A stretch of 64,000 nucleotides of DNA from Sphingomonadales bacterium (GTDB lineage Bacteria > Pseudomonadota > Alphaproteobacteria > Sphingomonadales > Sphingomonadaceae): assembly GCA_016714795.1 (NCBI GenBank), contig JADKCA010000008.1, positions 66,083 through 130,082 of the forward strand. The letters are read 5' to 3'. Below are positions 1 through 64,000 of the stretch, piece by piece. Each line of letters opens with the position of its first letter. The first letter of the stretch is position 1. The notes under the pieces were generated by a model that saw only the letters and a program-made list of their open reading frames with translations, searched no databases and was not told the origin of the DNA. The translations under genes were made by a program, and so were the position numbers.

Positions 1-1344
1 GCAGAGACCGGCGACAAATGGCTCGACAGCGAAATTGCAATCCGCATTGCGGGCGAAAAGCTGCAGGCCTTTGCAATCGAGGTCGCCACCGAAACCGGCT
101 ATGGCTGGGTGCGTCCGCTCGTCGGCACCCGCGTGGATCATGCTGCGGTGGAAGCGCTGCACCCGGTTCAGGTCGAAGTCGCTCCCTTGAGCGAAGACGA
201 ACAGGCACGGATCGCGACGATCGCCGATGAAATGGCCGAGATCGAAGCCAAGTTCGAGGCCGGGCTTGATGATGATGGTGACGCAGACGCGCTTGAAGAT
301 CGATTTGCTGCCCTTGAAGCCGAACTGGTCCGCATTCAGGACAAGCCCGGCATCGTGTCTGACGACCTCAAGCCGAGCGTTGGCTGCTTTGTCATCCTGG
401 ATGGCGAAGGCAAACCGGTCATCGACGCCACGCTCTACAGCGAAACCGCGCCACGCAAGCAGCGCAGCACGGCAACGACTGGCGCAAGCGCCGATGGAAC
501 CGGAACCGGCGATGGTGGAAGTGAAGGCGAAGATGGTATGGGGGCGATCAAACCGCTCTCGCAGCGCCTGATTGGCGAATTGTCGGTGCAGCGCCGCGAC
601 ATTCTGGCATCCAATCTCGCGGTCAATCCGGCGGTCGCGCTCGATCTCCTGATCTTCGCCATCGCCGACCGCACGCCAACCTATGGCCGCGACGAACGCG
701 GGACGACGATCCGGGCGCCCGAACCGTCTTGCTATCTCGATGCCTATCCGGCCTCACCCGCCTTTGAACAGCTTGCTGAAATCCGCGACGGCCTCGACAC
801 CAGCTGGACCGAGCCTGAAACGACTGTGGCCCGCTTCGAAGCCTTTGCCGGGCTTGACGATGACGCCAAGGCTGGCTGGCTCGCCTATGTCGTTGCCAAA
901 TCGCTCGAACCCAGCATCGGTGGCGCGCGCATTGGCCATCAGGGTCCCAGCGGCAACGACCTGCACGACCATCTTGCTGGCCTGATGCAAATCGACGCCG
1001 CCCAGCATTGGCGCCCGACCGCTGCCAATTATTTTGACCGGGTCGGCAAGCAGCAATTGCTCCGCCACATCACCGACATTGGCGGGACGACGATGGCGGC
1101 GAGCTATATGGCAAGCAAGAAGGGCGACCTGTCCCAGACTTGCGAGAAATTGTTCGCAGGCGAGACCATCGTCGCACCCGAGGTCAAGGCCGCCGCGCTT
1201 GCCTGGGTGCCCGATGCGATCCGGTTTGGCGCAGTTGCCAGCGGGACGACCGATGCAGCCGGTGAGCCTGAAGGTGCAGCAGAACCGCCGGTCGAAGACG
1301 CTGGCGAGGAGCGCCACAACGTCGAGGATCTGGTCGAAGCCTGA
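1..1344 (+). CDS. ParB-like conjugative-element protein, C-terminal part (5' end upstream of window)
   Basis: Frame 1 is open from nt 1; GTG 109 in the track is only the first start-like codon. Stop at 1342-1344. An acidic coiled segment is followed by the helical region 'LSQRLIGELSVQRRDILASNLAVNPAVALDLLIFAIADR', as in the long ParB/Srx-type proteins found next to ardC in alphaproteobacterial plasmids/ICEs. The ParB N-domain itself is outside the window, so the family call is from recollection. Confidence 0.5.
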   Translation, partial: AETGDKWLDSEIAIRIAGEKLQAFAIEVATETGYGWVRPLVGTRVDHAAVEALHPVQVEVAPLSEDEQARIATIADEMAEIEAKFEAGLDDDGDADALEDRFAALEAELVRIQDKPGIVSDDLKPSVGCFVILDGEGKPVIDATLYSETAPRKQRSTATTGASADGTGTGDGGSEGEDGMGAIKPLSQRLIGELSVQRRDILASNLAVNPAVALDLLIFAIADRTPTYGRDERGTTIRAPEPSCYLDAYPASPAFEQLAEIRDGLDTSWTEPETTVARFEAFAGLDDDAKAGWLAYVVAKSLEPSIGGARIGHQGPSGNDLHDHLAGLMQIDAAQHWRPTAANYFDRVGKQQLLRHITDIGGTTMAASYMASKKGDLSQTCEKLFAGETIVAPEVKAAALAWVPDAIRFGAVASGTTDAAGEPEGAAEPPVEDAGEERHNVEDLVEA

Positions 1345-1428
1345 TCCGTCTTCGCACGCCCCTTGGCACCGCGCCGCCATGCCTGCGGCGCGGTGCTCTT
1401 CCTCATAGTCCATGAAGGTCTCTCACCC

Positions 1429-3084
1429 ATGACACAGCATGAACCTGTGCGCGCTCGCGTGGCGGCTGCCGCCATAGGCAAAGTAACCCGGATGTTTTCC
1501 GGGTCGCTCGACGATATCCTGACCGAATTGTTCCAGAATGCCCGTAGGGCAGGGGCAACGCTGATCGCGGTTTCGACCAGCACTGAGCCGACCCCGAAAA
1601 TCATCATCGCCGATGATGGCAAGGGCATCGCCAGCCCGCAGGCGTTGCTTTCGCTTGGCGAATCCGATTGGGATGCGGCAGCAACGCTGCGCGAAGATCC
1701 GGCAGGGATGGGCTTTTTCTCGCTTGCCGGACGCGCGACCACCATTACTTCGTCGACCGGCGGCGACGCTTTCAGACTGGCCATTCCTGAGGATGGCTGG
1801 ACTGGCGCCCATGAATTATATGTCGACAGCGCCACACATGAACGTGGTACGACCATTGTTTTTGCGGCCAATGACGATTGGCTGCGCCAAATTGGGGGCG
1901 CTGTCGAGCGCGCTGCACGATACTTGCCCGTCGACGTGACACTCAATGGTGTTCGCCAATCACGCAATGACTTTCTCGACGGTGCAACCTACATCAAGCA
2001 GGTGGCCGGACTTGCCATTGGGGTCTTTTCAAGGCCGTTTTCCACCTATGACGACCATATCAATTTCCACGGCCTCACGTTGCGGCAGCGGCTCTTTTCG
2101 CTGGTTGAAACCGACTATCACCACTGGTCTGCCCGTATCGACATTATCGATGCGCCCGAGCTGCAGCTGGTGCTTCCAGCCCGCAAGGAGCTGGTCGAAA
2201 ACGCGCATAGTCTTGCGCTCGACACATTGGTGAAGACCGCGATCTTCGAAGCCATCCGTGAACGCGGGCGGCACTGTTTGCCCAAAAAGGATTGGGATGA
2301 AGCTGCCACACTCGGCATTGACCTTCCCGAAGCCGATGCGCTTCTCACGCAGTGGCAGCCCGGTACTGCTGACGAATATTTTGGCGCAGCACGCGAAAAC
2401 CCTGTCGAACCGGGTATAGATGCGCTTCTTGTGCCGTCTTTAGATCCGTTCACCGCGCAGATGTTGCACCGTGCGCTTGCGCTTGCTGGACCTCCACCCT
2501 TCGCACAACTGCTGGATGCTCGCCCCGCCTATCAAGGCTATCGTTGGTATGATGCGCTCGAAGTGATCAGCGACTGTCGCCCAGAGCTGGCGCATGATGG
2601 TTCCGTTCTTGTGTTGGACCAGACCAAAAGGCTGTCCGACGTCAACACGCGCATCGATGAAGCCTCGCTTGACCTCATCTTTTCGTCTGGGAGGCACCGG
2701 AGATTGTCCCTCGATCTCTATCTCGAAGCTGACCCAGACGAATACGGCACCGCCGACGAGATGATCATGCTTGTGACCCGGGAAAGTCATCTCAGCCCGA
2801 GCGAGCTTGCCGCCTATATCACATGTGCTGGATTTTGCTTTTGCGACGATAGCGATGCTGGCAGCTACAATGATCAACGTGACCATTATGAACAGGCTGC
2901 TCTCCACCGCGCTTTTGAATGCTTGAAAGCAGGCGATGAAAGCGATCTTGCCAAAATCAAACATGACTTCGGGAGGCACATTGCCTGGCTGGTGCCAAAG
3001 GGCAGGGTGCTGTCACTCGAATATGACGGGACCAGCTGTTCGGCCACATTTCTCCCACGCGAACGCGAAACGGTTGTGTCATGA
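1429..3084 (+). CDS. GHKL-type (HATPase_c-like) ATP-binding protein
   Basis: ORF 1363-3084, with ATG 1429 preferred. Bergerat-fold motifs lie near the N-terminus: 'ELFQNARRAGA' (N box), 'IIADDGKGI' (G1) and 'GMGFFSL' (G2). The stop overlaps the ardC start (ATGA at 3081-3084). Confidence 0.6.
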   Translation: MTQHEPVRARVAAAAIGKVTRMFSGSLDDILTELFQNARRAGATLIAVSTSTEPTPKIIIADDGKGIASPQALLSLGESDWDAAATLREDPAGMGFFSLAGRATTITSSTGGDAFRLAIPEDGWTGAHELYVDSATHERGTTIVFAANDDWLRQIGGAVERAARYLPVDVTLNGVRQSRNDFLDGATYIKQVAGLAIGVFSRPFSTYDDHINFHGLTLRQRLFSLVETDYHHWSARIDIIDAPELQLVLPARKELVENAHSLALDTLVKTAIFEAIRERGRHCLPKKDWDEAATLGIDLPEADALLTQWQPGTADEYFGAARENPVEPGIDALLVPSLDPFTAQMLHRALALAGPPPFAQLLDARPAYQGYRWYDALEVISDCRPELAHDGSVLVLDQTKRLSDVNTRIDEASLDLIFSSGRHRRLSLDLYLEADPDEYGTADEMIMLVTRESHLSPSELAAYITCAGFCFCDDSDAGSYNDQRDHYEQAALHRAFECLKAGDESDLAKIKHDFGRHIAWLVPKGRVLSLEYDGTSCSATFLPRERETVVS

Positions 3085-3983
3085 CCCGGTTTCGCAAAAT
3101 CGACGCGGCAGCCACCGTCACTGCGCTCATTCTCGAAAAGTTGAAGACCGGAGCCGCGCCATGGGTGCGACCTTGGTCGACGACGGGAATGCGGCCCGCG
3201 CGCCACAATGGTTTGCCCTATACAGGGGTCAACACGCTCTACCTCTGGGCAATTGCCGATGCGCGGGGGTTTGCCAGCCCCTATTGGATGACCGCAAGGC
3301 AGGCCGCCGAACTGGGCGCACAAGTTCGGGGCGGTGAGCGCCATGCGATCAGCGTCTATTATGCGACGGCCAAGCGGGCAGGCGGGCAGGGGCTTGCCGG
3401 TGAGCAAGGCGACCGGAGGTTCCGCTTCCTCAAATGCTATGCGGTCTACAATGCCGACCAGATCGACGGGTTGCCGCCGCATTATCATCCCGAACCCGCC
3501 GATTGCCTGAAAGATCCGGTCGAACAGCGATTGGGTATCGAGGCCTTTTTCGAGCCTGTTCCAGTCCCCGTCCGACACGGCGGTGACCGCGCCTATTACA
3601 GCCCGTCGAGCGATCATGTCCAGTTGCCGCGTGCCCGCCATTTCCAGTCGCTCGACCATTATTGGTCGACGCGCGCGCATGAATGCGTTCATGCAACCGG
3701 CGCTCAGCACCGGCTGAAGCGTCAGTTTGGCAAGCGTTTTGGCGACAAGGCCTATGCTTTTGAGGAGCTGGTCGCCTGTCTCGGCCAATCCTTCATCTCC
3801 GCTGAACTCGGTCTTCCTGCCAGCCTCCACGACAGCCACGCGTCTTACATCGCGTCATGGATCGATGTGCTCGAACGCGACAAGACCGCGATCATTCATG
3901 CTGCTGCCAAAGCCGAGCAAGCGGTCACTTGGCTGCGCCGCTGCAGCGCTTCTGCGGCCGCGCCTCTCAAAATTGCGGCGTGA
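3081..3983 (+). CDS. ardC: ArdC-type antirestriction protein (ssDNA-binding N-domain + zincin metalloprotease domain)
   Basis: 'PWVRPW...LPYTGVNTLYLW...YWMTARQAAELGAQVRGGE' matches the ArdC/DUF1738 N-domain. The C-terminal part carries 'HECVHATG' (HExxH). Confidence 0.85.
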   Translation: MTRFRKIDAAATVTALILEKLKTGAAPWVRPWSTTGMRPARHNGLPYTGVNTLYLWAIADARGFASPYWMTARQAAELGAQVRGGERHAISVYYATAKRAGGQGLAGEQGDRRFRFLKCYAVYNADQIDGLPPHYHPEPADCLKDPVEQRLGIEAFFEPVPVPVRHGGDRAYYSPSSDHVQLPRARHFQSLDHYWSTRAHECVHATGAQHRLKRQFGKRFGDKAYAFEELVACLGQSFISAELGLPASLHDSHASYIASWIDVLERDKTAIIHAAAKAEQAVTWLRRCSASAAAPLKIAA

Positions 3984-4068
3984 CAGGCACGAAGGCGCAA
4001 ATTTGGCAGAATGTTGACCGGCTTGGCAGCTCATGTTATACAAAAATATAATTATGGGAGGCCAGTCA

Positions 4069-4326
4069 ATGCACATTACCAATCTTCGAAAGGTCGGCGG
4101 ATCGGTGATGCTTGCAGTGCCACCGGCATTGCTGGACTTGCTGCACCTGAAAGCCGGTGCCTCTGTTGGGGTTGTTGTTGATGGCGGACGCCTTGTTGTC
4201 GAACCGTCACCGCGCCCGCGATATTCATTGGCGGAACTGCTCGCTGCATCGGATTATCCCGAGGCGCTTCCACCGGAAGATCGCGAATGGCTTGACGCAC
4301 CCGCTATGGGCAAGGAGCTTTTGTGA
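4069..4326 (+). CDS. MazE/PemI-type AbrB-fold antitoxin
   Basis: 'LRKVGGSVMLAVPPALLDLLHLKAGASV' is a SpoVT/AbrB-type sequence. GGGAGG lies 7 nt before ATG 4069. The gene overlaps the toxin gene by 4 nt. Confidence 0.8.
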   Translation: MHITNLRKVGGSVMLAVPPALLDLLHLKAGASVGVVVDGGRLVVEPSPRPRYSLAELLAASDYPEALPPEDREWLDAPAMGKELL

Positions 4327-4649
4327 ACAGGGGAGATATCTACATGGTGTCACTCAACCCTACCCAAGGTCGCGAGCAACAAGGACACCGGCCTGTGCTG
4401 GTTATTTCAGCAACCGAATTTAACGCAGCAACCAAACTGCCTGTCGTTTTGCCGATCACAAATGGCGGAGATTTTGCCCGTCGTCTCGGCTTCTCTGTGG
4501 CGATCTCTGGTATCAAGACCACGGGGATAGTGCGCTGCGACCAGCCTCGCGTGCTTGACATCGCAGAGCGCGGTGGCCGCAAAGTGGATGCTCTGCCGAC
4601 GCCATTGATAGACGAGGTACTCGCCAAGGTCGCCACGCTGTTCGAATAG
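4323..4649 (+). CDS. MazF/PemK-family endoribonuclease toxin
   Basis: 'GDIYMVSLNPTQGREQQGHRPVLVIS...LPVVLPITN' is the PemK/MazF signature. The GTG start overlaps the upstream stop. Confidence 0.85.
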   Translation: MNRGDIYMVSLNPTQGREQQGHRPVLVISATEFNAATKLPVVLPITNGGDFARRLGFSVAISGIKTTGIVRCDQPRVLDIAERGGRKVDALPTPLIDEVLAKVATLFE

Positions 4650-4760
4650 TCCTAAAGAACCTGCGTTGGACCCTTACCACAGGCCGCAGCACATAATCAC
4701 AAGAAAGGGGAGGGGGAGAGGTTTTCTCGCGCTTGAATTCATCAAGTGGGGAGATGCCCA

Positions 4761-5429
4761 ATGACCTACGACCTTGCTTTTCGCTTTGCCCGAGCGCTCC
4801 AGCCTGATGCCTTGGTAACGATCCAGAACGCCTGTGCAGCCCTTGCCGATGCAATGAAAGACGCCCGCAATGCAGGCTGCGATATCGAGCGCGATCCCGC
4901 CGTCATTCTGCTCGGTCGCCATCTGGGCCGGGTTGCCTCAGGACTCGATCCGGCGGCAAGCTATCCCGCAGATGGTGCGATGCGGCAGGCCTGCTTTGAG
5001 CGGATTGCTGAGCTTCGGGCCAAACCAGCGATCGTTCCGCTCGCTCGGCGCGGCGTAGCCTATGACCCGGAAGCAAAGCGCGCCTTACATCGCGAAGCCC
5101 GGAACGCGCTAGCAGCACTGGCGCGCGAACTCGGGCTGGTGCCGGGCGATTATGATCTGCGCGTCAATGCAGGCGGTGTCGCTGTTTCGGGCGAGGTCAC
5201 GCTGCATGGTGAAACAGTCTACGTCCAGATCAGCTGCAGCGTGATGGGGCCGGGACGCGAGATCCTCTATCGCCGCTGCAACGGGCGGCGCGATTATTGC
5301 GGCGACCGCAACCATTTTGCCGACATCTCGGTGGCCGTCGACGCCACGCGCTTTGCAAAGCTCTTGCGACGTGACCTCCATCTGGCGCCCGAAACCGTCC
5401 GGCAGGACGCCCTGGCTCCCGCCGCCTGA
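4761..5429 (+). CDS. hypothetical protein (conjugative-element conserved type)
   Basis: ORF 4746-5429. GGGGAG lies 7 nt before ATG 4761. No recognisable motif. Confidence 0.5.
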   Translation: MTYDLAFRFARALQPDALVTIQNACAALADAMKDARNAGCDIERDPAVILLGRHLGRVASGLDPAASYPADGAMRQACFERIAELRAKPAIVPLARRGVAYDPEAKRALHREARNALAALARELGLVPGDYDLRVNAGGVAVSGEVTLHGETVYVQISCSVMGPGREILYRRCNGRRDYCGDRNHFADISVAVDATRFAKLLRRDLHLAPETVRQDALAPAA

Positions 5430-5487
5430 CCATCCACACCACCCGCGCGTCTAAGCGTCTCAGACGCAAAGACCAAGGAGATACGAC

Positions 5488-6087
5488 ATGGGTTGGCTAT
5501 CAATGACGTCTGCCGGGATGGGCGGACACACCAGGCCCAAAGCCTATCTCGACGCACAGTTCAGCTTTGCACCCGATGCCGCAAAGCAGCGTGACACAGG
5601 CTTGCGCGTGTTGCGTTCGTCGATGGTTGGCCATGTCTATTATGCCGCTGTCGAAAGCTATGACGATAAGGGGACCAAGTCGGTTTTTGCTGTGGTCTGC
5701 CTAACCCGCTGGAACCCCAAGGCCCGTGACGGTTATATCTTTGCGTATAAGGATCTCGACGAAAGCTGCGGCCCCTATGAAAGCCAATGTCCGGCGCGGA
5801 TCCTTGATCTGTTGACCGAACCGGTCAACGACTATGCCCGCGAATGGCGCGCACGCTGTCAGGCGCGGCTGCTTCTTACCGGTCGCAAACTGCCCAGGAC
5901 GGGCGACCGTCTGATCTTCCCAGAGCCGGTGCGGTTCAGTGATGGCTATGAAGGCCGGGAGTTCGAGGTCGTGCGAAGACAGCGAGCAATTCTGCTCCAG
6001 AGGCCGGACACGAGCGTGCTGTGCAAGGTATCGCGCCTGATGGAGCGCCGCTGGTCGATCGTTCCCGGTCCGACCACGACCCTGTAA
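5488..6087 (+). CDS. hypothetical protein
   Basis: AAGGAG lies 7 nt before ATG 5488. Protein-like composition ('MGWLSM...VFAVVCLTRWNPK...'). No motif recognised. Confidence 0.55.
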   Translation: MGWLSMTSAGMGGHTRPKAYLDAQFSFAPDAAKQRDTGLRVLRSSMVGHVYYAAVESYDDKGTKSVFAVVCLTRWNPKARDGYIFAYKDLDESCGPYESQCPARILDLLTEPVNDYAREWRARCQARLLLTGRKLPRTGDRLIFPEPVRFSDGYEGREFEVVRRQRAILLQRPDTSVLCKVSRLMERRWSIVPGPTTTL

Positions 6088-6120
6088 TCGTGGCTTGCCC
6101 CATCCGTGAAGGAGTGTTGT

Positions 6121-6348
6121 ATGACAACGCGCACCAAGCCTATTGCCGGATCACCCCTGCGCGCGCAGCTGTGCAGCATTGAAAATGCCAATCGACTTGC
6201 GGTCCAGGTCGCCGATGATGTCGCAAGCGATACCGCTGTGGTGCGAACCGGCAATCCCGATCAACCTTTTAGGGTGGTGCTGGCGAATTGCGTGGGCGAT
6301 GCGCAGGTCATCTCGCGGACCGTCAGGTGCTCGCGATCGGCAGAGTAG
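6121..6348 (+). CDS. small hypothetical protein
   Basis: AAGGAG lies 6 nt before ATG 6121. 75 codons. It overlaps the long spurious 5' extension of the next ORF. Confidence 0.35.
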   Translation: MTTRTKPIAGSPLRAQLCSIENANRLAVQVADDVASDTAVVRTGNPDQPFRVVLANCVGDAQVISRTVRCSRSAE

Positions 6349-6409
6349 CATTAAAGGCACACATTTTGTCAGCCTTGACCTCCCAAATCCTTCCCTTCAC
6401 ACGATATGG

Positions 6410-7843
6410 ATGCCTTCCGAAACGACCCTCAACGCCAAGAATCTCGCCGGATTGGGCGCTGATCGGCTCGCTGAGCTACTGCTCGAACTGGCGCAAGGCG
6501 ATGCTGCGGCGAAGCGCGCTCTGCGGATGGAACTGGCAAGCCGCAATGGTGGCGATGTCGGGGCGGAAATTCGCAAGCGGTTGGCCTCGATTGCCAAATC
6601 CAGATCCTTTGTCGACTGGCGCAGGATCAGAGAGCTGGCCAATGATCTCGACATGCAGCGCGCTGCAATCATGGCGCATGTGGCGCCCGAAAAACCCGGC
6701 GAAGCCTTTGATCTGCTCTGGCGGATGCTTGAGATGGCTCCAAAAATCTATGAGCGCTGCGACGACAGCAATGGCACAATCGGCACTGTCATCAGCACGG
6801 CACTGGATGATCTGGGTATTGTCGCTGGTCCGGCTAATCTCGAAAAGGGCAAGCTCGCCGAAAGGGTATTTGAGGGCGTTTGCGGCAACGATTACGGTCA
6901 GTTTGATGGGCTGATCGCGTTGATGGCGGGAGCACTGGGGCAACAAGGACTTGGCCTGCTTAAAGCCAAATTCGAAGAGCTTGCAGCGAGGCCCCCGATA
7001 AAGCCCAATAAGGATGAACGGCGCATCATCGCCTATGGCTCAGGCGGCCCTATATATGAGGACGACTTTGAAGCCACGCACCATGCCCGCCTCGTCAAAC
7101 ACGCACTCACTGACATTGCCGATGCGCTTGGTGATGTTGATGGCTATATCGCCCGCTTTTCGGATGAAGATCGCACCAACCCGGCTATCGCTGCCGGGAT
7201 CGCCGAACGGCTGCTTGGCGTCCAGCGGGCGGAAGAAGCCATGGCGGTGCTCACTGGAGCCGAAGCCACATCGCAGGCCGGCGGCCATTGGCCTGATTGG
7301 CTACGGGTCAAGATCGATGTGCTCGAAGCATTGGGGCGTATGGATGAAGCGCAGGCAGAGCGTTGGGCTGTTTTCGAGCGCACGCTCAGCTCGGAATATG
7401 TACGGTCCTATCTCAAGCGGCTGCCCGACTTTGACGACGTGGACGCGGAACGGAAAGCGCTGGCCCATGTTCAGCAATACGCCAATTTTCACCATGCGCT
7501 GTGGTTCCTTGTCGGCTGGCCATCGTACGAATTGGCAGCAGAACTGGTTCTGGCGCGCCACGCCGAGATCGACGGGAATAACTATGGGCTGTTGACCCCC
7601 GCCGCTGAGGCGCTGGAACAGAATTATCCATTGGCCGCCACATTGATGCTGCGCGCGATGATCGGCTATTCGCTCGATAAGGCCAAAGCCACGCGTTACG
7701 GCCATGCCGCGCGGCACATGCAAAGCTGCGAATATCTGGCCAAGCGGATTGAGAGTTTTGGCGATCACGCAGATCACGACGCCTTTGTAGCGGGCCTCAG
7801 GCTGCGGCATGGCCGCAAGAGCGGGTTTTGGAATGCAGGCTGA
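6410..7843 (+). CDS. hypothetical helical-repeat protein
   Basis: The track ORF is 6143-7843, but its first 89 codons are Arg/Trp/Cys-rich nonsense. ATG 6410 ('MPSETTLNAKNLAGLGADRLAELLLELAQGD...') starts the protein-like part. Long alpha-helical composition. Confidence 0.6.
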   Translation: MPSETTLNAKNLAGLGADRLAELLLELAQGDAAAKRALRMELASRNGGDVGAEIRKRLASIAKSRSFVDWRRIRELANDLDMQRAAIMAHVAPEKPGEAFDLLWRMLEMAPKIYERCDDSNGTIGTVISTALDDLGIVAGPANLEKGKLAERVFEGVCGNDYGQFDGLIALMAGALGQQGLGLLKAKFEELAARPPIKPNKDERRIIAYGSGGPIYEDDFEATHHARLVKHALTDIADALGDVDGYIARFSDEDRTNPAIAAGIAERLLGVQRAEEAMAVLTGAEATSQAGGHWPDWLRVKIDVLEALGRMDEAQAERWAVFERTLSSEYVRSYLKRLPDFDDVDAERKALAHVQQYANFHHALWFLVGWPSYELAAELVLARHAEIDGNNYGLLTPAAEALEQNYPLAATLMLRAMIGYSLDKAKATRYGHAARHMQSCEYLAKRIESFGDHADHDAFVAGLRLRHGRKSGFWNAG

Positions 7844-7882
7844 GTGTTACGGTGTTCCGGCTCCGGCCCGGCAACTTGACAC

Positions 7883-8257
7883 TCAATGCGGTGTTGGTCC
7901 CCGGTCTGCCGACCATGCGGCACCCAGTTCAAACCCGGCATCGGGCGACACCAAGGGGCCATCGGGCTCTTCGGCCACATAGGGCGAGACAAGGTCGCGC
8001 CGCGTGATCCGCTTGCGGTTCAAACGTGCCGCGACAAGCCCTCTGGCCTTGAGCAGGGCTGCTAGCCAGTCGAGCGTGTCCAGCATCTCAACGACGCCGC
8101 GTCCGGCAAGCGCATAATAGATCGCGCGCTGGAAATCGTCGCAGGCATTGCTCAATATTGCCGCCAGCTTGGCCCGCCCCTCAGGAACGCCATGGTGCAC
8201 CCAGTCGACCGCTTGGGCGAGTTCGCGCACCGAGAGATAGGCATCGTCGATCCCCAT
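7883..8257 (-). CDS. hypothetical protein (only minus-strand gene candidate in this block; N-terminus uncertain)
   Basis: 124-codon ORF. The same frame stays open and protein-like upstream to about 8390 ('...FYQFDLDIALRDAACDPDLRPQQRAVANLCLG') but has no ATG/GTG/TTG there, only a CTG. Confidence 0.35.
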   Translation of the reverse strand: MGIDDAYLSVRELAQAVDWVHHGVPEGRAKLAAILSNACDDFQRAIYYALAGRGVVEMLDTLDWLAALLKARGLVAARLNRKRITRRDLVSPYVAEEPDGPLVSPDAGFELGAAWSADRGPTPH

Positions 8258-8531
8258 GCCGAGGCACAGATTGGCGACCGCGCGCTGCTGCGGGCGCAGA
8301 TCGGGATCGCAGGCTGCGTCGCGCAGGGCGATGTCGAGATCGAATTGGTAAAAGGCCCGGTCAAGCCCAGAGTGGCCATTAGTCTGGAGATGACGTCCCG
8401 GCGCACGCAGTCGGGCCGAATTGCGAACATATCATGAACATACCCGTCAACTCCCCGTGACCGAGAGGCGAGGGGGAAGGGCAGGGGTGTCGGGACAATT
8501 GTCCTGCAGCTCTTGCAAGCAACCAAGGAGA

Positions 8532-8930
8532 ATGACGATGGCGACGACCATGCCTGCCGACGCTGCACCTGATGACGTGCAGCGCGCCTGCGAATGCGCG
8601 CGGCTCAACGATCTCTGCCGATCAGGCCAGCTGCGCGAAGCACGCACCGTGTTCACGCGCGGCTGCATCGATGCCTTTTGCGATCCCGAAGATCAGCTGA
8701 GCCTGTTCGCCGTCCAGGCCGCACTTGCCGCCAAGGTGCGTACCCATGAATTCAGCGGCGACGACGACCCGCATGGCGAGCGCGATTTCGGCGTGTTCGA
8801 GCATCAGCGGCAGAAACTCTTCTGGAAGATCGATTATTATGATCCGACGCTGAGTTTCGGATCGGAGGATCCGACTGATCTGTCCAAAACCCACCGCGTA
8901 CTCACCATCCTGCTTGCGAGCGAATATTGA
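8532..8930 (+). CDS. DUF3768-type protein
   Basis: 'DDDPHGERDFGVFEHQRQKLFWKIDYYDPTLSFGSEDPTDLSKTHRVLTILLASEY' matches the DUF3768 C-terminal signature as I remember it. AAGGAG at 8525-8530; start is ATG 8532 or 8538. Confidence 0.7.
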   Translation: MTMATTMPADAAPDDVQRACECARLNDLCRSGQLREARTVFTRGCIDAFCDPEDQLSLFAVQAALAAKVRTHEFSGDDDPHGERDFGVFEHQRQKLFWKIDYYDPTLSFGSEDPTDLSKTHRVLTILLASEY

Positions 8931-8952
8931 TGCCGGGTCGGGAGTTGAGGCC

Positions 8953-9306
8953 GTGAGCCGCCACAGCCTTGTGCCCTTGCCCGAGCATGGTGCGATCTAT
9001 GAAATTGCCATTGGTTGGGACCGTCCGTTGGGCAGTTTCTTCGTCATCATCTTTGGCACCCCTGACGACGATGATTCCGCCCCAGGCGGCGACGAGCTCA
9101 CGCCGCTGCTCTGGGAAGGAGCCGCACCCGGCGCGCTGATCACCCCTGAAGCCGCCATCGCGTTCGCGGCACCCTATGCCGTCATTCCCGACGGGCTGGC
9201 GGCGCTGCTTGCTGCCGATCGTCAAGCCGAAGGCGGCTCGGTGGACCGCCCCGCGCAACGCTCAGCGCTTGCGGCGCTTTGGCCCAAACCGAAAGGCAGA
9301 CCATGA
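8953..9306 (+). CDS. hypothetical protein
   Basis: ORF 8914-9306, with GTG 8953 preceded by GGAG. The stop overlaps the next start (ATGA at 9303-9306). Confidence 0.45.
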   Translation: MSRHSLVPLPEHGAIYEIAIGWDRPLGSFFVIIFGTPDDDDSAPGGDELTPLLWEGAAPGALITPEAAIAFAAPYAVIPDGLAALLAADRQAEGGSVDRPAQRSALAALWPKPKGRP

Positions 9307-9962
9307 CCGACTATCAGACCGAAACCGCTTTCAGCCTTGTGGTGACAGCTGAGGAAGCCGCGCTTGTGGCTGAAGCTGTCGCGCTTGCCGATGCACTGAT
9401 CGCTGCAAAGCCGGGTGAGGCGCTGCCCTCGCTCAGTCCGGCTTTCGCGGCGCTGTTTCCGCCAAGTCCCGCAGGCGAGGGCGATGCCTGTTCGGGGTTC
9501 CGCCAGCTGTTCAGCGATGGTGAGTATCCCGACTTCGGGTGCGAGATCGTGGGCGAAGCCGGGGAGGGGGCAATGATCCGCTTTGCCGGATCGCAAGTCG
9601 ACACCGATGCGATTGCTGAGCTGATCCGCCGTTGCTGTGTGTCCGCCTTGCCGCTGCGCTTTGGCTGGGCTTCGACCTGCTCCAAATATCGCGACAATGG
9701 TTTTGGCGGCGGGACAATCGAGATCACGCGGTTCGATATCCGCGATATCATCAATCCAGATCTCGATGATCCGCTGCTGGTGCTGACCACCAGCGGTCGC
9801 GACGGCGAAACGCTCTTCTGGAACGAGGACGCAGGCTTTGGCCCGCTTGCGGCAGCAACGGTCTATACCGACCGCGAAGCCGAGCGCGTGACGGTGGTCG
9901 CCGCCGACGCGCCAGAATGGATGTCGCTTCCGCGCCGGGTGCCGCCGGTGCATCTCGCCTGA
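9303..9962 (+). CDS. hypothetical protein
   Basis: ATG 9303 is translationally coupled to the upstream ORF. No motif recognised. Confidence 0.5.
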   Translation: MTDYQTETAFSLVVTAEEAALVAEAVALADALIAAKPGEALPSLSPAFAALFPPSPAGEGDACSGFRQLFSDGEYPDFGCEIVGEAGEGAMIRFAGSQVDTDAIAELIRRCCVSALPLRFGWASTCSKYRDNGFGGGTIEITRFDIRDIINPDLDDPLLVLTTSGRDGETLFWNEDAGFGPLAAATVYTDREAERVTVVAADAPEWMSLPRRVPPVHLA

Positions 9963-9995
9963 GTAGGGCGTGGCTTCGAAAGGGCTAGGAGGTTG

Positions 9996-10023
9996 GCGCA
10001 CCTGAACCCGTCAGCAGGTGCGC
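9996..10023 (+). terminator. stem-loop after the 9303-9962 gene (no U-tract)
   Basis: GCGCACCTG (9996-10004) and CAGGTGCGC (10015-10023) form a perfect 9-bp inverted repeat. Confidence 0.35.
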
Positions 10024-10049
10024 AACGATGGCACCTCGCTCATCCGGGC

Positions 10050-10080
10050 AAAAAAGAGGCCCGCCGGTCAGACGGGCCTC
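10050..10080 (-). terminator. rho-independent-type terminator readable on the minus strand
   Basis: GAGGCCCG (10056-10063) pairs with CGGGCCTC (10073-10080), and six A follow at 10050-10055. On the minus strand this reads as stem-loop + TTTTTT. No minus-strand CDS ends here. Confidence 0.45.
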
Positions 10081-10205
10081 AGATGAGAGGAATTTGCACT
10101 TTCGCGCAAAAGCACTCGGGTCGCCGACTCAGCATAGCCGAATTTGGCCCGGATTTCCCCCACTATCTGCTTGCGCGAGTCAGTGGGGCCAAATGGAGTT
10201 GAACG

Positions 10206-10478
10206 ATGCTGCTTGAACGCGAAACCTATATCGTCCTGTCGACCGCGCATCTTGCGCCATCCACAGCTGCAGCGCTTGCGGGACTGCCGATCCTCTGTGA
10301 CGCGACCGACCATCGCTACCGCATCCCTTTGGGGCCTGCACTCGAGTGGCGCGATGGCCTTCCATGCGATCTTGCCGAGCTGTTGACGACGATCGCGGCG
10401 GCGACACCCGAGGCTTGTGGCGTGATGCTCGATTGTGACGGGCCGGTCGTGACTGGCCTTGCCACTTTTGACTGGTAG
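10206..10478 (+). CDS. hypothetical protein
   Basis: 90-codon ORF ('MLLERETYIVLSTAHLAPSTAAAL...') with protein-like composition. Confidence 0.5.
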   Translation: MLLERETYIVLSTAHLAPSTAAALAGLPILCDATDHRYRIPLGPALEWRDGLPCDLAELLTTIAAATPEACGVMLDCDGPVVTGLATFDW

Positions 10479-10479
10479 G

Positions 10480-11177
10480 AACGGCTTGGCTGACGCGTGA
10501 TGCGCGGGGTGGATCTATGGGTAATTACTGGCTCTGGCGCTGCATGCGCCGGGGCCATTTTTTTGCCTTCTGCCTGCGTCCGCTGGCGCGGCCTTGGGCA
10601 GGACAAAGGAGCGCGGGCTGGTGTCGCCCACCGGCTGCGCTGCGCTACGCCAGGGGGCGGCGTTGTCTGTCACCGCGCAGGCACTCTCCCGCCGGTCCGG
10701 GATGCTGGGCTGGCGGGTGCGGGCCATCCGACCTGCGCCCGGCTGGCCTCGCATCCTTGGCCCTTGGCATCTCTCTCTGGCCCTGCGGTGAGGGTGCCGT
10801 CTTTGGCGTGGCCTGTTCCGCTGCGGGGGCGGGCGAGCGGGGAAAGGGGCATTGCCCGGCGCGCGCATGGGCGCCGGACACCTTCCGCGCGCTGCCGGAT
10901 GTGGGCGAACGATGCCATCGCTCGGCTTGCGCGCTTAGCCCGGCGCTGCCGGTCTCAGCCCTGCGGGTAACGGCAAGGCCTATGTGCAAAAGCGGGTGCG
11001 GATGGTTGGATGTCTGCTGGATAGTGTGTGTTCGCCCCGCATTGTCCCTTCGGACCCAAGAGAGACGAGGGGGATTTTGATGCGGTGGATGTTCGTAGGG
11101 CGCGGCTCCTGCACGTGCATGTCTGTCGCCCATATGCTAGAGGATGTTTTCAATAGCTGATCGCGTGGAGGTGCTTC
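10480..11177. other. ~0.7-kb very GC-rich stretch without a credible ORF
   Basis: All overlapping ORFs on both strands here are Arg/Pro/Gly/Ala/Cys-rich nonsense in several frames. No RBS-start combination is present. Confidence 0.4.
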
Positions 11178-11549
11178 ATGGTTGAGACACAGCATGATCC
11201 AGTGATCGACGGGCTCATCGTTGATGCGGTCCTTGGCATCGATCCCATAAGGCTCGGCGACATGCTGCATATGACCCAGGCCGAAATCGCCGACTTGGCT
11301 GGCGTCTACCGGACCACGCTGGCGCGCAATCCCGGTTCGCCCGAAGTCCAGGCCAAATTGGGGCCGATTGCCACCATATTGTCGCGCGCAAGCGACGTGG
11401 GCGGCGGCCTTGCCAAAGCGGTGATCTGGTTTCGCCATCAGCCCATTGCCGCCTTTGGCTACAAGCGCGCGGTCGATATCGTCCATGGCCGCAAGGCGGG
11501 AGAGGTGTTGCGCTGGCTCGATGCGCTCGAAGACGGCACCTATGCCTGA
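11178..11549 (+). CDS. Xre/MbcA/ParS-type (DUF2384) antitoxin-like protein, no cognate toxin directly downstream
   Basis: C-terminal 'AVIWFRHQPIAAFGYKRAVDIVHGRKAGEVLRWLDALEDGTYA' is the DUF2384 toxin-binding domain signature. Confidence 0.7.
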   Translation: MVETQHDPVIDGLIVDAVLGIDPIRLGDMLHMTQAEIADLAGVYRTTLARNPGSPEVQAKLGPIATILSRASDVGGGLAKAVIWFRHQPIAAFGYKRAVDIVHGRKAGEVLRWLDALEDGTYA

Positions 11550-11625
11550 CCGACGATATCGGCCTTGACCAAGGCAAAATGTCTCATATATGATACCCAA
11601 ATATGGCATTTAAGAGAGCAATATT

Positions 11626-11985
11626 ATGAATATCGCTATTTTCCCGAACGCGCTTGCAGGGGATCATGTGGTGCCAGTTGGCATCACCGACGTGCTGCAC
11701 ATCACGCAGGCCGAGCTTGCCTCGACGCTTGGCATCCCGCGTGAGGCCGTTTCGAAATCGAGCCGCGTGCGCACGGTTTCGGTGCAGACGCGCTTGCGCG
11801 AGCTCGTCGACATCCTCAATCGTGTGCTGCCCTGGGCCGGATCGCCACTTGCGGCCTACGCCTGGTATCGGTCGCAGAGCCTACCATCGTTCGGCGATGC
11901 AACTGCCGAGCAGCTCGTGCGTGACGGCCGCGCTGACGATGTGCGCCATTATCTTGACCGGATCGCTGCCGGCGGCTTTGCGTGA
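11626..11985 (+). CDS. Xre/MbcA/ParS-type (DUF2384) antitoxin
   Basis: 'AYAWYRSQSLPSFGDATAEQLVRDGRADDVRHYLDRIAAGGFA'. The stop overlaps the GTG start of the RES gene (GTGA). Confidence 0.8.
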   Translation: MNIAIFPNALAGDHVVPVGITDVLHITQAELASTLGIPREAVSKSSRVRTVSVQTRLRELVDILNRVLPWAGSPLAAYAWYRSQSLPSFGDATAEQLVRDGRADDVRHYLDRIAAGGFA

Positions 11986-12521
11986 GCCTGCCACTCAGCC
12001 GGTTCACCGGCACGGTCTTTAGAGGCCATCATCCAATGTGGGCGTATGATCCCTTGTCGGGCGAAGGTGCTGCCCGCTTTGGTGGGCGCTTCAATCCTCT
12101 TGGGGTCAAAGCGCTCTATACTGCGCTTCGGCCCGAGACCGCCTGGGCCGAAGCGCAGCAAGGCTTTGCCTTCAAGGCACAGCCGCTGACGCTCTGCGCC
12201 TATGATGTCGATATGGCCGACGTGCTTGATCTTGCCGATCCTGACGTTCGCCAGGCCTGCAATATCGCCGACGAGGATCTGTCTTGTGGCTGGGAAGATC
12301 TGGCAAGGCGGCGACTCGAACCACCGAGCTGGACACTGGCCACCCGACTGCGCGCGCAGGGCGTGGCTGCCATCATCGTTCCGAGCTTCGCGCCGGGTGC
12401 ATCTGCGCGCGATCGCAACATGGTGTTTTTCGACTGGTCTGGCGAACTACCGCATCGGCTCCTCGTCATCGACGACCAGAACCGGTTGCCGAAAAACCCG
12501 AGCAGCTGGATATTGCAATAG
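11982..12521 (+). CDS. RES-domain toxin (NAD+-targeting family)
   Basis: R-E-S pattern: 'GGRFNP', the Glu region 'ETAWAE' and 'IIVPSF'. Typical size, and coupled to the preceding antitoxin. Confidence 0.85.
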   Translation: MSLPLSRFTGTVFRGHHPMWAYDPLSGEGAARFGGRFNPLGVKALYTALRPETAWAEAQQGFAFKAQPLTLCAYDVDMADVLDLADPDVRQACNIADEDLSCGWEDLARRRLEPPSWTLATRLRAQGVAAIIVPSFAPGASARDRNMVFFDWSGELPHRLLVIDDQNRLPKNPSSWILQ

Positions 12522-12626
12522 GGTCAACATTGGGCGTTGGCCCAGTTCATTGCCGTCCGAGTCTCCGACAAAACCTTGACAATCGCACCAAATGATGCGT
12601 ATAAACACATCAGGAGAAGCGTTTCT

Positions 12627-13064
12627 ATGGCAAGTGCTGTACTCAAGCCCAAATATCCGACCGCTCCAGCAGGGCTCCAGACCTTTGCAGGCGACGGCGA
12701 TCGCAAGCGGCTGACCGCGCCTGCGGTAAAAGCGGTGCTGCGGCTCGTCCGGGCCTGGGGCGGCGACAATGCCGAAGGTGCGGCGCTGCTCGGCGTATCG
12801 ACCAGTACGTGGGACCGGATGAAGGCCGGGACCTGGGCCGGCACGCTCAGCCAGGACCAACTCACCCGCGCCTCGGCGCTGATCGGCGTGTTCAAGGGTC
12901 TGCACCTGCTTTTTGCCGATTCCATGGCCGACCGCTGGCCACGTCTGCCCAATCGCGGGCCGATCTTTGCCTCGAAAACGCCGGTCGAGGCGATGATCGA
13001 AGGCGGCATCCCGCGCATGCTCGAAACCCGGCTCTATATCGACGCATTGCGTGGCGGGCTCTGA
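12627..13064 (+). CDS. Xre/MbcA/ParS-type (DUF2384) antitoxin
   Basis: CAGGAGAAG lies before ATG 12627. 'ADRWPRLPNRGPIFASKTPVEAMIEGGIPRMLETRLYIDALRGG'. It overlaps the next gene's GTG 13051. Confidence 0.8.
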   Translation: MASAVLKPKYPTAPAGLQTFAGDGDRKRLTAPAVKAVLRLVRAWGGDNAEGAALLGVSTSTWDRMKAGTWAGTLSQDQLTRASALIGVFKGLHLLFADSMADRWPRLPNRGPIFASKTPVEAMIEGGIPRMLETRLYIDALRGGL

Positions 13065-13752
13065 CGCGCCGCCAGCGCACCCGCTGGTTCGCGAGGCCTT
13101 TCCGCGCACGATCCGGCTGGTCGCAAGCGCCCGGCTGTGCGACGCGGTGCTGGCACCTCTGGCCGATGACGACGACGAACGCGCCCTCCTTGCCGAAATC
13201 GAAGGCGCGACCAGCGGTCGGCTGATCGCCGAAGAACGCGGGATCGGTGGGCTCGGGGCGGATGAACTGGTCCACGGTGTCCCGCATGCCCGCTTCATCA
13301 ACGCGAGCTTTGCCTATGCCAAGCCGCGCGCGCCGATGCGCTTCAACCCGGCCAACCGCGGTGCCTGGTATGCGGCCCTTGCGCTCGAAACGTGCATCGC
13401 CGAGGTCGGACATCATCTGACATTGGCGCTGGCGGACGCAGGCGATTTCAACGCCGTGGTTGACTATGGCGAGATGCTCGCAAGCATGTCGGGGCTGTTC
13501 ATCGACCTGCGCGCGGCTGTTGGCCATGCGGCGCTCGATCCCGATCCTGCCACCGGCTATGCAGCGGGCAATGCGCTTGCGGCTGACGCGCGCGCGCAGG
13601 GTCACAACGGGATCATCTACCCTTCGGTGCGTCACCCTGGCGGGATTTGCATTGCAGCGCTCTGGCCCAACGTCGTCCAGTCAGTGGTCCAGGGCAATTT
13701 GGTTCGGCTCATTTGGGAGGGCAGCCCGGACTATCGCTGGGAAGCGCTTTAG
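13051..13752 (+). CDS. RES-domain toxin, second copy (divergent)
   Basis: 'PMRFNPANRGAWYAA', 'ETCIAEV' and 'IIYPSVRHPGG' match the RES signature. Confidence 0.85.
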   Translation: MAGSDAPPAHPLVREAFPRTIRLVASARLCDAVLAPLADDDDERALLAEIEGATSGRLIAEERGIGGLGADELVHGVPHARFINASFAYAKPRAPMRFNPANRGAWYAALALETCIAEVGHHLTLALADAGDFNAVVDYGEMLASMSGLFIDLRAAVGHAALDPDPATGYAAGNALAADARAQGHNGIIYPSVRHPGGICIAALWPNVVQSVVQGNLVRLIWEGSPDYRWEAL

Positions 13753-13839
13753 CGCGCTGCCTCAGCTTCCGGCGTGAGAGGGGAGGAGGGTCGAACGGGG
13801 GAGGCGGGCAGGGTGCTCGCTTCGCTCGAAAGGATCCCC

Positions 13840-14292
13840 ATGGCCGACCGCGTCCCCGCCCGTATCCAGATCGGCGGCAGTCTTGCCGCAGATGAACTGG
13901 ATCAATTGTCTGCACATATTGCCACTTATGACCTGCGCTGTGATTGGGATGGCGAACCGTTTGATCGCACCGATCTGCCTGCCAATGGCCCGCTTGATCT
14001 TTACGCACTCGAAACACTGAATGGCAGCTTCGATGATCTCGAAGCCTATTGTGTAGCCTATAATCTGGCCTTCTGGCGCTGGGCGGGCGGCACAGCCGGG
14101 GCGTTCGACCCCGAGATCATTGTCTTTACCGGCAATGGCCTGCCCGAACGCTTCGCGGCGTCCGAAGGGGAGATCATCGCGCTTGATCCCGACACAATCG
14201 CCGAACTCGGCAGTTACGACGCCATCCTGGAGATGATCGAACGCAGCCGTTTCGATCCGCCGCCATTCCAGCTCACCAGCAATCCGTTATGA
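13840..14292 (+). CDS. hypothetical protein
   Basis: ATG 13840 within ORF 13774-14292. The stop overlaps the next start (ATGA). Confidence 0.5.
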   Translation: MADRVPARIQIGGSLAADELDQLSAHIATYDLRCDWDGEPFDRTDLPANGPLDLYALETLNGSFDDLEAYCVAYNLAFWRWAGGTAGAFDPEIIVFTGNGLPERFAASEGEIIALDPDTIAELGSYDAILEMIERSRFDPPPFQLTSNPL

Positions 14293-14573
14293 GCTTCGCC
14301 ATCGCCTTTTACGAGATTGGACTGGCCTATGGCGGGCCTGAGGAAGGCGGTTGGTGGTACGAGACCGGCGAGATTGTCCGGCTGATCTCGATCACCAGAA
14401 CCGAGGCCGCAGCCCTCGCCATTGCAAGCCGCGCCAACCGACTGCTCGACCGAGTCCAGCGCCATCATCGCCCGGTCCATTCAGCGGCCTATGACGGTGG
14501 CCGCTTCCGTGCACTGGTCTTCGCCGGTCTCCCACCTGCCAGCTTCCCGGTCGAGCGCCCGATTTACAGCTGA
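14289..14573 (+). CDS. hypothetical protein
   Basis: Coupled to the upstream ORF. 'YGGPEEGGWWYETGE' is a conserved-looking core. Confidence 0.5.
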   Translation: MSFAIAFYEIGLAYGGPEEGGWWYETGEIVRLISITRTEAAALAIASRANRLLDRVQRHHRPVHSAAYDGGRFRALVFAGLPPASFPVERPIYS

Positions 14574-14642
14574 ACCGCTGCGCTGTTTCGCTTGAGCGTT
14601 GCATCGGGCAGACGCGAGCATTTCCTCCAAGGAGCCCCGCTT

Positions 14643-14993
14643 ATGGACTTCGAACCTGACCGCTTCGCTTTCTCTTATGCGCGCGCCTTCTGCTTTGCGT
14701 CGAGCGGCAATGCCTATGATGCAACCCAGACCGACGCGGCGATCAGCCGCGGCGCCATCCTGCTCATTGCCTCGGAACGCATCGTCGGTCTGGCCGACAC
14801 CTGGCCGATTGCCGTGACTCAGGCGCATGGCGCGCTCCATCAGATTGCGCCTGGGCGCTTTGCCGACCTTGGGGCCTTGGTGGCTGAGTTTGGCATCTCC
14901 GAAAGTGACTTTCTCGAAGCAGCGCAATTGGCGCGCGAACTGGGCTTCGCCCTCGATCCCACGCTTGAAGCTCTCCTTGGGAGCCTCCTGTGA
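14643..14993 (+). CDS. hypothetical protein
   Basis: ATG 14643 within ORF 14592-14993. Confidence 0.45.
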   Translation: MDFEPDRFAFSYARAFCFASSGNAYDATQTDAAISRGAILLIASERIVGLADTWPIAVTQAHGALHQIAPGRFADLGALVAEFGISESDFLEAAQLARELGFALDPTLEALLGSLL

Positions 14994-15103
14994 CGGGACT
15001 GCGCGCGGGCGCGCAGCGATCGGCCTTACGGCCGAGAGGGAAGGGGGGTGGGAGGAAGTGGTCAGGCAAGGGTTTGACCAGACAATCCATCAGGAGAATA
15101 TCG

Positions 15104-15625
15104 ATGAACATCGGAACGATCAAGAAGAACGCCGCTGGCCAGCTCATTGGTCAAGTGAGCACGCTCGCTGTGACGCTGACCGTGGGTCTGCGCGGCGTCA
15201 TGAGCAACAACCCGCGCGCGCCCAAGTTCGAAATCGTCGCCTTGAACGCCGCCCGCCAGTGGGTCGTCGTTGGCGCGCTGTTCGAACTGACTGCCAACGC
15301 TACCGGCGAAAGCTTCTACCAGGGCAAGATCGACGACCCCAGCATGGCGAACCCGCTCTACATTGCGCTGTTCGCGCAGGAAGACGGCTCGTTCAACGTT
15401 GCCTGGCAGCGCCCGACGCGCCGCCGTGCGAGCACGCTCGAAGCTGCCGACTATGGTGAGGGCGACATGTTCGACGGTGCAGACAATCGCGGCGGCCTTG
15501 AAGACCGGGGCGGCGATGGCCTGGGCGAAAGCACCGCTGACGGTCCACGCAAGGGCAAGGCCAAGGTCGGTGCCGATGCTGGCACCAAGCCCGAAGACGC
15601 GCTTCCCCCGCTGGTCGACGCCTGA
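15104..15625 (+). CDS. DUF736-type protein
   Basis: 'MNIGTIKKNAAGQLIGQVSTL...APKFEI...FYQGKIDDPSMANPLYIALF...NVAWQRP' follows the DUF736 pattern. CAGGAGA lies before ATG 15104. Confidence 0.8.
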   Translation: MNIGTIKKNAAGQLIGQVSTLAVTLTVGLRGVMSNNPRAPKFEIVALNAARQWVVVGALFELTANATGESFYQGKIDDPSMANPLYIALFAQEDGSFNVAWQRPTRRRASTLEAADYGEGDMFDGADNRGGLEDRGGDGLGESTADGPRKGKAKVGADAGTKPEDALPPLVDA

Positions 15626-15793
15626 CCCCTCCCGGGCACGGCCAGTACCCTCGCAAGGGCTCGTTCGCATTCGCGAGCGGGCCCTTGCCCTTTTTCAATA
15701 CCCCACTAAACCCGTCTTGCGCAGACAGGTTCAACGCTGGTCTGTATCGAATTCTTCCGCCCATCGAGAAAAGGCCATCAGTTGGATCATGAA

Positions 15794-16249
15794 ATGCTTC
15801 TGACACAGGCCGCTGAGGTATTTGCTGCCCATGTCAGCCCAACCATGTCGCCCTGTCTGCGTGCCTGTTCTGACGGTCAGTTTGAGCGCTTGAGCTCGGC
15901 GCCCCATTGACCACTGGCGCAAGCGCTTGTTCCCGCCGTGAGCATCCGCTCCTCGGTCAAGCCTGAGACGATCACCTGTCTCGACTGCGGCAAGAAGATG
16001 CAAACGTTGAAACGTCATCTGCGAGTGAGCCGCGACTTGAGCGCGCTCGCGACCTATGATTTCGCGCGCCTGCCCGCCATCCGACGTTGCCCAAAACATG
16101 CGCAGAGCCATGCGCTCAAAATAGGCCTTGGCCGGAAGCTGGAGTATCGCAAAGCCGACTGCTCTCAAATGGCTCGGCATCGCGGAGGCATGCGGACAAA
16201 GCTGCCGGCACGGCTTCGATGCCAGATCCGGCTGCAACCAAGCCCGTAG
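15794..16249 (+). pseudogene. MucR/Ros-like transcriptional regulator gene with one in-frame TGA (15908-15910)
   Basis: A single frame reads 'MLLTQAAEVFAAHVS...SSAPH*PLAQALVPAVSIRSSVKPETITCLDCGKKMQTLKRHL...ALKIGLGRK'. The N-terminal 'LT..IV.AYVS' and the C-x2-C-x9-H zinc-finger region are in MucR-like positions. The second finger His is absent. Confidence 0.4.
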
Positions 16250-16424
16250 TGGTTCGCCGATATGCACTGTCCGCACCGGGCTCGCGAGCGCGCTGCGCTC
16301 GATAGGCATGACATTCAACTCAGGATGCATCCTCGATGATCTGCCGCCGCCCTTGCTGCGATGAACCATGCGGCGGTCGGGCCGGGGCACAACCGGCAAA
16401 GCAGCGGACCGGGAAGCCCTGCGG

Positions 16425-16540
16425 GCTTGCCGCACCACTCCTCGCTTTACCGGTTCCCCGCTGCTGGCGCGCGGTGTGCCGCCGTCCCTTGTCCCGCCGC
16501 TCCTCCTGTTCATCGCCGGGCAGTTCCGGCGAGTGTCAAC
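16425..16540 (+). promoter_or_regulatory. conserved non-coding element upstream of ssb (copy 1; homologous copy at 35088-35180)
   Basis: Shared blocks with the ssb-2 upstream region: GCC(C)GCACCACTCCT, GGTT(T)CCC, CGGTG, GTCC(C)T and ATCG(C/G)(C/G)GG. Confidence 0.4.
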
Positions 16541-16555
16541 AAGGAGGTACATCAC

Positions 16556-16891
16556 ATGAAAAATCTGGTCATTCTCATCGGGCGCATCGCATCGACCCCG
16601 GAAACCCGCAACAATGGCAACACCAGCGTCACCAACTTTACGCTCGTGACCGACCGGCCCCGCATCGTCGACGGCAAGACGGTCAAGAACGATGCAGGCT
16701 ATACCGAGACCATCCCGGAATTTCATCGCATCACGGTCTTCAACGGCCTCGGCCAGACCGTCGCCAAGCACAAGGCCAAGGGCGATATGGTCGAGGTTCA
16801 GGGCCGCCTCCATTATTCCAAATGGACCGACAAGGACCAGATCGAACGCTACTCGGTCGAAATTATCGCCGAGGAAGTCCTCTTCCTCTAG
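16556..16891 (+). CDS. ssb: single-stranded DNA-binding protein, OB-fold only (no acidic C-terminal tip)
   Basis: 'MKNLVILIGRIASTPETR...TEFHRITVFNGLGQTVAKHKAKGDMVEVQGRLHYSKWTDKD' is the SSB OB-fold signature. AAGGAGG lies before ATG 16556. The protein ends '...EIIAEEVLFL'. Confidence 0.85.
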   Translation: MKNLVILIGRIASTPETRNNGNTSVTNFTLVTDRPRIVDGKTVKNDAGYTETIPEFHRITVFNGLGQTVAKHKAKGDMVEVQGRLHYSKWTDKDQIERYSVEIIAEEVLFL

Positions 16892-17047
16892 GCGGACTGG
16901 TCCGGCACAGAGCGGCGCTATCGGCAGTGCGCTTTGCGGTTCCTGCTCTTTGCGGCACATGCTATATGGGCCAAAATTGCTCTTTTGGCAGCCGACAAAC
17001 AGGGGATTTGATCATGGCTAAATGCGCCGGACGGCGCACCGGCGCGT

Positions 17048-17260
17048 GTGAGTGTACCGCTCACCCGCTTTCACAACAATACCGGCGAGTTCCTCGACCT
17101 CGCGCTGGTACAGCCGGTCACGCTCACCAAGCATGACCGGGTCGTGCTCACGATCTGCGAGGCGGGTTATTTCGAGCGGCTTGAGGCCTTCGCTGCCGCC
17201 CATGGCGGCCCGTGCCGCGCGAGGCGGGCAGGGCTTCAAATGCTGACCAGTCTGCGGTGA
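17048..17260 (+). CDS. Phd/YefM-type antitoxin-like protein (orphan)
   Basis: GTG start. 'VPLTRFHNNTGEFLDLALVQPVTLTKHDRVVLTICEAGYFERLE' fits the Phd/YefM N-domain pattern. No toxin ORF follows. Confidence 0.55.
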   Translation: MSVPLTRFHNNTGEFLDLALVQPVTLTKHDRVVLTICEAGYFERLEAFAAAHGGPCRARRAGLQMLTSLR

Positions 17261-17271
17261 TTTGCTGTTAA

Positions 17272-17293
17272 CCGGCCCGCAGGCGCGGGCCGG
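17272..17293 (+). terminator. GC-rich stem-loop after the Phd-like gene
   Basis: CCGGCCCGC-AGGC-GCGGGCCGG forms a perfect 9-bp stem. The U-tract is weak. Confidence 0.4.
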
Positions 17294-17372
17294 GCAAATC
17301 CTATACTCTCTCTCATCTCGCCATCAGGCTGACGCTTCATCGCCATAGCATGACGCTTGGGTGCTGGCGGCT

Positions 17373-17545
17373 GTCAAGGACCAGCGGTCCCCCCAATTTT
17401 GCGCATCGGACCGCTTCGCTTGTCCGCACACAAAATCGGCTCCCCCACTGGCGGGCGGGGCCGCGACAGCGCGTGCCGCGCGTCGTCCCTGACGGCCTGG
17501 CACCAGCGTCCAGACGATCTCCATCTTTCATCCATCGGGGATGAG
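17373..17545 (+). promoter_or_regulatory. structured non-coding element A (ssDNA-promoter-like or 5'-UTR element)
   Basis: Homologous to 18688-18835. It has identical blocks, sequence-different but still complementary inner stems, and an outer stem (17373-17381 with 17485-17493). See findings. Confidence 0.5.
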
Positions 17546-17568
17546 AGGGTTTTCAATTGGAGGTCTAT

Positions 17569-18524
17569 ATGTCCCAGCGTTTTTCAAACTTCGCCGATCT
17601 TGCAGATCATTATGCCGAGCAGGTCGCAAGCCCTGATTATGGCACCGCGTTCATGGAGCAGACCGAGATGGCGCGCCTCTCGATTGCAGAGGAACCGACC
17701 ACAGCCGAGATGCCCGATCCGGACAAGGCGCAGGCCGCGCTTGAGATGATCATGGCAACAGTCTTCGACCTGTTCCGCGATACACGCATGGAGGATTTCT
17801 CCGCCGAGATTGGCTGGGGCATTGCCAACAGCTTCCATGTCGTGGCGAAGCGCCTTGATGACCGCGAGGATGCCGCCAGCCAGAAGCTTACGGAATTGCT
17901 CAAGACCTGGGACCCGTCGGAAGTCTATCAGACCGAAGTCGAGGATTTGACGATGACGGCGCGGAGCCTGTCCGAATGCCGCGACGCGATGGAATGCATG
18001 CGCGAACATGCCGCCCGCATCTACCATGTCGAGACCGGAAGGCCGTTCTCTCCGGTGCGCGGCTCGCGGGTTGCCTCCAAAGCTACGGCATCAATGATCG
18101 AAGCCCGAGACTATATTGCCAGTCGGCCCAACAACGCCGTGAACAATATGCGCCATCGGGGGCTGTCGTCGCCTTCTCGGGCGGGCAAACATGGGCTGAC
18201 CATGAACTGATCTGGGAGTATCTCGACTGCATCAAAGCACGGATTCCGTCGATGATCCTCGCCACCACGGCACAGAACAAGGGTGCCGATGTCATCGCGG
18301 CAAGCTGGGCTGCAAAGAATGACGTGAAGGTCGTGCTGTGCCGTCTTGACCGTGCCTTGGGCAACCGCGCGGCCTTTGTGCGCAACGACCGGATCGTTGG
18401 CTTCCGTCCGGTGGAAGCGATCGTCTGCAGCGGAACCGGTATCCAGGCCAATCTCGCAGACAAGTTGCGGACCGCAGGCGTGCCGCTTCATGTCTTGCGC
18501 GAGCGGACAGTGATGCACGGTTGA
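17569..18524 (+). CDS. DUF2493 (SLOG-like)-domain protein with long N-terminal extension; frame break near 18125-18129 as assembled
   Basis: GGAGG lies before ATG 17569. Frame 1 reads to '...IEARDYIASRP'. The -1 frame continues 'QQRREQYAPSGAVVAFSGGQTWADHELIW...AFVRNDRIV...GTGIQANLADKLRTAGVP', which is DUF2493-type. The track splits it into 17557-18210 and 17976-18524. Confidence 0.65.
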
Positions 18525-18687
18525 TCCAATCCGCCATCCGCCAATCAGGGGTGCCAGGCCTTACGGGTCTGGTGCCCCTTTTTTGCCCGTTCGCACATCC
18601 GAAGGATCGGGTGGCGGGCAGGGCACCCAAAACCCAAACACACACTCTCGCAAGAATTCCAAGGATGAAGACCGGAGCTAGCCCGCC

Positions 18688-18835
18688 TCAAGGATGCGCG
18701 GTCCCCCCAATTTTTTCCTCCTCTGCGCTAACGCTCCGTTCCAGAGAAAATCGGCACCCCCGCGCCCCGCTGTCGCGGCCTTCGGTCCTTGACCCGGACC
18801 AGCTCCGATCTTCTCTGAAGAGACCTCTTCGATTT
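18688..18835 (+). promoter_or_regulatory. structured non-coding element B (homologue of element A)
   Basis: GCGGTCCCCCCAATTTT at 18698-18714 and AAAATCGGC at 18747-18755 are identical to element A. The inner stem is CTCTG/CAGAG (18721-18725 / 18742-18746). Confidence 0.5.
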
Positions 18836-18852
18836 TCAACAAGGAGGTTATC

Positions 18853-19161
18853 ATGTCAGCACTTGCCGTTCAGACCATCGCCGTTTTCAATCAGCCCGCT
18901 TATGACGCAGCCTATCGCACGGCATCGATCCGGGCCCAGCACAGCTTCTTCGACCAGCACATCGTCGAAGACGAGGACGCCGGTTTCATCGCCATCGACG
19001 AAGGCGATTATAACGGCCTGACACAGGAGCTCATCGACCGGATCGTCCACACCATCGCAGCGCAGATGGCAGATGATTTCGACCTTCCCGACTACGCCCG
19101 AGCCTCCCATATCGCCGCCGGTATCGATCTCGATTTCGACGCCGACGACTGCCCATTCTGA
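18853..19161 (+). CDS. small, strongly acidic protein ending in an SSB-tip-like peptide (DFDADDCPF)
   Basis: AAGGAGG lies before ATG 18853. 102 aa. My count is 16 Asp + 4 Glu versus 4 Arg and 0 Lys. A terminator follows. Confidence 0.55.
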   Translation: MSALAVQTIAVFNQPAYDAAYRTASIRAQHSFFDQHIVEDEDAGFIAIDEGDYNGLTQELIDRIVHTIAAQMADDFDLPDYARASHIAAGIDLDFDADDCPF

Positions 19162-19170
19162 GCGCAGCCA

Positions 19171-19207
19171 AGGGGAGGGGCCGCAAGGCTCCTTCCCCTT
19201 TTTTTAT
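19171..19207 (+). terminator. rho-independent terminator
   Basis: AAGGGGAGGGGCCGCAAGGCTCCTTCCCCTTTTTTT forms a G/C stem followed by a T-run. Confidence 0.6.
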
Positions 19208-19417
19208 GCGAACCCAAAAGCCACGGCGCGGCATCGAGCCCTGCCGTGGCTTGCTTGCCAGCAGCTTTACTGACACCATCTTTCGGTCCTGATCGCTGGC
19301 CGACGGCACCCCGGTCAATGCCCGCATCATAGCAAAATCAACTCCAAAAGTGACAAGCTACTCTGCTGGGTAATCTGAAATATGAGCAGACCCTACACTG
19401 CTAAAGCAGTTTCATGG

Positions 19418-19575
19418 CAAAAATGGCGGAAATACGTCAGTTTTGACGTTCGAAACTCCCGGCAGTTTGGGGTCTGATGAATGCTGTCTGGTCCCCAGAA
19501 ATGGCGGAATTTCGGGGACTCTGGAGGGCAGTTTTGATATAAATGCATGCCATATGGTCCCCAATCGGCTCTTGC
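19418..19575 (+). repeat. two tandem imperfect ~75-78-bp units at the 5' end of the first integrase gene (att/arm-site-like)
   Basis: AAATGGCGGAA at 19421 and 19499. CAGTTTTGA at 19438 and 19529. TGGTCCCCA at 19489 and 19555. Confidence 0.45.
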
Positions 19576-20726
19576 CCGGGAATCGGGCCTATCTTGATGG
19601 CAATCTGGTTCGCCGGAAAATGGGTGAGTCTGACCTGGATCAGGTCATCTGGGACAATGAACTGGCAGGCTTTGGTCTGCGGATCCGTCCGTCGGGCAAG
19701 CGCTATTGGTTCGTCCGTTTGCGCCAACGTGGACGGCACCGCCGTATCTCGCTGGGATGCACCGACGATGTCGAGGCACCGATCGCGCGGGGCGAGGCGC
19801 GTAGGCTGTTGGCAGAAGTTGCCCTTGACGGACTGCCCAAGCGGGTCGCGGCGAAAGTGGCTCCAGTACTCGCCGACTATGTGGATGAGTTCTGGACAGA
19901 TTGCGCACGGCACTGGAAGCCCTCAACCCAAAGGCGAAACCGGAATGCCTTGGAGAAGGAAATACTGCCAGCGTTCGGAGCCATGCGGATCGACCTGATC
20001 GGTCGGGCAGAGATCACCCGGTGGCGCGACGATTATGCCGATGGGCGCGGCTCGCGTTACAACCGCGCTGTTCCGGTTTTGGGCGCAATGTTCAAATATG
20101 CTGAGCAGCTTGGCTATATTCGCAAGAACTCCAACCCCTGCAAAGGCATGCCGGGTTTTAAACCGAACAAGAAGGAGCGCTTTCTCAGTCCGGTCGAGTT
20201 TCGCAGGCTCGCGCGTGAGCTGGATGCCGACGCGGCGTCCTATCCAGTGCATGTCGCCATTGTCCGCTTGCTGATTTTTACCGGCGCGCGGATCAGCGAA
20301 ATCCGCGACCTCCAATGGGACTGGGTGCAGTTGCCGCGCCTGGTGCTGCCTGACAGCAAGACCGGTCCCAAAACCATCTATCTCAACAGTCAGGCCGTTC
20401 GGATATTTGATGGCGTCGCCCGACACGGGGACTGCCGGTTTGTCTTCCCCAATGCAAAGCGCAATGCGCCCATCATTCTTGATCCGTGGTGGCTGCAATT
20501 CCGCCGCCGCTGCGCGATGCCCGACGTTCGCCTTCACGATCTGCGGCACAGTTTTGCATCGGTGGCAGTGCGGGAGAAGGTTCAACTCGCAACGATCGGC
20601 AGCCTTCTTGGTCATGCCTTACCCGAAACGACCGCGCGCTATGCCCACCTCGCTGATGATACTGTTGCCGAGGCTGCCCAGCGCGTTTCTGGCGGCCTTG
20701 CCGAAACACTGGGTCTGTCGGCATGA
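19554..20726 (+). CDS. tyrosine recombinase/integrase (P4-like, DUF4102-type N-domain)
   Basis: 'WDNELAGFGLRIRPSGKRYW' is the arm-binding-type N-domain. Catalytic set: 'TGARISE' (R), 'DSKTGPK' (K), 'HDLRHSF' (HxxR), 'LGH' and 'TARYAHL' (Y). The start (19554 or 19620) is uncertain. Confidence 0.85.
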   Translation: MVPNRLLPGNRAYLDGNLVRRKMGESDLDQVIWDNELAGFGLRIRPSGKRYWFVRLRQRGRHRRISLGCTDDVEAPIARGEARRLLAEVALDGLPKRVAAKVAPVLADYVDEFWTDCARHWKPSTQRRNRNALEKEILPAFGAMRIDLIGRAEITRWRDDYADGRGSRYNRAVPVLGAMFKYAEQLGYIRKNSNPCKGMPGFKPNKKERFLSPVEFRRLARELDADAASYPVHVAIVRLLIFTGARISEIRDLQWDWVQLPRLVLPDSKTGPKTIYLNSQAVRIFDGVARHGDCRFVFPNAKRNAPIILDPWWLQFRRRCAMPDVRLHDLRHSFASVAVREKVQLATIGSLLGHALPETTARYAHLADDTVAEAAQRVSGGLAETLGLSA

Positions 20727-21931
20727 CGAGCCTTTCGCTCAAACAAGTCGTTGAGAAGGCGCTGGCTGAAGTCGGTGCCAATCCGCGTATTGCGCGCAAG
20801 CCCAAGGGCAAAGCGCGCACAACCACGTGGCTCCAGGTCGAGCATGGCTTTGGCATCCGTCATTATCCAAGTGGTCGGCATGTCTATATCGTCCAGATGC
20901 GCATGGCAGGCCGTATGCGCACCGTCACCATTGGCCCAGCATCGGTTTTGACACGCCATCAGGCGATGATAGTTGCCCGGCGGGTCATTGCGCATGTGCG
21001 CGTCGGCCATGACCCGGCGACCACGCGGCAGCAAATCCGCAATGCGCCGAGCATGGACGACTTCATGGACGAGTATTGGGAGAAGTGTTCTCCCAGTTGG
21101 AAGCCATCGACGGTCGAAACGGCCACCGGCTATCGTCGCTGCCATATCGATGGGGCGTTTCCGGAGGCCTTCGTTGACAGCCTGACCGAGGCCGAGGTCA
21201 TCAAATGGTTTGTGGCGCTCACGGACAATTCCGGCCCCAGCGCTGCCAATCGCTGTTGGGAAATATTGCGCGCTGCCTTCAACAAGGCGGAGAGCTGGGG
21301 CTATCGCGTTGAAAACACCAACCCCTGCCTTGCCGTGCGTCAGAACAAGCGCATCCATCGCACGCGCTTTCTGTCGAACGACGAACTCACCCGGCTTGGA
21401 GTGGCATTGTCCGGAGCCCGAGAGAGCGAAGATCGCATGGAACAGGTCCATGCAACGGCGATTTTGCTACTGATCCTGACGGGATGCCGCATGGGTGAGA
21501 TTCTCGGGCTGCAATGGAGCGACGTCAAAGGGAACCGCCTCCTTCTGCGCGATAGCAAGACAGGGCCACGTACCGTCTGGCTAGGCGACGAGGCACGCGC
21601 GCTCGTCCAGGCGCTCCCTCGTGAGGGCAGTACTCCTTGGTTGTTTTGGAATTGGCGCTTCAAGAAGCCAATCCGCAACCTTGGCCATGTTTGGGATCGC
21701 TATCGGAACGAAGTTGGCCTCAAGAATGCCCATCTACACGATCTACGCCATACTTTTGCCAGCCATGCCGTGATGGGGAAGGAGAATCTGGCGATGGTTG
21801 GTAAGCTGCTTGGCCATGCCAAGGTGGCTTCGACTGCACGCTATGCCCATTTTGATGACGACCATCTGCTTGAAGCAGCAGAGGTCATTGGCGCAGCCAT
21901 CGAGCGGGCAATGCTGACGGGCAAACACTAA
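20723..21931 (+). CDS. tyrosine recombinase/integrase, second copy, overlapping the first by 4 nt
   Basis: 'TGCRMGE', 'DSKTGPR', 'HDLRHTF', 'LGH' and 'TARYAHF'. ATGA overlap at 20723-20726. Confidence 0.9.
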   Translation: MTSLSLKQVVEKALAEVGANPRIARKPKGKARTTTWLQVEHGFGIRHYPSGRHVYIVQMRMAGRMRTVTIGPASVLTRHQAMIVARRVIAHVRVGHDPATTRQQIRNAPSMDDFMDEYWEKCSPSWKPSTVETATGYRRCHIDGAFPEAFVDSLTEAEVIKWFVALTDNSGPSAANRCWEILRAAFNKAESWGYRVENTNPCLAVRQNKRIHRTRFLSNDELTRLGVALSGARESEDRMEQVHATAILLLILTGCRMGEILGLQWSDVKGNRLLLRDSKTGPRTVWLGDEARALVQALPREGSTPWLFWNWRFKKPIRNLGHVWDRYRNEVGLKNAHLHDLRHTFASHAVMGKENLAMVGKLLGHAKVASTARYAHFDDDHLLEAAEVIGAAIERAMLTGKH

Positions 21932-21973
21932 TCTCCATTGCAGTATCCCATGCAACATGATATCTCATAGGAT

Positions 21974-22399
21974 ATGTACAGAGTCGTTCTCGATACCGAC
22001 ATCATCGTGACGGCGCTGCGCAGTGCGACCGGTGGCAGCAATGCTGTTTTGCGTGAAGCGGCCTACGGACGGATTACGCCTTTGGTCACGCCAGCTTTGT
22101 TCCTCGAATATGAGGCGGTGCTGAAACGGCCCGAACAGCGACTTGTCCACGGACTTGGTTTGCGCGACATTGACCGCTTCCTGTCTGCTCTGGCAGCAGC
22201 CTGCGAAGCGGTCGAAGTCAGCTTCCAGTGGCGACCGCAATTGTCGGACGCCAATGACGAGATGGTTCTGGAAACAGCGGTCAACGGTCAGGCCGATGCG
22301 CTCATCACGCACAATGTGCGTGATTTTGTGAAGGGCGCGGAAAGGTTTGGGTTGCGGGTGTTGCGACCCGGCGAGTTTTTGAAGGAGTTACGGTCATGA
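21974..22399 (+). CDS. PIN-domain toxin
   Basis: 'MYRVVLDTDIIV...EMVLETAVNGQADALITHNVRDF' has PIN acidic residues in the usual positions. Confidence 0.8.
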   Translation: MYRVVLDTDIIVTALRSATGGSNAVLREAAYGRITPLVTPALFLEYEAVLKRPEQRLVHGLGLRDIDRFLSALAAACEAVEVSFQWRPQLSDANDEMVLETAVNGQADALITHNVRDFVKGAERFGLRVLRPGEFLKELRS

Positions 22400-22641
22400 G
22401 CAAAGCATCCTACCCGCTCAAACTGCCAGCCTCAGTGAAGGCTGCCGCTGCACGCCTTGCCAAGGAAGATGGCGTGTCGCTCAACCAATGGATTTCTGTG
22501 GCCATCGCGCAGAAGATCGGGGTTGTAGAGACTGCGGCTGATTTTCTCTCGCGACGGGCTGGGAAGGCCAAGGCCGCGGATATGTTGCCGTTTCTCGACA
22601 AGGCGAAGCGGGAAGCGCTGCCGGTTGGGGATGAGGTTTGA
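22396..22641 (+). CDS. small RHH/Arc-like antitoxin candidate (toxin-first order)
   Basis: ATGA overlap with the PIN gene. 'VSLNQWISVAIAQKIG' resembles the antitoxins paired with this PIN family. Confidence 0.6.
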   Translation: MSKASYPLKLPASVKAAAARLAKEDGVSLNQWISVAIAQKIGVVETAADFLSRRAGKAKAADMLPFLDKAKREALPVGDEV

Positions 22642-22856
22642 ACGTCAGGTAGTTGGGAATTCTGCTTCTCGGCGTTGCTTCGGCAAAACTGCTCATCAAG
22701 ACTGGCGATCACCCAAATAAGTGTCTGCGCAAGTTCGGAACTCGGTGACAAGCGCGGCACCACACGCTAGTCCTTGAAGATCATTCGACGCAACATTGCG
22801 TCACCCTTAAATCGCTGGTCAAACGCATCCTGCGAGGTGCAGAAAAATATCGACGA

Positions 22857-25800
22857 ATGAATGCTGTAGAAATTGAAGAAGCAGTATCGGAACTTGCAAG
22901 AAAGCCCTTTGATCGGGCCGATTTCGCGTATCAATTTCTAGCCGCCTTTGGGAACAAAGAAACCACCATAAAGCGGCTTCGCGCTGCCGGTGGCTCCAAC
23001 GCCTCAGATGTTCCTGGCGGCATACTCCAGCGTAACAACATTCACTTGGCGACATGCGCGGCGGGTGAGGTCGATGCGACGTTGAAGGCCTTGCGCGACA
23101 GTCCGAAAACAGCATCGGCCAAAGCCAAGTTCATTCTCGCCACCGATGGCGAGACGCTACAGGCGGAAGACGTCACCAGCGACGACCCGCCCATTGCGTG
23201 TGAGTATGCGAAATTCCCCGATCATTTCGGATTCTTCCTGCCGCTGGCAGGCATCACCACCGTCAAGCAAATCCGCGAAAGTTCGTTCGACATTCGCGCC
23301 ACGGGGCGGCTCAACAAGCTCTATGTCGAGCTGCTGAAAGACAATCCCGAATGGGCGACCGCCGAGCGCCGACCGGACATGAACCATTTCATGGCGCGGC
23401 TGATCTTCTGCTTTTTCGCGGAGGATACCGACATCTTCAATGGCACCGGCCTGTTCACTGCGACGACCGACCAGATGAGCGAGCGCGATTCGTCGAACAC
23501 GCACGACGTCATCAGCGAGATGTTCCGAGCGATGAACACCAAGATCGCGGATCGCGGGGATGCGAAATTACCGCGCTGGGCCGACGTGTTCCCCTATGTG
23601 AACGGCGGGCTGTTTTCAGGCAGCACCGAAGTGCCGCGCTTCAGCAAGATTGCTCGATCCTACCTGATCAATATCGGCAGCCTCGATTGGAAAAAGATCA
23701 ACCCCGACATTTTCGGCAGCATGATTCAGGCCGTTGCCGATGATGAGGAACGCGGCGCGCTGGGTATGCACTACACCAGCGTCCCAAACATCCTGAAGGT
23801 TCTGAATCCGCTGTTTCTCGATGATCTGCGCGCGCAGTTGGAGGAGGCGGGCGACAATGGGCGCAAGCTGCTCAACCTGCGTAACCGCATGGCGAAAATC
23901 CGGGTGTTCGATCCGGCCTGCGGCAGCGGCAATTTTCTTGTGATCGCATACAAGGAAATGCGCGCGATTGAGGCGGTGATCAACCAGCGCCGCAACGAGG
24001 AAGAGCGGCGCAGCGACATTCCGCTGACCAATTTTCGTGGTATCGAGCTGCGCGATTTTCCGGCTGAGATTGCGCGTCTGGCGCTCATCATCGCCGAATA
24101 TCAGTGCGACGTGACCTATCGCGGGCAGCAAGAGGCGCTGGCGGAACTGCTCCCGCTGGACGCGCAAAACTGGATCACTTGCGGCAATGCGCTGCGGCTC
24201 GACTGGCTGGGCATCTGCCCGCCGACAGGGACGGGTGTGAAAATGCAAGGCGACGATTTGTTTAACACCCCGCTTGATCAGGCTCAGATTGATTTCGAGA
24301 ATGAGGGAGGTGAGACATATATCTGTGGAAATCCTCCGTATGCGGGCTCCAACTGGCAAACTATAGATCAAAAAGAAGACTTACAAAGGTTGTTTCAGCA
24401 ACGGAAAATCAATTGGAAGCAGGTGGATTATATTTTTGGTTGGTTTTTTAAGGCGGCTGAATTTGGCACCAAAACTGAATCTTCCTCTGCCTTCGTTACC
24501 ACTAACTCAGTAAATCAAGGTCAAATTGCATCGATCATATGGCCACCTATTTTTGAAACTGGTCACGAAATCTCATTCGCCCACACGAGCTTTAAGTGGG
24601 CCAATTTAGCTAGCCACAATGCGGGCGTGACGGTTTCCATTGTTGGTATTTCACGGAATCTGACTTCTGCTCGAAAACTCTTTTCGTTAGCAGATGATGG
24701 GAGCACCCTTTTAAAGCTCGTAAATAATATAAATCCCTACCTAATTCCCGCACCAAATGTGTTTATTGAGCCTAGCGGGGAATCTCTTGGGTTCAGTGCG
24801 GAGATCACCGACGGATGTGGAGCGCTCGATGGAGGCAATCTGGTAGTTACATCTGACGAGTTGGCGGAAATGCTTACTCAAAAGCCATCAGGGATAATGG
24901 AGTTTATACGACCTTATACTGGTTCGACCGAGTTTATCAGAGGTTCTCTACGATGGTGCGTTTGGATCGCTGACGAAGATCGTGATAACGCTGCCACCTT
25001 TCCTGAAATTCAACGCAGGATCGATGCCACTTATCAGTTTAGATTGAAGGCGGGCACTCGAGCGCAAACGGCTATCAACCGGCCACATAAATTTGCATGG
25101 ATAAATCAGTCTCAGAACGAACAGATAATAGTTCCTAAACATTTTTCAGAACGGCGTGAATATGTGACGGCGGGTTATCTCACAAATGAATATATTGTGA
25201 GCAATTCTGCTACTATAGTCCACAATGCAACACTAGACATATTCTCAGTTATTTCATCGAAATTACACGTTGTTTGGGTGAAGGCCGTGGCGGGGCGGCT
25301 ACGTGAAGACATTCGTTATACACCGGCAACTTGTTACAACACATTTCCAGTCGCTCAACTGACAGAAACAGATAGGGCTAAACTAACTCGCTGCGCCGAG
25401 GACATCCTTCTCGCTCGTGAGGCTCATTTTCCCAAGACCATCGCTGAACTATACGACCCGGACGATATGCCGCAGAACCTCCGCCGCGCCCATGAAGCAA
25501 ACGACGAAGTGCTGGAACGCATCTACATCGGGCGGCGGTTCAAGAATGACACCGAGCGGCTGGAAAAGCTGTTTGAACTCTACACGAAGATGACTCAAAA
25601 TACTGGAAAGTCGTCAAAACCAAGAAAGTGGCAGCTTGACCATGACGACATCCAAACCCATCCCCGCAGTCTCATTTCAGACCGCGCGAACAGGCGCATC
25701 CGCCAAACCCAACGAAATGGGTATGCGCCAGATGCAGGAACGCGCCTATGCCAAGCGCGGCGAGCAATATCTGCTGATCAAATCGCCGCCCGCATCGGGC

Positions 25801-27767
25801 AAGTCCCGCGCGCTGATGTTCATCGCGCTCGACAAGCTCACAATCAGGATGTCAAACAAGCGATCATCGTCGTGCCTGAAAAGAGCATCGGCGGCAGCTT
25901 TGCCGATGAGCCGCTTTCAAAATTCGGCTTCTGGGCTGACTGGACGGTCAAGCCGCAATGGAATCTGTGCAACGCACCTGGCCCCGATGAAGAGCGCGTT
26001 GACCCCTCCAAGGTTCGCGCCGTGGGGCAGTTCCTCGCCAGCGATGACAAGGTGCTGGTTTGCACCCATGCGTCGTTTCGCTTCGCGGTGGAGCAACTTG
26101 GCATTGAGGCGTTCGACAATCGCCTGATCGCGGTGGACGAGTTCCACCACGTTTCCGCCAGTGCCGACAACAAGCTGGGCAGCCAGCTTGGCGATTTCAT
26201 CCACCGCGACAAGGTGCATCTTGTCGCCATGACAGGCAGCTATTTCCGGGGCGATGCCGTTCCCGTGTTGATGCCCGAGGATGAGGCGAAATTCGAGACT
26301 GTCACCTATACCTATTACGAACAGCTCAATGGCTATGAGCATCTGAAATCGCTCAACATCGGCTATTTTTTCTACACGGGTCGCTATCTGGGCGCGATTG
26401 AGGCCGTGCTTGATCCGTCGCGCAAAACCATTGTTCATATCCCTTCGGTCAATTCGCGCGAAAGCACAAAGGACAAGATCAAGGAAGTCGAAGAGATCAT
26501 GGAATATCTCGGCGATTGGAAGGGTGCCGATCCCGTCACCGGCTTCCACCTGGTCGAATTGCCCGCCGATGAAAACGGGAACGTCCGCACGATCAAGATT
26601 GCCGACCTTGTGGACGACAGCGATCAGGTGAAGCGCTCGAAGGTTCTGGCGGCTCTGAAAGACCCCGCGCACAAGAACAACCGCGACCATGTGGACATCA
26701 TCATCGCGCTCGGCATGGCGAAGGAGGGCTTTGACTGGATTTGGTGCGAACATGCGCTGACGGTCGGCTATCGCTCCAGCTTGACCGAGATCATTCAGAT
26801 CATCGGTCGTGCCACCCGCGATGCACCGGGCAAGGAAGTGGCGAGTTTCACCAATCTGATCGCGGAACCCGATGCGTCCGAAGCTGCCGTGGTCGATGCG
26901 ATCAACGATACGCTGAAAGCCATTGCGGCGAGCTTGCTCATGGAGCAGGTGCTTGCACCGCGTTTCAATTTTACCCCGAAGGATAACGGGCCGCTGCCCG
27001 ACTTCAAATATGAAGGTGGGTATCAGGAAGGGCAAACGAACGTCGGTTTCAACGAAGAACGCGGCCAGTTCCATTTCGAGATCAAGGGGCTTGTGACACC
27101 CAAGAGTCCCGAAGCAACCCGCATTTGCGCCGAAGATTTGAACGAAGTCATCACCGCGTTCGTGCAGGATAAGTCTGCTCTTGAGCGCGGTTTGTTCGAT
27201 GGTGCGCACGTTGGCGGCGAAACATTGGCGGAAGAACTGACCCAGCTCAAAATGGGCAAAATCGTGCGGGATCGTTACCCCGAATTATCGGGTGAAGATC
27301 AGGAGGCGGTGCGCCAGCACGCGGTTGCCGCGTTGAACCTGACCCAGAAGGCCAAGCAGCTTGCGGGCAGCGGCGATCCTGGAGCAGGCGACATTGATGA
27401 TGGCGAGGCGCGCTCCAATACCGCATTGATCGAGGGCGTTCGCAAATTCACGATTGAGGTGAAAGACCTCGACATTGACCTGATCGACCGGATCAATCCC
27501 TTTGAAGCGGCCTATTCCGTTCTCGCCAAGGCGATGAACGAAGGGACGTTGAAGCAGGTTGCCGCCGTGATCGGCAAGCGCAAAGTCAGCATTCCCTATG
27601 ACGAAGCCCGCGACCTGGCCGTGCGCGCTTTGCAGTGGAAAAAGGAACGCGGACGCGCGCCCGAGATCACGTCGCAAGATCCGTGGGAAAAGCGCCTTGC
27701 CGAAGGCGTTGCCGCCCTCGCGAAATTCCGCGCCCAGCAGGCAGCTCAAGAGTCTGCCAATGGTTGA
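22857..27767 (+). CDS. as-assembled 1636-codon ORF: MmeI/YeeA-type N6-adenine DNA methyltransferase (to ~25.6 kb) run together with the core of an SF2 (DExH) helicase (from ~25.84 kb)
   Basis: MTase: 'NGGLF', 'FDPACGSGNFLV' (motif I) and 'GNPPYAG' (motif IV). Helicase: 'AVDEFHH' and 'QIIGRATRD'. The helicase N-terminus with Walker A is in another frame (next feature). The true MTase 3' end is therefore uncertain, and a genuine fusion is doubtful. Confidence 0.75.
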   Translation: MNAVEIEEAVSELARKPFDRADFAYQFLAAFGNKETTIKRLRAAGGSNASDVPGGILQRNNIHLATCAAGEVDATLKALRDSPKTASAKAKFILATDGETLQAEDVTSDDPPIACEYAKFPDHFGFFLPLAGITTVKQIRESSFDIRATGRLNKLYVELLKDNPEWATAERRPDMNHFMARLIFCFFAEDTDIFNGTGLFTATTDQMSERDSSNTHDVISEMFRAMNTKIADRGDAKLPRWADVFPYVNGGLFSGSTEVPRFSKIARSYLINIGSLDWKKINPDIFGSMIQAVADDEERGALGMHYTSVPNILKVLNPLFLDDLRAQLEEAGDNGRKLLNLRNRMAKIRVFDPACGSGNFLVIAYKEMRAIEAVINQRRNEEERRSDIPLTNFRGIELRDFPAEIARLALIIAEYQCDVTYRGQQEALAELLPLDAQNWITCGNALRLDWLGICPPTGTGVKMQGDDLFNTPLDQAQIDFENEGGETYICGNPPYAGSNWQTIDQKEDLQRLFQQRKINWKQVDYIFGWFFKAAEFGTKTESSSAFVTTNSVNQGQIASIIWPPIFETGHEISFAHTSFKWANLASHNAGVTVSIVGISRNLTSARKLFSLADDGSTLLKLVNNINPYLIPAPNVFIEPSGESLGFSAEITDGCGALDGGNLVVTSDELAEMLTQKPSGIMEFIRPYTGSTEFIRGSLRWCVWIADEDRDNAATFPEIQRRIDATYQFRLKAGTRAQTAINRPHKFAWINQSQNEQIIVPKHFSERREYVTAGYLTNEYIVSNSATIVHNATLDIFSVISSKLHVVWVKAVAGRLREDIRYTPATCYNTFPVAQLTETDRAKLTRCAEDILLAREAHFPKTIAELYDPDDMPQNLRRAHEANDEVLERIYIGRRFKNDTERLEKLFELYTKMTQNTGKSSKPRKWQLDHDDIQTHPRSLISDRANRRIRQTQRNGYAPDAGTRLCQARRAISADQIAARIGQVPRADVHRARQAHNQDVKQAIIVVPEKSIGGSFADEPLSKFGFWADWTVKPQWNLCNAPGPDEERVDPSKVRAVGQFLASDDKVLVCTHASFRFAVEQLGIEAFDNRLIAVDEFHHVSASADNKLGSQLGDFIHRDKVHLVAMTGSYFRGDAVPVLMPEDEAKFETVTYTYYEQLNGYEHLKSLNIGYFFYTGRYLGAIEAVLDPSRKTIVHIPSVNSRESTKDKIKEVEEIMEYLGDWKGADPVTGFHLVELPADENGNVRTIKIADLVDDSDQVKRSKVLAALKDPAHKNNRDHVDIIIALGMAKEGFDWIWCEHALTVGYRSSLTEIIQIIGRATRDAPGKEVASFTNLIAEPDASEAAVVDAINDTLKAIAASLLMEQVLAPRFNFTPKDNGPLPDFKYEGGYQEGQTNVGFNEERGQFHFEIKGLVTPKSPEATRICAEDLNEVITAFVQDKSALERGLFDGAHVGGETLAEELTQLKMGKIVRDRYPELSGEDQEAVRQHAVAALNLTQKAKQLAGSGDPGAGDIDDGEARSNTALIEGVRKFTIEVKDLDIDLIDRINPFEAAYSVLAKAMNEGTLKQVAAVIGKRKVSIPYDEARDLAVRALQWKKERGRAPEITSQDPWEKRLAEGVAALAKFRAQQAAQESANG
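25642..25843 (+). CDS. helicase N-terminal segment encoded in the +1-offset frame (Walker A 'SPPASGKS')
   Basis: Track ORF 25636-26127 reads 'MTTSKP...MRQMQERAYAKRGEQYLLIKSPPASGKSRALMFIALDKL'. It then loses sense exactly where the long ORF frame gains helicase sense ('HNQDVKQAIIVVPEKSIGG'). A one-nucleotide gap at about 25839 (CTC-CAC read as CTCAC) would join them. Confidence 0.7.
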
Positions 27768-28974
27768 TCTGTCGGACGACGAATTGCTCGCAGAACTCGG
27801 CGTTAGCGTCGAGCAAAAGGCTGCACGCGCCTATACGCCGCAGCAGGAGCGGATCATCGCGGGCTTTGAGGACATTCTCAAATTCCACGATGAGCATGGC
27901 CGCGCGCCGCAGCACGGTGAGCAGCGCGACATATTCGAGCGGCTTTATGCAGTGAGGCTCGATCGCCTGCGTGAGCTGGAGGATTGCCGTTCGCTTTTGG
28001 CAGGCTTGGACAAGCACGGTTTGCTTGAGGCGAATACGGATGCCAGCCACATCGTTCCCGATGCGCTGGATGATGATGCGTTGCTTGCTGAACTAGGCAT
28101 TGATCCTGGCGGCGATGATGACATCACGCAGCTTCGCCATGTGCAAACACGCGAGGAACGGCAGGCCGCCGAAGAGATCGCCAACCGCGAACGCTGCATT
28201 GATTTTGCGAAATTTCAGCCGCTGTTTGCCGATGTGCAGCTCGAACTTGATTCCGGCGTTCGTAGCACCCGCCCTTTCGTAAAGGACGCCGGATTTCTGA
28301 AAGCCGACATCGGCGCGGGCCAATTTTTCATCCTGGGCGGTCAGACAGCCTATGTGGCTGAGGTTGGCGAGACCATTAAGGCCCCAAATGGCGAGTTCGA
28401 CGCTCGCTTAAGGGTCATCTATTCCAATGGGACGGAGAGCAACCTGTTGCGCCGCTCCCTGCAACGCGCGCTTTACAAGGATGATGCAGGGCGGCGCATT
28501 ACCGATCCAGCGGCGGGGCCGCTTTTCTCTGACAATGCGGACGAAGACGACACCGAAAGCGGGACGATCTATGTCTTGCGGAGCAAGTCCGACCATCCCC
28601 AGATCGCCCAGCACCGTGACCTGATCCACAAGATCGGCGTGACGGGTGGCAGTGTCACGACGCGCATTGCGGCAGCGGAGAACGATGCAACCTACCTGCT
28701 GGCCGGCGTCGAGATCATCGCCGAATACAAGCTGTTCAACATCAACCGGACGAAGTTGGAAAGGCTGATCCACCGATTTTTCGCTGACGCCGCATACGAC
28801 ATCCAAATTACTGATCGCTTCGGTAAGCCCGTCCGGCCCCGTGAATGGTTTCTCGTGCCGCTCCATGTGATCGACGAGGCTGTTCAGCGGATACGAGACG
28901 GCACGATTACGGAGTGCCGATACGATGCCAAGGCTGCTCGCTTGGTGCATACCTCCTTGGGAAAATTGTCATGA
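27760..28974 (+). CDS. GIY-YIG / T5orf172-type nuclease-domain protein
   Basis: ATG 27760 overlaps the helicase stop (ATGGTTGA). The C-terminal domain reads 'GTIYVLRS...IHKIGVTGGSVTTRI...NRTKLERLIHRFF...REWF'. Confidence 0.8.
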   Translation: MVDLSDDELLAELGVSVEQKAARAYTPQQERIIAGFEDILKFHDEHGRAPQHGEQRDIFERLYAVRLDRLRELEDCRSLLAGLDKHGLLEANTDASHIVPDALDDDALLAELGIDPGGDDDITQLRHVQTREERQAAEEIANRERCIDFAKFQPLFADVQLELDSGVRSTRPFVKDAGFLKADIGAGQFFILGGQTAYVAEVGETIKAPNGEFDARLRVIYSNGTESNLLRRSLQRALYKDDAGRRITDPAAGPLFSDNADEDDTESGTIYVLRSKSDHPQIAQHRDLIHKIGVTGGSVTTRIAAAENDATYLLAGVEIIAEYKLFNINRTKLERLIHRFFADAAYDIQITDRFGKPVRPREWFLVPLHVIDEAVQRIRDGTITECRYDAKAARLVHTSLGKLS

Positions 28975-30977
28975 GCAACGTCAATGTCCGTCGTTTGGTC
29001 GAGAATATCCGTTCTGGCACCAATATCTACACGCCCATTGTCGAACTGGTGGTAAATGCCATTCAGGCGATTGACGAGAAAAAGATCGCGAAGTTTGGAT
29101 TGGTCGAAATCGAGACCGTGCGTGATGGCCAATCTGACATGGTGGACAAGCTCGAATCTGTCGACGGCTTCAACGTCATCGACAACGGTATTGGCTTCAA
29201 CCGTACGCACCGAGACTCATTTGACACGCTCTATACCGAGCAAAAAATTGGCGATGGCGGCAAAGGATTCGGTCGCTTCACCTGCCTCAAATATTTTAGC
29301 AAGGTTGAGGTTAGCAGCGTATTTGAAGAAGGCGACGAATGCTTCCAGCGGTCCTTCAAAATGGGACTGGATAAGGAAATAATAGTAGCAGAGGCGATTG
29401 AGACCATCGAGCGGATCGGCACCGGCTCATTGGTCAAAATCTCAGAAATCAAATCGGTGAAATTCCCGGACAAAGGCCTTGAGATCATTGCTCGTGTCAT
29501 TGTCGAAAAGCTGCTGCCCTATTTTGTTGAAAGGGATGAGGCTAAAAAGTGCCCCCGCATCGTAATTCGGGAGGCTAAGAAGCCTGACACCAATATCGTG
29601 CTCAATGACTATCTGGGCAAAGCGGACAGCCAGATCGTTGAGATGCCTGTTGCCAACGGCAAATTTTCACTGTCCTCGCCCGATGGCCCCAAGGAATTCG
29701 AGGTCCGCGTTTTCAAATTCTACTCACCGCGGGAAAGCAAAAGCAAAATCAGTCTGGTTGCACATCGGCGTGAGGTGACGGAAACGACGCTGCAAACATA
29801 CATCCCGGAATTTGCTGAAGAGTTTTACGAGCCTGTGCCCGAAGGTCGGGACCGCAATTTTCTGATTAAGGCCTATGTGTTCGGCGATTACCTCAATGAT
29901 AACGTTTCGTTGGAAAGAGGCGAATTCCGCTTTCAGACCGAAAGCGATTTGTCGGGCGGGATCGCGCAAAAAGACATCGAATACAAAGCCGCCGAAATCG
30001 CCCAAGCCGCAGTAGGATCGGAGATCGCTGCACGCAAAGAGCGAAAGCAGCAGACCATCGAACAATACGTCGCTACGGAAGCGCCTTGGCATCGTTTGAC
30101 GATAACCCAAGCCGACCTGAGCGACCTACCTTATAAGCCTACTAAGCCACAAATCGAAGCGCATCTCCAAGCCAAGAAATTTGAGACCGAACTGCAAACT
30201 CGCACCCAGGTTGCGGCGCTTTTGGCGGACGATAGCCACGCCGACCTAAACGGTAAGGTCGAGGAACTGGTCAAACGGATTTCAGAAACTAGCAAGAGCG
30301 ACCTCATCCATTATGTCTCCATGCGGAAATGCGTGCTCGATATCTTCGAAAAATCCCTCGAACGGGACGAGCAAGGAAAATACAAATCCGAGGGTGAGGT
30401 ACACGACATTATCATGCAGCGGAAAAAGGATTCGGACGAGATCGATTGGGAGACCCACAATCTTTGGATGCTAGATGAACGCTTGAACTTTGCTGCCTAC
30501 GTCTCTTCCGAAAAGCCTATTAACGCGGGCAATGGAAGCCGCACTGACATCACCATTTTCGATAAGCGAGTTGCATTTCGTGGTGAGAATGAGGCGAGCA
30601 ACCCGATCACCATTTTCGAATTCAAAAAGCCGTCAAGAGATGACTTTGCCAATCCTTCATCCAAAGAAGATCCCGTCCAACAGATCATTCGATACGTGAA
30701 CCAAATCCGCGACGGTAATTTCAAAACCCCCAAGGGCCGCGAGATTCTGGTAAACGAAAACACCCCCTTTTACGGCTATGTCGTGTGTGAGCTGACGCAA
30801 AAGGTGAAGACTTGGCTGGATCGTGAAAAGAATTTCACGCCAATGCCTGACGGGCTGGGCTGGTTCACCTGGTATCCAAATAACCGCCTCTACATGGAGG
30901 TTTTGAGCTGGGATAAAATTTTGAAAGACGCTGAGATGCGCAACAAAGTTTTTTTCAACAAACTTGGACTTGAGTAA
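28971..30977 (+). CDS. GHKL (Hsp90/MutL/MORC-like) ATPase with C-terminal PD-(D/E)xK-like domain
   Basis: ATGA overlap with the upstream gene. 'ELVVNAIQA', 'DNGIGF' and 'GDGGKGFGRF'. The C-terminal part has 'RTDITIFD...ITIFEFKKP'. Visibly AT-richer than its neighbours. Confidence 0.75.
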   Translation: MSNVNVRRLVENIRSGTNIYTPIVELVVNAIQAIDEKKIAKFGLVEIETVRDGQSDMVDKLESVDGFNVIDNGIGFNRTHRDSFDTLYTEQKIGDGGKGFGRFTCLKYFSKVEVSSVFEEGDECFQRSFKMGLDKEIIVAEAIETIERIGTGSLVKISEIKSVKFPDKGLEIIARVIVEKLLPYFVERDEAKKCPRIVIREAKKPDTNIVLNDYLGKADSQIVEMPVANGKFSLSSPDGPKEFEVRVFKFYSPRESKSKISLVAHRREVTETTLQTYIPEFAEEFYEPVPEGRDRNFLIKAYVFGDYLNDNVSLERGEFRFQTESDLSGGIAQKDIEYKAAEIAQAAVGSEIAARKERKQQTIEQYVATEAPWHRLTITQADLSDLPYKPTKPQIEAHLQAKKFETELQTRTQVAALLADDSHADLNGKVEELVKRISETSKSDLIHYVSMRKCVLDIFEKSLERDEQGKYKSEGEVHDIIMQRKKDSDEIDWETHNLWMLDERLNFAAYVSSEKPINAGNGSRTDITIFDKRVAFRGENEASNPITIFEFKKPSRDDFANPSSKEDPVQQIIRYVNQIRDGNFKTPKGREILVNENTPFYGYVVCELTQKVKTWLDREKNFTPMPDGLGWFTWYPNNRLYMEVLSWDKILKDAEMRNKVFFNKLGLE

Positions 30978-31257
30978 CTTTCGGGCGCTGCCTTTGGCGG
31001 TCCGCACTATTCGCTTAGCAGACCAAGCCCCTTATCCTGCCGCCCACGCGACGCGTTGGCCCGGGCGATGGCGAAAACAGATCTGGCGATACCGATAGCC
31101 ACCTGACGGACCAGGTTCTACTGGACGATCTCCGCAATAAGGGCCAGCTTCTTTGGTGGCATGATCGCCCAGCGACGAAAATCGAACAGAGGATATGACA
31201 GTGTCAGAAGAGGCGGCCGTTCGCCTGCGCTCAGCGGATCGCACCGCCCCTCCATGA

Positions 31258-33288
31258 TTAACCGTTGGCAATTCTACGGAACAAAGGGATCCACGGGTGA
31301 TTCGCCTTGCGCGACGCCGTATGAAGCAGCGGAAGGCTGTTGTTAGGCACCGTATTGGGCAGCACGAGCAGCAATGCCTGTCCGCCATAACCCAGCGGAT
31401 TGTCTGGATAGATGTTCGCGCCGATCTCGGTAGCGAGTGACTTTGCGCGATCGTATTCGTCATGCCCCGAAAAAACACCCGTGGCACCCGAGAAGGCAAA
31501 CAAACTGCTTGGTAGTACATCGCCGGTCCGAAAGTCCACATCGGGATATTCTAGCGATTTGAGTGTCTCGAGGACCCTACGTCGCCCATCCTCAGTTGCA
31601 AAGAGTGAACAGACCTCGACCCTCAGTTGGTAACGGGTGAGCAACTGGGCGTGACGTTCGACGAAGGCCTTCATCTTCTTCGAAAGTGTCCCTCCGGTGC
31701 CCACGATGTCATCGACGATCACGATCGCCTTGGGCGTTCCGTGCTTTGCCGCGAAGCGTTCGAACTCCTCCTCGAACGCGGCAGGCGAGAGGATGCCAAG
31801 CGTCTCGATTAGATTAGCCTCGGCGTAGTCCGAAGCGTATCGCTGTCCGCTCTTGCCCTCTCCGTCCACGTAGGTCAGTACGACGTCCGTTCGCTTCTCG
31901 GCGCGACTGCGGCGCGAGGGAACGCCGAGCACATCGCGTATGACCTGTCCCGCCTGCCTGAGCCGAACGAGGACCTCATCCTGACCGACGATCCGTACCG
32001 ACTGCAGAAGCTCGAATAGCACGCGCTGATCGCGGTTCCCCGGCCTCTGCTCAAGCCAGCGCCTCACGGTTTCGGGGCCGACCTGAGTCCCGCAATAGGG
32101 TTTCCAACGTTCGGTCAGCCCCACGATCTCGGCCGCTTGAACGTAAGCCTCGTCATCCAGCTTCTGCTGCAGACCGGCCAGCTCTGCCGACAATCCATCA
32201 TTCGCAAGTCGACTAACGCCGACCTCCAGCAGCCAGCGACGGAAGATTGGAAGAGCGACATCGAAGCCCGCGTCGGTCTCGACCAGTACACCGCGGTCCA
32301 CGAGGTTGTTCAGCACGGGTGCAAGCTCCACCTCGTCGATGGCGCTAGGGCCTCGGTGCGCCTGGATAGCTTGAAGAGTCGCCGGCTTCTCAGCCCGAAG
32401 ACATCTAGCTACGGCGGCCAGCGCGCGTCGCCTCTTGAGGATGACCGCCTCCCGATCCTCGACGGCGCTCGCAGTCCCATCCTCCCACAGGTGCATGAAG
32501 GCGTTCGTGTCCAGTGCCGAGACGTTTCTCGTGACCGCGCGTTCGACCTCCCGCGCGGTGATGTCCCCGTCGCGCTCGGCGACGGCTGCGGCAGCTACCT
32601 GCTTGCAGATGATCTTACTGAAATACGGATTGCCGTTAGTCATGTTGAACACAGCTGAGATGGCATCCGCATGCCAGGTGAGCACGTCCTCGGAGGGGCC
32701 CCTGATCATGCGCGTGAACTCATCGAACTCCTGACTGCGTGAGAAATAGGTCAGGTTCACCCGGTTGAACTTGTTCAGCCTTGCACCCTGACGTTCCATT
32801 ACGAACGGCATGTTCTCACCGCCGACCAACAAGAGACTGAAGTTCGTACTGGTGGTCAGAGCGCGAATGTTGCCAAAGAGCGTGACCGCCAAGTCGCCGT
32901 GAAGCCAGAGCGCCTCCGGCATCTCATCGAACTCGTCAATGAAGATCGCAAACCGTCGCGCCGGATTGCGGTCGCGCGCGACGTCGAGAAGATCCATCAG
33001 CGGCGCGAGGCTGCCGTCGTATTCCGCGCTCGCGGGAGCTTCGCCGTCGATGCCCTCGAGAACGATGCGTTCCATCGCTCGGCCGAGCTGACTCATCGAG
33101 CGCCTCGGATCCTCATGCGCGACGCGGCCCCAAAGAATTTCACCCGTCACAAGCTCGCCTTCATGGTCCTCGGCGCGCGCCTCGGCCATTGCCGTCCGCG
33201 CGAGGGACGTCTTGCCGACTCTCTTCTGGCCCGTGACGTAGGATGGCTCCATCGGACGTTGAAGAAACCGCGCGACCAGCGTCTCCAC
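31258..33288 (-). CDS. AAA/STAND-like ATPase - winged-helix region - C-terminal phosphoribosyltransferase (PRTase) domain
   Basis: Walker A 'GQKRVGKTS', Walker B 'AIFIDEFDE' and PRPP-loop-like 'IVIVDDIVGTGGTL'. The same frame reads on upstream of GTG 33288 as '...WNPYSTEPAEGPGFYGRKEQ', the typical pre-Walker-A motif, with no start codon. It is therefore probably fused to the next ORF. Confidence 0.75.
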   Translation of the reverse strand: METLVARFLQRPMEPSYVTGQKRVGKTSLARTAMAEARAEDHEGELVTGEILWGRVAHEDPRRSMSQLGRAMERIVLEGIDGEAPASAEYDGSLAPLMDLLDVARDRNPARRFAIFIDEFDEMPEALWLHGDLAVTLFGNIRALTTSTNFSLLLVGGENMPFVMERQGARLNKFNRVNLTYFSRSQEFDEFTRMIRGPSEDVLTWHADAISAVFNMTNGNPYFSKIICKQVAAAAVAERDGDITAREVERAVTRNVSALDTNAFMHLWEDGTASAVEDREAVILKRRRALAAVARCLRAEKPATLQAIQAHRGPSAIDEVELAPVLNNLVDRGVLVETDAGFDVALPIFRRWLLEVGVSRLANDGLSAELAGLQQKLDDEAYVQAAEIVGLTERWKPYCGTQVGPETVRRWLEQRPGNRDQRVLFELLQSVRIVGQDEVLVRLRQAGQVIRDVLGVPSRRSRAEKRTDVVLTYVDGEGKSGQRYASDYAEANLIETLGILSPAAFEEEFERFAAKHGTPKAIVIVDDIVGTGGTLSKKMKAFVERHAQLLTRYQLRVEVCSLFATEDGRRRVLETLKSLEYPDVDFRTGDVLPSSLFAFSGATGVFSGHDEYDRAKSLATEIGANIYPDNPLGYGGQALLLVLPNTVPNNSLPLLHTASRKANHPWIPLFRRIANG

Positions 33289-34456
33289 CTGTTCCTTGCG
33301 CCCATAAAAGCCCGGCCCCTCGGCCGGTTCGGTGCTGTACGGGTTCCAGAACTTCCAGTTTCGACCAATCCACGTCTGAACGCTGGGCGAGCATCCGAAC
33401 GCCGAATATCTCCTCCTTGCCTTTAACTTCTCCCGCTTCGCGCCAGCGGACCTCTACGTCGAAGTCGATCGCATCGCAGGACGTTGCCACAATGACGTCC
33501 ACGGCAGCTCCGAATTCCCCGGGAGCTATCTCGCCCAATATCTGCTCTTGATCGTCGACAAGCACCGACGGGTCGGAGCACGATACGCGATACACCACAT
33601 CCATTGCGGGGCCCGGACCTTCGTTGCGGAAAGGTATTACCACCCGTAGCTCGCGTTCCGCCTCGTGGAGCGGATACCGTTTCTGCAGCGCCAAGCTTTC
33701 ACGCTCGGCACGGACCACACGTGCCGCGAGCCGCCCCTTCATAGCACCAAGGAAGACGTTCAGAGCCTGCTCGGCATTCTCGAGCAAGCCACGCAGCGCA
33801 CTCGTCAGGAAGGATGGTCGACGATCCGCCAGCTCCGCCCCTCTTGCGATCTCCTGACGCGAGGCCTCGAGATCAGATTCGAAGCCGGCATCCATCTGAA
33901 GCACACGAGCGAGCGAAGAGGTGAGGTGGTCGATAACCTCCGCGACCTCGCCGACATGCCACGGCCTGCAGTAGGTGCGCACCTGAGAATGTTGCAGGGC
34001 ACCGGTCAGCCGACCCTTCGCACCTACGAGCGTATTCAGGCTGGCATAGGGCGTGCCGAGCGGCTCTAGTATCTTCGTTATACTGCTATGCGCGCCCCGG
34101 AGTTGCTCGAGCTTCTCGTAGTTCTGAGTCTTCGGCTGCACCCCGACGAACTGACATAGCTTCGGCAGGGCAGCCTCGCATAAAGATACGACGCTACGAG
34201 CCAACGCGTCCTGCCGTCCGTCAGAGAATACCCCGGCCTCGAGCGCGCGAAGAACCACGGCCGCAGCAAGATCGCGTCCGGCGGGAGCTTGGGAGACCGC
34301 GATCACTGCATCGGCAGTCGACCCCTCGACGGGAACATCCGCCGTGCTGAACAGGTAACGACGCAACGCGAGCCGTGCCCCGTCAAAATCCTGCGCTGCG
34401 ATCGCGACCTCAAATGCAGTAAGATGGTCTTCGAGAAGACTGGAGCTTTCGTTCAT
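33161..34456 (-). CDS. N-terminal region ORF of the ATPase-PRTase gene (helical part + beta-rich segment); frame break near 33341-33343 as assembled
   Basis: ATG 34456 with GAGG upstream. It makes sense up to '...DVDWSKLEVLE', then becomes Gly/Arg nonsense where the ATPase frame gains sense. The break lies at a C-run (GGG on the plus strand). Confidence 0.6.
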   Translation of the reverse strand: MNESSSLLEDHLTAFEVAIAAQDFDGARLALRRYLFSTADVPVEGSTADAVIAVSQAPAGRDLAAAVVLRALEAGVFSDGRQDALARSVVSLCEAALPKLCQFVGVQPKTQNYEKLEQLRGAHSSITKILEPLGTPYASLNTLVGAKGRLTGALQHSQVRTYCRPWHVGEVAEVIDHLTSSLARVLQMDAGFESDLEASRQEIARGAELADRRPSFLTSALRGLLENAEQALNVFLGAMKGRLAARVVRAERESLALQKRYPLHEAERELRVVIPFRNEGPGPAMDVVYRVSCSDPSVLVDDQEQILGEIAPGEFGAAVDVIVATSCDAIDFDVEVRWREAGEVKGKEEIFGVRMLAQRSDVDWSKLEVLEPVQHRTGRGAGLLWAQGTGGDAGRAVSSTSDGAILRHGPEESRQDVPRADGNGRGARRGP

Positions 34457-34871
34457 GTATTCCCGCCTCAGGACCTGATACTGTTTCTAAGCTCTAGCGT
34501 TATGTTGCTTAGACTAGCAACACCCTGATTGGCAGGTGGGTCTTTTGTCCTCGACGGCTGGCTAAGAGATATTCGCCTTTAGAGCCCGGCCGCTTGAAAA
34601 CCGCTGCCCTGCTGCCAACATCCGTTTGGCTGAGGCGGCTGCTACCAAACGAGCGGAGGGCAAACGGCCGACCTTGCTTTCGCCGCACGCCCTTCGAACG
34701 GCCGCTGCATCGGAAACCCGCCATTCACGGTCGCGTCAGTGAACGACGGCTTCGTCCCACTCCCGGTCATTCTTGTTCGCTTGCCGCTTCATGATCCGCT
34801 GGAAGGGGCGCGGATGATGACGGGCTCGTAAGGTGATTGCTGGGTGAACTACGCTCAAAGGAGAAAGGCAC

Positions 34872-35015
34872 ATGAAGCCGCCCAAGACCCTGCAAGGTTT
34901 TGGTGTCAGGCCAGCAAAGGGTGCCAAGCCACGACGTTGGCGAAGTGAGTGCATTCAGAGGCCGATTAAAACAAAGCCGTCACCGCCCAAGAAAACATCC
35001 CCTTTCATGAACTGA
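34872..35015 (+). CDS. possible small basic ORF (47 codons)
   Basis: AAGGAGAAAGG lies 4 nt before ATG 34872 ('MKPPKTLQGFGVRPAKGAKPRRW...'). Not in the track because it is under 60 aa. There is no other support. Confidence 0.2.
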   Translation: MKPPKTLQGFGVRPAKGAKPRRWRSECIQRPIKTKPSPPKKTSPFMN

Positions 35016-35087
35016 TCCAAGCCCCTGACCGGACCCGGCCAGGTCTGCAACCCGCGCTCATGCGGACCGTGTTGCTGCGCTTCGCGC

Positions 35088-35180
35088 CGCTGCCCGCACC
35101 ACTCCTGTGAGCGGGGTTTCCCTCACTGCGTTCGGTGCAGTCCTGACCGTGCCCGGTCTTATCGGGGCTCAGTCAAAGGG
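35088..35180 (+). promoter_or_regulatory. conserved non-coding element upstream of ssb (copy 2)
   Basis: Homologous blocks to 16425-16540 (GCCCGCACCACTCCT at 35092-35106, and others). Confidence 0.4.
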
Positions 35181-35224
35181 ATGGTCCCTTGGACGGTTTG
35201 AAACAGCTTCGAAAGGTCAATCTC

Positions 35225-35593
35225 ATGAAGAACACAGTCACTCTCGTCGGCTTCGTTGGCAACACGCCGGAAGTCCGCACCACCCAATCAGGCGCATCGA
35301 TCACAAGCGTCTCTCTCGCCACAACCCGCAGCTTCAAGGACGGCGAAGGCAACCGCCAGACCGAGACCGAATGGCACCGCATTACCTGCTTCAACGGCAT
35401 CGGCAAATGCGTCGCAGAGCATGTCGCCAAGGGCGCGATGATCATGGTCACGGGCCGTATCCATTACACCAAATGGACCGACCAGAATGGCACCGACCGT
35501 TACGGCTGTGAGATCATCGCCGAGCAGGTCGACTTCCTCGCCAAGGCGAAGGAAGCCTCCAAGGATGAACCCAAGAAGCGGCGCACCAAGTAG
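35225..35593 (+). CDS. ssb: single-stranded DNA-binding protein, second copy, basic C-terminal tail
   Basis: 'MKNTVTLVGFVGNTPEVR...TEWHRITCFNGIGKCVAEHVAKGAMIMVTGRIHYTKWTDQNG'. It ends '...KDEPKKRRTK' instead of an acidic tip. Confidence 0.85.
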   Translation: MKNTVTLVGFVGNTPEVRTTQSGASITSVSLATTRSFKDGEGNRQTETEWHRITCFNGIGKCVAEHVAKGAMIMVTGRIHYTKWTDQNGTDRYGCEIIAEQVDFLAKAKEASKDEPKKRRTK

Positions 35594-35624
35594 CGCCGCC
35601 TCGGTTCATCCGAACCTGAAAATC

Positions 35625-35659
35625 AATGGCTCCGGCAGGAAACCGCCGGGGCCATTTTC
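35625..35659 (+). terminator. rho-independent terminator after ssb-2
   Basis: AATGGCTCCGGCAGGAAACCGCCGGGGCCATTTT forms a stem followed by a T-run. Confidence 0.55.
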
Positions 35660-35726
35660 ATGTCTTTCATCGCGACAGTTTCAGGCTCAATATGGTCGAA
35701 AGCGCTGCCGCTTTCGGCGTTGAGGA

Positions 35727-35775
35727 GTTTGCATGCTCTTGAATGCTATTTGGTCCCCAATTCGGATCAAAGCCG
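35727..35775 (+). repeat. right-hand copy of the integrase-proximal motif set (candidate attR-like site)
   Basis: TGCATGC (35730), TGAATGCT (35740) and TGGTCCCCAATTCGGATC (35751) correspond to TGAATGCT (19478), TGCATGC (19544) and TGGTCCCCAATCGGCTC (19555). Confidence 0.35.
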
Positions 35776-36396
35776 GAACATTTGACTGGGGCAAGGAGCG
35801 CCATATCATTCGCTCGATTGCCGCAGAGGCGGCGAAACCCGCAGAAAATCGCTCTTTTTATGCCAATCTGACCACGCCCAACAGACAGGATTTGAGGCCG
35901 AAAATATACGGAATTGACAGGCACACCCTACACGGATCTCCGTTTCCAGGAATACCAGAATTCTGCGCCAAGGCAGCTGGTGCATCGTTCGGATACCGTG
36001 TATCCGCTTCACCGAAATAGACTATAATCGTTTAATAACAATACGTTAAACGGAATACGGCGTATCTGCATATGTGGTGTCGAAGCAGTAAGTTCACGTT
36101 TAAAGCTGAGGGCTCCTTCCGCTAACATAGCCGCCGTTCAAGATGCTAAATGCCTTCCTTGTAAGCCGACTTTCGTTCAGCATAGCCCGCAAAGACTGAT
36201 GGGCGGACAAAGCGATCTACTCCCATCATATCAAGAATGGCTAAGCGCCGCCGCAACTTCATACGCCGGCGGAGGCGGCAGCCTGGGGACGAGCGGACAT
36301 TTCAATTTAGTGAGGCAATCGTTGAAACAGGCAGAGCCCGAATAACAATTAACATGTACTGCTTTGAATCGGCACGATGATAGCTAAGATGTAGGG

Positions 36397-37496
36397 ATGA
36401 AGTTCATCCACTCCGCTGACTGGCAACTCGGCAAACCTTACGGCCGCTTCGATCCCGATGTCCGAGGGGCGCTGACGGAGGCCCGCTTCGATGCAATCGA
36501 CGAACTTGGAAGACTTGCTGCGGAACACGGCGCGCAGCACGTCCTCGTAGCCGGCGATATCTTTGATACCGACGGTCCCGAAGATCGCACGATCGTGCAG
36601 GCGATTTCGCGCATGGATCGGCACGACTGCCGCTGGTGGCTCCTTCCGGGGAACCACGATTTCGCGCGCAACGGAGGCTTGTGGGACCGTGTTCGGCGGC
36701 GAGCCAGCGATAAAATCGTCATCCTCTCGGAACCCAAGCCCCACGAGATAGCGGATAGGATATGGCTGCGCCCGCACCGCTGATCCATAGACATAATCTG
36801 GAGGATCCAACAACCCTCTTCGATTCCATGGAAACCCCGGGCGCCCGGCTACGCATTGGCGTCGCACACGGATCGATCAGGGACTTTGGATCGCGCGGGG
36901 AGACCAAGAACCAGATCGACCCGGAACGCGCCAGGCTATCGAACCTCGACTATCTTGCGCTCGGCGACTGGCACGGTGCCCTCAAGGTTGATGCGCGAAC
37001 ATGGTATTCGGGTACACCGGAGACTGACCGCTTCCAGCGCGACGAGCCAGGCAGCGCACTCGTCGTCGATCTCCAGCCCGAGCATGCACCTACGGTGACG
37101 CCGATCCGAACGGGTCGCTTCCAATGGCTCACGCGCGATTGGACGGTCAACGACGAGGCAGCTTTCCACGCCGAATGCCACCAGCTACTTGCCGGTGTCG
37201 ACGCTCCAAACACGCTTCTGCAGCTAGCCCTTGCTGGCATTACCAGCCTCAGCGAACGGGTCGCGATGCTTGGGCGGCTCGAAGGCGATCTCGGTCATCG
37301 TCTGCGGTATCTGGCTGTGCGGGCGGATGATCTGGTCGGCCGGCCACGCGAGGAAGACCTCGCGACGATCGCCGTCGAAGGAATGCTCGGGACCGCTGCA
37401 GCCAAACTCAGCACTAAGATCGCTGAAGGCGGTCCGAATGGTGCCCTCGCCAAGCGAGCACTCGAGCGATTGTTCATCGAGTATAGCCGGGAGTGA
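36397..37496 (+). CDS. SbcD/Mre11-like metallophosphoesterase; frame break near 36767 as assembled
   Basis: 'MKFIHSADWQLG', 'AGDIFD', 'LPGNHD' and 'VAHGSI' are calcineurin-like phosphoesterase motifs. The track splits it into 36397-36783 and 36762-37496. The sense passes from '...EIADRIWL' to 'APAPLIHRHNLEDPTT'. Confidence 0.7.
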
Positions 37497-37502
37497 CCGT
37501 GC

Positions 37503-40136
37503 ATGAGCCTCGTCATCCGGCAAATCGCGGTCGACGGCTTCCGAAAATTTCGAACGCCCTTCGCGATTGAAAATCTATCGGACGGGTTGAACATCGTCAT
37601 CGAGCCGAATGAAACCGGCAAATCCACGTTGCTGGAGGCGCTTCGTGCAGCCTTTTTTGTCCGCCACAACACGCGCAACCAGCTCGCCCAGTCCTTCGCA
37701 CCATATGGCGAGGCAGTGGCCCCTGAGATCAAGGTGACCTTCGAAATCGACGGCTCTCCCTGGTCGCTGACAAAACGCTTCCTCAGAAATCCCTCGCTTG
37801 AGATCTCGAGTCCGCAGGGTCGGGCTCAAGGCGATGACGCGGAAGCACAGCTCAACGTACTGCTGGGCTCGGTCCGTGACACCAGTCGCGGCGGTGATGT
37901 TTCTTCATACGGAGCATTGGGGCTATTGTGGGTCGCGCAGACTGAGGCACTTGCCGTCTCGGGGCCTGGACAGATTGTTCGCGACTCGATCGCATCCACC
38001 CTCGAAGCCGAGGTTGGATCGATCATGGGGGGAGAGCCTTATCGGCGGGTGCGTCAACGGATAGACGCCCAGTATGAGCTTTATTGGTCGCCCAGCGGCC
38101 AGAAGCGCGGCCGGCAGAATGATGCGCGAGAAAGGTTAGCGGCTGCAGACGCGGCAGCACGCGAGGCCAACGAACGGCTCGCGGCACTGGAGCAGAGCTT
38201 TTCCGACCTCGACGCCGCACGTGGCCGGCTCAAGATCGTCCAGCGAGAGATCGCGGATGAGACCGATACGCAAGCTCGCAAAGACCTGGTCGACTCCCTT
38301 GAGATCGCCCGTGCGGCGGCGCAAATCCTCTCAACCCGGAAAGCAGAACAGGCGGCGGCCGCTGCGAAACTGAAAGGTCTGGAAGACCTGAAATCTCGCC
38401 ACTCGTCGGCGACTAGCTCCCGCGATAACGCCACGACTGCCGTGGAGATAGCTCGGGCAAAGCGTGCGGAGCTCAGCGAGGCGCTCTCGGCCGCCAAGAC
38501 CAAGATCGTGTCCGCGCGTGAGGATCTCGAGGCGGCGCGCAGTGAGCGAAAAGACGCCCGAAGAGCGCTTGAAGATGGTGAACAGGCTGTCCGCCTCAGC
38601 CGTCGCCAAGCCGGAACCGCGGCCGCTCGCCGTCGGCATGAAGAATTGCTGAAGCTCGAGCAGTTGCTTCGCGATACAAAGGCCCTGGCCGCAACCTCCA
38701 TACCGACCGAGACGGTCGAAATGCTTGAGGCGAATGACCGCGCGGTGAGCCAAGCTCAGGCCGTCCTCGACGCAGGCGCAACACGTCTGGCGCTGTCTGG
38801 CACCATCAACGGGGTCACAATCGACGGCGAGCCGATGCCAGCTGGCGAGCGCACCATCACGCGTGCCGCCCAAATCGTGATCGGAGAGGCCCAGTTGATC
38901 GTCAGCCCGCCGGCCGCGGCCGCGAGCGCCGAAGAGACCCTCGCCGTCGCAATCCGCAAACGGACGGCTGCGCTCGACGAGCTTCAGATAGCCGATCTTG
39001 CAGCCGCTCGTTCGCGCAACCAGACGGCGCGCGACGCCACCGGCGAACTGCGCACGCTTGCTGCGCGCATCGAGGCAGTCACACCCGCCGATGAGACACT
39101 TCAGATCGCGGCTGGCGCGGAGGCGCTAAAACTGTTTGTTGCGGGGCTCGAGCCGGAGGCAAATGAGGACGATAATGCGCTTCCCGATCTAACGGCCCTG
39201 GCAGAGGCGCTTGAGGCGGCAGATACGAAGCTCGCGCGCGCTGAAGGGACTCAAGACAGTGCCATAGCGGCACTCCGGCGTTCCGAGGAAGCTGATGCGC
39301 CGCTCGCGTTAGTCGAAGCCGGCGCGATGAGCGATCTCGCCAACGCGACGGCCCTTCTCCAAGAGATCGAGGCTCGCCCGGAATGGGCATCGCTTGATGT
39401 GGACCTCGACCAGGCGCGCGAAACGGCAGCCGAGGCGGCCGTCCGCCTGGAGGAGGCCGAGCGAAACGCATCGGCGCATGATGTCGCCGCGATCAATCGC
39501 AAGATCGAGGTAATCGACGCGCGCGTCCGGGTAGCCGCTGAAACGCGCACCAGACTGGAGACCGAGATTGCCCGACTTGAGGGCACCATTGAGAGCGAGG
39601 GCGGCCTTGGCTTAGCTGATCGCGCAGCGGCGGCTCAAGAGGAAGTGGAGGCGGCGAACGCAGCGTTTCAGCGCATTACCGAAGAGGCAGATACGCTCAA
39701 GCTGCTCCGCGACACTCTGGAAAGCGCACGAAACGAAACCGCAGCCAAGTTCGTTGGCCCCGTGGCGAAACGCGCAAAGCGATATATCTCACAGCTACTG
39801 CCAGAATGCGACCTCTCCTTCGCCGAAGATCTGACGCTTGCGAGGGTTAGCCGGACTGGCGTGGACGAAAGCTGCGCCAACCTCTCTCGTGGCACCCAGG
39901 AGCAGCTCGCCATTCTGACTAGGATCGCGTTCGCGGACCTGCTTCTTGAGCAGGGGAAACCCGTTTCGCTGATCCTCGACGACCCGCTAGTCTATTCCGA
40001 CGATGGCCGTCTCGACACCATGATCGAAATTCTCACCGAAGCCGCAACACGTATGCAGATCATATTGTTGACTTGCCGAGACCGAGCGTTCCGGCACGTC
40101 CCGGGCAACAGGATCCGGGTTGGCACTGGGACCTAG
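37503..40136 (+). CDS. SbcC/Rad50-like (YhaN-type) coiled-coil ABC ATPase
   Basis: Walker A 'EPNETGKST', a very long Ala/Glu/Arg-rich coiled coil, signature-like 'LSRGTQEQL', and Walker B 'SLILDDPLVYSD'. Confidence 0.8.
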   Translation: MSLVIRQIAVDGFRKFRTPFAIENLSDGLNIVIEPNETGKSTLLEALRAAFFVRHNTRNQLAQSFAPYGEAVAPEIKVTFEIDGSPWSLTKRFLRNPSLEISSPQGRAQGDDAEAQLNVLLGSVRDTSRGGDVSSYGALGLLWVAQTEALAVSGPGQIVRDSIASTLEAEVGSIMGGEPYRRVRQRIDAQYELYWSPSGQKRGRQNDARERLAAADAAAREANERLAALEQSFSDLDAARGRLKIVQREIADETDTQARKDLVDSLEIARAAAQILSTRKAEQAAAAAKLKGLEDLKSRHSSATSSRDNATTAVEIARAKRAELSEALSAAKTKIVSAREDLEAARSERKDARRALEDGEQAVRLSRRQAGTAAARRRHEELLKLEQLLRDTKALAATSIPTETVEMLEANDRAVSQAQAVLDAGATRLALSGTINGVTIDGEPMPAGERTITRAAQIVIGEAQLIVSPPAAAASAEETLAVAIRKRTAALDELQIADLAAARSRNQTARDATGELRTLAARIEAVTPADETLQIAAGAEALKLFVAGLEPEANEDDNALPDLTALAEALEAADTKLARAEGTQDSAIAALRRSEEADAPLALVEAGAMSDLANATALLQEIEARPEWASLDVDLDQARETAAEAAVRLEEAERNASAHDVAAINRKIEVIDARVRVAAETRTRLETEIARLEGTIESEGGLGLADRAAAAQEEVEAANAAFQRITEEADTLKLLRDTLESARNETAAKFVGPVAKRAKRYISQLLPECDLSFAEDLTLARVSRTGVDESCANLSRGTQEQLAILTRIAFADLLLEQGKPVSLILDDPLVYSDDGRLDTMIEILTEAATRMQIILLTCRDRAFRHVPGNRIRVGTGT

Positions 40137-40365
40137 TCGACGCGGGCGTGGCGGGCTGAGGATTGGATTAATATTCTCCCGCAGGATATTATCAAACGTC
40201 ATAGCTTCGACCTATCCGCTCAGAGATTACACAGATGATGGTTGCCAGCAAAGGTTGTTCGTGCTGATGTTAGGCCACGACCTAGGGCTGATGAGAGTAC
40301 TATGTCAGTTATTTGGTGGTCTCGAGATAATATTGCGGGCGGATTGGTATTAGGGGGGGAATCAC

Positions 40366-42671
40366 TTGATCAGCAAGATCGAGATCGCGGACGTGGCGAC
40401 TTATCCGGCCGCCGGCGAGCGGTTGACGGACCTGAAGAAGGTTAACTACCTGTTCGGCCACAATGGCTGCGGCAAGACGACGATTTCGCGCGCGATCCAC
40501 GACCCATCCATCTGCACGGGATATACCGTCAATTGGCGGGATGGACGCGAGCTTGCGACGCTGGTCTTTAATCGAGATTTCGCCGATGCTAGCTTCGGGG
40601 ATCAAATGCAGGGCATCTTTACGCTCGGCGAGGACTCTACCGAGCAGTGGCGGAGATCGAGCGCCTTACGGCCGAGATTGCTGGACCAGATAGCGACATA
40701 GTCAACCTGCGCCGGAATCTTGTTGGAGAAGACAGCACCGGCGGGCGCGAGGCTGAACTCGTGGCGGCGCGCGTGGCGCTGATCGAGGCATGCTGGAAGT
40801 CGCAGGTCGACCACAAGGACGCGTTCATAGGCGCATTCACCGGCTTCCGTGGCAAGAAGGAGGACTTCTGCACGAAGCTGCTGGCCGAGGCAGAGGGTAA
40901 CACTTCGGAGTTGAAGACGTTGGACGCGCTGACGGCGGAGGCGACGACCGTCTTCCAAGATGCCACGACGCCGGAGATCGCGATCGCACCTATTTCCTTC
41001 GACCGATTCGCGAGTCTGGAAGCTTCCTCGATCCTTGCCCGCAGCATCGTGGGCCGCGACGACGTAGTTGTGGCCGCGCTCATCGGCCGTCTTGGCAACA
41101 GCGATTGGGTTAAGCAGGGCGTTGGATATCTGACCGCGGCGGACGGCCCGTGCCCTTTTTGCCAGCAACCAGCGCCTGCCGGATTGCTCGACGATCTCAA
41201 CGCGTTCTTCGACGAGCAATATGAGGCTGATCTCGCCTCGATCGACCTTCTGGCGGCGTCGTATCAGCAGGCGGCCAATGCCGTCGTTGAACGCATTGAC
41301 GCCCTCGTAGCAGCGCCACATCGGCTTTTGGACATGGCAGCCCTAGGCGAGCGCTCCACGGCTTTGAAGACCGCTTTCGAACTCAATATCGAACGCATCA
41401 CGGCGAAACGGAAAGAGCCAAGTGGTGTGGTTGAGCTCGACACTACGGCCGAGCTGACGACTGCTATCACCGCCCTGATCGCGGCAACGAACGCGGCGAC
41501 CGAGCAGTATAACGCCACCATCCGCAATCTCGCGAGCGCGAAGTCGGCTCTGACCGCGCATATATGGAGGTTCGTCGTCGAGGAACGACGCACGGATATC
41601 GACACCTACGAGACCACGGCCGGAACCCTTCAGCGCGCGATCGACGGAATGCGTCGCAGCATCGACGACAAGACCACGCGGCGAGCGGACCTTATACGCC
41701 AGCGTTCCGCGATTGAGGAGACGATCACCAGCGTCCGCCCGACGGTAGATTCCATCAATCGAATCCTAGGCCAGTATGGCTTCACCAATTTTCGCCTCGA
41801 AGTGGCTGGTGAGCGCAGCAACATGTATCGCATCGTGCGACTGGACGGGAGCGAGGCGGCGCACTCCTTGAGCGAGGGTGAGCGTTCTTTCATCACCTTC
41901 CTCTACTTCTATCACCAGCTAGCTGGCAGCACCTCGAGTACAGGAACCGCAGTCGAGAAAGTTGTGGTATTCGACGATCCAGTCTCGAGCCTCGACGCCG
42001 ACGTCCTGTTCGTGGTCAGCGCGCTGATCCGGAAGGTCGTATCCGACGTGCGGGAGAATGTAGGCAACGTCCGCCAGGTGTTCGTGCTCACGCACAACAT
42101 CTACTTTCACAAGGAGGTCAGTTTCGACCGAGATCGCCGCAGCAACGCGCGGTCGTTCGAGTCCTTCTGGATCGTTCGGAAACGCGAAAACGTGTCCTCG
42201 CTCACCCGCTACGATTACAACCCGGTCAAGACCTCATACGAGCTGCTGTGGGATGACGTGCGCAGTTCGGATCGACCGAACCTCACGATCCAAAACACGA
42301 TGCGCCGAATCGTCGAGAACTATCTGACCGTCCTGGGTGGGCTGAAGCAGGACGAGATCGTCGCACGTTTTGAAGGTCGCGACGCCCAGATCTGCGCCTC
42401 GCTGTTCTCGTGGATCAACGACGGATCACACAGCTCGCACGACGATATCTACGTAGCCGTCGATGACAATGCGGTGCAAGGCTACCTACGCGTGTTCAGA
42501 GAAGTGTTCGAGCGCACGGGACACGGCGCTCACTACCGAATGATGATGCGCATAAGCGATGACGACCCGGAAGATGGTGCGGTTGCTGCGGCACCTGTGG
42601 ACGCAGTTGCGATTCCTCCCGGTGCATCTGCTCCGCCCGCCTACGCTCCCGGGCAGCCAGCGGCTGAATAG
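40366..42671 (+). CDS. RloC/PrrC-like ABC ATPase (AAA_13-type) with CxxC hook and C-terminal anticodon-nuclease-like region; frame break near 40647 as assembled
   Basis: TTG 40366 follows GGGGGGG. Walker A 'GHNGCGKTT', 'GPCPFCQQ' within the coiled coil, 'LSEGERSF', and Walker B 'VVVFDDPVSSLD'. The C-terminal part has 'MRRIVENY...INDGSHSSH' (R-x3-E...H spacing like PrrC). The track splits it into 40366-40701 and 40647-42671. Confidence 0.7.
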
Positions 42672-42674
42672 GCT

Positions 42675-43517
42675 GTGGTCGGTCCGGTCTCGATCGACAG
42701 GGCGTGGTGGGAGCATCTGACTCCAACCTCGATGCACAAGCTGCGCGGGGAGGTCGAACGGCGGCTACGCGCTTGGTGCGAATTGGACTACGGTAAATTC
42801 TGGCTCAGCAGCGCGCGGACGCCTGGTGGCGTGATCCGGATTAATGCTGGCGACGCCATCCCGGATTTCCACGTGGTCGTGATGCGCAACGGCTTGAAGT
42901 TCGTCGCGCCGCAGAAGCGCATGCGCGCGGGGCACCGGAGCGTGTCGATCGGTACGGACGAATATAGGTCCGGTAAGGCCCAACAAACCGGCGAGCTCAT
43001 CCTATCGCCCGTGATCCGTCTCGACCTCGTGACCGACCCGGCGCTCATGGCCGCGGCGCGCAGGTTCGACATCAACATGCCGTCTGCGCAAGTGACCGAA
43101 CCGAGCATCCTGTTCTCAGCACCTGCGCACATCCTAATCGCGCCGAATGGCTGGCCAAAAAGGTCGTTCGTCCTCTACCAGCATATCTTCGGCGAGGGCG
43201 GCTCCTATCCCGTCGATGGTTACTTCTACGTCGGCATCACGACGCGGAGCTGGAAGACTCGCTGGACCGAGCATCGTCGCGCGATGCGAAAGGGCAGCAA
43301 CCTGCTGTTCCACCGCAAGCTACGTGAGGAATTGGAGTCCAAGCGAGTGACCTACATCCACCACAAGGTTATGGCCGTCACGACCGACGTCGAGGCGCTT
43401 TACGAAGCGGAGGAAGCACTGGTGCGCGGTCATTGGGGGGACAGCAGGCGGCTCAACATGATCCCGGGCGGTCGAAGCGGCTATCGCCACCTTCCGAATG
43501 CTGGCTTGGGCGACTAA
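42675..43517 (+). CDS. GIY-YIG nuclease-domain protein with unknown N-terminal domain
   Basis: It starts 3 nt after the RloC-like stop. 'FVLYQHIF...GYFYVGITTRSWKTRWTEHRR...ALYEAEEALV...LNMIPGG' follows the GIY-YIG pattern. Confidence 0.6.
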   Translation: MVGPVSIDRAWWEHLTPTSMHKLRGEVERRLRAWCELDYGKFWLSSARTPGGVIRINAGDAIPDFHVVVMRNGLKFVAPQKRMRAGHRSVSIGTDEYRSGKAQQTGELILSPVIRLDLVTDPALMAAARRFDINMPSAQVTEPSILFSAPAHILIAPNGWPKRSFVLYQHIFGEGGSYPVDGYFYVGITTRSWKTRWTEHRRAMRKGSNLLFHRKLREELESKRVTYIHHKVMAVTTDVEALYEAEEALVRGHWGDSRRLNMIPGGRSGYRHLPNAGLGD

Positions 43518-43724
43518 AGTTCAGAAGGTTTGCTCGAAGATCGCGATCGGGCGGTGTCTAGTTGGCTGGGCAGAAATCCTGACCGTCCTCTCCCACCAAT
43601 TTCGCCTTGGGTGACGCGATCGGCACTTTTGTCAGGCCCGGACGTTGCCGCGAATGATCTAAACGACTGGCGCTGGTTGGACCCGGAAGCTGGCTTCGAT
43701 GCGTTCGAATGTCCGCTATCTTAG

Positions 43725-43918
43725 TTCCACGAGGGTGAAGCTGACTAACCGGACCGTCCGCAAAAGGCGACGATAACGGAACCGCTGAAAGGTCCGCAAA
43801 TCCTGACGTTGGGCGATCTGTTCAAGACTAACGTTGGACTTCGGCTTGCAACGCCACCTGTAAATTGCTACACAATTGCGGCGTAAGGACCACCGGCTCC
43901 ATTTAAGGAGCTAGAACG
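43725..43918 (+). other. candidate oriT / relaxosome-binding region
   Basis: Intergenic region directly upstream of the RHH-T4CP-relaxase operon. Direct repeats GTCCGCAAA (43756, 43792) and ACGTTGG (43806, 43831), plus AATTGC x2. The nic site is not identified. Confidence 0.3.
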
Positions 43919-44200
43919 GTGAACCTCAAATTTGTGCCGGTCAGGCTGGAGCCTGATCTGGTCGATCTCCTCGACGATCAGGCTGTCAAGCGTGGAACGT
44001 CCCGCGCGTCAATCATTCGCGAGGGGCTGCGCTTCTTCATCGCGCGCCATGCGATCCTTGCCGATGTCGAGCTCCGTCGCGTCGAGGCTGACGAGTTCAT
44101 CTATATGGCGCTCGACCATATCATCCGCGCCAAGCATCATAACGTCTATCAAGGCATGCTCGAAGAAGCAGCCCGGCGCGCGCGAGCCCTCCGTGACTAA
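43919..44200 (+). CDS. ribbon-helix-helix (CopG/Arc-type) protein, likely relaxosome accessory/regulator
   Basis: AAGGAG lies 8 nt before GTG 43919. 'VRLEPDLVDLLDDQAVKRGTSRASIIREGLRFFI' is an RHH motif. Confidence 0.6.
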   Translation: MNLKFVPVRLEPDLVDLLDDQAVKRGTSRASIIREGLRFFIARHAILADVELRRVEADEFIYMALDHIIRAKHHNVYQGMLEEAARRARALRD

Positions 44201-44264
44201 GCCGGACACCTATTCCGACAATCGCCGGTCGGGTAAACTCACCCACCATTCAGCACGGGGGTCG

Positions 44265-46583
44265 ATGCCGCGCAACGCGGGCAATTTCACCCGCGGATCA
44301 CAGCTCATCACCCACGAATATATGATGTGGTTCGGCTCGGTTCGGATCCCGCTGACGGTCTGGTTCTTCCTCTTCCTCATCACCTTCTCGATCACTTCCT
44401 ATCTGGTTATCAGGGAACGTGAAGCGCAGATGATCCTCATGAAGCTCTATGCCGCCGGATGGCAGTTCATGGAGTTCAACTCAGCCAAGGTGATCAACCT
44501 GACCTTGCCATCGGGGGAGGTCATTCCCGCCCCGATCAATATGGTCAGCCACCATCCTGACGTGGTCGATGCCTGGAGCAGACTGATGCGCGCATTCTGG
44601 GGATCGGCATTCATGTCTGCCGTCATTGCGGTGCCTCTCACCATCTGGTTCGTTGATGCTTCGCACAAACGTGGTCGCGGTATTCTCGAGGAGCGCCACC
44701 AGCGTGGCGCCATGTTGGTAGATGCCGACCAATTGTCGGCAGTGATCGCCGCCCACAATGCTGCCGAGTTCGAGAAGGAGGCCCAGCGTTGCTTCCCCGA
44801 CAAGACCCGGGACGCCGTTCTGGCGATGTCTTTTGCCGGACGCAGGGCAGGCGGTGTCCATCACCCTTATGAACTGGCTGGCATTCGCTATCCATGGCGG
44901 ACCGAACAGTCGCACACCATGCTGATCGGCACGACCGGTACAGGCAAGACCACCCAGATGCGTGATATGATCGCGCAGATGCGGGCGCGGCGCGACCGGG
45001 CTGTCGTCTTCGATCTGACCGGGGCCTATGTCGAAGCCTTTTACAACCCGCAGACAGACATCATCCTAAACCCGATGGACAGGCGCTGTCCCTCTTGGTC
45101 GGTGTTCAACGAGTGCGAAAGTCATGCCGACTTTAGCAGCGTAGCGGCGGCATTAATGCCGATAGACGGGGGTGCTTCCGAACCATTTTGGATTTTGGCG
45201 GCGCGCACTTTATTTGTCGAAACCTGCATGCGGCTCAAACAGGCGGGCAAGGCGACCAACCGCGATCTGGCCAGCCGTTTGATGATGGCCAACCTGAAGG
45301 ACGTCCACAAGCTGCTCGAGCATACTGTTGCGGACCCGCTGACCGCGCCCGAAGCAGCCCGCATGGCGGAATCGATCCGGGCTGTTTTCAACACCAATGC
45401 GCAGGCACTGCGATTCCTGCCTGAAGACAATCCGCCCTTTTCTATTTGCGACTGGATCGAGCGCTCTGAGAATCCCGGCAGCATCCTGTTCATCACCTCA
45501 ACCCACAACGAGTTAGCGTTGAACCGTGCGCTGCTAACAGTCTGGATGAATGTCGCTGTCCACCGCTTGATGCGGCTGCCACGCACCCGGGATTTGCGGA
45601 CCTGGTTCTTTTTCGACGAGGTACATGCGCTGCACCGTCTGCCGGCGATCGAGGATGGCCTTCAAACGGCGCGTGGTTTCGGCGGCGCCTTCGTGCTGGG
45701 TATCCACAGCTTTGCCAAGCTCTCTGAAACCTATGGCGAAGAGGGCGCGCAGAATCTTGCCTCGCTAGCGCGGACCAAGCTCATCCTCGCAACGGCTGAC
45801 CGGGATACCGCCCAACATTGTGCGGACTATATCGGGCACCGCGAGGTACGGATGATGGATGAGGCCTATAGCTATGGCTATTCGAACATCCGCGATGCGG
45901 CAACGATCACGCCGCGCCAGCAGATCGAGCCGCTTGTCATCCCTGACGACATCATGAAGCTGCCATCGCTACGCGGCTTTCTGGTGTTCCCCGAAGGATT
46001 TGACGCTGCACGCATCCAGCTTGAATATAAGGACTATCCGTCGGTCGCCGATGCCTATCAGCCGCGAAAAAATGTAGAGCCGCTCAGCTTCGTTGCCGCC
46101 GATGTAGAGGAGAATCCTGAAGCGGGTGGTCGCGAAGGCAACGCCACACCGGAAGTTGTGATCGAAGACAAGCCAGCGGTCGCCCAAATCCCGGAATCGC
46201 GCGCTGCTGGTGCTGACGAGGCAGGTGTCGAGGAGTCTTCTGCGCAGGAAACCAATGCCATTCCGGTGCAACTGACTTCAGCTGATAGCCAGTCGCTTGC
46301 ATCGCGCAGTTATACGCCCACCGCCCCCGAGAGCCAAATCAGCAACGCGACTGTAGCAAAAGAGGGTTCCATATCGTCCAGCGTGAACAAGACAGACGGA
46401 AAGGACACGAACGAGACCAGTCCGGCACATCCGGGAAATAGCCGGCCACAGGACCAGCTCAGGCTGGACGTGACGCGTCGCGAACTTGATGAGGCTCTCC
46501 AACCCGAAACCCGGATCGAAAGGACCGTCTCCGGACCCACAGGTCATGATGGCTTCGAACCTGACGACGAATTGGACCTTTAG
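44265..46583 (+). CDS. type IV coupling protein (TraD/VirD4-family)
   Basis: Two N-terminal TM segments, Walker A 'GTTGTGKTT' and 'WFFFDEVH'. The track ORF start (43932) overlaps the RHH gene in another frame, so ATG 44265 is preferred. Confidence 0.85.
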   Translation: MPRNAGNFTRGSQLITHEYMMWFGSVRIPLTVWFFLFLITFSITSYLVIREREAQMILMKLYAAGWQFMEFNSAKVINLTLPSGEVIPAPINMVSHHPDVVDAWSRLMRAFWGSAFMSAVIAVPLTIWFVDASHKRGRGILEERHQRGAMLVDADQLSAVIAAHNAAEFEKEAQRCFPDKTRDAVLAMSFAGRRAGGVHHPYELAGIRYPWRTEQSHTMLIGTTGTGKTTQMRDMIAQMRARRDRAVVFDLTGAYVEAFYNPQTDIILNPMDRRCPSWSVFNECESHADFSSVAAALMPIDGGASEPFWILAARTLFVETCMRLKQAGKATNRDLASRLMMANLKDVHKLLEHTVADPLTAPEAARMAESIRAVFNTNAQALRFLPEDNPPFSICDWIERSENPGSILFITSTHNELALNRALLTVWMNVAVHRLMRLPRTRDLRTWFFFDEVHALHRLPAIEDGLQTARGFGGAFVLGIHSFAKLSETYGEEGAQNLASLARTKLILATADRDTAQHCADYIGHREVRMMDEAYSYGYSNIRDAATITPRQQIEPLVIPDDIMKLPSLRGFLVFPEGFDAARIQLEYKDYPSVADAYQPRKNVEPLSFVAADVEENPEAGGREGNATPEVVIEDKPAVAQIPESRAAGADEAGVEESSAQETNAIPVQLTSADSQSLASRSYTPTAPESQISNATVAKEGSISSSVNKTDGKDTNETSPAHPGNSRPQDQLRLDVTRRELDEALQPETRIERTVSGPTGHDGFEPDDELDL

Positions 46584-46586
46584 GCC

Positions 46587-49553
46587 ATGCATTCGATCGC
46601 CCCCGTCCGGTCTGCAGGCGGTGCCGCAACCTACTTTGCCAAGGACAATTATTATACCGCCGAGCAGAACGCGGAAGGCGGAGTCTGGGGCGGGCTGGGT
46701 GCGCGCGAGCTGGGGTTGGAAGGTGTGGTCGAGCCGCAGATCTTTGAGCGTCTCTTGAATGGTGAGCTGCCAAGCGGCGAGAAAGTGGGGCAGGTGGAGG
46801 GCAGGCGGCCAGGGCTCGATCTCACCTTTTCCATGCCCAAATCGGCTTCGGTGATGGCCTATATTGGAGGCGACGGTCGGGTGATCGAGGCCAATATGCG
46901 CGCGGTTCAAAAGACCATGGCCTTTGTCGAGCAGCGCTATGCCGAAGGCCGCACTTATGATCGCAACCGCCACGGCGAGCCTGAAAGGACCGGCAAGCTC
47001 GTCTATGCGCTCTTTCCCCATGACACGAGCCGTGCGCTCGACCCGCAGGCGCATATCCATGCTGTCGTCGCCAATCTGACCCGGATGGCTGACGGCAGCT
47101 GGAAGGCGCTGTGGAACGGCGAAATCTGGAAAAACAACACCGTCATCGGTCAAGTCTACCATGCGGCCCTTCGCGCCGAACTGCAAAAGCTTGGCTATGA
47201 AACCGAGGCGGTTGGAAAGCATGGCGCATTCGAGATCAAGGGGGTCTCCAAAGAGGTCCGCGACGAATTTTCGCGGCGACCCCTCGAGATCGACGCGAAG
47301 GTCAAGGAACTGGGCGTTACGTCGCCTGCGGGAAAGAAACTGGTCACACTGGCGACCCGCGACCCCAAACTCGATGTTTCCGACCGGGATGCATTGCTGC
47401 AAGACTGGAAAGACCGGGCGCAGGCTTTGGGCTTTGACGGAAATCCGCTGCACAGGGCCGCGATGGCGCGAATTGCCTTGTCTGGTCGGCCCAATTTTAT
47501 CGAGACGAGCAACGCGGCGCTTTCCGATCTGAAGGAGCGGATTGGGGGCTTGTTTCGTGCGCGCGATCCGTTGGTGACGAGCGGTATGGCCGCCGTGTTC
47601 ATGCCTGCCGAGCGTCTGAAAGCACAGCATGCGGTTGCCTCGAGCATAAGGCATCTTTCTGAACGCGAGGCTGCGTTTTCACAGGGCGATATCGTCAGAG
47701 CCGCGCTCGGGTTCCAGATCAAGGGGCTGGAGGTCGAGCCAGTCCTCAATCGCGTCACTGAACTGCTCGCATCTGGCGCTTTGATTGCCGGGCAATCGCA
47801 CCGCGCCGATGGCCAGTTCGATCTGGTGACGACCCCGGCTGCCCTCAAAATGGAGCAGGCCATCCTCGACACTATCCATGAGGGGAAAGGGCAGGGTAGG
47901 GTCTTGATCGCGCCCGGTGGGGTTCTCGCCAAATTGCAGCAAGCGTCAGGCGACCGCCTTCTCAATGAAGGTCAGACAAGTGCCGCCGTGCGGATACTCT
48001 CAGGCAGTGACCGGATGACGCTGGTGCAAGGTGTCGCTGGCGCAGGCAAATCCACGATGATCGCAGCCGTTGCAGGCGTCGCAGCGGGCGAGGGCATCCG
48101 GGTGCTGGGCCTTGCCTTTCAGAACAAGATGGTTGCCGATTTGCGGGACACCGGCATCGAGGCGCAAACCATCGCGTCGTTCGTCAATCGCTTTGCCAGT
48201 GCCGCCCATGAAGGTTCAGGTCCGAAATTCGAGGCCGCCAGGTCAGAACTTCGAAACACCATTCTTCTCGTCGATGAATCCTCGATGGTCTCCTCCCGCG
48301 ATATGCTCACACTCACCGAGATTGCGCAAAAGCTGTCGGTGGATGGCCTGCATTTTATTGGGGATCGCCAGCAACTGTCGGCAATCGAGCAGGGCAAGAG
48401 CTTTGCTGTTGCGCAAGCCGCAGGCGCACCGATGGTGCGTATGGACGAGAATATCCGTCAGCGCAGTTCGCCCTTGCTGCTTGCGGTTGCAGGTCTCTCA
48501 AACGTAGGCTTTGCAGGCCAGGCGCTTGACCTGCTCGCAGCCCATGACCGGGTCATCGAAGACAAGAAGGATCATGTCGGGGCTGCCGCCAAGCTCTGGC
48601 TCGATCTTGGCAAGGAGGGGCGAGAGCGCACAGCGATCTTTACCGCAGGGCGCGATGATCGCGCCCGGATCAATACATTGATACAGGACGGCCTGCTCAA
48701 GGAAGGCACGCTTTCGGGTGTTGGGCTGCCGGTGACCGTGCTGCAGGGCGTCAACAACAGCCGCGAGGAGCTGCGCCATACTTCGACCTATCAGGTCGGG
48801 CAGGTGCTCGAGGCCCGCTCGCGTGTTTCCGAAATCGGCCTGCCAAAGGGCAGCTATGCAGTTTCAGGGATCGATGCGCGCGGGCGGGTAACATTGCGCG
48901 ATGGCAAACAGGCCATCCGGTTCGATCCTCAAAAGATCGACCCTGCCAATCGCCAGGACCGGATAAGCCTGTCGGAGCGCGTCAGTCTCAAGCTGCATGA
49001 CGGCGAAACGATCTTGTGGCGTGAGCACGACAAGCCCCGCGACATTGTCAAATCAACCTATGCAAAAATTGTCAAAGCCGATGGCCAAGGCGTCACCGTT
49101 GAGTTGGCCGACAAACGCCAACTCCGCTTGCCAACCGGTGACCCGATGCTGGCTCGGCTTGATCTTGGCTATGCGCTCAACGCGCATATGGCCCAAGGCA
49201 TGACCAAGCCCGAAGCCATCGAAGTGATCGGGTCCTATCAGCGCAATCTGGCAACCCAGCGCACGCAAAATGTCCTCAACACCCGCGCGACCGACGATGT
49301 CCGGGTCGTGACCGACGATCTTGGTCGGCTGAAGCTTCAACTCGACCGGACGCCCGGGAACAAGACCTCTGCGCTTGAAGCGGTTGGCCGCATTGAAGTT
49401 GACCGCAAGCCCTCCGATCCCTTTGCGAAGCGCGACCTGCCGCCGCTCGCAATGAGCCCTGAGCTCAAAGCCAAGGTGGAGGCTGTTATGCCGACACCCG
49501 AACCCAAAATGCTCCCCGTGCCCGAAAAGAAGCTCGGGCTAGATCTCGCATGA
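46587..49553 (+). CDS. MOBF-type conjugative relaxase (TrwC/TraI-like) fused to RecD-like helicase
   Basis: 'AKDNYYTAE' near the N-terminus and the His motif 'HDTSRALDPQAHIHAVV'. The helicase part has 'GVAGAGKST' and 'LLVDESSMV'. Confidence 0.9.
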   Translation: MHSIAPVRSAGGAATYFAKDNYYTAEQNAEGGVWGGLGARELGLEGVVEPQIFERLLNGELPSGEKVGQVEGRRPGLDLTFSMPKSASVMAYIGGDGRVIEANMRAVQKTMAFVEQRYAEGRTYDRNRHGEPERTGKLVYALFPHDTSRALDPQAHIHAVVANLTRMADGSWKALWNGEIWKNNTVIGQVYHAALRAELQKLGYETEAVGKHGAFEIKGVSKEVRDEFSRRPLEIDAKVKELGVTSPAGKKLVTLATRDPKLDVSDRDALLQDWKDRAQALGFDGNPLHRAAMARIALSGRPNFIETSNAALSDLKERIGGLFRARDPLVTSGMAAVFMPAERLKAQHAVASSIRHLSEREAAFSQGDIVRAALGFQIKGLEVEPVLNRVTELLASGALIAGQSHRADGQFDLVTTPAALKMEQAILDTIHEGKGQGRVLIAPGGVLAKLQQASGDRLLNEGQTSAAVRILSGSDRMTLVQGVAGAGKSTMIAAVAGVAAGEGIRVLGLAFQNKMVADLRDTGIEAQTIASFVNRFASAAHEGSGPKFEAARSELRNTILLVDESSMVSSRDMLTLTEIAQKLSVDGLHFIGDRQQLSAIEQGKSFAVAQAAGAPMVRMDENIRQRSSPLLLAVAGLSNVGFAGQALDLLAAHDRVIEDKKDHVGAAAKLWLDLGKEGRERTAIFTAGRDDRARINTLIQDGLLKEGTLSGVGLPVTVLQGVNNSREELRHTSTYQVGQVLEARSRVSEIGLPKGSYAVSGIDARGRVTLRDGKQAIRFDPQKIDPANRQDRISLSERVSLKLHDGETILWREHDKPRDIVKSTYAKIVKADGQGVTVELADKRQLRLPTGDPMLARLDLGYALNAHMAQGMTKPEAIEVIGSYQRNLATQRTQNVLNTRATDDVRVVTDDLGRLKLQLDRTPGNKTSALEAVGRIEVDRKPSDPFAKRDLPPLAMSPELKAKVEAVMPTPEPKMLPVPEKKLGLDLA

Positions 49554-49579
49554 CCCTGTCCCACAGCAAAGGATGACCC

Positions 49580-49786
49580 ATGGCTTATGATTATGACGAA
49601 GCGGGGGATTTTGCCTCCGAGCGCGATGCCCGGGAATGGGCGGAACGCAACAATATCGAACCCGCCGACCTGCATGTGCGCAATCGCAGCGATCGGGGCG
49701 TGACGCTCAGCGTTCGCCGCTCCGCGCTTGGCGACACCGCACGGGGTGATCTCACTTACGGACGTCGCACCGGCTATTTTTCTTGA
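49580..49786 (+). CDS. small hypothetical protein
   Basis: 68-codon ORF directly after the relaxase gene. Confidence 0.4.
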   Translation: MAYDYDEAGDFASERDAREWAERNNIEPADLHVRNRSDRGVTLSVRRSALGDTARGDLTYGRRTGYFS

Positions 49787-49803
49787 GATTGGGAGGCAGT
49801 TCC

Positions 49804-50199
49804 ATGCGCATTTCACCCCTTCACATCGCTTACATCCTCGGGGTCTTCGCGGCGCTTCCAGCCTATGCAAAAGCACCCGCGCGCGGTCATTCCCACGACG
49901 CAGTTGCGATCGATGTTGCGTTGCGCGTGTCGCGCGATGCCGACGCGGTCTGGCAGATCATCGCCGAGCATGCAGCAGAGCACCGCATCGATGCCCCCGG
50001 CTGGCCTTGTAGCGAAGACCGGCAAGGAAAAGTCCTGCTGGCACTGCGCGCAGAAGTGCAAATGATGGCAAGCGCTGCTTCTGCCCTGCCGATCAAGCGG
50101 GCGATGGACTGCGACACTTGCGTCGCATGCGCAGATTGCCCCGAAAGGCGGTCCAGCCAGGCGCGCTGTCTGGATTGCCGCTTTCAACCCGCCGCCTGA
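49804..50199 (+). CDS. hypothetical secreted Cys-rich protein
   Basis: Signal-peptide-like 'MRISPLHIAYILGVFAALPAYA'. Several Cys in the C-terminal part. Confidence 0.5.
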   Translation: MRISPLHIAYILGVFAALPAYAKAPARGHSHDAVAIDVALRVSRDADAVWQIIAEHAAEHRIDAPGWPCSEDRQGKVLLALRAEVQMMASAASALPIKRAMDCDTCVACADCPERRSSQARCLDCRFQPAA

Positions 50200-50203
50200 C
50201 GCC

Positions 50204-50662
50204 ATGATGTGCGCTGAACATCTGCCGCATGCGGCCTGCCCGGTGTGCGGGGACGTGGTTGCCACTTGGCCGCAGCATGCATGGGTTGAACGCTGTCGTC
50301 GTTGCAGGCGGCCGCTGATACTGGTGCCGGTTCGGGTTCGGCCTTTCCGTGCCTTCCGGATCATGAGCCTGCTCGAAGGCATGCGTTGTGTGGCAGCGGG
50401 TCTCGCGTTTCTTGCCTTGGCCTGCCTCGTCGCCCGGATGGTTCCTCTGCCGCATGTCATTTTGCTGAGTGCCATGGCCTTTGCTGTCCAAGGCATCGCT
50501 GAACTCGGCGATGGCGTTCTGGGCCTGCGCGCCAACCTTGTGAGGAATTGGGGGCGACTCCACGCTGGGCACAAGGCGCGCACCGCGTCTGTCGCCAAAT
50601 GCACAATCGGCGTCATCCTTCTGTTGCTCGCTGCAACCGGCTTTTTGCTCGCAATGTCATGA
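50204..50662 (+). CDS. hypothetical membrane protein with N-terminal CxxC...CxxC
   Basis: 'CPVCGD...CRRCRR' followed by about 3 hydrophobic segments. Confidence 0.5.
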   Translation: MMCAEHLPHAACPVCGDVVATWPQHAWVERCRRCRRPLILVPVRVRPFRAFRIMSLLEGMRCVAAGLAFLALACLVARMVPLPHVILLSAMAFAVQGIAELGDGVLGLRANLVRNWGRLHAGHKARTASVAKCTIGVILLLLAATGFLLAMS

Positions 50663-50675
50663 ACAGGAGCCAATC

Positions 50676-51195
50676 ATGACCCAATGCTACAAATTTGGCG
50701 GAGACGTTCTTGCCAGCGACGATCCGAAATTTCTGTCGCGTGTTGCCCTGGCCCATTCGCGCCGGATCCGGCCCTTTTGCATGTGTCTGGGTGTGGGCGA
50801 CGGCATTGAAGTCTATGTCGCCCGCCGCTTCGAGAAATATCACCTGAAGCGCATGCCCAATAGCGGGCCAGCCCATGCTCCCGGCTGCGACCATTATGAG
50901 CCGCATGATGATCTGACCGGACTTGGCCAGTTGCGCGGTCAGGCGATTATCGATGATGAAGCGACCGGCGAAACCTTGTTGAAGCTTGCCTTCCCAATGA
51001 GCCGGGGCCCTGCGCGCCTTGCCATGGCAACTGCCAACGAGACCAAGCCCTCGGTCAAATCCGACGGGACCAAGCTGAGCATCCGGGGGTTGCTCCATTA
51101 TCTCTGGAACGAAGCGCGGTTAACGCACTGGCATCCCAAGATGCGCGGCAAACGGGGTTGGGGATTGGTTCGCAACGAATTGCTGCGCGCAGCCG
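50676..51195 (+). pseudogene. DUF1173-type gene, 5' fragment (truncated at ~51195)
   Basis: '...HLKRMPNSGPAHAPGCDHYEP...SVKSDGTKLSIRGLLHYLWNEARLTHWHPKMRGKRGW' matches the DUF1173 N-half as I recall it. After '...LLRAAEQ' the reading becomes the antisense of a sulfotransferase gene. Confidence 0.55.
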
Positions 51196-51617
51196 AGCAG
51201 ATGCGTCGTGCCCGAACGCGGCGGGCCTGCAACGATGATCGGGCGATCAATCTGAATGTCGAGGATTTCGGGGTGACGCTTGCAAATATCCTCCACCCGC
51301 AACCGGTCCGCGGCGTAACGCACGAACATGGTCCAAAGGCCAGCGTGCGAGACGGGAGAGAGATAGGCGTCTTCCTTGACGCATTCGCACCATAAATTGA
51401 GCCGGTCGACAAAATCCATCGCGCCGAAATCGGAGAGGCCGGTCTGCGCCTTGGCAGCGCTAAGGATCGCGTCGGATGAGAAGTCGAAACTGGCCTGCGC
51501 TGCCCCGGCAAGCGCCATCTTCTGAATGTCGCTCAGCACAGGCGCACGGATATCGGCAATGTCGAATATCTCGCCCTTTTTCTCACGTCCGGCCATGCGC
51601 CCTCCTGCCATTTTCAC
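51196..51617 (-). pseudogene. sulfotransferase gene, 5' fragment (truncated at ~51196)
   Basis: The minus ORF reads '...RPIIVAGPPRSGTTHLL' (PAPS-binding loop) and then runs into antisense DUF1173 sequence. AGGAGGG lies before the internal ATG 51596. It is a paralogue of 56703-57872. Confidence 0.55.
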
Positions 51618-51736
51618 TTGCGTTCCTAGACAAGGGAAAATTCCAGCCTTGCCCTACCAAAAGATATGCAGTGCGCGCGCTGCACTGGGCTAGCCCCACA
51701 CTCCAAAGAAGAATGGCGTGAGGATGGGCAATCGGG

Positions 51737-52510
51737 ATGGCAGAAAATCTGTTTGATCTGACCGGCAAGGTAGCGCTGGTAACAGGTGCCAATTCGGGGC
51801 TCGGCTTTGGCTTTGCCGAAGGGCTGGCTCGCGCCGGGAGCGACATCATCCTGTGGGGCCGCCGTGCGGACGCGAACGAGCGCGCGGCAGACAAGCTCCG
51901 CGCGCTGGGTGTGAAGGTCCATACCGAGAGTGTGGATGTGTCGGACGAAGCCGCGATTGTTGCGGGCGTCGCGTCCGGGCTGGCGGCCATGGGCAAGATC
52001 GACACCGTGGTCGCCAATGCCGGGATCGCGAGCCAGAAGGCGTTCATCGACATGGATGCCGAGACCTATCACCACCTCATCAACGTCAACCAGCACGGCG
52101 TCGTCTTCACCCTGCGCGAGGTCGCAAAGCATATGGTGGCAAGAGGTGGCGGTGGATCGATGATCGTCTGCGGGAGCGGCTCGATTTTTCAGGGCGTGCC
52201 GACGATGACGCATTACGGCGCGGCCAAAGGGGCGCTCGCCGCACTTGCTAAGGGGATCGCCGCAGAGCTCGGTCCGCACGGCATCCGCTGCAACGTGATC
52301 GCGCCGGGCTTCATCATCACCGAAATGACGATGGCGGACCCTGAAATCGGTAAGATGATCGCTGACGCGGTATCGGCCAAGGCGCCGATTGGTCGTGCGG
52401 GCAATCCCGATGATCTGTGGGGGGCGGCCGTCTATCTCGCCAGCGATCTTTCCCGCTATCATACGGGTGACACGCTCATCATTGATGGTGGCAAGATCAT
52501 CAATAACTAG
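51737..52510 (+). CDS. SDR-family oxidoreductase
   Basis: 'VTGANSGLG', 'NAG' and the Y-x3-K region 'YGAAKGA'. Confidence 0.9.
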   Translation: MAENLFDLTGKVALVTGANSGLGFGFAEGLARAGSDIILWGRRADANERAADKLRALGVKVHTESVDVSDEAAIVAGVASGLAAMGKIDTVVANAGIASQKAFIDMDAETYHHLINVNQHGVVFTLREVAKHMVARGGGGSMIVCGSGSIFQGVPTMTHYGAAKGALAALAKGIAAELGPHGIRCNVIAPGFIITEMTMADPEIGKMIADAVSAKAPIGRAGNPDDLWGAAVYLASDLSRYHTGDTLIIDGGKIINN

Positions 52511-52524
52511 AAGGAAAAGGTCCC

Positions 52525-53022
52525 GTGTTTCCGCGCCCCAACGCTTGGCATAATCAGAATGCCTATGTCACCACCGATATGGATCAGGCGCTTGCTCTCT
52601 GGCGCGATGCGTTTGACGTGACATCCTTCTTCGTGTTCGAAAATGACGCGCCCGGGATGGAATGTTCGCATCCTTACCGCCTGAGAATCGCGCTCGGCAA
52701 CGTCGGGGGCACAGAAATTGAGCTGATTCAGCCGCTGGATGGCAATGCGATGTACAGCGATGTTTTACCCAAGGATGGTAGCTTTGCGGTGCGCTTTCAT
52801 CACATTTGCATGCGCATCAATGGTCCGCTTGCCAATTTCGAAGCGCATATGGCGTCGATTGATTCGACCGCGCATCCCGTCGCTTATAGCGGCGGCATGG
52901 CCGATCTGATGCGTTTTGCCTATACTGACGAGCGCGCGACGCTGGGCCATTATATCGAGCATGTCTGGTTCGATGACGGCTTTTACAGCCAGATGGCGGC
53001 CGCCATCCCGGTTTATCCATGA
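52525..53022 (+). CDS. VOC (glyoxalase/dioxygenase-fold) family protein
   Basis: GTG start. 'GGTEIELIQPLDG' and 'HHICM' are typical VOC metal-site contexts. Confidence 0.7.
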   Translation: MFPRPNAWHNQNAYVTTDMDQALALWRDAFDVTSFFVFENDAPGMECSHPYRLRIALGNVGGTEIELIQPLDGNAMYSDVLPKDGSFAVRFHHICMRINGPLANFEAHMASIDSTAHPVAYSGGMADLMRFAYTDERATLGHYIEHVWFDDGFYSQMAAAIPVYP

Positions 53023-53777
53023 CCGCGCTTACCGCTTTGAATTTTCGCGATCTGGGTGGCCTGCCTGCCGCCAGTGGCATGATGCGGACTGGCGTGCTCT
53101 ACCGCAGCGAAGGGCCACGCAATTTCAGCGTCGGGCAACTTGCGGAATTACAGGCGCTGAACATCCGCGCCATCATTGACTTGCGGTCTGGCGAAGAACG
53201 TGAAGAGATCCCGCATGAATGGCATGACGGCGACTGCCAATGGCTCGGCCTGGATGTCGAGGCGGATTTGCGCGTGTTCGGCCATGACGGTCGGGAGCGG
53301 CTTGCCAAGGGACCGGAACCCGAAATCGCTATTGAAACGATGAAGGAAACCTATCGCTTCATTCCCAGGTCGCTGCTCAACCATTGGCCGGTCATTTCGG
53401 AAACACTGCTTGATGGCCACGTGCCAGCGCTTGTCAATTGCACGGCGGGCAAGGACCGGACGGGCGTGGCCATTGCACTTCTGCTTGAACTGGCGGGCGT
53501 GCCGCGCGACGCCATCATGCAGGATTATCTCGCGTCCGATATTTTTGGCGAGAATATGTTTCGTGCCGGAACGATCGAGGCTGGGTTCATGGGGAGTTAC
53601 GGTTTCTTGCCGAGCCCGGGGCAGATACAGGCTCTGGTTGGTGTCCGGCCTGACTATCTGGAAACAGCCTGGGGCGAGGTCGATCAGGCACACGGTGGTT
53701 TCGCCAGTTATTTTGAACAGGCCGGGGTGGACGCACAGGCTCAGGCCGCATTGCGAGCCATGCTCGTGGCAAAATGA
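53019..53777 (+). CDS. protein-tyrosine phosphatase-like protein
   Basis: CX5R P-loop 'NCTAGKDRTG'. ATGA overlap with the upstream gene. Confidence 0.8.
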   Translation: MTALTALNFRDLGGLPAASGMMRTGVLYRSEGPRNFSVGQLAELQALNIRAIIDLRSGEEREEIPHEWHDGDCQWLGLDVEADLRVFGHDGRERLAKGPEPEIAIETMKETYRFIPRSLLNHWPVISETLLDGHVPALVNCTAGKDRTGVAIALLLELAGVPRDAIMQDYLASDIFGENMFRAGTIEAGFMGSYGFLPSPGQIQALVGVRPDYLETAWGEVDQAHGGFASYFEQAGVDAQAQAALRAMLVAK

Positions 53778-53806
53778 ACACAAAATTGAGAGAAGGAAGA
53801 GACATC

Positions 53807-54664
53807 ATGAACACAGGCGGCGTTATCGGATTGGGCGGCATTGGCGGCGGCGTGGCACAGTGCCTTCAGCGCTCTGGCCAATTGACAGCCATTTTTGATG
53901 TGCGGGCAGAAGCTGCTGCAAACGTGCCGGGCGCACCGGCCATGTCGGCCACGCCGCGTGATCTGGCCGCCGCATCGGATTGTGTACTCATCGCGGTTCT
54001 GAACGGTGCGCAGACCATTGCCGTGCTGGACGGACCGGACGGTGTTCTGGCTGCCAACAAGCCGGGGCAGATGGTCATCCTGCTATCCACGATTTCGATG
54101 ACCGATCTCGCCACGTCGCAAAAACTCTGCGCTGATGCCGGTGTGATGCTGATCGACTGCGGCGTGACCAATGGTCCAAAGTCGGGGCAGAATGGCCTGA
54201 TCTGCCTGGCGGGTGGCACTGATACCGATATGGCCGCGGCCAAGCCGATCTTTGATGGCTTTGCAGGCTCTGTCATTCATATGGGTGGGCCGGGCGCTGG
54301 CATGGCGGCCAAGATCGCGCGCAACACGACCTATTTCGGTTGCATTCGTGCGGGCTATGAAGGCTCGGTCATCGCGCGCAATTACGGTGTCGATATGGGG
54401 CAATTGCGTCAGGCCCTGTCTGGCGACCCCGATTCCGGCGGCGGCCTCGAAGGCGCGCTGGCGATGGCGATCCGCCCTGAACCCGCAGGCAATGAGCAGG
54501 AAACGGGCATCCGCAATTACTTTATGGGCCTGATGATCAAGGATCTTGAAGTCGCCATTGAAGAAGCCGCCAAATTTGGTGCGCGCTTGCCGATGGTCGA
54601 ACTGATCCGCGACAATGCACTGTCCACATCAGGACTTGAACACCCGATGGGCCAACCTCTTTAA
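53807..54664 (+). CDS. NAD(P)-dependent dehydrogenase (3-hydroxyisobutyrate/6-phosphogluconate dehydrogenase-like)
   Basis: Rossmann 'VIGLGGIGGGVA'. Typical length and C-terminal helical domain. Confidence 0.7.
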   Translation: MNTGGVIGLGGIGGGVAQCLQRSGQLTAIFDVRAEAAANVPGAPAMSATPRDLAAASDCVLIAVLNGAQTIAVLDGPDGVLAANKPGQMVILLSTISMTDLATSQKLCADAGVMLIDCGVTNGPKSGQNGLICLAGGTDTDMAAAKPIFDGFAGSVIHMGGPGAGMAAKIARNTTYFGCIRAGYEGSVIARNYGVDMGQLRQALSGDPDSGGGLEGALAMAIRPEPAGNEQETGIRNYFMGLMIKDLEVAIEEAAKFGARLPMVELIRDNALSTSGLEHPMGQPL

Positions 54665-54681
54665 CCGTAAAGGACAATCAG

Positions 54682-55067
54682 ATGAGTGAGAAAAATTGGG
54701 AAAAGGGCACGGAAGTGTTCGACGCGGTCTACGGGCCGGGCACGTCGGAAATGGTCAAGCCGTACAAGGACTCGCCATTCAATCAGGAGATTGTCGGCAA
54801 CCAGTTCGCCAATCTGTGGGGAATGACGCCTTCACGATCCGCGAAAAACGGCTGATGGTTCTCGGCGCGACCGCGATGCTGGGACGTCAGGATCTGGTGG
54901 AAATCCAGATGACAGGCGCGCTGACCAACGGCGAATTTACCGATGAACAACTCGATCAGATTCCGCTCTTCCTGCTCTTCTATGCAGGCGCTGGGAATTG
55001 CACGGCTTTGTTCCGGGGCATTGAAGCCGCCAAGGCACGCATCGCTGCTGCAAAGAAGGATGGCTGA
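54682..55067 (+). CDS. carboxymuconolactone decarboxylase (CMD)-family protein; frame break at G-run 54818-54821 as assembled
   Basis: ATG 54682 reads 'MSEKNWEKGTEVFDAVYG...QFANLWG'. The -1 frame continues 'NDAFTIREKRLMVLGATAMLGRQDLVEIQMTGALTNGEFTDEQL...' (CMD core). Confidence 0.65.
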
Positions 55068-55069
55068 AC

Positions 55070-55894
55070 ATGCGTGAGCTTCCTCCGCTTGCTCTAGATA
55101 CACAGGCCTTTGCCGCGAAATATGGTCCCTGGGCCGTTATTGCCGGGGCATCGGAGGGGACGGGGGCATGTTACGCACGTGAGTTGGCGGCGATGGGGAT
55201 CAATCTGGTGTTGGTCTCACGCCGTCAGGAGGCGTTGGAGGCACTCGGGGAGGAACTGAAGGGCAGCTATGGCATCGACTACCGTGCTGCTGCGCTTGAT
55301 CTGTCGGCGGAAGGTGCTGGCCTGCGCATATTGGAAGCAGCCTCAGGGCTTGATGTCGGCCTTTATATTTCCAATGCAGGCGCGGACGATTTCGCCCGCT
55401 TTTTTGAAGACGGTGCCGAAGGCGCACACCGACTGGTGCGGATGAACATCTCAACCCTCATCGATGCCAGCAATGGTTTCGGGCAGGGCTTTCTGAAGCG
55501 TGGTACTGGTGGCATCATCGTCATGGCCTCTGGCGCGGGGCTGGGCGGTCAGCCCAATCTGGCGCTTTATTCTGCGACCAAAGCGTTCGAGATCAACTTC
55601 GCAGAATCGCTCTGGGCTGAATATCATGAGCGCGGCATCGACGTGATCGGCATTGCCGCCCCGCTGATGAAGACGCCAACGTTGCTGCGTCTGGTGCCCG
55701 AAGACTTTGACCTTTCGACCGCATATGAACCCGCTGACGTAACGCACAATGCACTGGCTGGCTTGCTGGCTGGTGAGCCGATCCAGATCGTGCCCGACGG
55801 GCCGGGGCAGGAAAAACAGCCGCAGGTAGAAGCAGACCGCAAGGCGCGCCTAGTCGGCTTCGTCGAATTCAACAAGATGTTTACCGGAGGGTGA
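55070..55894 (+). CDS. SDR-family oxidoreductase
   Basis: 'IAGASEGTG', 'NAG' and 'YSATKAF'. Confidence 0.85.
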   Translation: MRELPPLALDTQAFAAKYGPWAVIAGASEGTGACYARELAAMGINLVLVSRRQEALEALGEELKGSYGIDYRAAALDLSAEGAGLRILEAASGLDVGLYISNAGADDFARFFEDGAEGAHRLVRMNISTLIDASNGFGQGFLKRGTGGIIVMASGAGLGGQPNLALYSATKAFEINFAESLWAEYHERGIDVIGIAAPLMKTPTLLRLVPEDFDLSTAYEPADVTHNALAGLLAGEPIQIVPDGPGQEKQPQVEADRKARLVGFVEFNKMFTGG

Positions 55895-55899
55895 AGGCT

Positions 55900-56703
55900 A
55901 TGGGACGTTTGCAGGGCAAGGTCGCGATTGTAACTGGCGGTGGCGGCGGCATCGGGTCAGCTGTGGCGCGCAGGATGGTGTCCGAAGGCGCCAAGGTTGC
56001 CATTGCCGACGTGTTCATGGACTCGGCCAAGGCTGCTGCAGAACCGCTCGGCGATGCAGCGCTCGCCGTGCAGTTTGATGCGCTTGTTCCGGCTTCGATT
56101 GAGGCGATGGTGGAAACAACCGTCAGCCATTTCGGGCGGCTCGATATCCTCCACAATAATGCCGCGATGACCGATCCGGCCAAGCATCCACTTGATACCG
56201 ATGCCGTCACTATTCCCATCGACATCTGGGACGAGATTATCGACATCAACCTGCGCGGTTATCTGCTGGGGTGCAAATATGCGATTCCGCACATGATCGC
56301 GGGCGGCGGCGGTTCGATCATCAACACTGCTTCCAACAGCGGCACAGCGGGTGATCTGGCACGCATTGCATATGGTGCGTCGAAGGGCGCGATCATCACC
56401 ATGACCAAATATATCGCGACCCAGCATGGACGGCAGAATATCCGCTGCAACTCGGTCGCGCCCGGCGTGGTCTTGACCGAGGCGCTGGACAAGACGGTTC
56501 CGGGGCTGAAGGAAATCATCAAGCGCCATATCCTCACGCCTGAATTTGGCACGCCGGATGATATTGCCGCACTGGTCGCGTTTCTGGCTTCGGACGAAAG
56601 CCGCTACATTACCGGAGAGAATATCTCGATCTCCGGCGGCGGGCTGATCCACCAGCCGCATTATGCCGATCTGATGGACTTCATGGCAAAGGCGCTCGGC
56701 TGA
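55900..56703 (+). CDS. SDR-family oxidoreductase
   Basis: GGAGG lies 9 nt before ATG 55900. 'VTGGGGGIG', 'NNAA' and 'YGASKGA'. Confidence 0.9.
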   Translation: MGRLQGKVAIVTGGGGGIGSAVARRMVSEGAKVAIADVFMDSAKAAAEPLGDAALAVQFDALVPASIEAMVETTVSHFGRLDILHNNAAMTDPAKHPLDTDAVTIPIDIWDEIIDINLRGYLLGCKYAIPHMIAGGGGSIINTASNSGTAGDLARIAYGASKGAIITMTKYIATQHGRQNIRCNSVAPGVVLTEALDKTVPGLKEIIKRHILTPEFGTPDDIAALVAFLASDESRYITGENISISGGGLIHQPHYADLMDFMAKALG

Positions 56704-57872
56704 TGAGCGCCCCGCTGACCGTTGCCGGGCTGGAAGTCGCCGCGCGGTCAGCCACTGGGCTCGACGACTTCGGTCCGGACACTGGCTGGCGCAAAGGGTT
56801 TGAACGGCTTGTCGCTGCCGTGGAGGCGATGGGGCCGAATGATCAGCTCCGCCACCTCGCCACACACAATATCGTTGGGCAACTCTCGACCCGGCTGCAC
56901 TTTGTCGAGGATGACAAGAACCATCCCGACATCGCCATGCAGGATATTGGCACGCCGCTGATCGTCATCGGCCTGCCACGCACTGGCACGACGATCAGCT
57001 ATGATCTGCTCTGCCTCGATCCTGAAGCGCGTGCTCCGCGCGAATGGGAATGGTATATTCCCTGGCCGCCAACCGATGCGGCGACGTTCGACACCGATCC
57101 CCGCATCGCACAGGTCACGGCGATGTACGACAATTGGCTGCAACACGCGCCGCAATTGCTCGACATTCAGCGGTTTGACTGCACCCAGCCGGGCGAGTGC
57201 AACCACGGGATGCAATATCATTTCGGCAGCACCAATTTTGCCGCGGAACTGGGCGTGCCGGCATTTGCAGAGTGGCAGCGAAACAATCGCATCGAGGGGC
57301 AATATGTCTCGCACAAGCGGCTGCTCCAGAATTTCCAGTGGAAGGGGCCAAAGGGGCGCTGGACGCTGAAATCGCCGCAACATCTGTTCGATCTGCCTGC
57401 GCTTTTGGACGTCTATCCCGGCGCGATGCTGGTGTGGACGCACCGTGACCCGGCGCTGACCTTCTCGTCACTGTCGAGCTTCATTGCCGGTTTCCTCGCG
57501 GCTTTTGGAGGCGATAAAGACAAGGCCGCGATTGGCCGCGATGTGGTGGAAACCTGGATTGCGGCCATGAACAATGGCCTTGCTGCGCGGGCAGACCCGG
57601 CCATTGAAAGCCGCATCATCGATCTGGCGCACAAAGATGTGGTGGCTGATCCCAAGGGCGCAATCCAACGCATCTATGACAAGTTCGGCTTGAAGTTTTC
57701 CGAGGATCACAAGGCGCGCATCGACCAATTCCTCGCTGAAAACCCTGCCGCCAAGCGCATGGGCAAGCACAAGCATTCGCCCGAACAATATGGCATCGAT
57801 GTGGATGAAGTGCGGACGCGGATGGCTGAGTATTACGACCGATTTGGCGTTCTGTTGGGGAGACCAGAATGA
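56703..57872 (+). CDS. sulfotransferase-family protein
   Basis: 'VIGLPRTGTT' PAPS loop and 'WTLKSPQH'. Confidence 0.8.
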   Translation: MSAPLTVAGLEVAARSATGLDDFGPDTGWRKGFERLVAAVEAMGPNDQLRHLATHNIVGQLSTRLHFVEDDKNHPDIAMQDIGTPLIVIGLPRTGTTISYDLLCLDPEARAPREWEWYIPWPPTDAATFDTDPRIAQVTAMYDNWLQHAPQLLDIQRFDCTQPGECNHGMQYHFGSTNFAAELGVPAFAEWQRNNRIEGQYVSHKRLLQNFQWKGPKGRWTLKSPQHLFDLPALLDVYPGAMLVWTHRDPALTFSSLSSFIAGFLAAFGGDKDKAAIGRDVVETWIAAMNNGLAARADPAIESRIIDLAHKDVVADPKGAIQRIYDKFGLKFSEDHKARIDQFLAENPAAKRMGKHKHSPEQYGIDVDEVRTRMAEYYDRFGVLLGRPE

Positions 57873-58644
57873 GCGTTTTGAACCGTTTCCGTCTGGATGG
57901 TCGCACCGCCATTTTGACTGGCGTTGGCCCCGGCGTGGGTGAGCATGTGGCCAAGGCCTATGCCGAACTCGGCGCAAATGTCGTCATTTCCGCGCGCTCG
58001 CAGGACCGGCTCGACCGGATTGCGGCGGAGATCAATGCGCTGGACGGTGGCCGCGCTTTGGCGGTTGCGGCGGACGCGGGTGAGAAGGCTGACCTTGAAA
58101 ATCTGGTCGCCAAAGCGCGCGAAGCGTTCGGGCCGATCCATATCGTCTTCAACAATGCAGCGGCGGGTGTCGTTTATGCCCATGATGGCGGCCTTTGGGC
58201 GAATACGGACGAGGTCTGGAAAACGGCCATGGACGTCAATGTGCTGGCAACATGGCGACTGACGGAACTCGCCAGCGCGGACATGCAGGCGCATGGCAAG
58301 GGCGTGATTATCTCTGTGCAAAGCTGCGGCGGCTTCACGCCGATTCCGCCCGCTGTCGCTTATGGGGTGAGCAAGGCAGCGCTGGCGTTTCTGACACGCT
58401 CACTCGCGAAGGCGCTGGCCCCGCACACGCGGGTCAACGCGCTGTGCGTCGGATCGATGAGTCCCGACGGGCAGGAGGCGGAGATCCACAAGGGCTGGGC
58501 CTTGCCGAACGCAACGCCATCAAACGCTTTGGCGCGGCCGATGAAGCCGTGGGCGCGGCGATCTTGCTCGCCTCGGACGCATCAAGCTACACCACGGGAA
58601 GCACCGTCTTTGTCGAAGGGGGCCGGGTCGGCACCATCTCATGA
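57869..58644 (+). CDS. SDR-family oxidoreductase; frame break at G-run 58492-58494 as assembled
   Basis: 'LTGVGPGVG', 'NNAA' and 'YGVSKAA' in one frame. The C-terminal 'GLAERNAIKRFGAADEAVGAAILLASDASSYTTGSTVFVEGG' is in the -1 frame (track ORF 58195-58644). Confidence 0.75.
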
Positions 58645-59894
58645 GCAATCCGCTCTACACGCCCGATCAGGAGGCGTCAGAAAAGCTCGCGCTGCGCCTA
58701 ATTGAGCGCGCCGATGTGCGCGCCGCACGGGAAGCCGCTCGGCGGGCGATGAAGACCGATCCCATTGCGCAGACGCTGGATGGTTCCCTCACGCTCGACA
58801 ATGCGCTCGACCAATGGGTGCTGGCGCTCGCCATGCGGGAGGCCAATGGCGATACCGCCGCGCCAACGGTGGTGTGGAACGTCTCCAATCCGCCGCGCAA
58901 TTGGTTTGGCCATGTCTATCACGGCGCGGCGGTCGCCGTGGATAATCCGGATAATTTCAACCGCGAAATCCCGATTGATGGCGCGGGGCGTTATGTGATC
59001 GATTTGCGCTTTTCCGCCAACCCGCCGCAGTTCAGCATCGTGATCGAAATGGAGCCTGCGCATCACGCCGGTCTGGGCCGCAATATCGGCGCGCTGACAC
59101 TGCAACAACTGTTGCCGCATTGCGACGCAGCGGGCCGCGTCACGGTAACTGTCGGGCCAGAGGCGGGTGGGCCCTTGCATCTGCAAAGCGAACCGGGCCG
59201 CATCCAGATTTACACGCGCGACAGTCAGGCCGATTGGGATCAATGTCCGGCGGAAGTCTTAGTCCGTCGGCTTGATCCGCCCTCCGATTGGGTTTCCCGC
59301 AATGAGGATGACATTGCGGCAACGATCATCGCCGATATGCCCGCTTGGATTGCGTTCTGGAGCGGCTTCAAGAATGATTTTCTCGGTTTTCCAGCAACCA
59401 ACACATTGGTTGGGCCCCATGGCCGAGACGGCAATTGGGGCTATCTGGCGGGCGGGCGATTTTGCATCGCCGATGATGAGGCCTTGCTTGTGACGCTTGA
59501 TCCGATTGGCAGTTATTATACCGGCTTCCAGATCACCGACCCCTGGACCATCGCCCCGGACCCGATGCACCGGCTGGCGAGCCTCAATAAAGCGCAGGTC
59601 ACACCCAATGCGGATGGAACTGTTACCTATGCACTTGCTCTGGCCGATCCGAGGGTGGCTAACTGGATCGATACCTGCGGCCTGCATGAGGGGTGGATGC
59701 TGACCCGCTGGCAGGGCGTGCCTGTGGGTGTGCAACTCGATACCATGATCCGCGATGTGCAACTGGTGAAGATGGACGCGGTTCCCGACACGATTCCCAA
59801 AATTGATCTGGAGGGCCGACGCGCTCAAATCGCAAACCGCGCACGAGGCTTTGCACAGCGGACGAGACAGGAAGGGTGGCGCAATGCAGGCTGA
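58641..59894 (+). CDS. hypothetical protein
   Basis: 417-codon ORF coupled to neighbours on both sides. No motif recognised. Confidence 0.6.
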   Translation: MSNPLYTPDQEASEKLALRLIERADVRAAREAARRAMKTDPIAQTLDGSLTLDNALDQWVLALAMREANGDTAAPTVVWNVSNPPRNWFGHVYHGAAVAVDNPDNFNREIPIDGAGRYVIDLRFSANPPQFSIVIEMEPAHHAGLGRNIGALTLQQLLPHCDAAGRVTVTVGPEAGGPLHLQSEPGRIQIYTRDSQADWDQCPAEVLVRRLDPPSDWVSRNEDDIAATIIADMPAWIAFWSGFKNDFLGFPATNTLVGPHGRDGNWGYLAGGRFCIADDEALLVTLDPIGSYYTGFQITDPWTIAPDPMHRLASLNKAQVTPNADGTVTYALALADPRVANWIDTCGLHEGWMLTRWQGVPVGVQLDTMIRDVQLVKMDAVPDTIPKIDLEGRRAQIANRARGFAQRTRQEGWRNAG

Positions 59895-60426
59895 AGGATC
59901 GATCCTCGAGCTATGCCACGTCACTCACGATCTGGATGGCGCGCTCCTTCACTGGACGCGCGATCTGGGCGCAGGGCCATTCTTCGTGTTCGACGTGCCG
60001 GTGTTGCCGGGCCAACTTTACTATGGTGCGCCGACAGAGGTTTCGATGCGCGTCGGTTTCGGCTTTTCGGGCGGTGTGTTGATCGAATTGCTGGAACAGA
60101 CGAATGACGGCACTTCGCCGTTCCGCGATTTTCTGAGCGAGCGGGGCGAGGGGCTCCACCACATCATGCCGCGCTGTGATTTCGATGCAGGCTATGCGCG
60201 CCTCTCCGCAGCGGGGCATCGGGTGGCATATAGCGGCACGATGCCCTCGGGCGAGCGCTTCTGCCTGTTTGACACCCGCGCCAGCAACGGGGCCTATGTC
60301 GAACTGATGGAGCTTTCGCCTGCGATGCTCGGCTCGCTTGCCCTGATGGAAAAGGCCCATGTCACTTGGGACGGGGTCACTGATCCGATCCGAGGCATGG
60401 ACCGGCTGGCGGAACTGGCGGGCTGA
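59884..60426 (+). CDS. VOC (glyoxalase/dioxygenase-fold) family protein
   Basis: ATG 59884. 'LCHVTHD...GGVLIELLEQ...GLHHIM' has a VOC-like metal-ligand spacing. Confidence 0.7.
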   Translation: MQAEGSILELCHVTHDLDGALLHWTRDLGAGPFFVFDVPVLPGQLYYGAPTEVSMRVGFGFSGGVLIELLEQTNDGTSPFRDFLSERGEGLHHIMPRCDFDAGYARLSAAGHRVAYSGTMPSGERFCLFDTRASNGAYVELMELSPAMLGSLALMEKAHVTWDGVTDPIRGMDRLAELAG

Positions 60427-60486
60427 CTCAACACCGTCATTCCAAATCAAGTTTGGAATGACGGGGGGCAGATTGACGAACCAGCC

Positions 60487-61302
60487 TTACAGCTTCCCGC
60501 TGCCCATTTGCGCGAAGAGCTTCTGGAAATCGGCATAGCTCGGCTGATGCGCCGTCACGCCACCATCAATCGGGATCGCAGCACCCGTGATGAACTTGCT
60601 TTCATCGCTCGCCAGGAACGCCACCAGATTGGCAATGTCCTCTGGCGCGCCGAGTTCTGGCGTCAGGTGGTGCGACAGGAGAATGTCCTTCACGACGTCG
60701 GGCGTCGATTCAACGGCTAGCGGGGTGAGTACAAAACCGATCACCATGCAGTTGGAACGGACATTCTGCTTGCCATATTGCGTCGCGATCATGCGGTTTA
60801 GGTGGATCAGCGCGGCTTTGGATGAACCGTAAGCCGTCAGCGTCGATTCCCCCTGCACACCAAAGCCCGATGCGCTGTGGATGATCGATCCGCCGCCCTG
60901 CGATATCATGTGCGGGATGGCATATTTGCTCATCAGCATCGCGCCGCGCACATTGACCGCCATCGCCAGATCCCAGGCAGCAACATCGAGATTGACGACA
61001 TCGAGGTCCTTCTGGCGCTGCGCATCATTCTGGATCGCGGCGTTGTTGTGGAGGATGTCGATCCGGCCAAAGCGCTCAATGGCGAAATCGGCGAGCGCTT
61101 TCACCGATGCTTCGTCGGTCAGGTCCACGGCGTGAGAGACTGACCCGGCGATGCCGGATGACGCGCCTTCGGCCGCCTTGGCATCAATGTCGGCAAGGAT
61201 CACGGTTGCGCCATCTGCAGCCAAGCGCCGTGCGGAAGCCACGCCAATGCCGCCTGCCGCGCCCGTGACGATGGCGATGCGTCCTTCAAGCCGTCCCGTC
61301 AT
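60487..61302 (-). CDS. SDR-family oxidoreductase
   Basis: ATG 61302. 'VTGAAGGIG', 'NNAA' and 'YGSSKAA'. Confidence 0.9.
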   Translation of the reverse strand: MTGRLEGRIAIVTGAAGGIGVASARRLAADGATVILADIDAKAAEGASSGIAGSVSHAVDLTDEASVKALADFAIERFGRIDILHNNAAIQNDAQRQKDLDVVNLDVAAWDLAMAVNVRGAMLMSKYAIPHMISQGGGSIIHSASGFGVQGESTLTAYGSSKAALIHLNRMIATQYGKQNVRSNCMVIGFVLTPLAVESTPDVVKDILLSHHLTPELGAPEDIANLVAFLASDESKFITGAAIPIDGGVTAHQPSYADFQKLFAQMGSGKL

Positions 61303-61440
61303 CCCAAACTCCTCATATTTCGCTGCTCCGATTGTCTCGTGGCGAGCCACAGAGACCTTCGCTCGTGACCTGCCCAAGGAAAGGTCATCGCGCGAACGCG
61401 CAAGATCATGATAGCGGTAGTTTGGGGGAGAGAAACCGCA

Positions 61441-62217
61441 ATGAACACCACAATACCGCCCGTGCCGATCATGCCAGCGCCGGAGCCTGCGGGAATGATC
61501 TTTCTGACCGGAACGATCATCATCATGACGGGCTTCCTGCTCTGGTGGGCGTTTGGTGGAGAGCGGAAGCGCAATGGCTGGGTGATGCCGCTCATTTTTG
61601 CCGGAACTGCGCTGTCTTCAATCATGATCGAGCCAATTTTCGACAACACCCTATTGTATTGGTATCCGGCGGAAAATCCGCTGTCCTACTACCGCGCTTA
61701 TGATCGCACGATCCCGCTGTTTGTGCCGCTGGGCTATGCGTGGTTTTTCGGCGGATCGGCTTATCTCACTTGGCGGGTGATTGAAGGCGGAGCAACCAAG
61801 GGCCGCATCTGGGCACTGTTCGCGGGGACGGTTGTGGTGGACTGGTTGGCCGTGTCCATCTGCGAATGGCTGGGCCTTAGCGCCTTTTACGGCAACCAGC
61901 CTTACCACCTGTTCGGGTCGCCTTTGTGGTTCTCGTTCTGCGATGCGACCGATGGCTTTGTGCTGGGTGCGGCGCTGACATTGTTCATGCCCTATTTGAA
62001 AGGCATGCGGCGATTGTGGCTGCTGATCCTGCCAAGCTTCACTTATGGCTCGACGCTCGGATCAACCACCGCGCCCGTCTCGCTGGCCCTTAATTCGGGC
62101 TGGCCGACTTGGGCGGTGTGGGCTGGCGGGACTGCGACTATGGCCATGTGCCTGATCGTCGTTCATGTTGTTGCGCAAATGTCGGATGCGCGCGCAAGGG
62201 CAGGTGCCAAGGCATGA
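61441..62217 (+). CDS. hypothetical integral membrane protein
   Basis: ATG 61441. About 7 hydrophobic segments. The stop overlaps the MFS start (ATGA). Confidence 0.6.
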   Translation: MNTTIPPVPIMPAPEPAGMIFLTGTIIIMTGFLLWWAFGGERKRNGWVMPLIFAGTALSSIMIEPIFDNTLLYWYPAENPLSYYRAYDRTIPLFVPLGYAWFFGGSAYLTWRVIEGGATKGRIWALFAGTVVVDWLAVSICEWLGLSAFYGNQPYHLFGSPLWFSFCDATDGFVLGAALTLFMPYLKGMRRLWLLILPSFTYGSTLGSTTAPVSLALNSGWPTWAVWAGGTATMAMCLIVVHVVAQMSDARARAGAKA

Positions 62218-63504
62218 ATCGGTTTGCTGGGCGCGACTGGTGGTTCATCATCCTGTTCGGCTCCATCTACATGTTCAATTTCATCGACCGGATGATCATC
62301 TCGGTAGTGGGAGAACCCATCCGCCGCGAGTTCGGCCTGTCCGATCTGCAGCTCGGCATCATGGGCGGGGTCGCATTTGCGCTATTCTACGGTGGCATCG
62401 GCATTCCGCTCGCGCGGCTGGCAGAGCGGGTGAGCCGGGTCGGGATTGTCGCGACGGCCACAGCGCTGTGGTCGGTCATGACAATGCTGTCGGGCGCGGC
62501 GGGCAATTACTGGCATCTGCTGCTGGCGCGCATGGGCGTGGGCATTGGCGAGGCCGGGTTTACGCCGCCTGTCATCTCGCTGATTGCAGACCGGTTCGCT
62601 CCCGAACGCCGCGCGACGGTGTTTTCACTGATTGCCGTAGGTGTATCTGTGGGCGGCGCGATTGGTGCACTGGGTGGCGGCTGGATTGCCCAGAATCACG
62701 GTTGGCGGATGGCGTTTCTAGTGATGGGCGCGCCGGGGCTGGCGCTGGCGCTTCTGCTGTGGCTGACGATCAAGGAGCCTGTGCGGCTCAATGCGGATGA
62801 TCCTGCGCCTGCGTTCGGTGTCGTGCTGCGTCGGGTGAGCAAGTCGCGTGCCTTTGTCAGTTTCACCTTTGGCAGCGGTATCGTCGCGCTGGTGGGCTTT
62901 GGGCTCAACCTGTTCCTGATCCCGCTTCTCGTCCGTCGCTTCGGCTTCGACTTGAAAGAGGCGGCGATCACCTTCGCGCTGACCTTCAGCGCTGCGACGG
63001 CGCTCGGCGGCGTGGTGGGCGGGATGCTGGCGGACAGGTTCGCTGCGCACCAGCACCAGCGCTACGGACTGCTTCCCATGGCCAGTTCGGCGCTGCCGCC
63101 CTTGCCGCTGTTTCTGGCGGCAATCAATCAGGATGACTGGCGGTGCCTTTTTGCCGACGATCATGACGGTGACGCAGCGCTTGGTCGAACCCCGGATGCG
63201 AGCGACGGCGGCGGCGATCCATGCGTTCGGTCAGACGGTGTTCGGGCTGGGCCTCGGCTCGGTCTTTCTCGGCTGGATGAGCGACCGGCTGGCCAGCAGC
63301 CATTACGGGGTAAGCTATGCGGCGGATTGCCTCGCGCGGAAGGCAGGGACACCCTCTGCCCAATGCGCGGCGGCATCGGGCACTGGGCTGCAACAGGCGC
63401 TGATGTTGCTCGGCTTGTTCCTGCTGCTCGCCATCGCCAGCTATTGGATCGCTTCCCGCCATATTGAAACCGAAATAGCGCAAAGTGAAGGACGCCCCGA
63501 ATGA
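62214..63504 (+). CDS. MFS transporter; +1 frame break near 63126-63135 as assembled
   Basis: 'FNFIDRMIISV', 'LARLAERVSR' and many TM segments. Past about 63130 the frame turns to nonsense, while the +1 frame (track ORF 63133-63504) continues with 'TVTQRLVEPRMRATAAAIHAFGQTVFGLGLG'. Confidence 0.75.
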
Positions 63505-64000
63505 CTGACCTCTACGATGCTGTGATTGTCGGCGCTGGCCATAATGGCATGGCAGCGGCGGGCTATCTCAGTCGTGCTGGCAAAAAAGTGGTCGTCGTCG
63601 AGCGCATGGCCAAGGTCGGCGGGATGACCAGTTCGGGCTATATGATCCCCGAAGCGCCAGATTATATGGTGACGCCTTGCGCGGTGGAATTGCTGTTCGC
63701 GCGCGGCTCGGGCATTATCGAGGATCTGGAACTGACGCGCCACGGCCTGACCACCATCGATCCTGATCCCAGCTATGCCTATCTACACCCCGATGGCCAG
63801 TCGATTGCCCTGTTCCGCGATTACAAGCGCACAGCCGACGATATTGCCCGCATCCATCCGGGCGATGGCAAGCAGTATCTGAAGTTCATGGAGGTGATGG
63901 ACGCGATGATGGACATCGGCTTCCCCATCATGATGGCGGAGCCGGGGCGGCCGGATTTCAAAACCCTTTCCAAGCTGATCTCCAGCGCCGTCCGGAATGT
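63501..64000 (+). CDS. NAD(P)/FAD-dependent oxidoreductase (phytoene-desaturase/CrtI-like), 5' part; continues beyond window
   Basis: ATG 63501 overlaps the MFS stop. 'YDAVIVGAGHNGMAAAGYLSRAGKKVVVVE' is a dinucleotide-binding motif. The frame is open to nt 64000. Not in the track because there is no stop. Confidence 0.75.
   Translation, partial: MTDLYDAVIVGAGHNGMAAAGYLSRAGKKVVVVERMAKVGGMTSSGYMIPEAPDYMVTPCAVELLFARGSGIIEDLELTRHGLTTIDPDPSYAYLHPDGQSIALFRDYKRTADDIARIHPGDGKQYLKFMEVMDAMMDIGFPIMMAEPGRPDFKTLSKLISSAVRN

Follow-up and report, generated by a model that had tools for sequence, protein, structure and literature searches.

Paired hairpins on alphaproteobacterial plasmids: probable single-stranded DNA promoters of a new structural class

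Two homologous non-coding elements, here called A and B, are present in the window (the whole stretch of 64,000 nucleotides that was analysed), and they belong to a widespread, undescribed alphaproteobacterial family that includes copies on Ti and rhizobial plasmids. It is the minus strand, not the mRNA strand, that adopts their covarying fold, and one arm of this fold carries the -35 and -10 hexamers of a sigma-70-type promoter, with the helix ending at the point where strand opening starts. As modelled from these features, the elements most likely serve as promoters that would work only while the plasmid is single-stranded in its new host after conjugation, and they probably represent a new structural class of Frpo-like single-strand promoter.

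A sequence-only reading of the window had described A and B as a homologous pair of structured elements with stems that differ in sequence and retain complementarity, each element preceding an RBS and a start codon. All of the blocks, stems and coordinates that it listed are found in the window, and the two elements are paralogues with 74% column identity on alignment. They share the block GCGGTCCCCCCAATTTT (17384-17400 in A, 18698-18714 in B), which has no third match in the window at up to three mismatches (chance expectation 0.15), and the composite CCCCAATTTT-N-AAAATCGG occurs twice in the window against an expected 0.00. The tip stems read CGGAC/GTCCG in A (17407-11/17422-26) and CTCTG/CAGAG in B (18721-25/18742-46), the outer pairings are formed by GTCAAGGAC/GTCCCTGAC in A (17373-81/17485-93) and by TCAAGGA/TCCTTGA in B (18688-94/18786-92), and each element is followed by a small hairpin (17529-43 and 18817-30), an RBS and an ATG (17569 and 18853). 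The outer pairing of A exists as described, but the one mismatch ascribed to it, a plus-strand A opposite C, corresponds to a minus-strand G·T wobble, the commonest state of that position among family members. More generally, the stem pairs were real but had been described on the plus strand, and the promoter hexamers of the minus strand had been missed.

The claim that compensatory changes preserve the structure holds well beyond the pair. A covariance model was built on a curated seed of 30 sequences representing diverse copies, which replaced a default MAFFT and RNAalifold consensus of all 87 copies that was too gappy. The model found 138 matches in 100 loci, frequently two to three per locus, and the further homologues that the sequence-only reading had proposed to search for thus exist. 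Among 127 distinct homologues, which are mutually related and were in part chosen by scan pattern, 90.1% of cells pair compared with 73.2% after shuffling, changes on both sides are seen in 34 of the 46 pairs, and the covariation score is 0.379, which 0 of 500 shuffles reach, against 0.119 for shuffled sequences, with slid-partner controls at 0.04-0.065.

The same homologues indicate which strand folds. The DNA folding energy is lower on the minus strand in all 87 copies (means of -55.2 vs -43.6 kcal/mol), including A (-57.6 minus vs -52.2 plus) and B (-46.0 vs -35.2). The minimum-free-energy helices contain 472 G·T pairs and 10 single A·C mismatches on the minus strand, compared with 108 and 136 on the plus strand, and the model's own pairs include 475 G·T vs 66 A·C. 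Two counts that do not depend on the alignment point the same way: the A of TCAAGGA faces C in 71 copies (TCCCTGA) and T in 27 (TCCTTGA), and the second pair of the A-tract helix P3 is a plus-strand A·C in 74/87. The covarying fold is therefore one of the minus strand and not of the mRNA strand, and this bias argues against a structure selected in a sense RNA, where the opposite bias would be expected.

Read 5' to 3' on the minus strand, an element starts with the template flank, the 5' arm of a lower stem and the P1 5' arm GTCA(G/A)GGA, followed by two G+C-rich side hairpins (P5b, P5a), the P2 5' arm GAGYGG and GGGAG. The P3 5' arm CCGATTTT, the variable tip hairpin P4, which is the site of the two 5-bp tip stems given above, and the P3 3' arm AAAATTGG come next, and the remainder consists of GGGGA, the P2 3' arm, the P1 3' arm TCCTTGA(C/G), the lower-stem 3' arm, YANNNT and, at the 3' end, (N)GG(A/G)C. 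As the 3'-side strand is uninterrupted through P3, P2, P1 and the lower stem, and the side hairpins break the other strand only, the whole amounts to a quasi-continuous helix of ~60 bp.

In A, the whole hairpin of the minus strand, -10 flank and template arm included, occupies 17343-17516 and is matched over its full length by the covariance model (82.7 bits, E 4e-21); the complete hairpin of B lies at 18658-18816 on the same strand (106.4 bits, E 1e-27). The upper arm of A, as placed by fold and covariance model, spans 17381-17451 and comprises P2 (17381-87/17445-51), a purine-only 5x5 internal loop, the A-tract helix P3 (17393-17400/17432-39) and the tip hairpin P4 (17401-17431). The G+C-rich side hairpins P5, whose helices 3 and 4 covary, sit on the template-side strand only, between P2 and P1 (17452-17484). 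The purine-only loop, GGGAG opposite GGGGA (17388-17392/17440-17444 in A, 18702-18706/18755-18759 in B), is near-invariant, as is the A-tract helix beside it. Because this loop is conserved in sequence and not by covariation, loop and A-tract helix together suggest a protein contact; an UP-element-like role for them is a guess. A general re-pairing of the flanks beyond the bubble, as a downstream duplex, was considered and rejected, since the mean pairing is only ~0.25 and confined to some subfamilies. In some Rhizobiaceae and Paracoccus copies (e.g. L014, L089, L022) the flanks do re-pair beyond the bubble, GTCAGAGAGAG with CTTTCTGAC and with minus-strand G·T, giving a downstream duplex that resembles that of an open complex.

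The 3' arm of the minus-strand hairpin is laid out as a promoter, with CTTGAC at -35, a paired spacer of 15-20 nt and YANNNT at -10. The rhizobial RpoD -35 consensus is CTTGAC, and the P1 3' arm reads CCTTGAC. The TTGA itself was fixed by the search pattern; the base after it is C (TTGAC) in 58/87 copies. In a hexamer search run without structural information, A occupies the second position of the -10 hexamer in 83/87 copies and T the sixth in 85/87, across 30 different hexamers such as TACAAT, TAAAAT, TAGAAT, CATGCT and CACCCT, and the mean hexamer score is +3.16 on the minus strand compared with -3.77 at the equivalent plus-strand place and -3.82 after shuffling. A G is found 2-3 nt past the hexamer in up to 75/87 copies, which fits a discriminator read as single-stranded DNA.

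The position of these boxes relative to the helix is equally constrained. Along the non-template arm, pairing probability stays at 0.70-0.85 as far as -12 and drops to 0.12 at A(-11), with the same outcome for 80-nt flanks, which means that the helix ends where sigma-70 starts strand opening. A stem that ends between -12 and -11 would mimic a pre-melted sigma-70 promoter, with the template arm leading into the downstream gene. In A, the -35 hexamer TTGACA (17372-17377, minus) lies within helix P1, the outer pairing given above, on the non-template arm, and the 19-nt spacer (17353-17371) is the non-template arm of the lower stem, which in the minus-strand fold pairs with the template arm 17494-17510; in this lower stem, helix 1 of the model, 9 of 9 pairs covary. 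The -10 hexamer of A is CATGCT (17347-17352), in which C(-12) at 17352 is the last paired base, opposite 17510, and A(-11) onward is unpaired. The corresponding parts of B are the -35 hexamer TTGAGG (18686-18691, minus), again within P1, an 18-nt spacer (18668-18685) that pairs with 18795-18812, and the -10 hexamer CATCCT (18662-18667), whose C(-12) at 18667 pairs with 18813 and which is likewise unpaired from A(-11) onward.

Since the 3' arm can be the non-template strand only if the 5' arm and the 5' flank are copied, the product of such a promoter would be a plus-sense RNA that runs into the downstream gene. Fork geometry places the predicted start of A 11-13 nt past the fork on the template, at 17521-17525 (plus), and that of B at 18823-18827 (plus), and in homologues a conserved YNTCWTC (YNTC(A/T)TC) occurs 10-12 nt past the fork on the template, at the presumed start. 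Spacing to the translation signals is constant, with a Shine-Dalgarno (SD) sequence and a start codon behind 83/87 copies at a median of 60 nt after P1. Behind A, the SD at 17559-63 serves a frameshifted DUF2493/SLOG gene with a Pfam YAcAr match (E 6e-23), and behind B, the SD at 18843-47 precedes an ORF for an acidic protein of 102 aa. As duplex, the sense strand reads CTGAC in 64/87 copies and lacks a -10, and a simple promoter scanner found no sense-strand duplex promoter ahead of either gene. A strong terminator (18547-18579) lies just upstream of B, so the gene for the 102-aa ORF needs its own promoter.

A few further observations concern the transcribed regions. The predicted 5'-UTRs of A (17524-17548) and B (18817-18836) open with a hairpin and T-run that resemble a terminator and could mark the end of a short primer-like RNA or attenuate transcription; this feature is not conserved when family members are compared. 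The DUF2493/SLOG gene behind A (17569-18524) is split by a frame change into a part of 217 aa and a YAcAr domain in another frame; the copy on contig C11 of the same genome is intact at 322 aa, and relatives measure 347-351 aa. Proteins encoded directly behind the elements often have a tail like the SSB C-terminal tip: 18/80 complete ORFs end in PF, and examples include the DUF2493 proteins of pCAR3 (...DELPPF) and pNL1 (...DDLPPF) (loci L002 and L004), a family of ~55 aa (...SEPPF), a family of 160-275 aa (...GPPF) and the 102-aa ORF of the window (18853-19161; ...DADDCPF).

The genetic context would suit a conjugative leading region. Upstream of the elements and on the same strand as their genes are genes for ArdC, DUF6927, DUF6880, DUF3768, two RES-domain proteins and an SSB, toxin-antitoxin genes also lie on this strand, and the genes behind the elements are followed by two integrases and a defence island. 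Further along, the plus strand encodes a coupling protein of the TrwB type (43932-46583; Pfam TrwB_AAD_bind, E 3e-162) followed by a TrwC relaxase (46587-49553; Pfam TrwC, E 5e-82), and oriT is expected just upstream of this T4CP-TrwC pair, at ~43.5-43.9 kb. An R388-like nic motif was searched for in the window and not found; the minus-strand sequence ATTGTGTAGCAATTT / GCAATTGTGTAGCAATTT at ~43860-43885, just upstream of the T4CP operon, is loosely R388-nic-like and was dropped, as it is not shared with the compared loci, and no alignment with the pNL1 oriT region was obtained by eye. Orientation relative to the relaxase gene is constant. T4CP-TrwC is downstream of the elements in the window, in pCAR3 and in pNL1, where all genes are co-directional, the order on the two plasmids being ssb, MucR, element-DUF2493, ~103-aa ORF, T4CP and MobF. 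In five more genomes, eight element sites on 7 contigs have a TrwC gene on the same contig, and all eight are upstream of that gene; in 10/10 relaxase loci checked, the folding strand is the complement of the TrwC gene.

Transfer in MOBF systems (F and R388, for example) begins with the 5' end at nic and brings in the relaxase genes last, which makes the complement of the relaxase gene the T-strand and orients the leading genes read from that strand toward oriT. As the folding strand is complementary to the relaxase gene, this general MOBF rule would make the minus strand the transferred strand. On Ti-type plasmids the elements point toward the traG/oriT side, which by analogy agrees with this assignment. 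The template-strand logic of leading genes has been stated for known systems (PMC9849209, PMC11541004). The regions upstream of the two ssb genes of the window also fold more stably on the minus strand, ssb-1 (16350-16545) with -60.2 vs -54.7 kcal/mol and ssb-2 (35000-35190) with -48.9 vs -42.5 kcal/mol. The 3' arm of the ssb-1 hairpin reads TTGTGC-N16-CATGGT with a stem that ends before the A, and it appears to belong to a second class that is unrelated but shares the fork design; the hairpin upstream of ssb-2 has no clean -10.

A number of other explanations for such a hairpin have to be considered. It might act only as a priming signal of the ssi/sso type for complementary-strand synthesis, with no role in gene expression. 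Its location on the presumed T-strand would suit this role, the hairpins and T-runs of the 5'-UTRs of A and B could end a short RNA, and the passage of PMC12672017 that cites Masai and Arai (1997) describes Frpo and the ssoA origins of rolling-circle plasmids as making primer RNA with RNA polymerase. However, a priming signal does not call for an SD and an ORF at a fixed distance behind 83/87 copies, nor for two to three copies per leading region, each ahead of a gene, and the hairpin with T-run varies across the family, which makes this explanation unlikely on its own. As an added function, priming is compatible with a single-strand promoter.

It is quite unlikely, too, that the structure is part of an antisense RNA, made when a promoter close to the beginning of the downstream gene drives leftward transcription across the element. 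Wobbles of the minus strand would suit RNA (as G·U) as well as DNA, and one promoter-like site, CTGACA-16-GAAAAT, is present at 18859-18832 (minus); yet such a site is no more than chance would give (0.5 expected per region), and A lacks an equivalent. Moreover, an antisense RNA gives no reason for the fixed TTGAC, the YANNNT, the discriminator G and the end of the helix at -12, and leaves the constant spacing to the sense SD and ATG and the orientation to the relaxase gene unexplained.

The sequence-only reading had offered two candidate functions, a single-strand promoter active on the incoming T-strand and a riboregulator in the 5'-UTR, and the evidence supports the former and not the latter. 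A plus-sense RNA element (riboswitch, thermosensor or translational regulator) in the 5'-UTR of the downstream genes could draw on the fact that plus-strand RNA also folds better than shuffled sequence (z -3.3 for A, -2.7 for B; minus-strand DNA, -3.7 and -5.2) and on the small hairpin and possible anti-SD pairing that adjoin the RBS. Against this stand the most conserved non-canonical positions, which are A·C on the mRNA-sense strand (71/98, 74/87 and 56/127), the weaker plus-strand fold in 87/87 copies, the want of a matching Rfam family, and the finding of a terminator just before B and of no sense promoter upstream of the structure; the -35/-10 pair of the opposite strand, with its fork at -12/-11, would be left unexplained. 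With the start predicted downstream of the structure, the fold would be absent from the mRNA altogether, and a 5'-UTR regulator is very unlikely. Finally, it is barely credible that the element is a conventional leftward promoter of duplex DNA whose inverted repeats serve a regulator as operators: the minus-strand -35/-10 is intact in the duplex, but there is nothing plausible to the left for it to express, operators do not yield compensatory changes in seven helices, and duplex DNA would not account for G·T outnumbering A·C 7:1 on one strand.

The single-strand promoter is thereby the candidate that draws support both from a fold specific to the relaxase-complementary strand and from a -35/-10 pair with its fork at -12/-11. 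According to this model, conjugation would bring the minus strand of the window, the complement of TrwB-TrwC, into the recipient 5'-first from an oriT near 43.5-43.9 kb. While single-stranded, each element would fold into the quasi-continuous helix of P3, purine loop, P2, P1 and lower stem, the 3' arm of which would present the non-template strand of a sigma-70-type promoter, with CTTGAC in P1, the paired spacer and YANNNT. With the helix stopping after -12, A(-11), T(-7) and the G-rich discriminator would already be unpaired, as in a fork-junction or open complex. RNA polymerase would bind here and copy the 5' arm and its flank into plus-sense mRNA, starting ~11-13 nt past the fork (~17523 for A, ~18825 for B) and running into the DUF2493 gene and the 102-aa ORF, respectively. 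Synthesis of the complementary strand would then remove the hairpin and leave a sense strand with CTGAC and no -10, so that the element would be inactive as duplex DNA and expression would stop. A second role as primer for complementary-strand synthesis, as in Frpo, is possible by analogy.

Some observations count against the single-strand promoter or lie outside it. The -10 hexamers of the window, CATGCT and CATCCT, match the consensus poorly and were not picked up by the simple promoter scanner, and spacers of 15-20 nt are broader than usual. The purine-only loop and the YNTCWTC at the presumed start are not accounted for, and neither is the potential of the duplex form to fire leftward, away from the gene. 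In the duplex, the minus-strand -35/-10 pairs (17347-17377 and 18662-18691) are intact and directed leftward, antisense to the end of the preceding gene, and they could be a by-product or could act as an insulator against read-through.

A fuller scenario can be put forward, tentatively, as its parts taken together fall somewhat short of being probable. The elements would be an Alphaproteobacteria-wide ssDNA switch and a natural 'pre-opened' promoter, in which the hairpin mimics the open complex with a duplex from ~-60 to -12 and a single-stranded -10 and discriminator. The conserved G·T pairs would keep TTGAC on the non-template arm of the hairpin and at the same time degrade the duplex promoter of the sense strand to CTGAC, the purine loop and A-tract helix would dock the alpha-CTD, SSB or a plasmid factor, and the leftward duplex promoter would insulate the leading genes from read-through.

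Members of the family were found by several routes. Nucleotide searches (blastn) of a plasmid collection with the two elements matched 142 and 168 records, ~78% of which are typed as conjugative, from host genera that include Rhizobium, Agrobacterium (including pTiBo542), Sinorhizobium, Novosphingobium, Sphingobium and Sphingomonas; almost all matches are in alphaproteobacterial genera, and the 'distant' ones among the matches listed are all alphaproteobacterial. A pattern scan of genomes, with one genome per species and at least 120 loci, gave at least 111 unique matches and at least 87 unique full copies, from Sphingomonadales, Rhizobiaceae, Mesorhizobium, Acetobacteraceae, Paracoccus, Xanthobacter, Labrys, Aureimonas and others. 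As the scan pattern contained TCAAGGA, CCCC..TTTT and AAAA..GG, conservation of those blocks is overstated; the block TCC[CT]TGA, which was absent from the pattern, follows 29-73 nt further on in 98/111 of the matches listed. An even sample of the class yielded the element in 5/150 other genomes, each of a different family. Within the window, the covariance model with filters off detected no copies besides A and B (next match 15.9 bits). The same genome carries a second pair on contig C11 (4600-6081), an A-like copy (90% identical) and a B-like copy, and this pair sits on a second replicon or element.

If the elements are indeed single-strand promoters, the principle would extend to the Alphaproteobacteria with a different and sharply defined architecture, carried by plasmids and islands of Rhizobium, Agrobacterium (pTiBo542), Sinorhizobium, Mesorhizobium, Paracoccus, acetic acid bacteria and sphingomonads. 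The covariance model would then mark the leading regions and the transferred strand of these replicons, and the family would provide a list of the genes expressed first in a new host, among them those for DUF2493/SLOG proteins and several small proteins with SSB-tip-like tails. The use of ssDNA by RNA polymerase could also be studied on the elements, as compact fork-junction templates of natural origin.

To our knowledge, the IncF and IncI plasmids of enterobacteria are the only ones for which single-strand promoters have been demonstrated by experiment, and a wider distribution has been inferred mainly by similarity to those few sequences. In the literature searched, no paper was found that links ssDNA promoters with these alphaproteobacterial plasmids. 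The Frpo/ssi elements known and tested in IncF and IncI plasmids now form three classes (PMC12672017). In F, Frpo1 and Frpo2 are paralogues separated by a few kb that read the T-strand as template (PMC9849209, PMC11541004, PMC12672017). A bioinformatic survey extended the known set by means of similarity to the IncF and IncI sequences and of E. coli consensus boxes (PMC11541004); both this survey and PMC12672017 deal with elements of the enterobacterial type. The elements described here resemble Frpo1/Frpo2 of F, ssi1-3 of ColIb-P9/pESBL (class 1) and classes 2 and 3 of pESBL/F in that they are non-coding hairpins that rebuild -35 and -10 boxes, would lie in leading regions and fold on the transferred strand (both presumed here), would stand ahead of establishment and anti-defence genes with the T-strand as template, and occur as paralogous copies a few kb apart. 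They differ in lacking sequence similarity, with their blastn matches almost all in alphaproteobacterial genera and none in the 20,395 records of E. coli complete genomes and plasmids, and in their branched fold P1-P5 with two side hairpins and an invariant purine-only loop, whereas Frpo/ssi elements are simple long stem-loops. Moreover, the -10 starts at the end of the stem and not inside it, and the hosts are Alphaproteobacteria, where E. coli-type elements worked poorly, the leading genes of pESBL being poorly induced in S. meliloti (PMC12672017). The elements are accordingly filed as a new structural class, one that would work like Frpo yet lies outside the Frpo sequence family.

Structured non-coding motifs near ssb and anti-restriction genes are also found among the plasmid- and ssDNA-associated entries of Rfam; the comparison suggested by the sequence-only reading gave no Rfam 15 model at gathering score and nothing relevant at E up to 10. 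The ssoA and ssoU origins of rolling-circle plasmids are likewise folded ssDNA with promoter-like boxes recognised by RNA polymerase. Those origins, however, make a short primer on small Gram-positive plasmids and have no genes behind them, whereas here an SD and an ORF follow at a fixed distance, on large conjugative replicons. The closest likeness in geometry is to the artificial fork-junction templates of sigma-70 biochemistry, which are duplex to -12 and have a single-stranded non-template strand from -11; those templates are laboratory constructs, whereas the forks described here, at 17352:17510 in A and 18667:18813 in B, are natural and conserved.

Follow-up and report, generated by a model that had tools for sequence, protein, structure and literature searches.

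The tail of a 102-aa acidic protein encoded in the window (the whole 64,000-nt stretch of Sphingomonadales DNA analyzed here) was confirmed to resemble the C-terminal tip of bacterial SSB beyond chance, and it was shown to be under selection on a free tether. The SSB tip is a hub that guides more than a dozen bacterial enzymes of replication, repair, and recombination to ssDNA. We tentatively regard the product as an establishment protein of the conjugative MOBF plasmids of Sphingomonadales, namely an early SSB-tip mimic that would occupy the SSB-tip pockets of host proteins, with inhibition as the outcome; this reading is given somewhat less than an even chance.

The gene was identified in a source genome of 3.71 Mb that is 99.2% complete, and the features surrounding it are listed in Table 1. 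The codon-position GC contents of 18853-19161 (0.66/0.38/0.72) are typical for the real genes of the window. The product has 16 D, 4 E, 4 R, and 0 K, exactly the composition counted in the preliminary description, with a computed pI of 4.05 and a net charge of about -16. It ends in ...GIDLDFDADDCPF, which is followed by the stop codon. The structured upstream element and the separate terminator that had been attributed to this gene were also found, as a hairpin at 18665-18813 and as a hairpin with a T-run at 19172-19197. In two metatranscriptome runs, RNA-library contigs from relatives (X16 and X17) span 18322-19240; these contigs are not proof of transcription and provide a weak hint that the 102-aa gene may be expressed. 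A paralog with 75% identity is located on contig C11, where the same arrangement with a tip-less SSB is repeated.

Table 1. Positions of the acidic-protein gene, its flanking elements, and the linked SSB and transfer genes in the window.
Feature	Position	Strand	Remarks
Strong template-strand hairpin	16341..16500	-	Different sequence family; upstream of SSB-1
SSB-1	16556..16891	+	Complete PF00436 OB fold; stops at ...EIIAEEVLFL, lacking a linker and an acidic tip
Second copy of the same hairpin family as 18665..18813	17373..17493	-	Upstream of the h217/YAcAr (DUF2493) gene
YAcAr (SLOG, 'DUF2493') gene	17557..18524	+	With an N-terminal domain of no known family; conserved upstream neighbor; split by a frameshift here
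Terminator-like hairpin	18547..18579	+	After the YAcAr gene; parts two transcription units
Conserved imperfect hairpin, ~150 nt	18665..18813	-	Folds on the template strand; Frpo-like single-strand promoter candidate
Shine-Dalgarno sequence AAGGAGG	18841..18847	+	Strong; 5 nt 5' of the ATG
Acidic-protein gene	18853..19161	+	102 aa: core ~10-71, conserved MADDFD 72-77, variable linker 78-93, SSB-tip-like tail 94-102
Codons of the last nine residues	19132..19158	+	D-F-D-A-D-D-C-P-F (SSB-tip look-alike)
Intrinsic-terminator-like hairpin and T-run	19172..19197	+	3' of the 102-aa gene
Inserted island, ~24.6 kb	19255..43880	.	Approximate limits; separates the 102-aa gene from the T4CP and relaxase genes
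SSB-2	35225..35593		Ends in ...KDEPKKRRTK; inside the ~24.6-kb island, in a module other than that of the 102-aa gene
T4CP (TrwB-like) and TrwC/MOBF relaxase genes	43932..49553	+	

The tip of Escherichia coli SSB (...DFDDDIPF) docks chi, RecO, PriA, RecQ, RecJ, ExoI, and other proteins. The chromosomal SSB of the host (contig C6) ends in ...FDSDLDDDVPF. The tail of the 102-aa protein shares with the SSB C-terminus (SSB-Ct) its location at the extreme C-terminus, a Pro-Phe end, a small hydrophobic residue at -3, preceding acidic residues (D at -4, -5, -7, -9, and -11), an aromatic or hydrophobic residue at -7/-8, and a tip placed on a disordered and poorly conserved tether. It differs in having Cys instead of Ile/Val at -3 and Ala in place of one Asp; moreover, unlike SSB, the protein has no OB fold (it is alpha/beta), and the docking of its tail is predicted. 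The host genome was found to contain 26,222 six-frame ORFs with a length of 50 aa or more. A PF end is present in 45 of them, and only three combine this end with at least three D/E in the preceding six residues, namely SSB, the 102-aa gene, and the C11 paralog. The 26,222 ORF ends were also scored with a crude PSSM derived from six chromosomal SSB tips. The 102-aa tail ranked second behind SSB with a score of 8.6 (mean -21.9, sd 4.4), and the host SSB scored far above it (32.6). The C11 paralog ranked ninth, and both its form and the common WDADCPF form score 1.5-2.5. The tails of the short forms described below score -12 and are not SSB-like.

For the homologs, 134 family proteins were classified by C-terminus, with one 2306-aa match left out. 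The largest class (59 proteins) ends in acidic-x-P-[FY]. Short forms of ~70-80 aa, which end in [DE][DE][FYWL] with ...G.M.DEF or ...DEY at query position 76, account for 26 proteins. Six others have a different acidic-aromatic end, seven have aromatic ends, of the ...G[LVE]Y type or others, in which acidic residues are few, and 36 end otherwise, many of the latter appearing by eye to be truncated or frameshifted metagenome fragments. In the long forms, the former end is retained internally as MADDFD, and about 26 residues with a new acidic Pro-Phe end have been added. The tail of the ~103-aa subfamily follows the pattern [FW]-D-A-D-(D)-C-P-F, with WDADCPF in most relatives, and other types of extension end in EVPY, EVPF, ELPY, or AIPF. 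All 62 long-form genes encode a final Phe, as does the window gene (...CPF, with a free C-terminal Phe), and all 62 have Pro at -2; at -3, 60 encode Cys and two encode Val (Ile/Val in SSBs). Across these 62 genes, the terminal Pro is encoded by four codons and the Phe by two, with zero amino acid change. Comparison of the window-type subgroup with the Novosphingobium-type subgroup (11 x 21 pairs) gave amino acid identities of 66% (core), 92% (MADDFD), 22% (linker), and 95% (last four residues). Conservation of the tail among homologs had been set beforehand as a test of the original proposal. It was found in the 59 of 134 proteins with acidic-x-P-[FY] ends and in all 62 long-form loci genes, which end in PF, whereas about a quarter of the proteins (the short forms) end in DEF/DEY. 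Because these short forms do not carry the SSB-like PF, the SSB-tip reading is strong only for the ~103-aa subfamily, and the ancestral function of the C-terminus may be more general than SSB-tip mimicry.

The 102-aa protein has no family match in Pfam, NCBIfam, PHROGs, or PADLOC, and this includes PsiB (PF06290), ArdA (PF07275), and other named anti-defence families. A word-indexed search yielded 65 clusters among 66 candidates, and an exhaustive phmmer search yielded 72 representatives at E<=1e-3. In a scan of species-representative genomes, 338 relatives were confirmed; the locus counts given below are based on the best 80 of these, almost all of which are from Sphingomonadales. The gene is also present in 74 PLSDB plasmids, nearly all from Sphingomonadales and 49 of them typed as conjugative, and it is annotated as a 'hypothetical protein' throughout. 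These matches include plasmids of Novosphingobium sp. KA1 and Rhizorhabdus wittichii RW1. Among viral contigs, 35 pattern matches gave no confirmed relatives. The literature on pNL1 that was searched yielded nothing about the pNL1 ORF of this family.

The family core comprises residues ~10-76, with invariant HSFFDQH, DEG.Y, and IDR; the strictly conserved polar motifs are HSFFDQH, DEGDY, and IDRIVH. An AlphaFold2 model places a helix at residues 14-29 and strands at 35-40 and 44-49, followed by a short helix and a strand at 64-68. The pLDDT is ~80 for the core and 54-66 for residues 71-102, which are predicted to be disordered. A short-form protein, which corresponds to the core, was modeled alone with the same topology (pLDDT 84.9 and pTM 0.71). 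The models thus depict a three-part protein with a compact alpha-beta-beta-(alpha)-beta core without a recognized fold, a flexible linker, and an acidic tail. No match to the SSB OB fold (PF00436) was found for the 102-aa protein, and the predicted core consists of a helix, a beta-hairpin, a helix, and a strand. Searches with the whole model gave a best E of 1 in Foldseek/PDB and a best Z of 4.9 at 6.3 A rmsd in VIA wide. With the core model, the best VIA wide hit was a phage portal sub-domain with Z 6.1, where the stated bar is ~8, and the best BFVD hit was an uncharacterized protein with E=0.043. Among known DNA mimics, the best rows in the fold searches were those of p56 (E=3). The ESM Atlas returned the protein's own cluster and leads below 0.9 only.

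Tip-less SSB genes are linked to this family. The preliminary description had stated that both ssb genes of the window lack the acidic tip, and their ends were confirmed; however, SSB-2 lies in the inserted island and does not belong to the same module. The proposed pairing with tip-less SSBs was found to be family-wide. An SSB gene is present in the 6-kb upstream flank in 27 loci among the best 80 of 338 relatives, and all 27 products are without a canonical tip, ending in ...EEVLFL, ...RVEFY, or a short ...DAPEID or ...DIDE tail. Five further genomes, in which the flank contains no SSB gene, have an SSB-1-like gene 6.7-9 kb upstream on the same strand, and all five products end in ...EEVLFL. 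The chromosomal SSBs of the same five genomes all end in DD[DE][IV]PF. One of these genomes has two additional SSB genes at other locations, and both retain their tips (...DDDIPY and ...DDEIPF). As all 32 linked SSBs (27 + 5) are tip-less, the loss of the tip is a property of the plasmid backbone. In short-form elements, the SSB gene ends ~0.67 kb upstream of the start of the family gene. In long-form elements, a distance of 2-9 kb lies between them, and each forms a transcription unit of its own.

Two other neighbors of the family gene are well conserved. The YAcAr/DUF2493 gene, which is a single ORF of 322-364 aa in the relatives, is located upstream in 63 of the best 80 loci (of 338 relatives); no match for h217 was found in the ESM Atlas. 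A T4CP gene is located within 2 kb downstream in 65 of the best 80 loci (of 338), which corresponds to 65 of the 73 loci with enough flank. Of the other 15 loci, seven have too little flank, six have a tandem integrase pair, and two have something else at this position. The gap between the family gene and the T4CP gene is 642-1607 nt (median 1056), and the two genes have the same orientation, with the relaxase gene downstream. The order in pNL1 is tip-less SSB, MucR, an insertion, DUF2493, the family gene, a gap of ~800 nt, an RHH gene, T4CP, and MobF. The window is homologous to the nearest relative up to ~19254 and again from ~43881, indicating that an island of ~24.6 kb is inserted in between. 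This island contains tandem integrases, PIN/HicB, a type IIG RM-helicase, PRTase-CE, SSB-2, an SbcCD-like pair, and PDC-S06. ArdC, toxin-antitoxin, and other establishment genes share the leading region. T4CP-tail mimicry was considered separately and was not supported, as the T4CP tails neither resemble nor track the family tail. About half of the 61 rows were out-of-frame read-throughs, and none of the rest end in PF.

By analogy with R388 and F, oriT should lie between the family gene and the T4CP gene, and the side of the family gene should be the leading side. The segment between these two genes in pNL1, including the RHH gene, showed no similarity to the window or the genome, and no oriT was found by homology; likewise, ~495 nt of the corresponding segment in a relative locus (L007) had no match in the window. 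Since the family gene is the last one before the putative oriT gap in 65 of the 73 informative loci, a layout that we regard as ancestral, it would be the first to enter the recipient. The earlier proposal of a leading-region gene that acts early fits this synteny with the T4CP and relaxase genes, as well as the Frpo-like template-strand hairpin described next.

The hairpin upstream of the 102-aa gene is more stable on the - strand (dG -46, z -4.15) than on the + strand (dG -35.2, z -2.76). The same preference was observed in 78 of the 79 loci compared (from the best 80 of 338), with means of -59.6 and -48.9 kcal/mol, respectively. At least one copy was detected by nhmmer in all of the best 80 loci (of 338 relatives), and two equivalent copies are present on contig C11. 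An alignment of 21 diverse loci shows invariant blocks together with compensatory changes in 22 of the 45 predicted pairs. Paired cells amount to 95.9%, compared with 80.6% in shuffled alignments (none of 500 shuffles reach the observed value) and 34-53% when the partners are slid, and the covariation score is 0.398, compared with 0.133 for shuffled and at most 0.098 for slid partners. The pair cells counted from the covariation table include 55 G.U and only 3 A.C, which indicates that the structure is selected on the - strand. An Rfam search of positions 14000-20000 by E-value gave chance-level rows only.

The gene-distal arm of this hairpin carries an A-tract, a -35-like TTGAGG (18691 to 18686), an 18-nt spacer, and a -10-like CATCCT (18667 to 18662). 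Given the orientation of these boxes on the non-template-acting arm, transcription would run into the 102-aa gene. In the alignment, the boxes read TTGA(C/G)G, 18 nt, and CAT(N)CT; TTGA and, in the -10, A2 and T6 reach a conservation of at least 90%, and the -10 is weak. The simple promoter scan that was used is blind to ssDNA promoters. Single-strand promoters of the Frpo/ssi type have been reported in F, ColIb-P9, and related plasmids (Masai and Arai, 1997, as cited in PMC11541004). According to the description of Frpo in PMC11541004, the likeness includes a T-strand hairpin with candidate -35 and -10 boxes, an A/T-rich stretch upstream, and a location directly upstream of leading-region genes and facing them. 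The differences are that the host is alphaproteobacterial, that the -10 (CATNCT) is weak and located at the open base of the stem, and that no Rfam family was matched. Judging from the side on which the relaxase gene lies, the - strand would be the transferred strand. By analogy with Frpo, the hairpin probably rebuilds a promoter and allows transcription from the incoming single strand. The hairpin region may also encode an antisense RNA.

Since the tail is a conserved look-alike of the SSB tip, the protein probably plugs into host repair and replication enzymes upon entry of the plasmid. The following sequence of events may be proposed. On the transferred (template) strand, the hairpin would rebuild a double-stranded -35/-10 promoter in the fashion of Frpo, and the protein would be synthesized early from the incoming single strand. 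Its tail, D-x-D-(D)-C-P-F-COOH, may then dock in the pockets through which host genome-maintenance proteins bind the SSB tip and compete with host SSB for them, inhibition being assumed over recruitment. The tip-less SSB would coat the incoming strand. Through the combined action of this SSB and the tail decoy, SSB-dependent host processing, including RecO-mediated loading of RecA and SOS, nucleases, and helicases, might be held off the plasmid until it is double-stranded. Among the potential targets, chi, RecO, and PriA are encoded in the host genome, and no ExoI C-domain was found in this genome at 99.2% completeness. No match to PsiB or PsiA was found among the 54 window ORFs scanned against Pfam. 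Several points weigh against this reading. The residues Cys at -3 and Ala at -5/-6 depart from the canonical I/V and D, the conserved polar motifs of the core would be left unexplained by a pure tail-decoy model, and a decoy would have to out-compete the abundant host SSB. The ...DEF ends of the short forms and the unexplained polar core therefore limit our confidence. A combined version is more doubtful. In this version, a split SSB would consist of a tip-less OB-fold coat and a first-entering tip protein that is driven by a single-strand promoter and either jams or diverts the SSB interactome of the host, which includes RecO, PriA, and chi.

Competition by a decoy is favored over the other explanations, and its main rival is an adaptor. 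In this alternative, which appears unlikely, the core would bind the tip-less SSB and provide the tip in trans, such that ssDNA coated with SSB-1 could still recruit chi, primase, or PriA to synthesize the complementary strand under plasmid control. Such a role is consistent with the strict linkage to tip-less SSBs (32 of 32), with a polar core surface that is conserved and could be an SSB-binding site, and with the intergenic distance of only ~0.67 kb in short-form elements. Moreover, because a strong template-strand hairpin is also located upstream of SSB-1, SSB-1 and the 102-aa protein could both be made early. However, the separate transcription units 2-9 kb apart in long-form elements argue against an adaptor, and shared ancestry of the backbone accounts equally well for the co-occurrence. 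The acidic-aromatic C-terminus might instead dock on another protein of the element, such as the tip-less SSB (in its ssDNA groove), the DUF2493/SLOG protein, or a component of the relaxosome or T4CP. The acidic tail of F TraD, which docks on TraM, is one analog, and the window matches in Pfam include a family named 'TraM recognition site of TraD and TraG'. The gene adjoins the putative oriT gap and the T4CP gene, it follows the DUF2493 gene in 63 of the best 80 loci (of 338), the short forms end in DEF/DEY without Pro, and the T4CPs of these elements also have acidic tails. Nevertheless, the T4CP tails have aliphatic ends (...DDG[MP]E[MLI]) that do not track the family tail, and the tail of the long forms is specifically SSB-like; docking within the element is considered quite unlikely.

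The remaining alternatives treat the resemblance to SSB as secondary. The protein may be a general DNA mimic of the ArdA/Ocr kind, which counters restriction or other defence through its negative surface and for which the tail is incidental. Its charge of about -16 over 102 aa, its pI of 4.05, and its place in the leading region among ArdC, toxin-antitoxin, and establishment genes are in line with this role, yet Pfam, PHROGs, and PADLOC yielded no family for it, the fold searches returned no convincing match among known mimics, and conservation is concentrated in the tip and the polar loops rather than in the charge pattern; a DNA mimic is considered very improbable. There is a similarly slim chance that the likeness is fortuitous and that the protein acts in an unrelated way, for example as a small metal-binding or regulatory protein whose C-terminus is kept for folding or stability. 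While the invariant His, Asp, and Glu of the core might make up a metal-binding or catalytic site, a fortuitous likeness is difficult to reconcile with the high specificity of the tail within the host genome, the contrast between a variable linker and a conserved tip, the predicted disorder of the tail, and the recurrence of acidic-x-P-[FY] ends on different extensions.

The decoy reading joins two known kinds of system, early leading-region establishment factors and SSB-Ct-mediated docking, and the protein is not SSB, PsiB, ArdA, or a member of any named family. PsiB of F-like plasmids is an anti-SOS protein that is encoded in the leading region, driven by Frpo, and binds RecA. Both are small leading-region proteins with apparent expression from the incoming strand, and the 102-aa protein is likewise predicted to blunt the processing of ssDNA by the host. 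Unlike PsiB, to which it has no sequence or family relation, its proposed targets are the SSB-tip pockets rather than RecA. These properties of PsiB are taken partly from PMC11541004. With ArdA, Ocr, Ugi, and p56 (the latter two being UDG inhibitors), the protein shares small size, high acidity, an origin in mobile elements, and a presumed early action, but it has no family match and no convincing fold match to them, and its conserved feature is a terminal peptide. In DNA-transaction machines, gp2.5 and gp4 of phage T7 as well as F TraD use acidic tails with a terminal Phe as docking peptides. These tails are the nearest analogs of the ...DEF ends of the short forms, with the difference that the T7 and TraD tails sit on a DNA-binding protein or motor and the family tail on a separate small protein. 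A natural free-standing mimic of the SSB tip was not found described in the literature searched.

The presence of the family on well-studied catabolic megaplasmids, including pNL1 and the plasmids of Novosphingobium sp. KA1 and R. wittichii RW1, makes these proposals directly testable. The hairpin would extend Frpo-type promoters, so far found mainly in enterobacterial plasmids, to Alphaproteobacteria, with support from covariation. If the decoy reading is true, a free-standing, plasmid-encoded tip mimic would add a new kind of factor that acts against the host during establishment, and it would explain why the SSBs on these plasmids are tip-less. If the split-SSB version with jamming or re-routing is true, these plasmids would silence SOS and ssDNA processing independently of PsiB, through mimicry of a hub peptide.

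Upstream of the gene for the acidic protein with the SSB-tip-like C-terminus, the window opens with a long run of establishment-type genes (1-15700). These include genes for ArdC (3081-3983), a MazF-like toxin, DUF6927, DUF6880, DUF3768, DUF5983, DUF736, and two Xre-RES pairs. All genes in this run lie on one strand and share the orientation of the acidic-protein gene, as expected for a leading region. Between the run and the acidic-protein gene, the tip-less SSB gene SSB-1 is preceded by a template-strand hairpin (Table) that is more stable than any other structure on that strand within the initial 20 kb of the window. The wider stretch around it (16320-16558) has a folding z of -4.23. In sequence, this hairpin is unrelated to the family of hairpins that precedes the acidic-protein gene, and it may represent a second type of single-strand promoter. 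On contig C11 of the same genome, the module of the related second element is ordered as a tip-less SSB gene, a hairpin, a DUF2493-like region, a hairpin, and a paralog of the acidic-protein gene. The product of this paralog is 75% identical to the acidic protein and ends in ...DFDAEDCPF.

Table. Features of the window and of the related element on C11.
Feature	Coordinates	Observation
Related second element, same genome	C11:3900-6420	Repeats the acidic-protein gene module
Template-strand hairpin	16341-16500	Directly upstream of SSB-1; dG -53.2 vs -46.5 for the + strand
MucR-like ORF	15938-16249	Profile match limited to positions 55-88 of 123
DUF2493/YAcAr (SLOG) gene	17557-18524	Two overlapping frames (17557-18210, 17976-18524)
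Inserted island, about 24.6 kb	19255-43880 (approximate limits)	Exactly between the acidic-protein gene and the T4CP/relaxase genes
AAA_13/PDC-S06 defense-candidate gene	40366-42671	Two overlapping ORFs (40366-40701, 40647-42671)
T4CP	43932-46583	C-terminus ...FEPDDELDL
DUF1173 ORF	50676-51395	Profile match limited to positions 1-171 of 386

Several genes in the window are split or look shortened. Relatives carry the conserved DUF2493/YAcAr gene as one uninterrupted ORF (322-364 aa), and in the related locus L075 both of its parts fall within a 418-aa ORF; the split in the window copy stems from a frameshift or else from a sequencing error. The AAA_13/PDC-S06 gene is probably frameshifted, because one Pfam profile is covered jointly by its two ORFs, at positions 2-94 and 128-713. 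Judging from their partial profile matches, the MucR-like and DUF1173 ORFs both look truncated.

Among the transfer genes, the T4CPs of related loci have a conserved acidic C-terminal tail (...DDG[MP]E[MLI]). TraD and TraM provide a precedent for the docking of such a tail on a relaxosome protein. By analogy with this pair, the acidic T4CP tails of the window and related loci may be docking peptides for a relaxosome protein.

The inserted island carries a tandem tyrosine-integrase pair, PIN/HicB, PRTase-CE, the second ssb gene (SSB-2), an SbcCD-like pair, and PDC-S06, as well as a gene for a 1,636-aa MmeI-like type IIG restriction-modification enzyme with a helicase-like C-terminal half (a fusion). 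Its integrase pair also occurs at the identical spot in six distant loci (L071, L072, L075, L076, L082, and L085), suggesting that the site beside the gap expected to hold oriT is a hotspot for site-specific insertion.

Follow-up and report, generated by a model that had tools for sequence, protein, structure and literature searches.

The window, as we call the whole 64,000-nucleotide stretch of Sphingomonadales DNA analysed here, carries between positions 22857 and 30977 of its plus strand what is probably an R-M-like cassette of the YeeA(DnmA)/YeeB/YeeC type, situated among the cargo of a conjugative/integrative element, in which the fourth gene, encoding a paraMORC3-type GHKL-ATPase/nuclease, would be a co-transcribed and functionally separable passenger. 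The assignment to YeeABC was made because domain content and gene order fit the published description of that cluster. An earlier sequence-only reading had taken the four genes for an uncharacterised four-component system; this could not be maintained, since genes 1-3 correspond to the described YeeA, YeeB and YeeC and gene 4 has the paraMORC3 architecture.

Locus layout and mobile context

The upstream edge of the island is formed by two tyrosine integrase genes in tandem (19443-20726 and 20723-21931; Pfam Phage_integrase, Arm-DNA-bind_3 and Phage_int_SAM_3), followed by a toxin-antitoxin-like pair (21974-22641) composed of a PIN_3 toxin (21974-22399, 3.1e-21) and an 81-aa HicB-like protein (22396-22641, 6e-5). 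The cassette itself consists of a yeeA/dnmA-type gene for an MmeI-family N6-adenine methyltransferase (22857-25639), a yeeB-type SF2 (DExH) helicase gene of 708 codons once repaired (25642-27767), a yeeC-type gene (27760-28974, 404 aa) and the GHKL gene (28971-30977, 668 aa), all on the plus strand, and is followed downstream by genes for a TrwB coupling protein and a TrwC relaxase. The helicase stop and the yeeC start overlap in ATGGTTGA at 27760-27767, while the yeeC stop and the GHKL start overlap in ATGA at 28971-28974, a junction also found in the related loci L003, L006, L007, L009, L011 and L089. Related loci have similar surroundings: the same integrase layout lies upstream of the cassette in L003, L007 and L008, the PIN and 81-aa pair is likewise located 5' of the methylase in L004, and a VapC gene occupies that place in plasmid L001. 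The four genes with their domains and motifs, both overlapping junctions and, by Pfam matches, the two integrases and toxin-antitoxin pair directly upstream were all found as the sequence-only reading had described them, and its view that a mobile element carries an R-M-like operon of the defence type is in accordance with the integrases on one side and TrwB and TrwC on the other.

Methylase and helicase genes

The methylase matches the Pfam families MmeI_N, MmeI_hel, MmeI_Mtase (2e-113), MmeI_TRD (1e-61) and MmeI_C and possesses the motifs FDPACGSGNFLV and GNPPYAG. Its phmmer alignment with MmeI (5hr4; E=1e-125) begins only at query residue 131, and a motif scan of residues 1-135 found no [DE]xK, which agrees with the earlier description of an MmeI-type methylase devoid of a nuclease motif. 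Despite this lack the PADLOC model REase_MTase_IIG scores 920 bits, so automated tools will mislabel the gene.

The break in reading frame noticed earlier is real, but it turned out to be two lesions, deletions of 4 nt and 1 nt within 230 bp of each other. Comparison of the 3' end of the methylase gene with eleven loci, L090 among them, showed 4 nt missing in relation to L090 at 25616-25628, in the A-rich sequence coding for the Lys-rich tail, so that the methylase frame is shifted and the intended stop, TGA 25637-25639, is out of frame and goes unread; frame 2 of the window still reads KTKKVAA before a stop, resembling KTKKKEAA at the same end in L090. The second lesion, at 25838-25839, is a change of GCTGCAC, as in L003 and L004, to GCTCAC after codon 66 of the helicase, and it brings the remaining helicase codons into the methylase frame. 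As a result of both deletions a single ORF of 1636 codons (22857-27767) is formed which does not include the Walker A motif of the helicase. If only the second lesion is repaired, the methylase ORF still runs to 1007 aa, about 240 nt over the helicase gene. All three SF2 motifs reported for the helicase are present, although SPPASGKS (Walker A) lies in a separate frame, in an ORF at 25636-26127, and AVDEFHH and QIIGRATR in that of the methylase. The repaired helicase has Pfam matches to DEAD, ResIII, Helicase_C and PMBR, the last corresponding to a PMBR-like helical region at the C-terminus. It is 95.7% identical to L003 at the nucleotide level, and 84 codon changes are synonymous and 4 non-synonymous, which indicates that purifying selection acted on the helicase until very recently and that the lesions could be assembly errors. 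The two lesions are either recent or else errors of assembly. If genuine, they kill the restriction arm but spare the methylase, YeeC and the GHKL nuclease.

Third and fourth genes

The yeeC protein consists of an N-terminal region without assigned function and a C-terminal T5orf172 (GIY-YIG-related) domain, the identity previously proposed for it, with Pfam matches to T5orf172 (3.8e-15) and MUG113 (1.4e-11) at residues 268-379. In its alignment Y271, G293, R302 and E362 are invariant.

In the fourth protein, a GHKL ATPase domain (about residues 1-190) and a transducer/S5-like domain (about 190-310) are separated by a long helical linker (about 330-465) from the C-terminal PD-(D/E)xK nuclease domain (about 465-668); the motifs are ELVVNAIQA, DNGIGF, GDGGKGFGRF and RTDITIFD...IFEFKKP. 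Profile searches, the check suggested beforehand, recovered the MmeI domains, ResIII/Helicase_C and T5orf172 in the first three proteins, while the HATPase_c match of the window GHKL protein is weak; among its 70 relatives HATPase_c was matched in 40 and HATPase_c_3 in 18. In the 70 homologues E25, N29, D71, E474, D526, E550 and K552 are invariant and G73 nearly so. The AlphaFold2 model (pLDDT 91.5) retrieved Topo VI-B, GyrB, Hsp90/TRAP1, SMCHD1 and MORC4 in Foldseek at 1e-12 to 1e-9, and the alignments with Topo VI-B, GyrB 43K, Hsp90, MORC4 and SMCHD1 extend over 400-530 columns, transducer domain included. The best Foldseek matches of the C-terminal domain were McrC (probability 0.92), MspJI, MUS81 and FokI, and the profiles HSDR_N and PDDEXK_9 matched it below threshold. 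Together with the invariant E474, D526, E550 and K552 these matches bear out the predicted GHKL ATPase with a C-terminal PD-(D/E)xK domain. The protein has no PADLOC match and no PDB sequence match, no Shedu structure was among its Foldseek matches, and SduA_C did not match it even at E<=10, while one of the 70 relatives has an SduA_C match (E=0.004).

Co-conservation and variable slots

The neighborhoods of 80 metagenomic YeeC homologues were surveyed, and the counts cover those loci with room for the given neighbor. Upstream of YeeC the helicase was found in 60 of 60 loci and the MmeI-type methylase in 46 of 46, while a GHKL gene follows YeeC in 1 of 61; the plasmid loci L001 and L002 lack it. 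Seen from the other side, YeeABC precedes the GHKL gene in only 8 of 80 GHKL genome loci. Co-conservation, which had been set as a check on the four-gene unit, therefore holds for the three-gene core and not for the GHKL gene. The GHKL family is large (2620 clusters of 50% identity at E<=1e-3) and for the most part independent of YeeABC; 28 of 62 loci lack a coupled upstream gene, and in the remainder the GHKL gene stands behind type I, III, ISP, IIG or GmrSD genes.

The slot 3' of yeeC is filled elsewhere by a reverse transcriptase (L090, with an 8-nt overlap), OLD ATPase-TOPRIM genes (L109, L137), SMC-like ATPases (L153, L160) or a NucS-like nuclease (L127). A second variable slot, between yeeA and yeeB, is present in 23 of 45 loci.

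Proposed mode of action

The MmeI-family methylase would use its own target-recognition domain to recognize an asymmetric site and would mark host DNA with m6A, a step demonstrated with DnmA of Bacillus subtilis and in the MmeI family and inferred for the window copy. According to the hypothesis of Morgan et al. (2009), its N-terminal domain would stand in place of the MmeI nuclease and, on unmodified DNA, would recruit or license YeeB, the SF2 helicase/translocase, together with YeeC, the GIY-YIG-type nuclease, so that the invader is cut. The GHKL protein may form a dimeric clamp driven by ATP and, by analogy with VcSduA, attack foreign DNA alone with its C-terminal E-D-ExK nuclease; in the variable slot 3' of yeeC its gene would gain co-expression and co-transfer. 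The earlier statement that the mechanism is undescribed stands for the methylase-helicase-GIY-YIG (YeeABC) core, for which none has been published; proteins with the architecture of gene 4, such as VcSduA, act as a one-gene defense.

Alternative explanations

The four products could instead form one integrated system, in which the GHKL protein serves as a MutL-like matchmaker and second nuclease beside a hemimethylating methylase, the helicase and the GIY-YIG nuclease, with a DNA loop connecting the sites of recognition and cleavage, the model that Iyer et al. (2008) put forward for paraMORCs in R-M operons. In its favor are the ATGA translational coupling, kept in at least seven loci, the persistence of a four/five-gene cassette with GHKL at 54-70% protein identity across several orders of Alphaproteobacteria, in Sphingomonadales, Hyphomicrobiales, Rhodobacterales and Acetobacteraceae, and the fact that YeeABC-linked GHKLs are essentially one clade, while the linkage in L029 appears phylogenetically independent. 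These observations could reflect a genuine functional partnership in this lineage. However, the GHKL gene is absent from 60 of 61 YeeABC loci and YeeABC from 72 of 80 GHKL loci, solo genes in L169 and L170 encode proteins 90-91% identical to that of the window, the GHKLs of L018 and L088 are nested in the linked clade yet sit behind type I R-M, and unrelated defense genes take the same slot elsewhere. We consider a four-component system improbable, and a separable passenger behind YeeABC remains our preferred explanation.

The state of the helicase gene gives rise to two further explanations. It is conceivable, though doubtful, that the locus is a decaying relic with an inactivated restriction arm, its methylase being an orphan epigenetic enzyme as proposed for B. 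subtilis DnmA (PMC9973331) and the 1636-codon ORF a pseudogene artefact. Two closely spaced frame-breaking deletions that remove the methylase stop and the helicase Walker A argue for such a relic, and the one in the helicase is the sole indel over about 5.5 kb aligned to L003, meaning that assembly errors are not rampant; against it speak the low number of non-synonymous changes in the repaired helicase, the position of one lesion in an A-rich run and the intact yeeC and GHKL genes. The same unbroken ORF could be read as coding for a native type ISP-like enzyme that unites methylase and helicase in one chain, since large single-chain relatives combining helicase and methylase were mentioned by Morgan et al. 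2009 (PMC2731913). This analysis already refutes it, and we give it practically no chance: the junction is 74 codons of helicase sequence read out of frame, Walker A is encoded in another frame, the fusion product has no nuclease domain, and methylase and helicase are separate ORFs in all 45 related loci possessing both. Type ISP R-M was rejected on the same grounds, the fusion ORF being a product of two deletions.

Comparison with known systems

Several other systems were considered. BREX, DISARM and MADS were rejected because the methylase matches are no more than partial or weak (DrmMI 4.7e-31, partial; mad2 4e-8; PglX 2.6e-6), its NCBIfam scores are far under the cut-offs and the cognate partner genes are absent. 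Type I and type ISP R-M share with the window cassette the logic of a methylase/specificity module, an SF2 motor and a nuclease, but unlike type I R-M the cassette has no HsdS or HsdR, its GIY-YIG-type nuclease is a separate protein and specificity resides within the MmeI-type chain. With MmeI itself (type IIL/IIG) the methylase, helical spacer, target-recognition and C-terminal domains align, and modification of a single strand would be expected by analogy; MmeI, however, acts alone, its first ~100 residues carrying a PD-ExK nuclease, whereas the N-terminus of the window methylase is unaligned and motif-free. Type IIL/IIG was rejected for this lack of a PD-ExK endonuclease in the polypeptide, and cutting presumably falls to separate proteins. 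Hma and the "embedded"-gene systems (Payne et al. 2021, 2024) resemble YeeABC loci in their helicase-methylase operon, uniform orientation and variable slots, with ABC/OLD ATPases, GmrSD-like genes and reverse transcriptases as common cargo. The suggested link to this helicase-methylase-ATPase candidate was nevertheless dropped: Hma comprises the helicase HmaA, the m5C methyltransferase HmaB and the ATPase HmaC (PMC8565338), while the window methylase is an N6-adenine enzyme of the MmeI type, and no PADLOC Hma model was matched.

The closest known counterpart of genes 1-3 is the YeeA/YeeB/YeeC cluster, noted by Morgan et al. 2009 in a "second set" of MmeI homologues and termed "type I-like" (PMC2731913). 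Judged by domain families and gene order, the window contains the same three protein types in the same order as DnmA(YeeA)-YeeB-YeeC, likewise within acquired DNA and next to recombinase and toxin-antitoxin genes; it differs in the translationally coupled fourth gene and in the two frame lesions. Neither restriction nor defense was seen for B. subtilis YeeABC (PMC7261158, PMC9973331), in which m6A methylation by DnmA was shown and the enzyme argued to be an orphan epigenetic one (PMC9973331); a yeeAB cluster of Vibrio crassostreae mediates phage resistance (bioRxiv 10.1101/2021.05.05.442762).

For gene 4 the comparison is with paraMORC3 of Iyer, Abhiman & Aravind (2008), in which a GHKL ATPase and an S5/transducer domain precede a C-terminal domain of the restriction-endonuclease fold bearing E-D-ExK; its genes stand alone or adjoin R-M genes, chiefly in Proteobacteria and Bacteroidota. 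The window protein has the GHKL ATP-binding motifs, the S5/transducer domain and the C-terminal E-D-ExK domain and does not differ from paraMORC3 at the level of the published definition. A GHKL-nuclease of this architecture was validated in 2025 as single-gene defense, namely VcSduA (Shedu type 1D, with a GHKL N-terminus; PMC12137116). VcSduA is defined by its DUF4263/SduA_C nuclease, a model that the window protein does not match. By description the two share domain order and near-equal catalytic spacing (E27/K557 in VcSduA, E25/K552 in the window), and both VcSduA and the window GHKL family occur as single genes in defense islands, adjoining GmrSD-like genes.

The YeeABC core

Our best reading of the module at 22857-30977, in which every coding ORF lies on the + strand and the G+C content is 0.50-0.54 over parts of its length vs about 0.60 in the flanks, is a known three-gene cassette, YeeABC (a DnmA/YeeA-type methylase, a YeeB-type helicase and a YeeC-type GIY-YIG protein), followed by a paraMORC3 passenger gene, the whole being carried on a mobile element. 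The first 928 codons of the methylase gene hold all five MmeI domains of Pfam (MmeI_N, MmeI_hel, MmeI_Mtase at 2e-113, MmeI_TRD at 1e-61, and MmeI_C), and the sole solved-structure match of the methylase is MmeI itself (5hr4, 1e-125), with an alignment that starts at query residue 131, which corresponds to MmeI residue 148. We searched residues 1-135 for a [DE]xK motif and found none. Taken together, the domains, the start of the alignment and this missing motif identify the product of the gene at 22857 as a methylase of the MmeI family that brings its own target-recognition domain and lacks the MmeI nuclease motif, in line with the sequence-only reading. The same gene (22857-25639) matches the PADLOC model REase_MTase_IIG (PDLC03598) end to end with 920 bits. 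YeeABC as a system is not in PADLOC-DB v2, where the methylase scores as type IIG R-M though it is nuclease-less; automated defence annotation would therefore label YeeA-type genes as full type IIG R-M enzymes and overlook their helicase and GIY-YIG partners.

Pfam matches agree with the earlier descriptions of the other three genes: DEAD, ResIII and Helicase_C in the helicase, T5orf172 (3.8e-15) in the third gene and a weak HATPase_c match in the fourth. The two overlapping junctions claimed from the sequence, ATGGTTGA at 27760-27767 and ATGA at 28971-28974, are likewise present. PADLOC and NCBIfam scans gave only weak PbeA and dnd matches for the helicase and no match for YeeC and the GHKL protein, and in a promoter and terminator scan of 22300-31400 the counts were at or below shuffle expectation. 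The unannotated N-terminal part of YeeC carries an acidic motif, D-D-x-L-L-A-E-L-G, twice (27775-27810 and 28069-28104, residues ~6-17 and ~104-115); both copies are kept in 6/6 aligned homologues and the motif may be a docking peptide. At the helicase C-terminus (27580-27680, residues ~650-678) the pseudomurein-binding repeat model reaches 24.6 bits, just under its cut-off of 24.9, hence the RefSeq title of helicase homologues, 'pseudomurein-binding repeat-containing protein', a name almost certainly misleading for a cytoplasmic helicase.

The core is known from earlier work. Morgan et al. [quoted passage not shown] According to Nye et al. 2020 (PMC7261158), the YeeA of B. subtilis, now called DnmA, is an m6A methylase of GACGAG sites that leaves transformation unrestricted. 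The conserved dnmA-yeeB-yeeC synteny was confirmed by Fernandez et al. 2023 (PMC9973331), who saw no protection against three Bacillus phages and termed the locus a relic; in Vibrio crassostreae yeeAB mediates resistance to a phage subclade (Piel et al., bioRxiv 10.1101/2021.05.05.442762). Our literature searches found no mechanistic study of YeeABC. The claim of an uncharacterised four-component system is supported as far as the mechanism is concerned, and not supported for genes 1-3, which are the known YeeABC. By analogy with MmeI and DnmA, and following the 2009 hypothesis, the methylase would mark self DNA and the helicase and GIY-YIG nuclease would cut DNA that is unmarked. Membership in type ISP, BREX, DISARM and MADS was considered in each case and rejected, as was Hma, which has an m5C methylase (PMC8565338) and whose models gave no match to the module proteins.

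YeeABC is abundant: we confirmed at least 485 metagenomic loci, and 43 plasmid records show DNA similarity to portions of the module, for the most part to its methylase and helicase genes. The locus itself is ordinary, and the useful points come from the survey around it.

Frame lesions and recognition cassette

The ORF finder reports a single ORF of 1636 codons at 22857-27767, with the helicase N-terminus, including its Walker A motif SPPASGKS, in another frame (ORF 25636-26127). Aligned with its close relatives L003 and L004, the helicase gene has a 1-nt deletion at 25838/25839 (GCTGCAC to GCTCAC), and alignment of the methylase 3' end with another YeeABC locus, L090, shows that 4 nt have been deleted from its A-rich tail (25616-25628). 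The methylase of L090, like that of ten other loci, ends in a Lys-rich tail, and its stop codon either overlaps the helicase start or precedes it by a few bases; the corresponding TGA of the window (25637-25639) is out of frame. As a result of the two deletions, methylase residues 1-921 run by way of 74 out-of-frame codons into helicase residues 67-708, so that the 1636-codon fusion is without the helicase Walker A. Repair of the helicase lesion alone restores a 708-aa helicase and leaves the methylase running 240 nt into the helicase gene. The repaired helicase differs from that of L003 by 84 synonymous and 4 non-synonymous codon changes, which argues for purifying selection on the gene until very recently, and the 5.5 kb aligned with L003 hold no other indels. 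The lesions arose either by recent mutation or as errors of the assembly, and undamaged relatives such as L003 and L007 would be better experimental material than the damaged copy.

Between flanks of 92-95% identity, 24342-25653 cannot be aligned with L003 4437-6682, a stretch which covers the target-recognition and C-terminal half of the methylase and the next gene. The difference is a cassette swap, by which the recognised DNA motif should change and a 283-aa middle gene is gone.

The GHKL gene

The fourth gene (28971-30977, 668 aa) belongs to a family of 2620 clusters at 50% identity (E<=1e-3), with full-length matches of ~660-680 aa reaching down to 30% identity. Among 70 diverse members, E25, N29 and D71 of the GHKL motifs are invariant, and so are E474, D502, E503, D526, E550 and K552, which form an E-D-ExK nuclease signature. 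The AlphaFold2 model is confident (pLDDT 91.5), and its first ~500 residues match Topo VI-B, GyrB, Hsp90/TRAP1, SMCHD1 and MORC4 (Foldseek, E 1e-12 to 1e-9), which indicates a GHKL domain followed by a transducer domain. A separate model of residues 425-668 (pLDDT 82.8) has its best matches, weak ones at E>=0.01, in McrC, MspJI, MUS81 and FokI, all of the PD-(D/E)xK fold. Members 667-668 aa long keep ~65-68% identity across very distant lineages (hosts include Peregrinibacteria, Chloroflexota, Desulfobacterales, Pseudomonas aeruginosa and Alphaproteobacteria), and this identity with a near-invariant length indicates that the genes are often transferred horizontally and that the structure is tightly constrained.

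The protein has the architecture that Iyer et al. 2008 named paraMORC3, with many members described there as stand-alone. Proteins of this architecture were later assigned to Shedu type 1D. Among them is VcSduA, a one-gene defence that is inactive as E27A and K557A mutants (PMC12137116), at nearly identical positions to E25 and K552 of the window protein. The Shedu SduA_C model finds no match in the window protein at Pfam E<=10, and one match among the 70 relatives (E=0.004); PADLOC SduA models, Foldseek with the C-terminal-domain model and a PDB-sequence profile search also gave no Shedu match. A protein search with a gammaproteobacterial member (L023) had no Vibrio cholerae entry among the 120 matches listed.

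Passenger or fourth subunit

The three homologues looked up (68-98% identity; L003/L004, L006, L007/L008) all lie behind a methylase, in some cases a variable gene, a helicase and a T5orf172 gene. We scanned GHKL loci, one genome per species, and examined the best 80: YeeABC lies upstream in eight of them (L009-L013, L029, L037 and the remnant L040). Among the remaining loci, 28/62 lack a co-directional gene in the 200 bp upstream, and coupled neighbours are enriched in restriction genes of many types (among them ResIII, N6_Mtase, HsdM_N, Methylase_S, GmrSD, MmeI-type, type ISP, Mrr and Vsr). GHKL proteins 90-91% identical to that of the window stand solo in unrelated contexts (L169, L170), where blastn with the window found no match and no yeeC remnant was detectable. 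From the side of YeeC (80 metagenomic loci, counted where there was room), a helicase lies upstream in 60/60, a methylase upstream in 46/46 and a GHKL gene downstream in 1/61. Co-conservation of the four genes, expected by the sequence-only reading, therefore holds for methylase and helicase with YeeC and does not extend to the GHKL gene; at every locus that allowed the check, the core of three genes was complete. In the MAG contig L040 (2031-6207) an MmeI-type methylase and 69 helicase residues are joined directly to a GHKL gene from residue 154, by a deletion that took the greater part of yeeB, the whole of yeeC and the N-terminus of the GHKL protein, a further case of cassette decay.

A true four-subunit YeeABC-GHKL partnership in this lineage is the minority reading. 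It draws on the conserved ATGA coupling and on the neighbour-joining tree, in which one linkage, L029, appears to be of independent origin; most YeeABC-linked GHKLs fall into one clade, which also holds members behind type I R-M (L018, L088). In its full form, paraMORC3 in this alphaproteobacterial lineage would be a fourth YeeABC subunit, a MutL-like clamp, driven by ATP, that senses the hemimethylation left by the methylase and coordinates the GIY-YIG and PD-(D/E)xK nucleases with the helicase. We consider this improbable; if true, it would make the module a methyl-directed, mismatch-repair-like restriction machine. The paraMORC3 family, which is very large and highly conserved between phyla, usually stands alone or trails many types of R-M operon, and this favours an autonomous role. 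Its distribution and the example of VcSduA together suggest a nuclease that would act on its own, a passenger of the YeeABC cassette.

Mobile context

The module is preceded by genes for two tyrosine integrases, a PIN toxin and a HicB-like protein of 81 aa, in agreement with the integrase and toxin-antitoxin setting noticed earlier. Further upstream, an SSB gene (16361-16891) and a YAcAr/SLOG-family gene (17976-18524) are typical of an integrative conjugative element backbone; L003 is matched in a second SSB region at 34754-35934. Directly 3' of the module and convergent with it (31258-34456, - strand) is a gene whose 676-aa product begins with an AAA/STAND-like ATPase and ends with a PRTase-CE effector domain (2.7e-39), next to an ORF of 431 aa without Pfam match. 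L003 has a DUF6602 protein and a 271-aa ORF in the equivalent position, so that 31258-34456 is further swappable, defence-like cargo. Beyond it follow more genes for defence-like ATPases, namely an SMC_N/AAA_23 protein (37503-40136) and an AAA_13 protein (40647-42671, 6e-139) with its 280-aa partner (42675-43517), and then conjugation genes for a coupling protein of TrwB type (43932-46583) and a TrwC relaxase-helicase (46587-49553). The island is therefore part of a conjugative or mobilisable element; plasmid-borne relatives are located between T4SS and relaxase genes. No tRNA gene that would mark the integration site was found within the window.

Variable slots

A direct stop-to-start search for ORFs around yeeC showed that 46/69 loci with room downstream have no coupled ORF. 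Elsewhere the slot after yeeC holds a reverse transcriptase (L090, 8-nt overlap), OLD ATPase-TOPRIM proteins (L109, L137), SMC/AAA_23 ATPases (L153, L160), a NucS-like nuclease (L127) or an AAA_13 ATPase (L110). The interval between yeeA and yeeB contains 0.4-4.1 kb of extra genes, of at least two unrelated families, in 23/45 loci, and is empty in the window as in the other 22/45. The contents of these slots, with the paraMORC3 gene among them, are a list of candidate defence genes. The slots behave like those of the 'embedded' defence genes of Hma, BREX, DISARM and type I R-M, and they extend the 'guilt-by-embedding' idea to another host system.

Follow-up and report, generated by a model that had tools for sequence, protein, structure and literature searches.

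The window analysed here, a 64,000-nt stretch of a Sphingomonadales contig, carries on its minus strand two overlapping open reading frames (33161–34456 and 31258–33288) that together form a single broken gene (31258..34456), a member of a widespread, uncharacterised single-gene family. The encoded protein comprises, in order, a variable N-terminal domain, an NLR-like ATPase switch and a retron-type PRTase, and we judge it somewhat probable that the intact form is an NTPase-gated PRTase abortive-infection protein of NLR-like design. The initial annotation had put the locus forward as a candidate single-gene defence/abortive-infection system, a proposal that domain homology and genomic context support as far as computation reaches.

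That the two frames belong to one gene follows from a single indel relative to an orthologue and from the relatives being single proteins of ~1065 aa. A MAFFT DNA alignment of the window gene (3199 nt) with the intact gene for P0001 (locus L001, 1065 aa) displays 165 substitutions and one indel, the sole gap in 3199 columns being an extra G in the window copy. The surplus base is one of two plus-strand C residues at 33356..33357, corresponding to the minus-strand GG of AAACTGGAAG, where the orthologue reads AAACTGAAG. Removing it yields 1065 codons plus stop, with no internal stop, a junction that reads ...DVDWSKLKFWNPYSTEPAEG... and 36 amino acid differences from P0001 (96% amino acid identity); dN/dS against this orthologue is 0.087 over the whole gene (0.11 and 0.07 for its two halves). 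The initial annotation was thus correct in describing a single gene divided by a 1-nt change, and its observation that the downstream frame continues 5′ of the listed GTG without a stop, but also without a start codon, is evident in the sequence, as are the motifs that it listed (F-x-G-R type, Walker A/B and a PRPP-type loop). It misplaced the lesion, however, in the plus-strand GGG at 33341–33343, and had the upstream frame lose sense at "...LEVLE", a point at which the restored frames do not meet (the upstream frame in fact ends in a 65-aa out-of-frame tail); its length estimate of ~1100 aa likewise gives way to the repaired 1065 aa.

The extra base at 33356/33357 interrupts the gene, and the window copy is therefore probably non-functional, unless that base is an artefact of sequencing. 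An error of sequencing or assembly, which would leave the gene intact and the system functional in the organism, is a possibility that we doubt rather more than we credit. The lesion stands alone within 3.2 kb (other stops or indels are absent), both halves are under strong purifying selection relative to the orthologue, and a neighbouring Metallophos gene (~36760) also appears to be split by a frameshift, which could mean indel-prone reads; against this, the extra base sits in a 2-nt run and not in a long homopolymer, eight metabolic genes to the right of the element (51.7–58.7 kb) have near-full-length Pfam coverage and do not point to indels as a general fault, breakage has so far been seen within the mobile element (the target gene, the Metallophos gene and a truncated DUF1173), and true disruption or truncation is frequent in other family members. 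It is very improbable that the split form works as two proteins (a sensor fragment and an NTPase–PRTase fragment) or by programmed frameshifting. An AAGGA precedes the GTG at 33288 by a few bases and split copies are found again in other genomes, but the AAGGA is merely conserved coding sequence for GRKEQ, the break points vary among genomes, the frame of the closest relative is unbroken at the same site, PRTase-only frames elsewhere are truncated relics between IS elements, and a fragment started at the GTG would be without the invariant F-x-G-R motif (G385, R386).

The family extends well beyond this locus. Seventy-nine homologues were found in the database, with E-values down to 0, and chance similarity is excluded because nearly all of these are full-length and the motif residues are invariant. 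GTDB species genomes hold 166 relatives. Across the family, nearly all members are single proteins of 1030–1100 aa, and they show a patchy spread over Proteobacteria, Acidobacteriota, Chloroflexota, Cyanobacteria, Planctomycetota and other phyla; the family was not found in 72,556 plasmid records nor in the phage collection searched. Among the 85 loci retrieved, seven have the gene split as it is in the window, and those relatives that consist of the PRTase alone are short, truncated remnants adjoining IS elements, on which ground we reject a two-gene form of the family. Such frequent decay is what one would expect if the gene were costly. The single-gene character claimed in the initial annotation accords with these single-frame homologues and with the lack of a conserved neighbour in an all-versus-all comparison of the 85 loci.

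An AlphaFold model (pLDDT 87), together with Pfam, PADLOC and Foldseek matches, upholds the previously proposed succession of N-domain, AAA/STAND-like NTPase, winged helix and C-terminal PRTase. All features lie on the minus strand. The N-terminal region begins with an all-helical domain, a putative recognition domain (aa 1–240, 33737..34456, pLDDT ~92), which varies more than any other part of the sequence, followed by an Ig-like β-sandwich (aa 247–357, 33386..33718) with the conserved signature KRYPLHE...VPFRNxGPGxAxDV. Mean pairwise identity is 28% for the all-helical domain, versus 52% for the NTPase core. The N-terminal region has no specific structural match, the hits to the sandwich being generic ones of Ig-like, PapD-like or RhoGDI-like type (TM up to 0.5 when normalised to the target). 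The invariant residues of the N-domain (Q111, G280, G313, W338, Q358, W364) form no obvious catalytic set. The domain is carried by 840 clusters, and among the best 150 of these 840 matches it is confined to the present architecture. We take this fast-evolving helical and Ig-like region, which bears no enzymatic signature, to be the sensor.

The central module consists of a P-loop NTPase core with helical lid (aa 383–660, 32476..33309) and a winged-helix domain (aa 661–752, 32200..32475; three helices and a β-hairpin in the model), the latter completing an NBD–lid–WH arrangement. Its motifs are FYGRKEQ (aa 383–389, with FxGR at 383–386), Walker A GQKRVGKTS (aa 409–417, 33205–33231), Walker B FIDEFDE (aa 505–511, 32926–32946) and GNPxF (32620–32637), which we take to be the STAND GxP motif. 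Fourteen motif residues are invariant in 64 sequences (G385, R386, G409, Q410, K411, K415, D507, E508, D510, D915, D916, G921, P1037 and N1038); with the Walker A/B residues G409, K415, D507 and E508 among them, and with a lid and winged helix in the AF2 model, the hallmarks of STAND proteins are present. Within the NGNPYF motif G608 is invariant, and P610 and Y611 are at least 90% conserved. The window protein scores just under Pfam cut-offs for AAA_16 (30.9 bits vs 32.6, 4.7e-7) and nSTAND1 (21.9 vs 27.1), and at 17.8 bits vs 33.2 for ATPase_2; relatives score above them for AAA_16 (37.8, P0226), nSTAND1 (28.8, P0130) and ATPase_2 (39.4, P0222). Foldseek matches to the NBD–lid–WH unit include Orc1/Cdc6, PAB2304 (2qen, TM 0.65 to target), NLRP9 and RuvB, with E about 1e-7 to 5e-9 and alignments of ~380–430 columns to Orc1/Cdc6 AAA+ and winged-helix chains. 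These profile and structure matches do not distinguish the module from Orc/Cdc6-like AAA+ proteins, being as near to Orc1/Cdc6 and RuvB as to NLRs. The anti-phage models of PADLOC and NCBIfam leave both the NTPase and the N-domain uncovered, the sole PADLOC match over the NTPase region being a faint one to PDC-S27 (E = 0.008). We take the STAND/Orc–Cdc6-like NTPase, lid and winged helix to be a nucleotide-dependent switch and oligomerisation module.

A helical linker (aa 753–857, 31885..32199), the second half of which falls within the Pfam PRTase-CE profile, leads into the PRTase-like catalytic core (aa 858–1065, 31261..31884). PF24390 PRTase-CE matches over its full length (profile 1–253/253, aa 797–1061, 31273–32067) with 134.7 bits vs a cut-off of 27 (E = 6.7e-39), and the same match is precomputed in nearly all homologues. 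Five PADLOC PRTase_III-A HMMs also match (2.8e-18 to 4.6e-7), whereas housekeeping PRTase models reach at best E = 7e-4; Pfam Pribosyltran spans the loop at 22.2 bits vs a cut-off of 26.3, the NCBIfam DS32_1 model matches only faintly (E = 0.23), and the best sequence match to a solved structure is the PRTase-like TT1426 (1wd5, E = 0.003). The AF2 model alternates strands and helices over aa 858–1015, as in the Rossmann-like parallel β/α core of the type I phosphoribosyltransferase fold. The PRPP loop (IVIVDDIVGTGGTL at aa 911–924, 31687–31728; AIVIVDDIVGTGGT at aa 910–923) follows the superfamily pattern, in which four hydrophobic and two acidic residues precede a T/G loop of small residues. 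It has D915, D916 and G921 invariant and T920 at least 90% conserved, and the C-terminal domain contains G1022-x14-P1037-N-N (31330–31392), a motif described for retron PRTases (PMC12746101). We take this domain, of the clade used by type III-A retrons as a toxic effector, to be the putative effector. In Retron-Eco11, activation of the PRTase lowers PRPP and defence is lost when the PRPP motif is mutated; the fall in PRPP is only about 50%, however, so that PRPP loss may not be what makes this clade toxic (PMC12746101).

The window gene has a Type IIG restriction–modification enzyme (1.5e-276) on one side and on the other a PDC-S06 candidate (2.6e-225), inside an integrative conjugative element with integrases, TrwB and TrwC; its immediate neighbours are an SSB and an unannotated 710-aa protein. 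The gene is convergent with the restriction–modification module and sits in a mobile island, as first described, but the claim that integrases bound this island stands for the left side only, where they form a clear boundary; att repeats were not found. The reported lack of a reverse transcriptase or DprA-like partner nearby also stands, with no gene annotated between 15.7 and 58.7 kb carrying an RT domain, neither partner among the Pfam-annotated neighbours and no Rfam family in the window. Around the relatives, 125 Pfam families are represented among the 140 nearest neighbours, none more than three times. These relatives adjoin Lamassu in an integrative conjugative element, TIR/ThsB-like genes with a relaxase, or DndB, GHKL and PIN genes on a conjugative element, and further neighbours include MzaC, HamB, PifA, IetS, a Type III REase, C5 methyltransferases, transposases and integrases. 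Some are housekeeping genes (Hsp70, enolase, ribonucleotide reductase), and a nucleoside hydrolase and PNP adjoin the relative P0077. The initial annotation had suggested a survey of such neighbourhoods for defence-island enrichment; the neighbours named here give a positive picture in qualitative terms, uncorrected for background, with housekeeping genes among them.

From genomic context and domain homology, a defence role appears the most likely. We infer which end of the protein would sense, that activation would proceed by oligomerisation and that PRPP would be the substrate. In such a scheme a phage or other invader cue would bind the N-domain, and binding would free the protein from autoinhibition and permit ATP-dependent assembly; this assembly would gather the PRTase domains into an active form, which may consume or hydrolyse PRPP or otherwise corrupt the nucleotide pool, and the resulting damage would halt both host and phage.

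Two other functions deserve consideration. The protein might be a nucleotide-sensing regulator, with a DNA-binding winged helix, a PRTase-like domain that senses PRPP or nucleotides in the manner of PurR, and an NTPase like that of MalT/LAL proteins. The NTPase does resemble AAA_16, of MalT/LAL type, a winged helix is present, and some relatives sit among metabolic genes, as P0077 does beside its nucleoside hydrolase and PNP. A PRTase fold can serve as a PRPP-sensing regulatory domain, for instance in Bacillus subtilis PurR, and PyrR likewise uses one in ligand sensing. There is, however, no conserved neighbouring operon to control; distribution is patchy and linked to mobile elements, with frequent pseudogenes; the PRTase is nearest to retron toxic effectors and not to PurR-like, PyrR-like or housekeeping PRTases; and the winged helix is integral to the NBD–lid–WH unit of Orc/Cdc6- and STAND-type NTPases. 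We regard a regulator as quite improbable. Unlikely too, if to a slightly lesser degree, is a selfish module of conjugative elements, directed not at phages but at addiction or competition between elements (rival exclusion or post-segregational killing). Several relatives, like the window copy, are indeed cargo of integrative or other conjugative elements, near T4SS, relaxase, ArdC and ParB genes, and PRTases of invasive elements have been proposed to act at DNA entry against rivals (PMC5512222), yet the gene has no cognate antitoxin or partner, many chromosomal copies have no conjugation genes nearby, and the plasmid records searched hold no copy. Mechanistically, a selfish module and an abortive-infection protein overlap: the machine would be the same and the trigger different.

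Our preferred reading, an abortive-infection protein, has its closest precedents in the retron III-A effectors, ShosT and the helicase–PRTase toxin RqlH/PsyrT. With type III-A retron effectors such as that of Retron-Eco11 (Mestre et al. 2020, PMC7736814; PMC12746101), the window protein shares the PRTase_III-A match, the PRPP loop, G-x14-PNN, a winged helix in the same polypeptide and the expected output (a toxic PRTase, loss of PRPP and abortive infection). It differs in that the winged helix precedes the PRTase and forms part of the NTPase module, in that the final proline of the motif is shifted by one residue (PNNSLP here vs PNNxP), and in that control would be exerted in cis by the ~790-aa N-domain and NTPase module, with no RT, ncRNA or msDNA here; lacking an adjacent RT or msr/msd ncRNA, the locus is one that we do not class as a type III-A retron despite its PRTase-like domain of the retron clade.

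RqlH/PsyrT likewise fuses an NTPase to a C-terminal PRTase; its toxicity requires the PRTase domain and PRPP pocket, and is restrained by its own helicase domain (PMC4670107). ShosT is a defence PRTase that disrupts purine metabolism (PMC11961720). The NTPase of PsyrTA/RqlHI is, however, an SF2 (RecQ-like) helicase and not STAND/AAA+-like, and both PsyrTA and ShosTA are two-gene toxin–antitoxin systems with a DprA-like antitoxin. No such partner and no recurrent neighbour family is present here, and PADLOC ShosT and PsyrT models do not match the window protein even at E <= 1; we place it in neither. A PRTase domain is also essential for the anti-phage activity of Ophion OpnC (bioRxiv 10.1101/2025.09.30.679545) and of DS-32 (DefensePredictor), but Ophion (rSAM, PHP and PRTase) and DS-32 (NADAR and PRTase) are multi-gene systems without an NTPase fusion.

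Avs/AVAST, bNACHT and other STAND systems (PMC13581612) offer a parallel of another kind: in each, one large polypeptide combines a P-loop NTPase–lid–WH unit with a variable presumed sensor and an enzymatic death effector, and is carried as defence or mobile-element cargo with patchy distribution. The window protein departs from canonical Avs in having its effector C-terminal and its presumed sensor N-terminal, in a putative sensor of ~360 aa that is helical and Ig-like and free of TPR or WD40 repeats, and in an NTPase that resembles Orc1/Cdc6 and archaeal ATPase PF01637 no less than NACHT/NB-ARC. Given this reversed domain order, the lack of a repeat sensor and the absence of any match to PADLOC Avs models, we do not place it in Avs/AVAST. 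The main text of a 2026 survey of STAND proteins (PMC13581612) says nothing of a PRTase effector, and our literature search found no description of an NTPase–PRTase fusion of this architecture. The initial annotation likewise knew of no described system with a PRTase as effector of a large NTPase bearing this N-terminal region; it did not name RqlH/PsyrT, a precedent for the fusion of an NTPase to a toxic C-terminal PRTase.

Tentatively, and with slightly more doubt than belief, we suggest that the family is a class of NLR-like immune receptors of bacteria, not described before and inverted in polarity, in which the N-domain would recognise the invader and ATP-driven assembly would activate a retron-type PRTase. 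If so, it would constitute the first PRTase toxin gated by nucleotide-dependent oligomerisation and not by an RT–msDNA complex or an antitoxin, and its single polypeptide would be a tractable model for what this PRTase clade does to the cell.

The minus-strand gene at 31258–34456 is represented by two overlapping open reading frames, an upstream one of 431 aa with an ATG start (33161–34456) and a downstream one of 676 aa listed from a GTG codon (31258–33288). Six-frame translation shows that the downstream frame remains open for ~60 codons 5′ of this GTG, reading …WNPYSTEPAEGPGFYGRKEQVETLVARFLQ…, and that the upstream ORF ends in a low-complexity tail (…EPVQHRTGRGAGLLWAQGTGGDAGRAVSS…). DNA-level alignment to the gene of the closest intact orthologue (P0001, encoded on contig L001) reveals 165 substitutions and one gap, the latter produced by an extra G in the minus-strand AAACTGGAAG of the window where the orthologue reads AAACTGAAG. 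Removing this base yields a 1065-aa frame with zero internal stops (junction …DVDWSKLKFWNPYSTEPAEG…), and the two ORFs are hence one gene split by 1 nt, as the initial annotation had proposed. Two details of that proposal required revision: the repaired protein has exactly the 1065-aa length of P0001 (96% identical, the best homologue) rather than ~1100 aa, and the frameshift does not lie within the plus-strand GGG at 33341–33343, a position ruled out by alignment of the sole indel to 33356/33357 (the extra base being part of plus-strand CC at 33356–33357, 13–16 nt from the GGG run). The dN/dS ratio against the orthologue is 0.087 for the whole gene, 0.11 upstream of the lesion and 0.07 downstream, from which it follows that purifying selection was acting on both halves until very recently. 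Either the mutation is young or the extra base is an error. A promoter/terminator scan returned nothing above shuffled expectation.

The motifs quoted in the initial annotation are all present in the repaired protein (FYGRKEQ at aa 383–389, GQKRVGKTS at aa 409–417, FIDEFDE at aa 505–511 and IVIVDDIVGTGGTL at aa 911–924). An AlphaFold2 model of the intact orthologue (64-sequence alignment; mean pLDDT 87, pTM 0.66) resolves the protein into an all-helical domain (aa 1–240), a seven-stranded β-sandwich (aa 247–357), a P-loop core with helical lid (aa 383–660), a winged helix (aa 661–752), a helical linker (aa 753–857) and a domain of alternating β/α elements (aa 858–1061). The NTPase module gives near-threshold Pfam matches to AAA_16, nSTAND1, AAA_22 and ATPase_2 on aa 380–548 (several relatives pass the AAA_16, ATPase_2 and nSTAND1 cut-offs), and its Foldseek matches in the PDB comprise Orc1/Cdc6, PAB2304, NLRP9 and RuvB (E ~1e-7 to 5e-9), with the archaeal Walker ATPase PAB2304 (2qen) reaching a TM score of 0.65 normalised to the target. 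These matches identify the central module as the NBD–lid–WH unit common to Orc/Cdc6-type AAA+ and STAND NTPases; the Foldseek and Pfam matches do not separate these two assignments. Across the 64 sequences, invariant residues comprise G385 and R386 of the F-x-G-R motif, G409, Q410, K411, R412, G414, K415 and S417 of Walker A, D507, E508 and D510 of Walker B, and G608 of a GNPxF motif.

The N-terminal 360 aa, modelled alone, fold with a pLDDT of 91.7, and Foldseek searches of the PDB and BFVD found no specific structural match for this N-domain, the sandwich retrieving only generic Ig-like folds. Its invariant residues (Q111, G280, G313, W338, Q358 and W364, 64 sequences) form no obvious catalytic set. 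No region of the protein varies more than the helical part, whose mean pairwise identity is 28% against 52% for the NTPase core. This part is longer in two distant members of ~1310 aa (P0078 and P0079), which do not otherwise differ. A search of PDB sequences with the family profile gave weak PRTase-loop matches only.

At the opposite end, the PRTase predicted in the initial annotation is matched by PRTase-CE (PF24390) on aa 797–1061 (E = 6.7e-39, full profile covered); the target belongs to this Pfam family and to the type I PRTase fold, and aa 791–1063 match five PADLOC models of the type III-A retron PRTase effector (2.8e-18 to 4.6e-7). NCBIfam models of housekeeping PRTases reach E ≥ 7e-4 at best and are confined to the PRPP loop; no PADLOC ShosT or PsyrT model matches the protein. 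Invariant positions (64 sequences) include D915, D916 and G921 of the PRPP loop together with P1037 and N1038. The last two belong to a retron-type motif, G1022-x14-P1037-N-N-S-L-P, whose final proline lies one position later than in the Gx14PNNxP reported as distinctive for retron PRTase-like proteins (PMC12746101).

A search with a provisional fusion of the two ORFs recovered 79 homologues, nearly all of them single proteins of 1030–1100 aa, and scanning GTDB with a degenerate pattern, at one genome per species, gave 166 relatives, whose distribution is sparse and patchy (Alpha-, Beta- and Gammaproteobacteria, Acidobacteriota, Chloroflexota, Cyanobacteria, Planctomycetota, Bacillota-like lineages, Poribacteria, Omnitrophota and others). 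The family is large. Searching 1.84 billion representatives with a profile of the N-domain alone gave 840 clusters (50% identity) from many phyla, and 507 of them reach E ≤ 1e-10. In the best 150 of the 840 matches the domain is always N-terminal, complete proteins span 1060–1083 aa and all full-length proteins share one architecture; effector swapping was not seen among these 150, and the 10 intermediate-length proteins scanned proved to be truncations with no alternative effector. Megablast and tblastn searches of PLSDB plasmids and INPHARED phages gave no family match. Damage to the gene is common: 7 of the 85 fetched loci carry copies split at differing positions (L011, L014, L024, L048, L051, L057 and L076, the last with an internal inverted segment), and short "PRTase-only" proteins of 340–390 aa (L086–L088) are C-terminal relics beside IS elements. 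The recurrence of such splits and relics in other genomes suggests that the gene is costly or often inactivated.

When the ORFs of the 85 loci and the window were compared all against all, no family of genes proved to travel with the target. The most populous "neighbour" clusters consist of antisense shadow ORFs lying within the target gene itself, and after them comes a ~410-aa family present in only seven sources (window included). Pfam sorts the 140 nearest neighbours into 125 families, none represented more than three times. With neither an accompanying family nor a recurrent neighbour, the target is a single-gene unit. Relatives lie beside defence and mobile-element genes, and also beside plain housekeeping genes. 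A Mesorhizobium relative lies within an ICE and adjoins a Lamassu pair (Cap4 nuclease and LmuB), a Notoacmeibacter relative lies between a relaxase and a group of resolvase, TIR/ThsB-like, Nmad2 and SLOG genes, and a relative on a metagenomic conjugative element has ArdC and ParB on one side and two DndB genes, GHKL and PIN on the other. The orthologue on L001 adjoins a WYL regulator and an RNase H-like/SF1 helicase protein, and other neighbours of relatives include MzaC/Z1, HamB, PifA, IetS, Type III REase, BilD, C5 methyltransferases, transposases and integrases. Upstream of the orthologue in the Notoacmeibacter marinus locus (L003, NBYO01000001.1, 1–9700), a compact cluster encodes thymidylate-synthase-like and Nmad2 proteins, a ThsB-like and one further TIR protein, LD_cluster2 (SLOG), an N6/N4 methyltransferase and a resolvase; it has the look of a defence island carried by a mobilisable element.

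The window copy is cargo of an integrative conjugative element, on whose left part lie two tandem tyrosine integrases (19443–21931, plus strand). To their right, all on the plus strand, follow an MmeI-like Type IIG R-M enzyme of 1636 aa (from 22857; PADLOC 1.5e-276 over aa 5–915), a T5orf172/MUG113 protein (27598–28974) and a 710-aa protein with no Pfam or PADLOC match (28845–30977); the target is convergent with this R-M module, as the initial annotation noted. The ~700-aa C-terminal extension of the Type IIG enzyme has no annotation save a weak PMBR repeat, GC content across 22857–30977 falls to 0.50–0.54, and together these genes may make up a multi-gene module, R-M or BREX-like, of an unusual kind. 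Beyond the target lie an SSB gene, a split metallophosphoesterase gene (36397–36783 and 36762–37496, plus strand) and an 877-aa SMC/RecF-like ATPase (37503–40136, plus strand; weak LmuB, GajA and mad3 similarity), the latter two of which may form an SbcCD-like or defence pair. Further right, a 674-aa AAA_13 protein (within 40647–43517, plus strand; PADLOC PDC-S06 2.6e-225, weaker PrrC and LmuB similarity), with a matchless 280-aa ORF 3′ of it in the same interval, is a further uncharacterised defence candidate, followed by a TrwB coupling protein and TrwC relaxase. On the right a DUF1173 gene is truncated (50676–51395, plus strand; profile 1–171 of 386), and from 51.7 kb onwards the content changes to SDR, sulfotransferase and dehydrogenase genes, all intact. 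Just left of the integrases is a YspA/cpYpsA-related SLOG-family protein (17976–18524, plus strand; PF10686, 6.4e-23), around which ORFs 15731–16960, 17557–18210 and 18521–19021 have no Pfam match. The search for the element's boundaries turned up neither a tRNA gene nor att-type direct repeats, just short chance-level repeats.

Within this decaying ICE, the window copy is a recent pseudogene or the product of a sequencing error. We lean towards a real mutation: the extra base lies outside any long homopolymer, breakage so far is confined to the mobile element (the target, the metallophosphoesterase and DUF1173, truncated at 51395), all eight metabolic genes checked to its right (51.7–58.7 kb) are near-full-length in Pfam domain coverage, and family members elsewhere are often damaged. 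A sequencing error, with the gene intact in the organism, is a less favoured but quite conceivable explanation, given that the lesion is the sole defect within the target gene and that a second gene 3 kb away also appears frameshifted (near 36755–36765; ORF 36397–36783 covers Metallophos profile positions 1–72 of 191, the sequence then continuing in another frame as ...APAPLIHRHNLEDPTTLFD...GVAHGSIRDF). That the split form is functional is exceedingly improbable; programmed frameshifting or a natural two-gene form is rejected on the break points, which vary among genomes, and on the unbroken closest relative, and the PRTase-only ORFs, as truncated relics beside IS elements, do not represent a two-gene form.

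The target family is probably a defence system, and a single-protein, NLR-like abortive-infection system is the best-supported reading of the architecture, conservation, single-gene nature and context observed here. Under this reading, sensing would fall to the variable, non-enzymatic N-domain, which may recognise an invader-derived cue; the NTPase module would turn recognition into nucleotide-dependent assembly, and assembly would switch on the C-terminal PRTase. Type I PRTases generally act as dimers. Once active, the PRTase is presumed to drain PRPP or otherwise corrupt nucleotide metabolism. In related effectors, PRPP-motif mutants of the retron PRTase lose defence (PMC12746101), ShosT combines PRTase with pyrophosphatase activity and interferes with purine metabolism (PMC11961720), and RqlH/PsyrT toxicity needs the C-terminal PRTase pocket and is restrained by the protein's own helicase domain (PMC4670107). 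A role in element competition or addiction is rather unlikely (its mechanism overlaps with that of the abortive-infection reading), and a PurR- or MalT-like nucleotide-responsive regulator is decidedly doubtful.

The target can be likened to an Avs/NLR-type receptor with a retron-type PRTase payload, although it belongs to neither system. It has no RT nearby and no ncRNA (no Rfam family in the window), and so falls outside the retrons; without a DprA-like partner or HMM match it is not ShosTA/PsyrTA, the lack of nearby RT and DprA-like partners having been noted in the initial annotation. It shares the NBD–lid–WH organisation of STAND and Orc-type NTPases, but its reversed polarity, lack of a repeat sensor and lack of an Avs HMM match separate it from canonical Avs. 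We found no paper on a STAND/AAA+–PRTase fusion, the N-domain or PRTase-CE (a 2026 survey of 589 STAND clades, PMC13581612, may list the family without discussion). RqlH/PsyrT is an earlier case of a PRTase toxin carried at the C-terminus of an NTPase; that NTPase, however, belongs to the SF2 helicases, and the system requires an antitoxin. The original observation is thus real and its interpretation essentially right, with this precedent, the lesion position and the protein length as its three corrections.

We regard the family as a candidate single-protein defence system in which an NTPase gates a PRTase effector, a variant of a known theme. PRTase-like effectors recur in type III-A retrons, ShosTA/PsyrTA, Ophion and DS-32. 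How these effectors poison the cell and how they are activated is only partly understood, and a single-polypeptide version would offer a simpler system in which to study both. Pipelines label members "ATP-binding protein" or "phosphoribosyltransferase-like protein" because no curated model names the family or its N-domain (the June 2026 NCBIfam set, DefensePredictor systems included, holds no model for it). The practical point for the source genome is smaller, and the interest lies in the family revealed. In it the same PRTase effector clade is coupled to an ATPase switch of NLR-like type and to a candidate sensor domain that is new; STAND-type immune receptors would thereby gain an effector and a sensor fold not seen among them before, as well as a domain order that is reversed.
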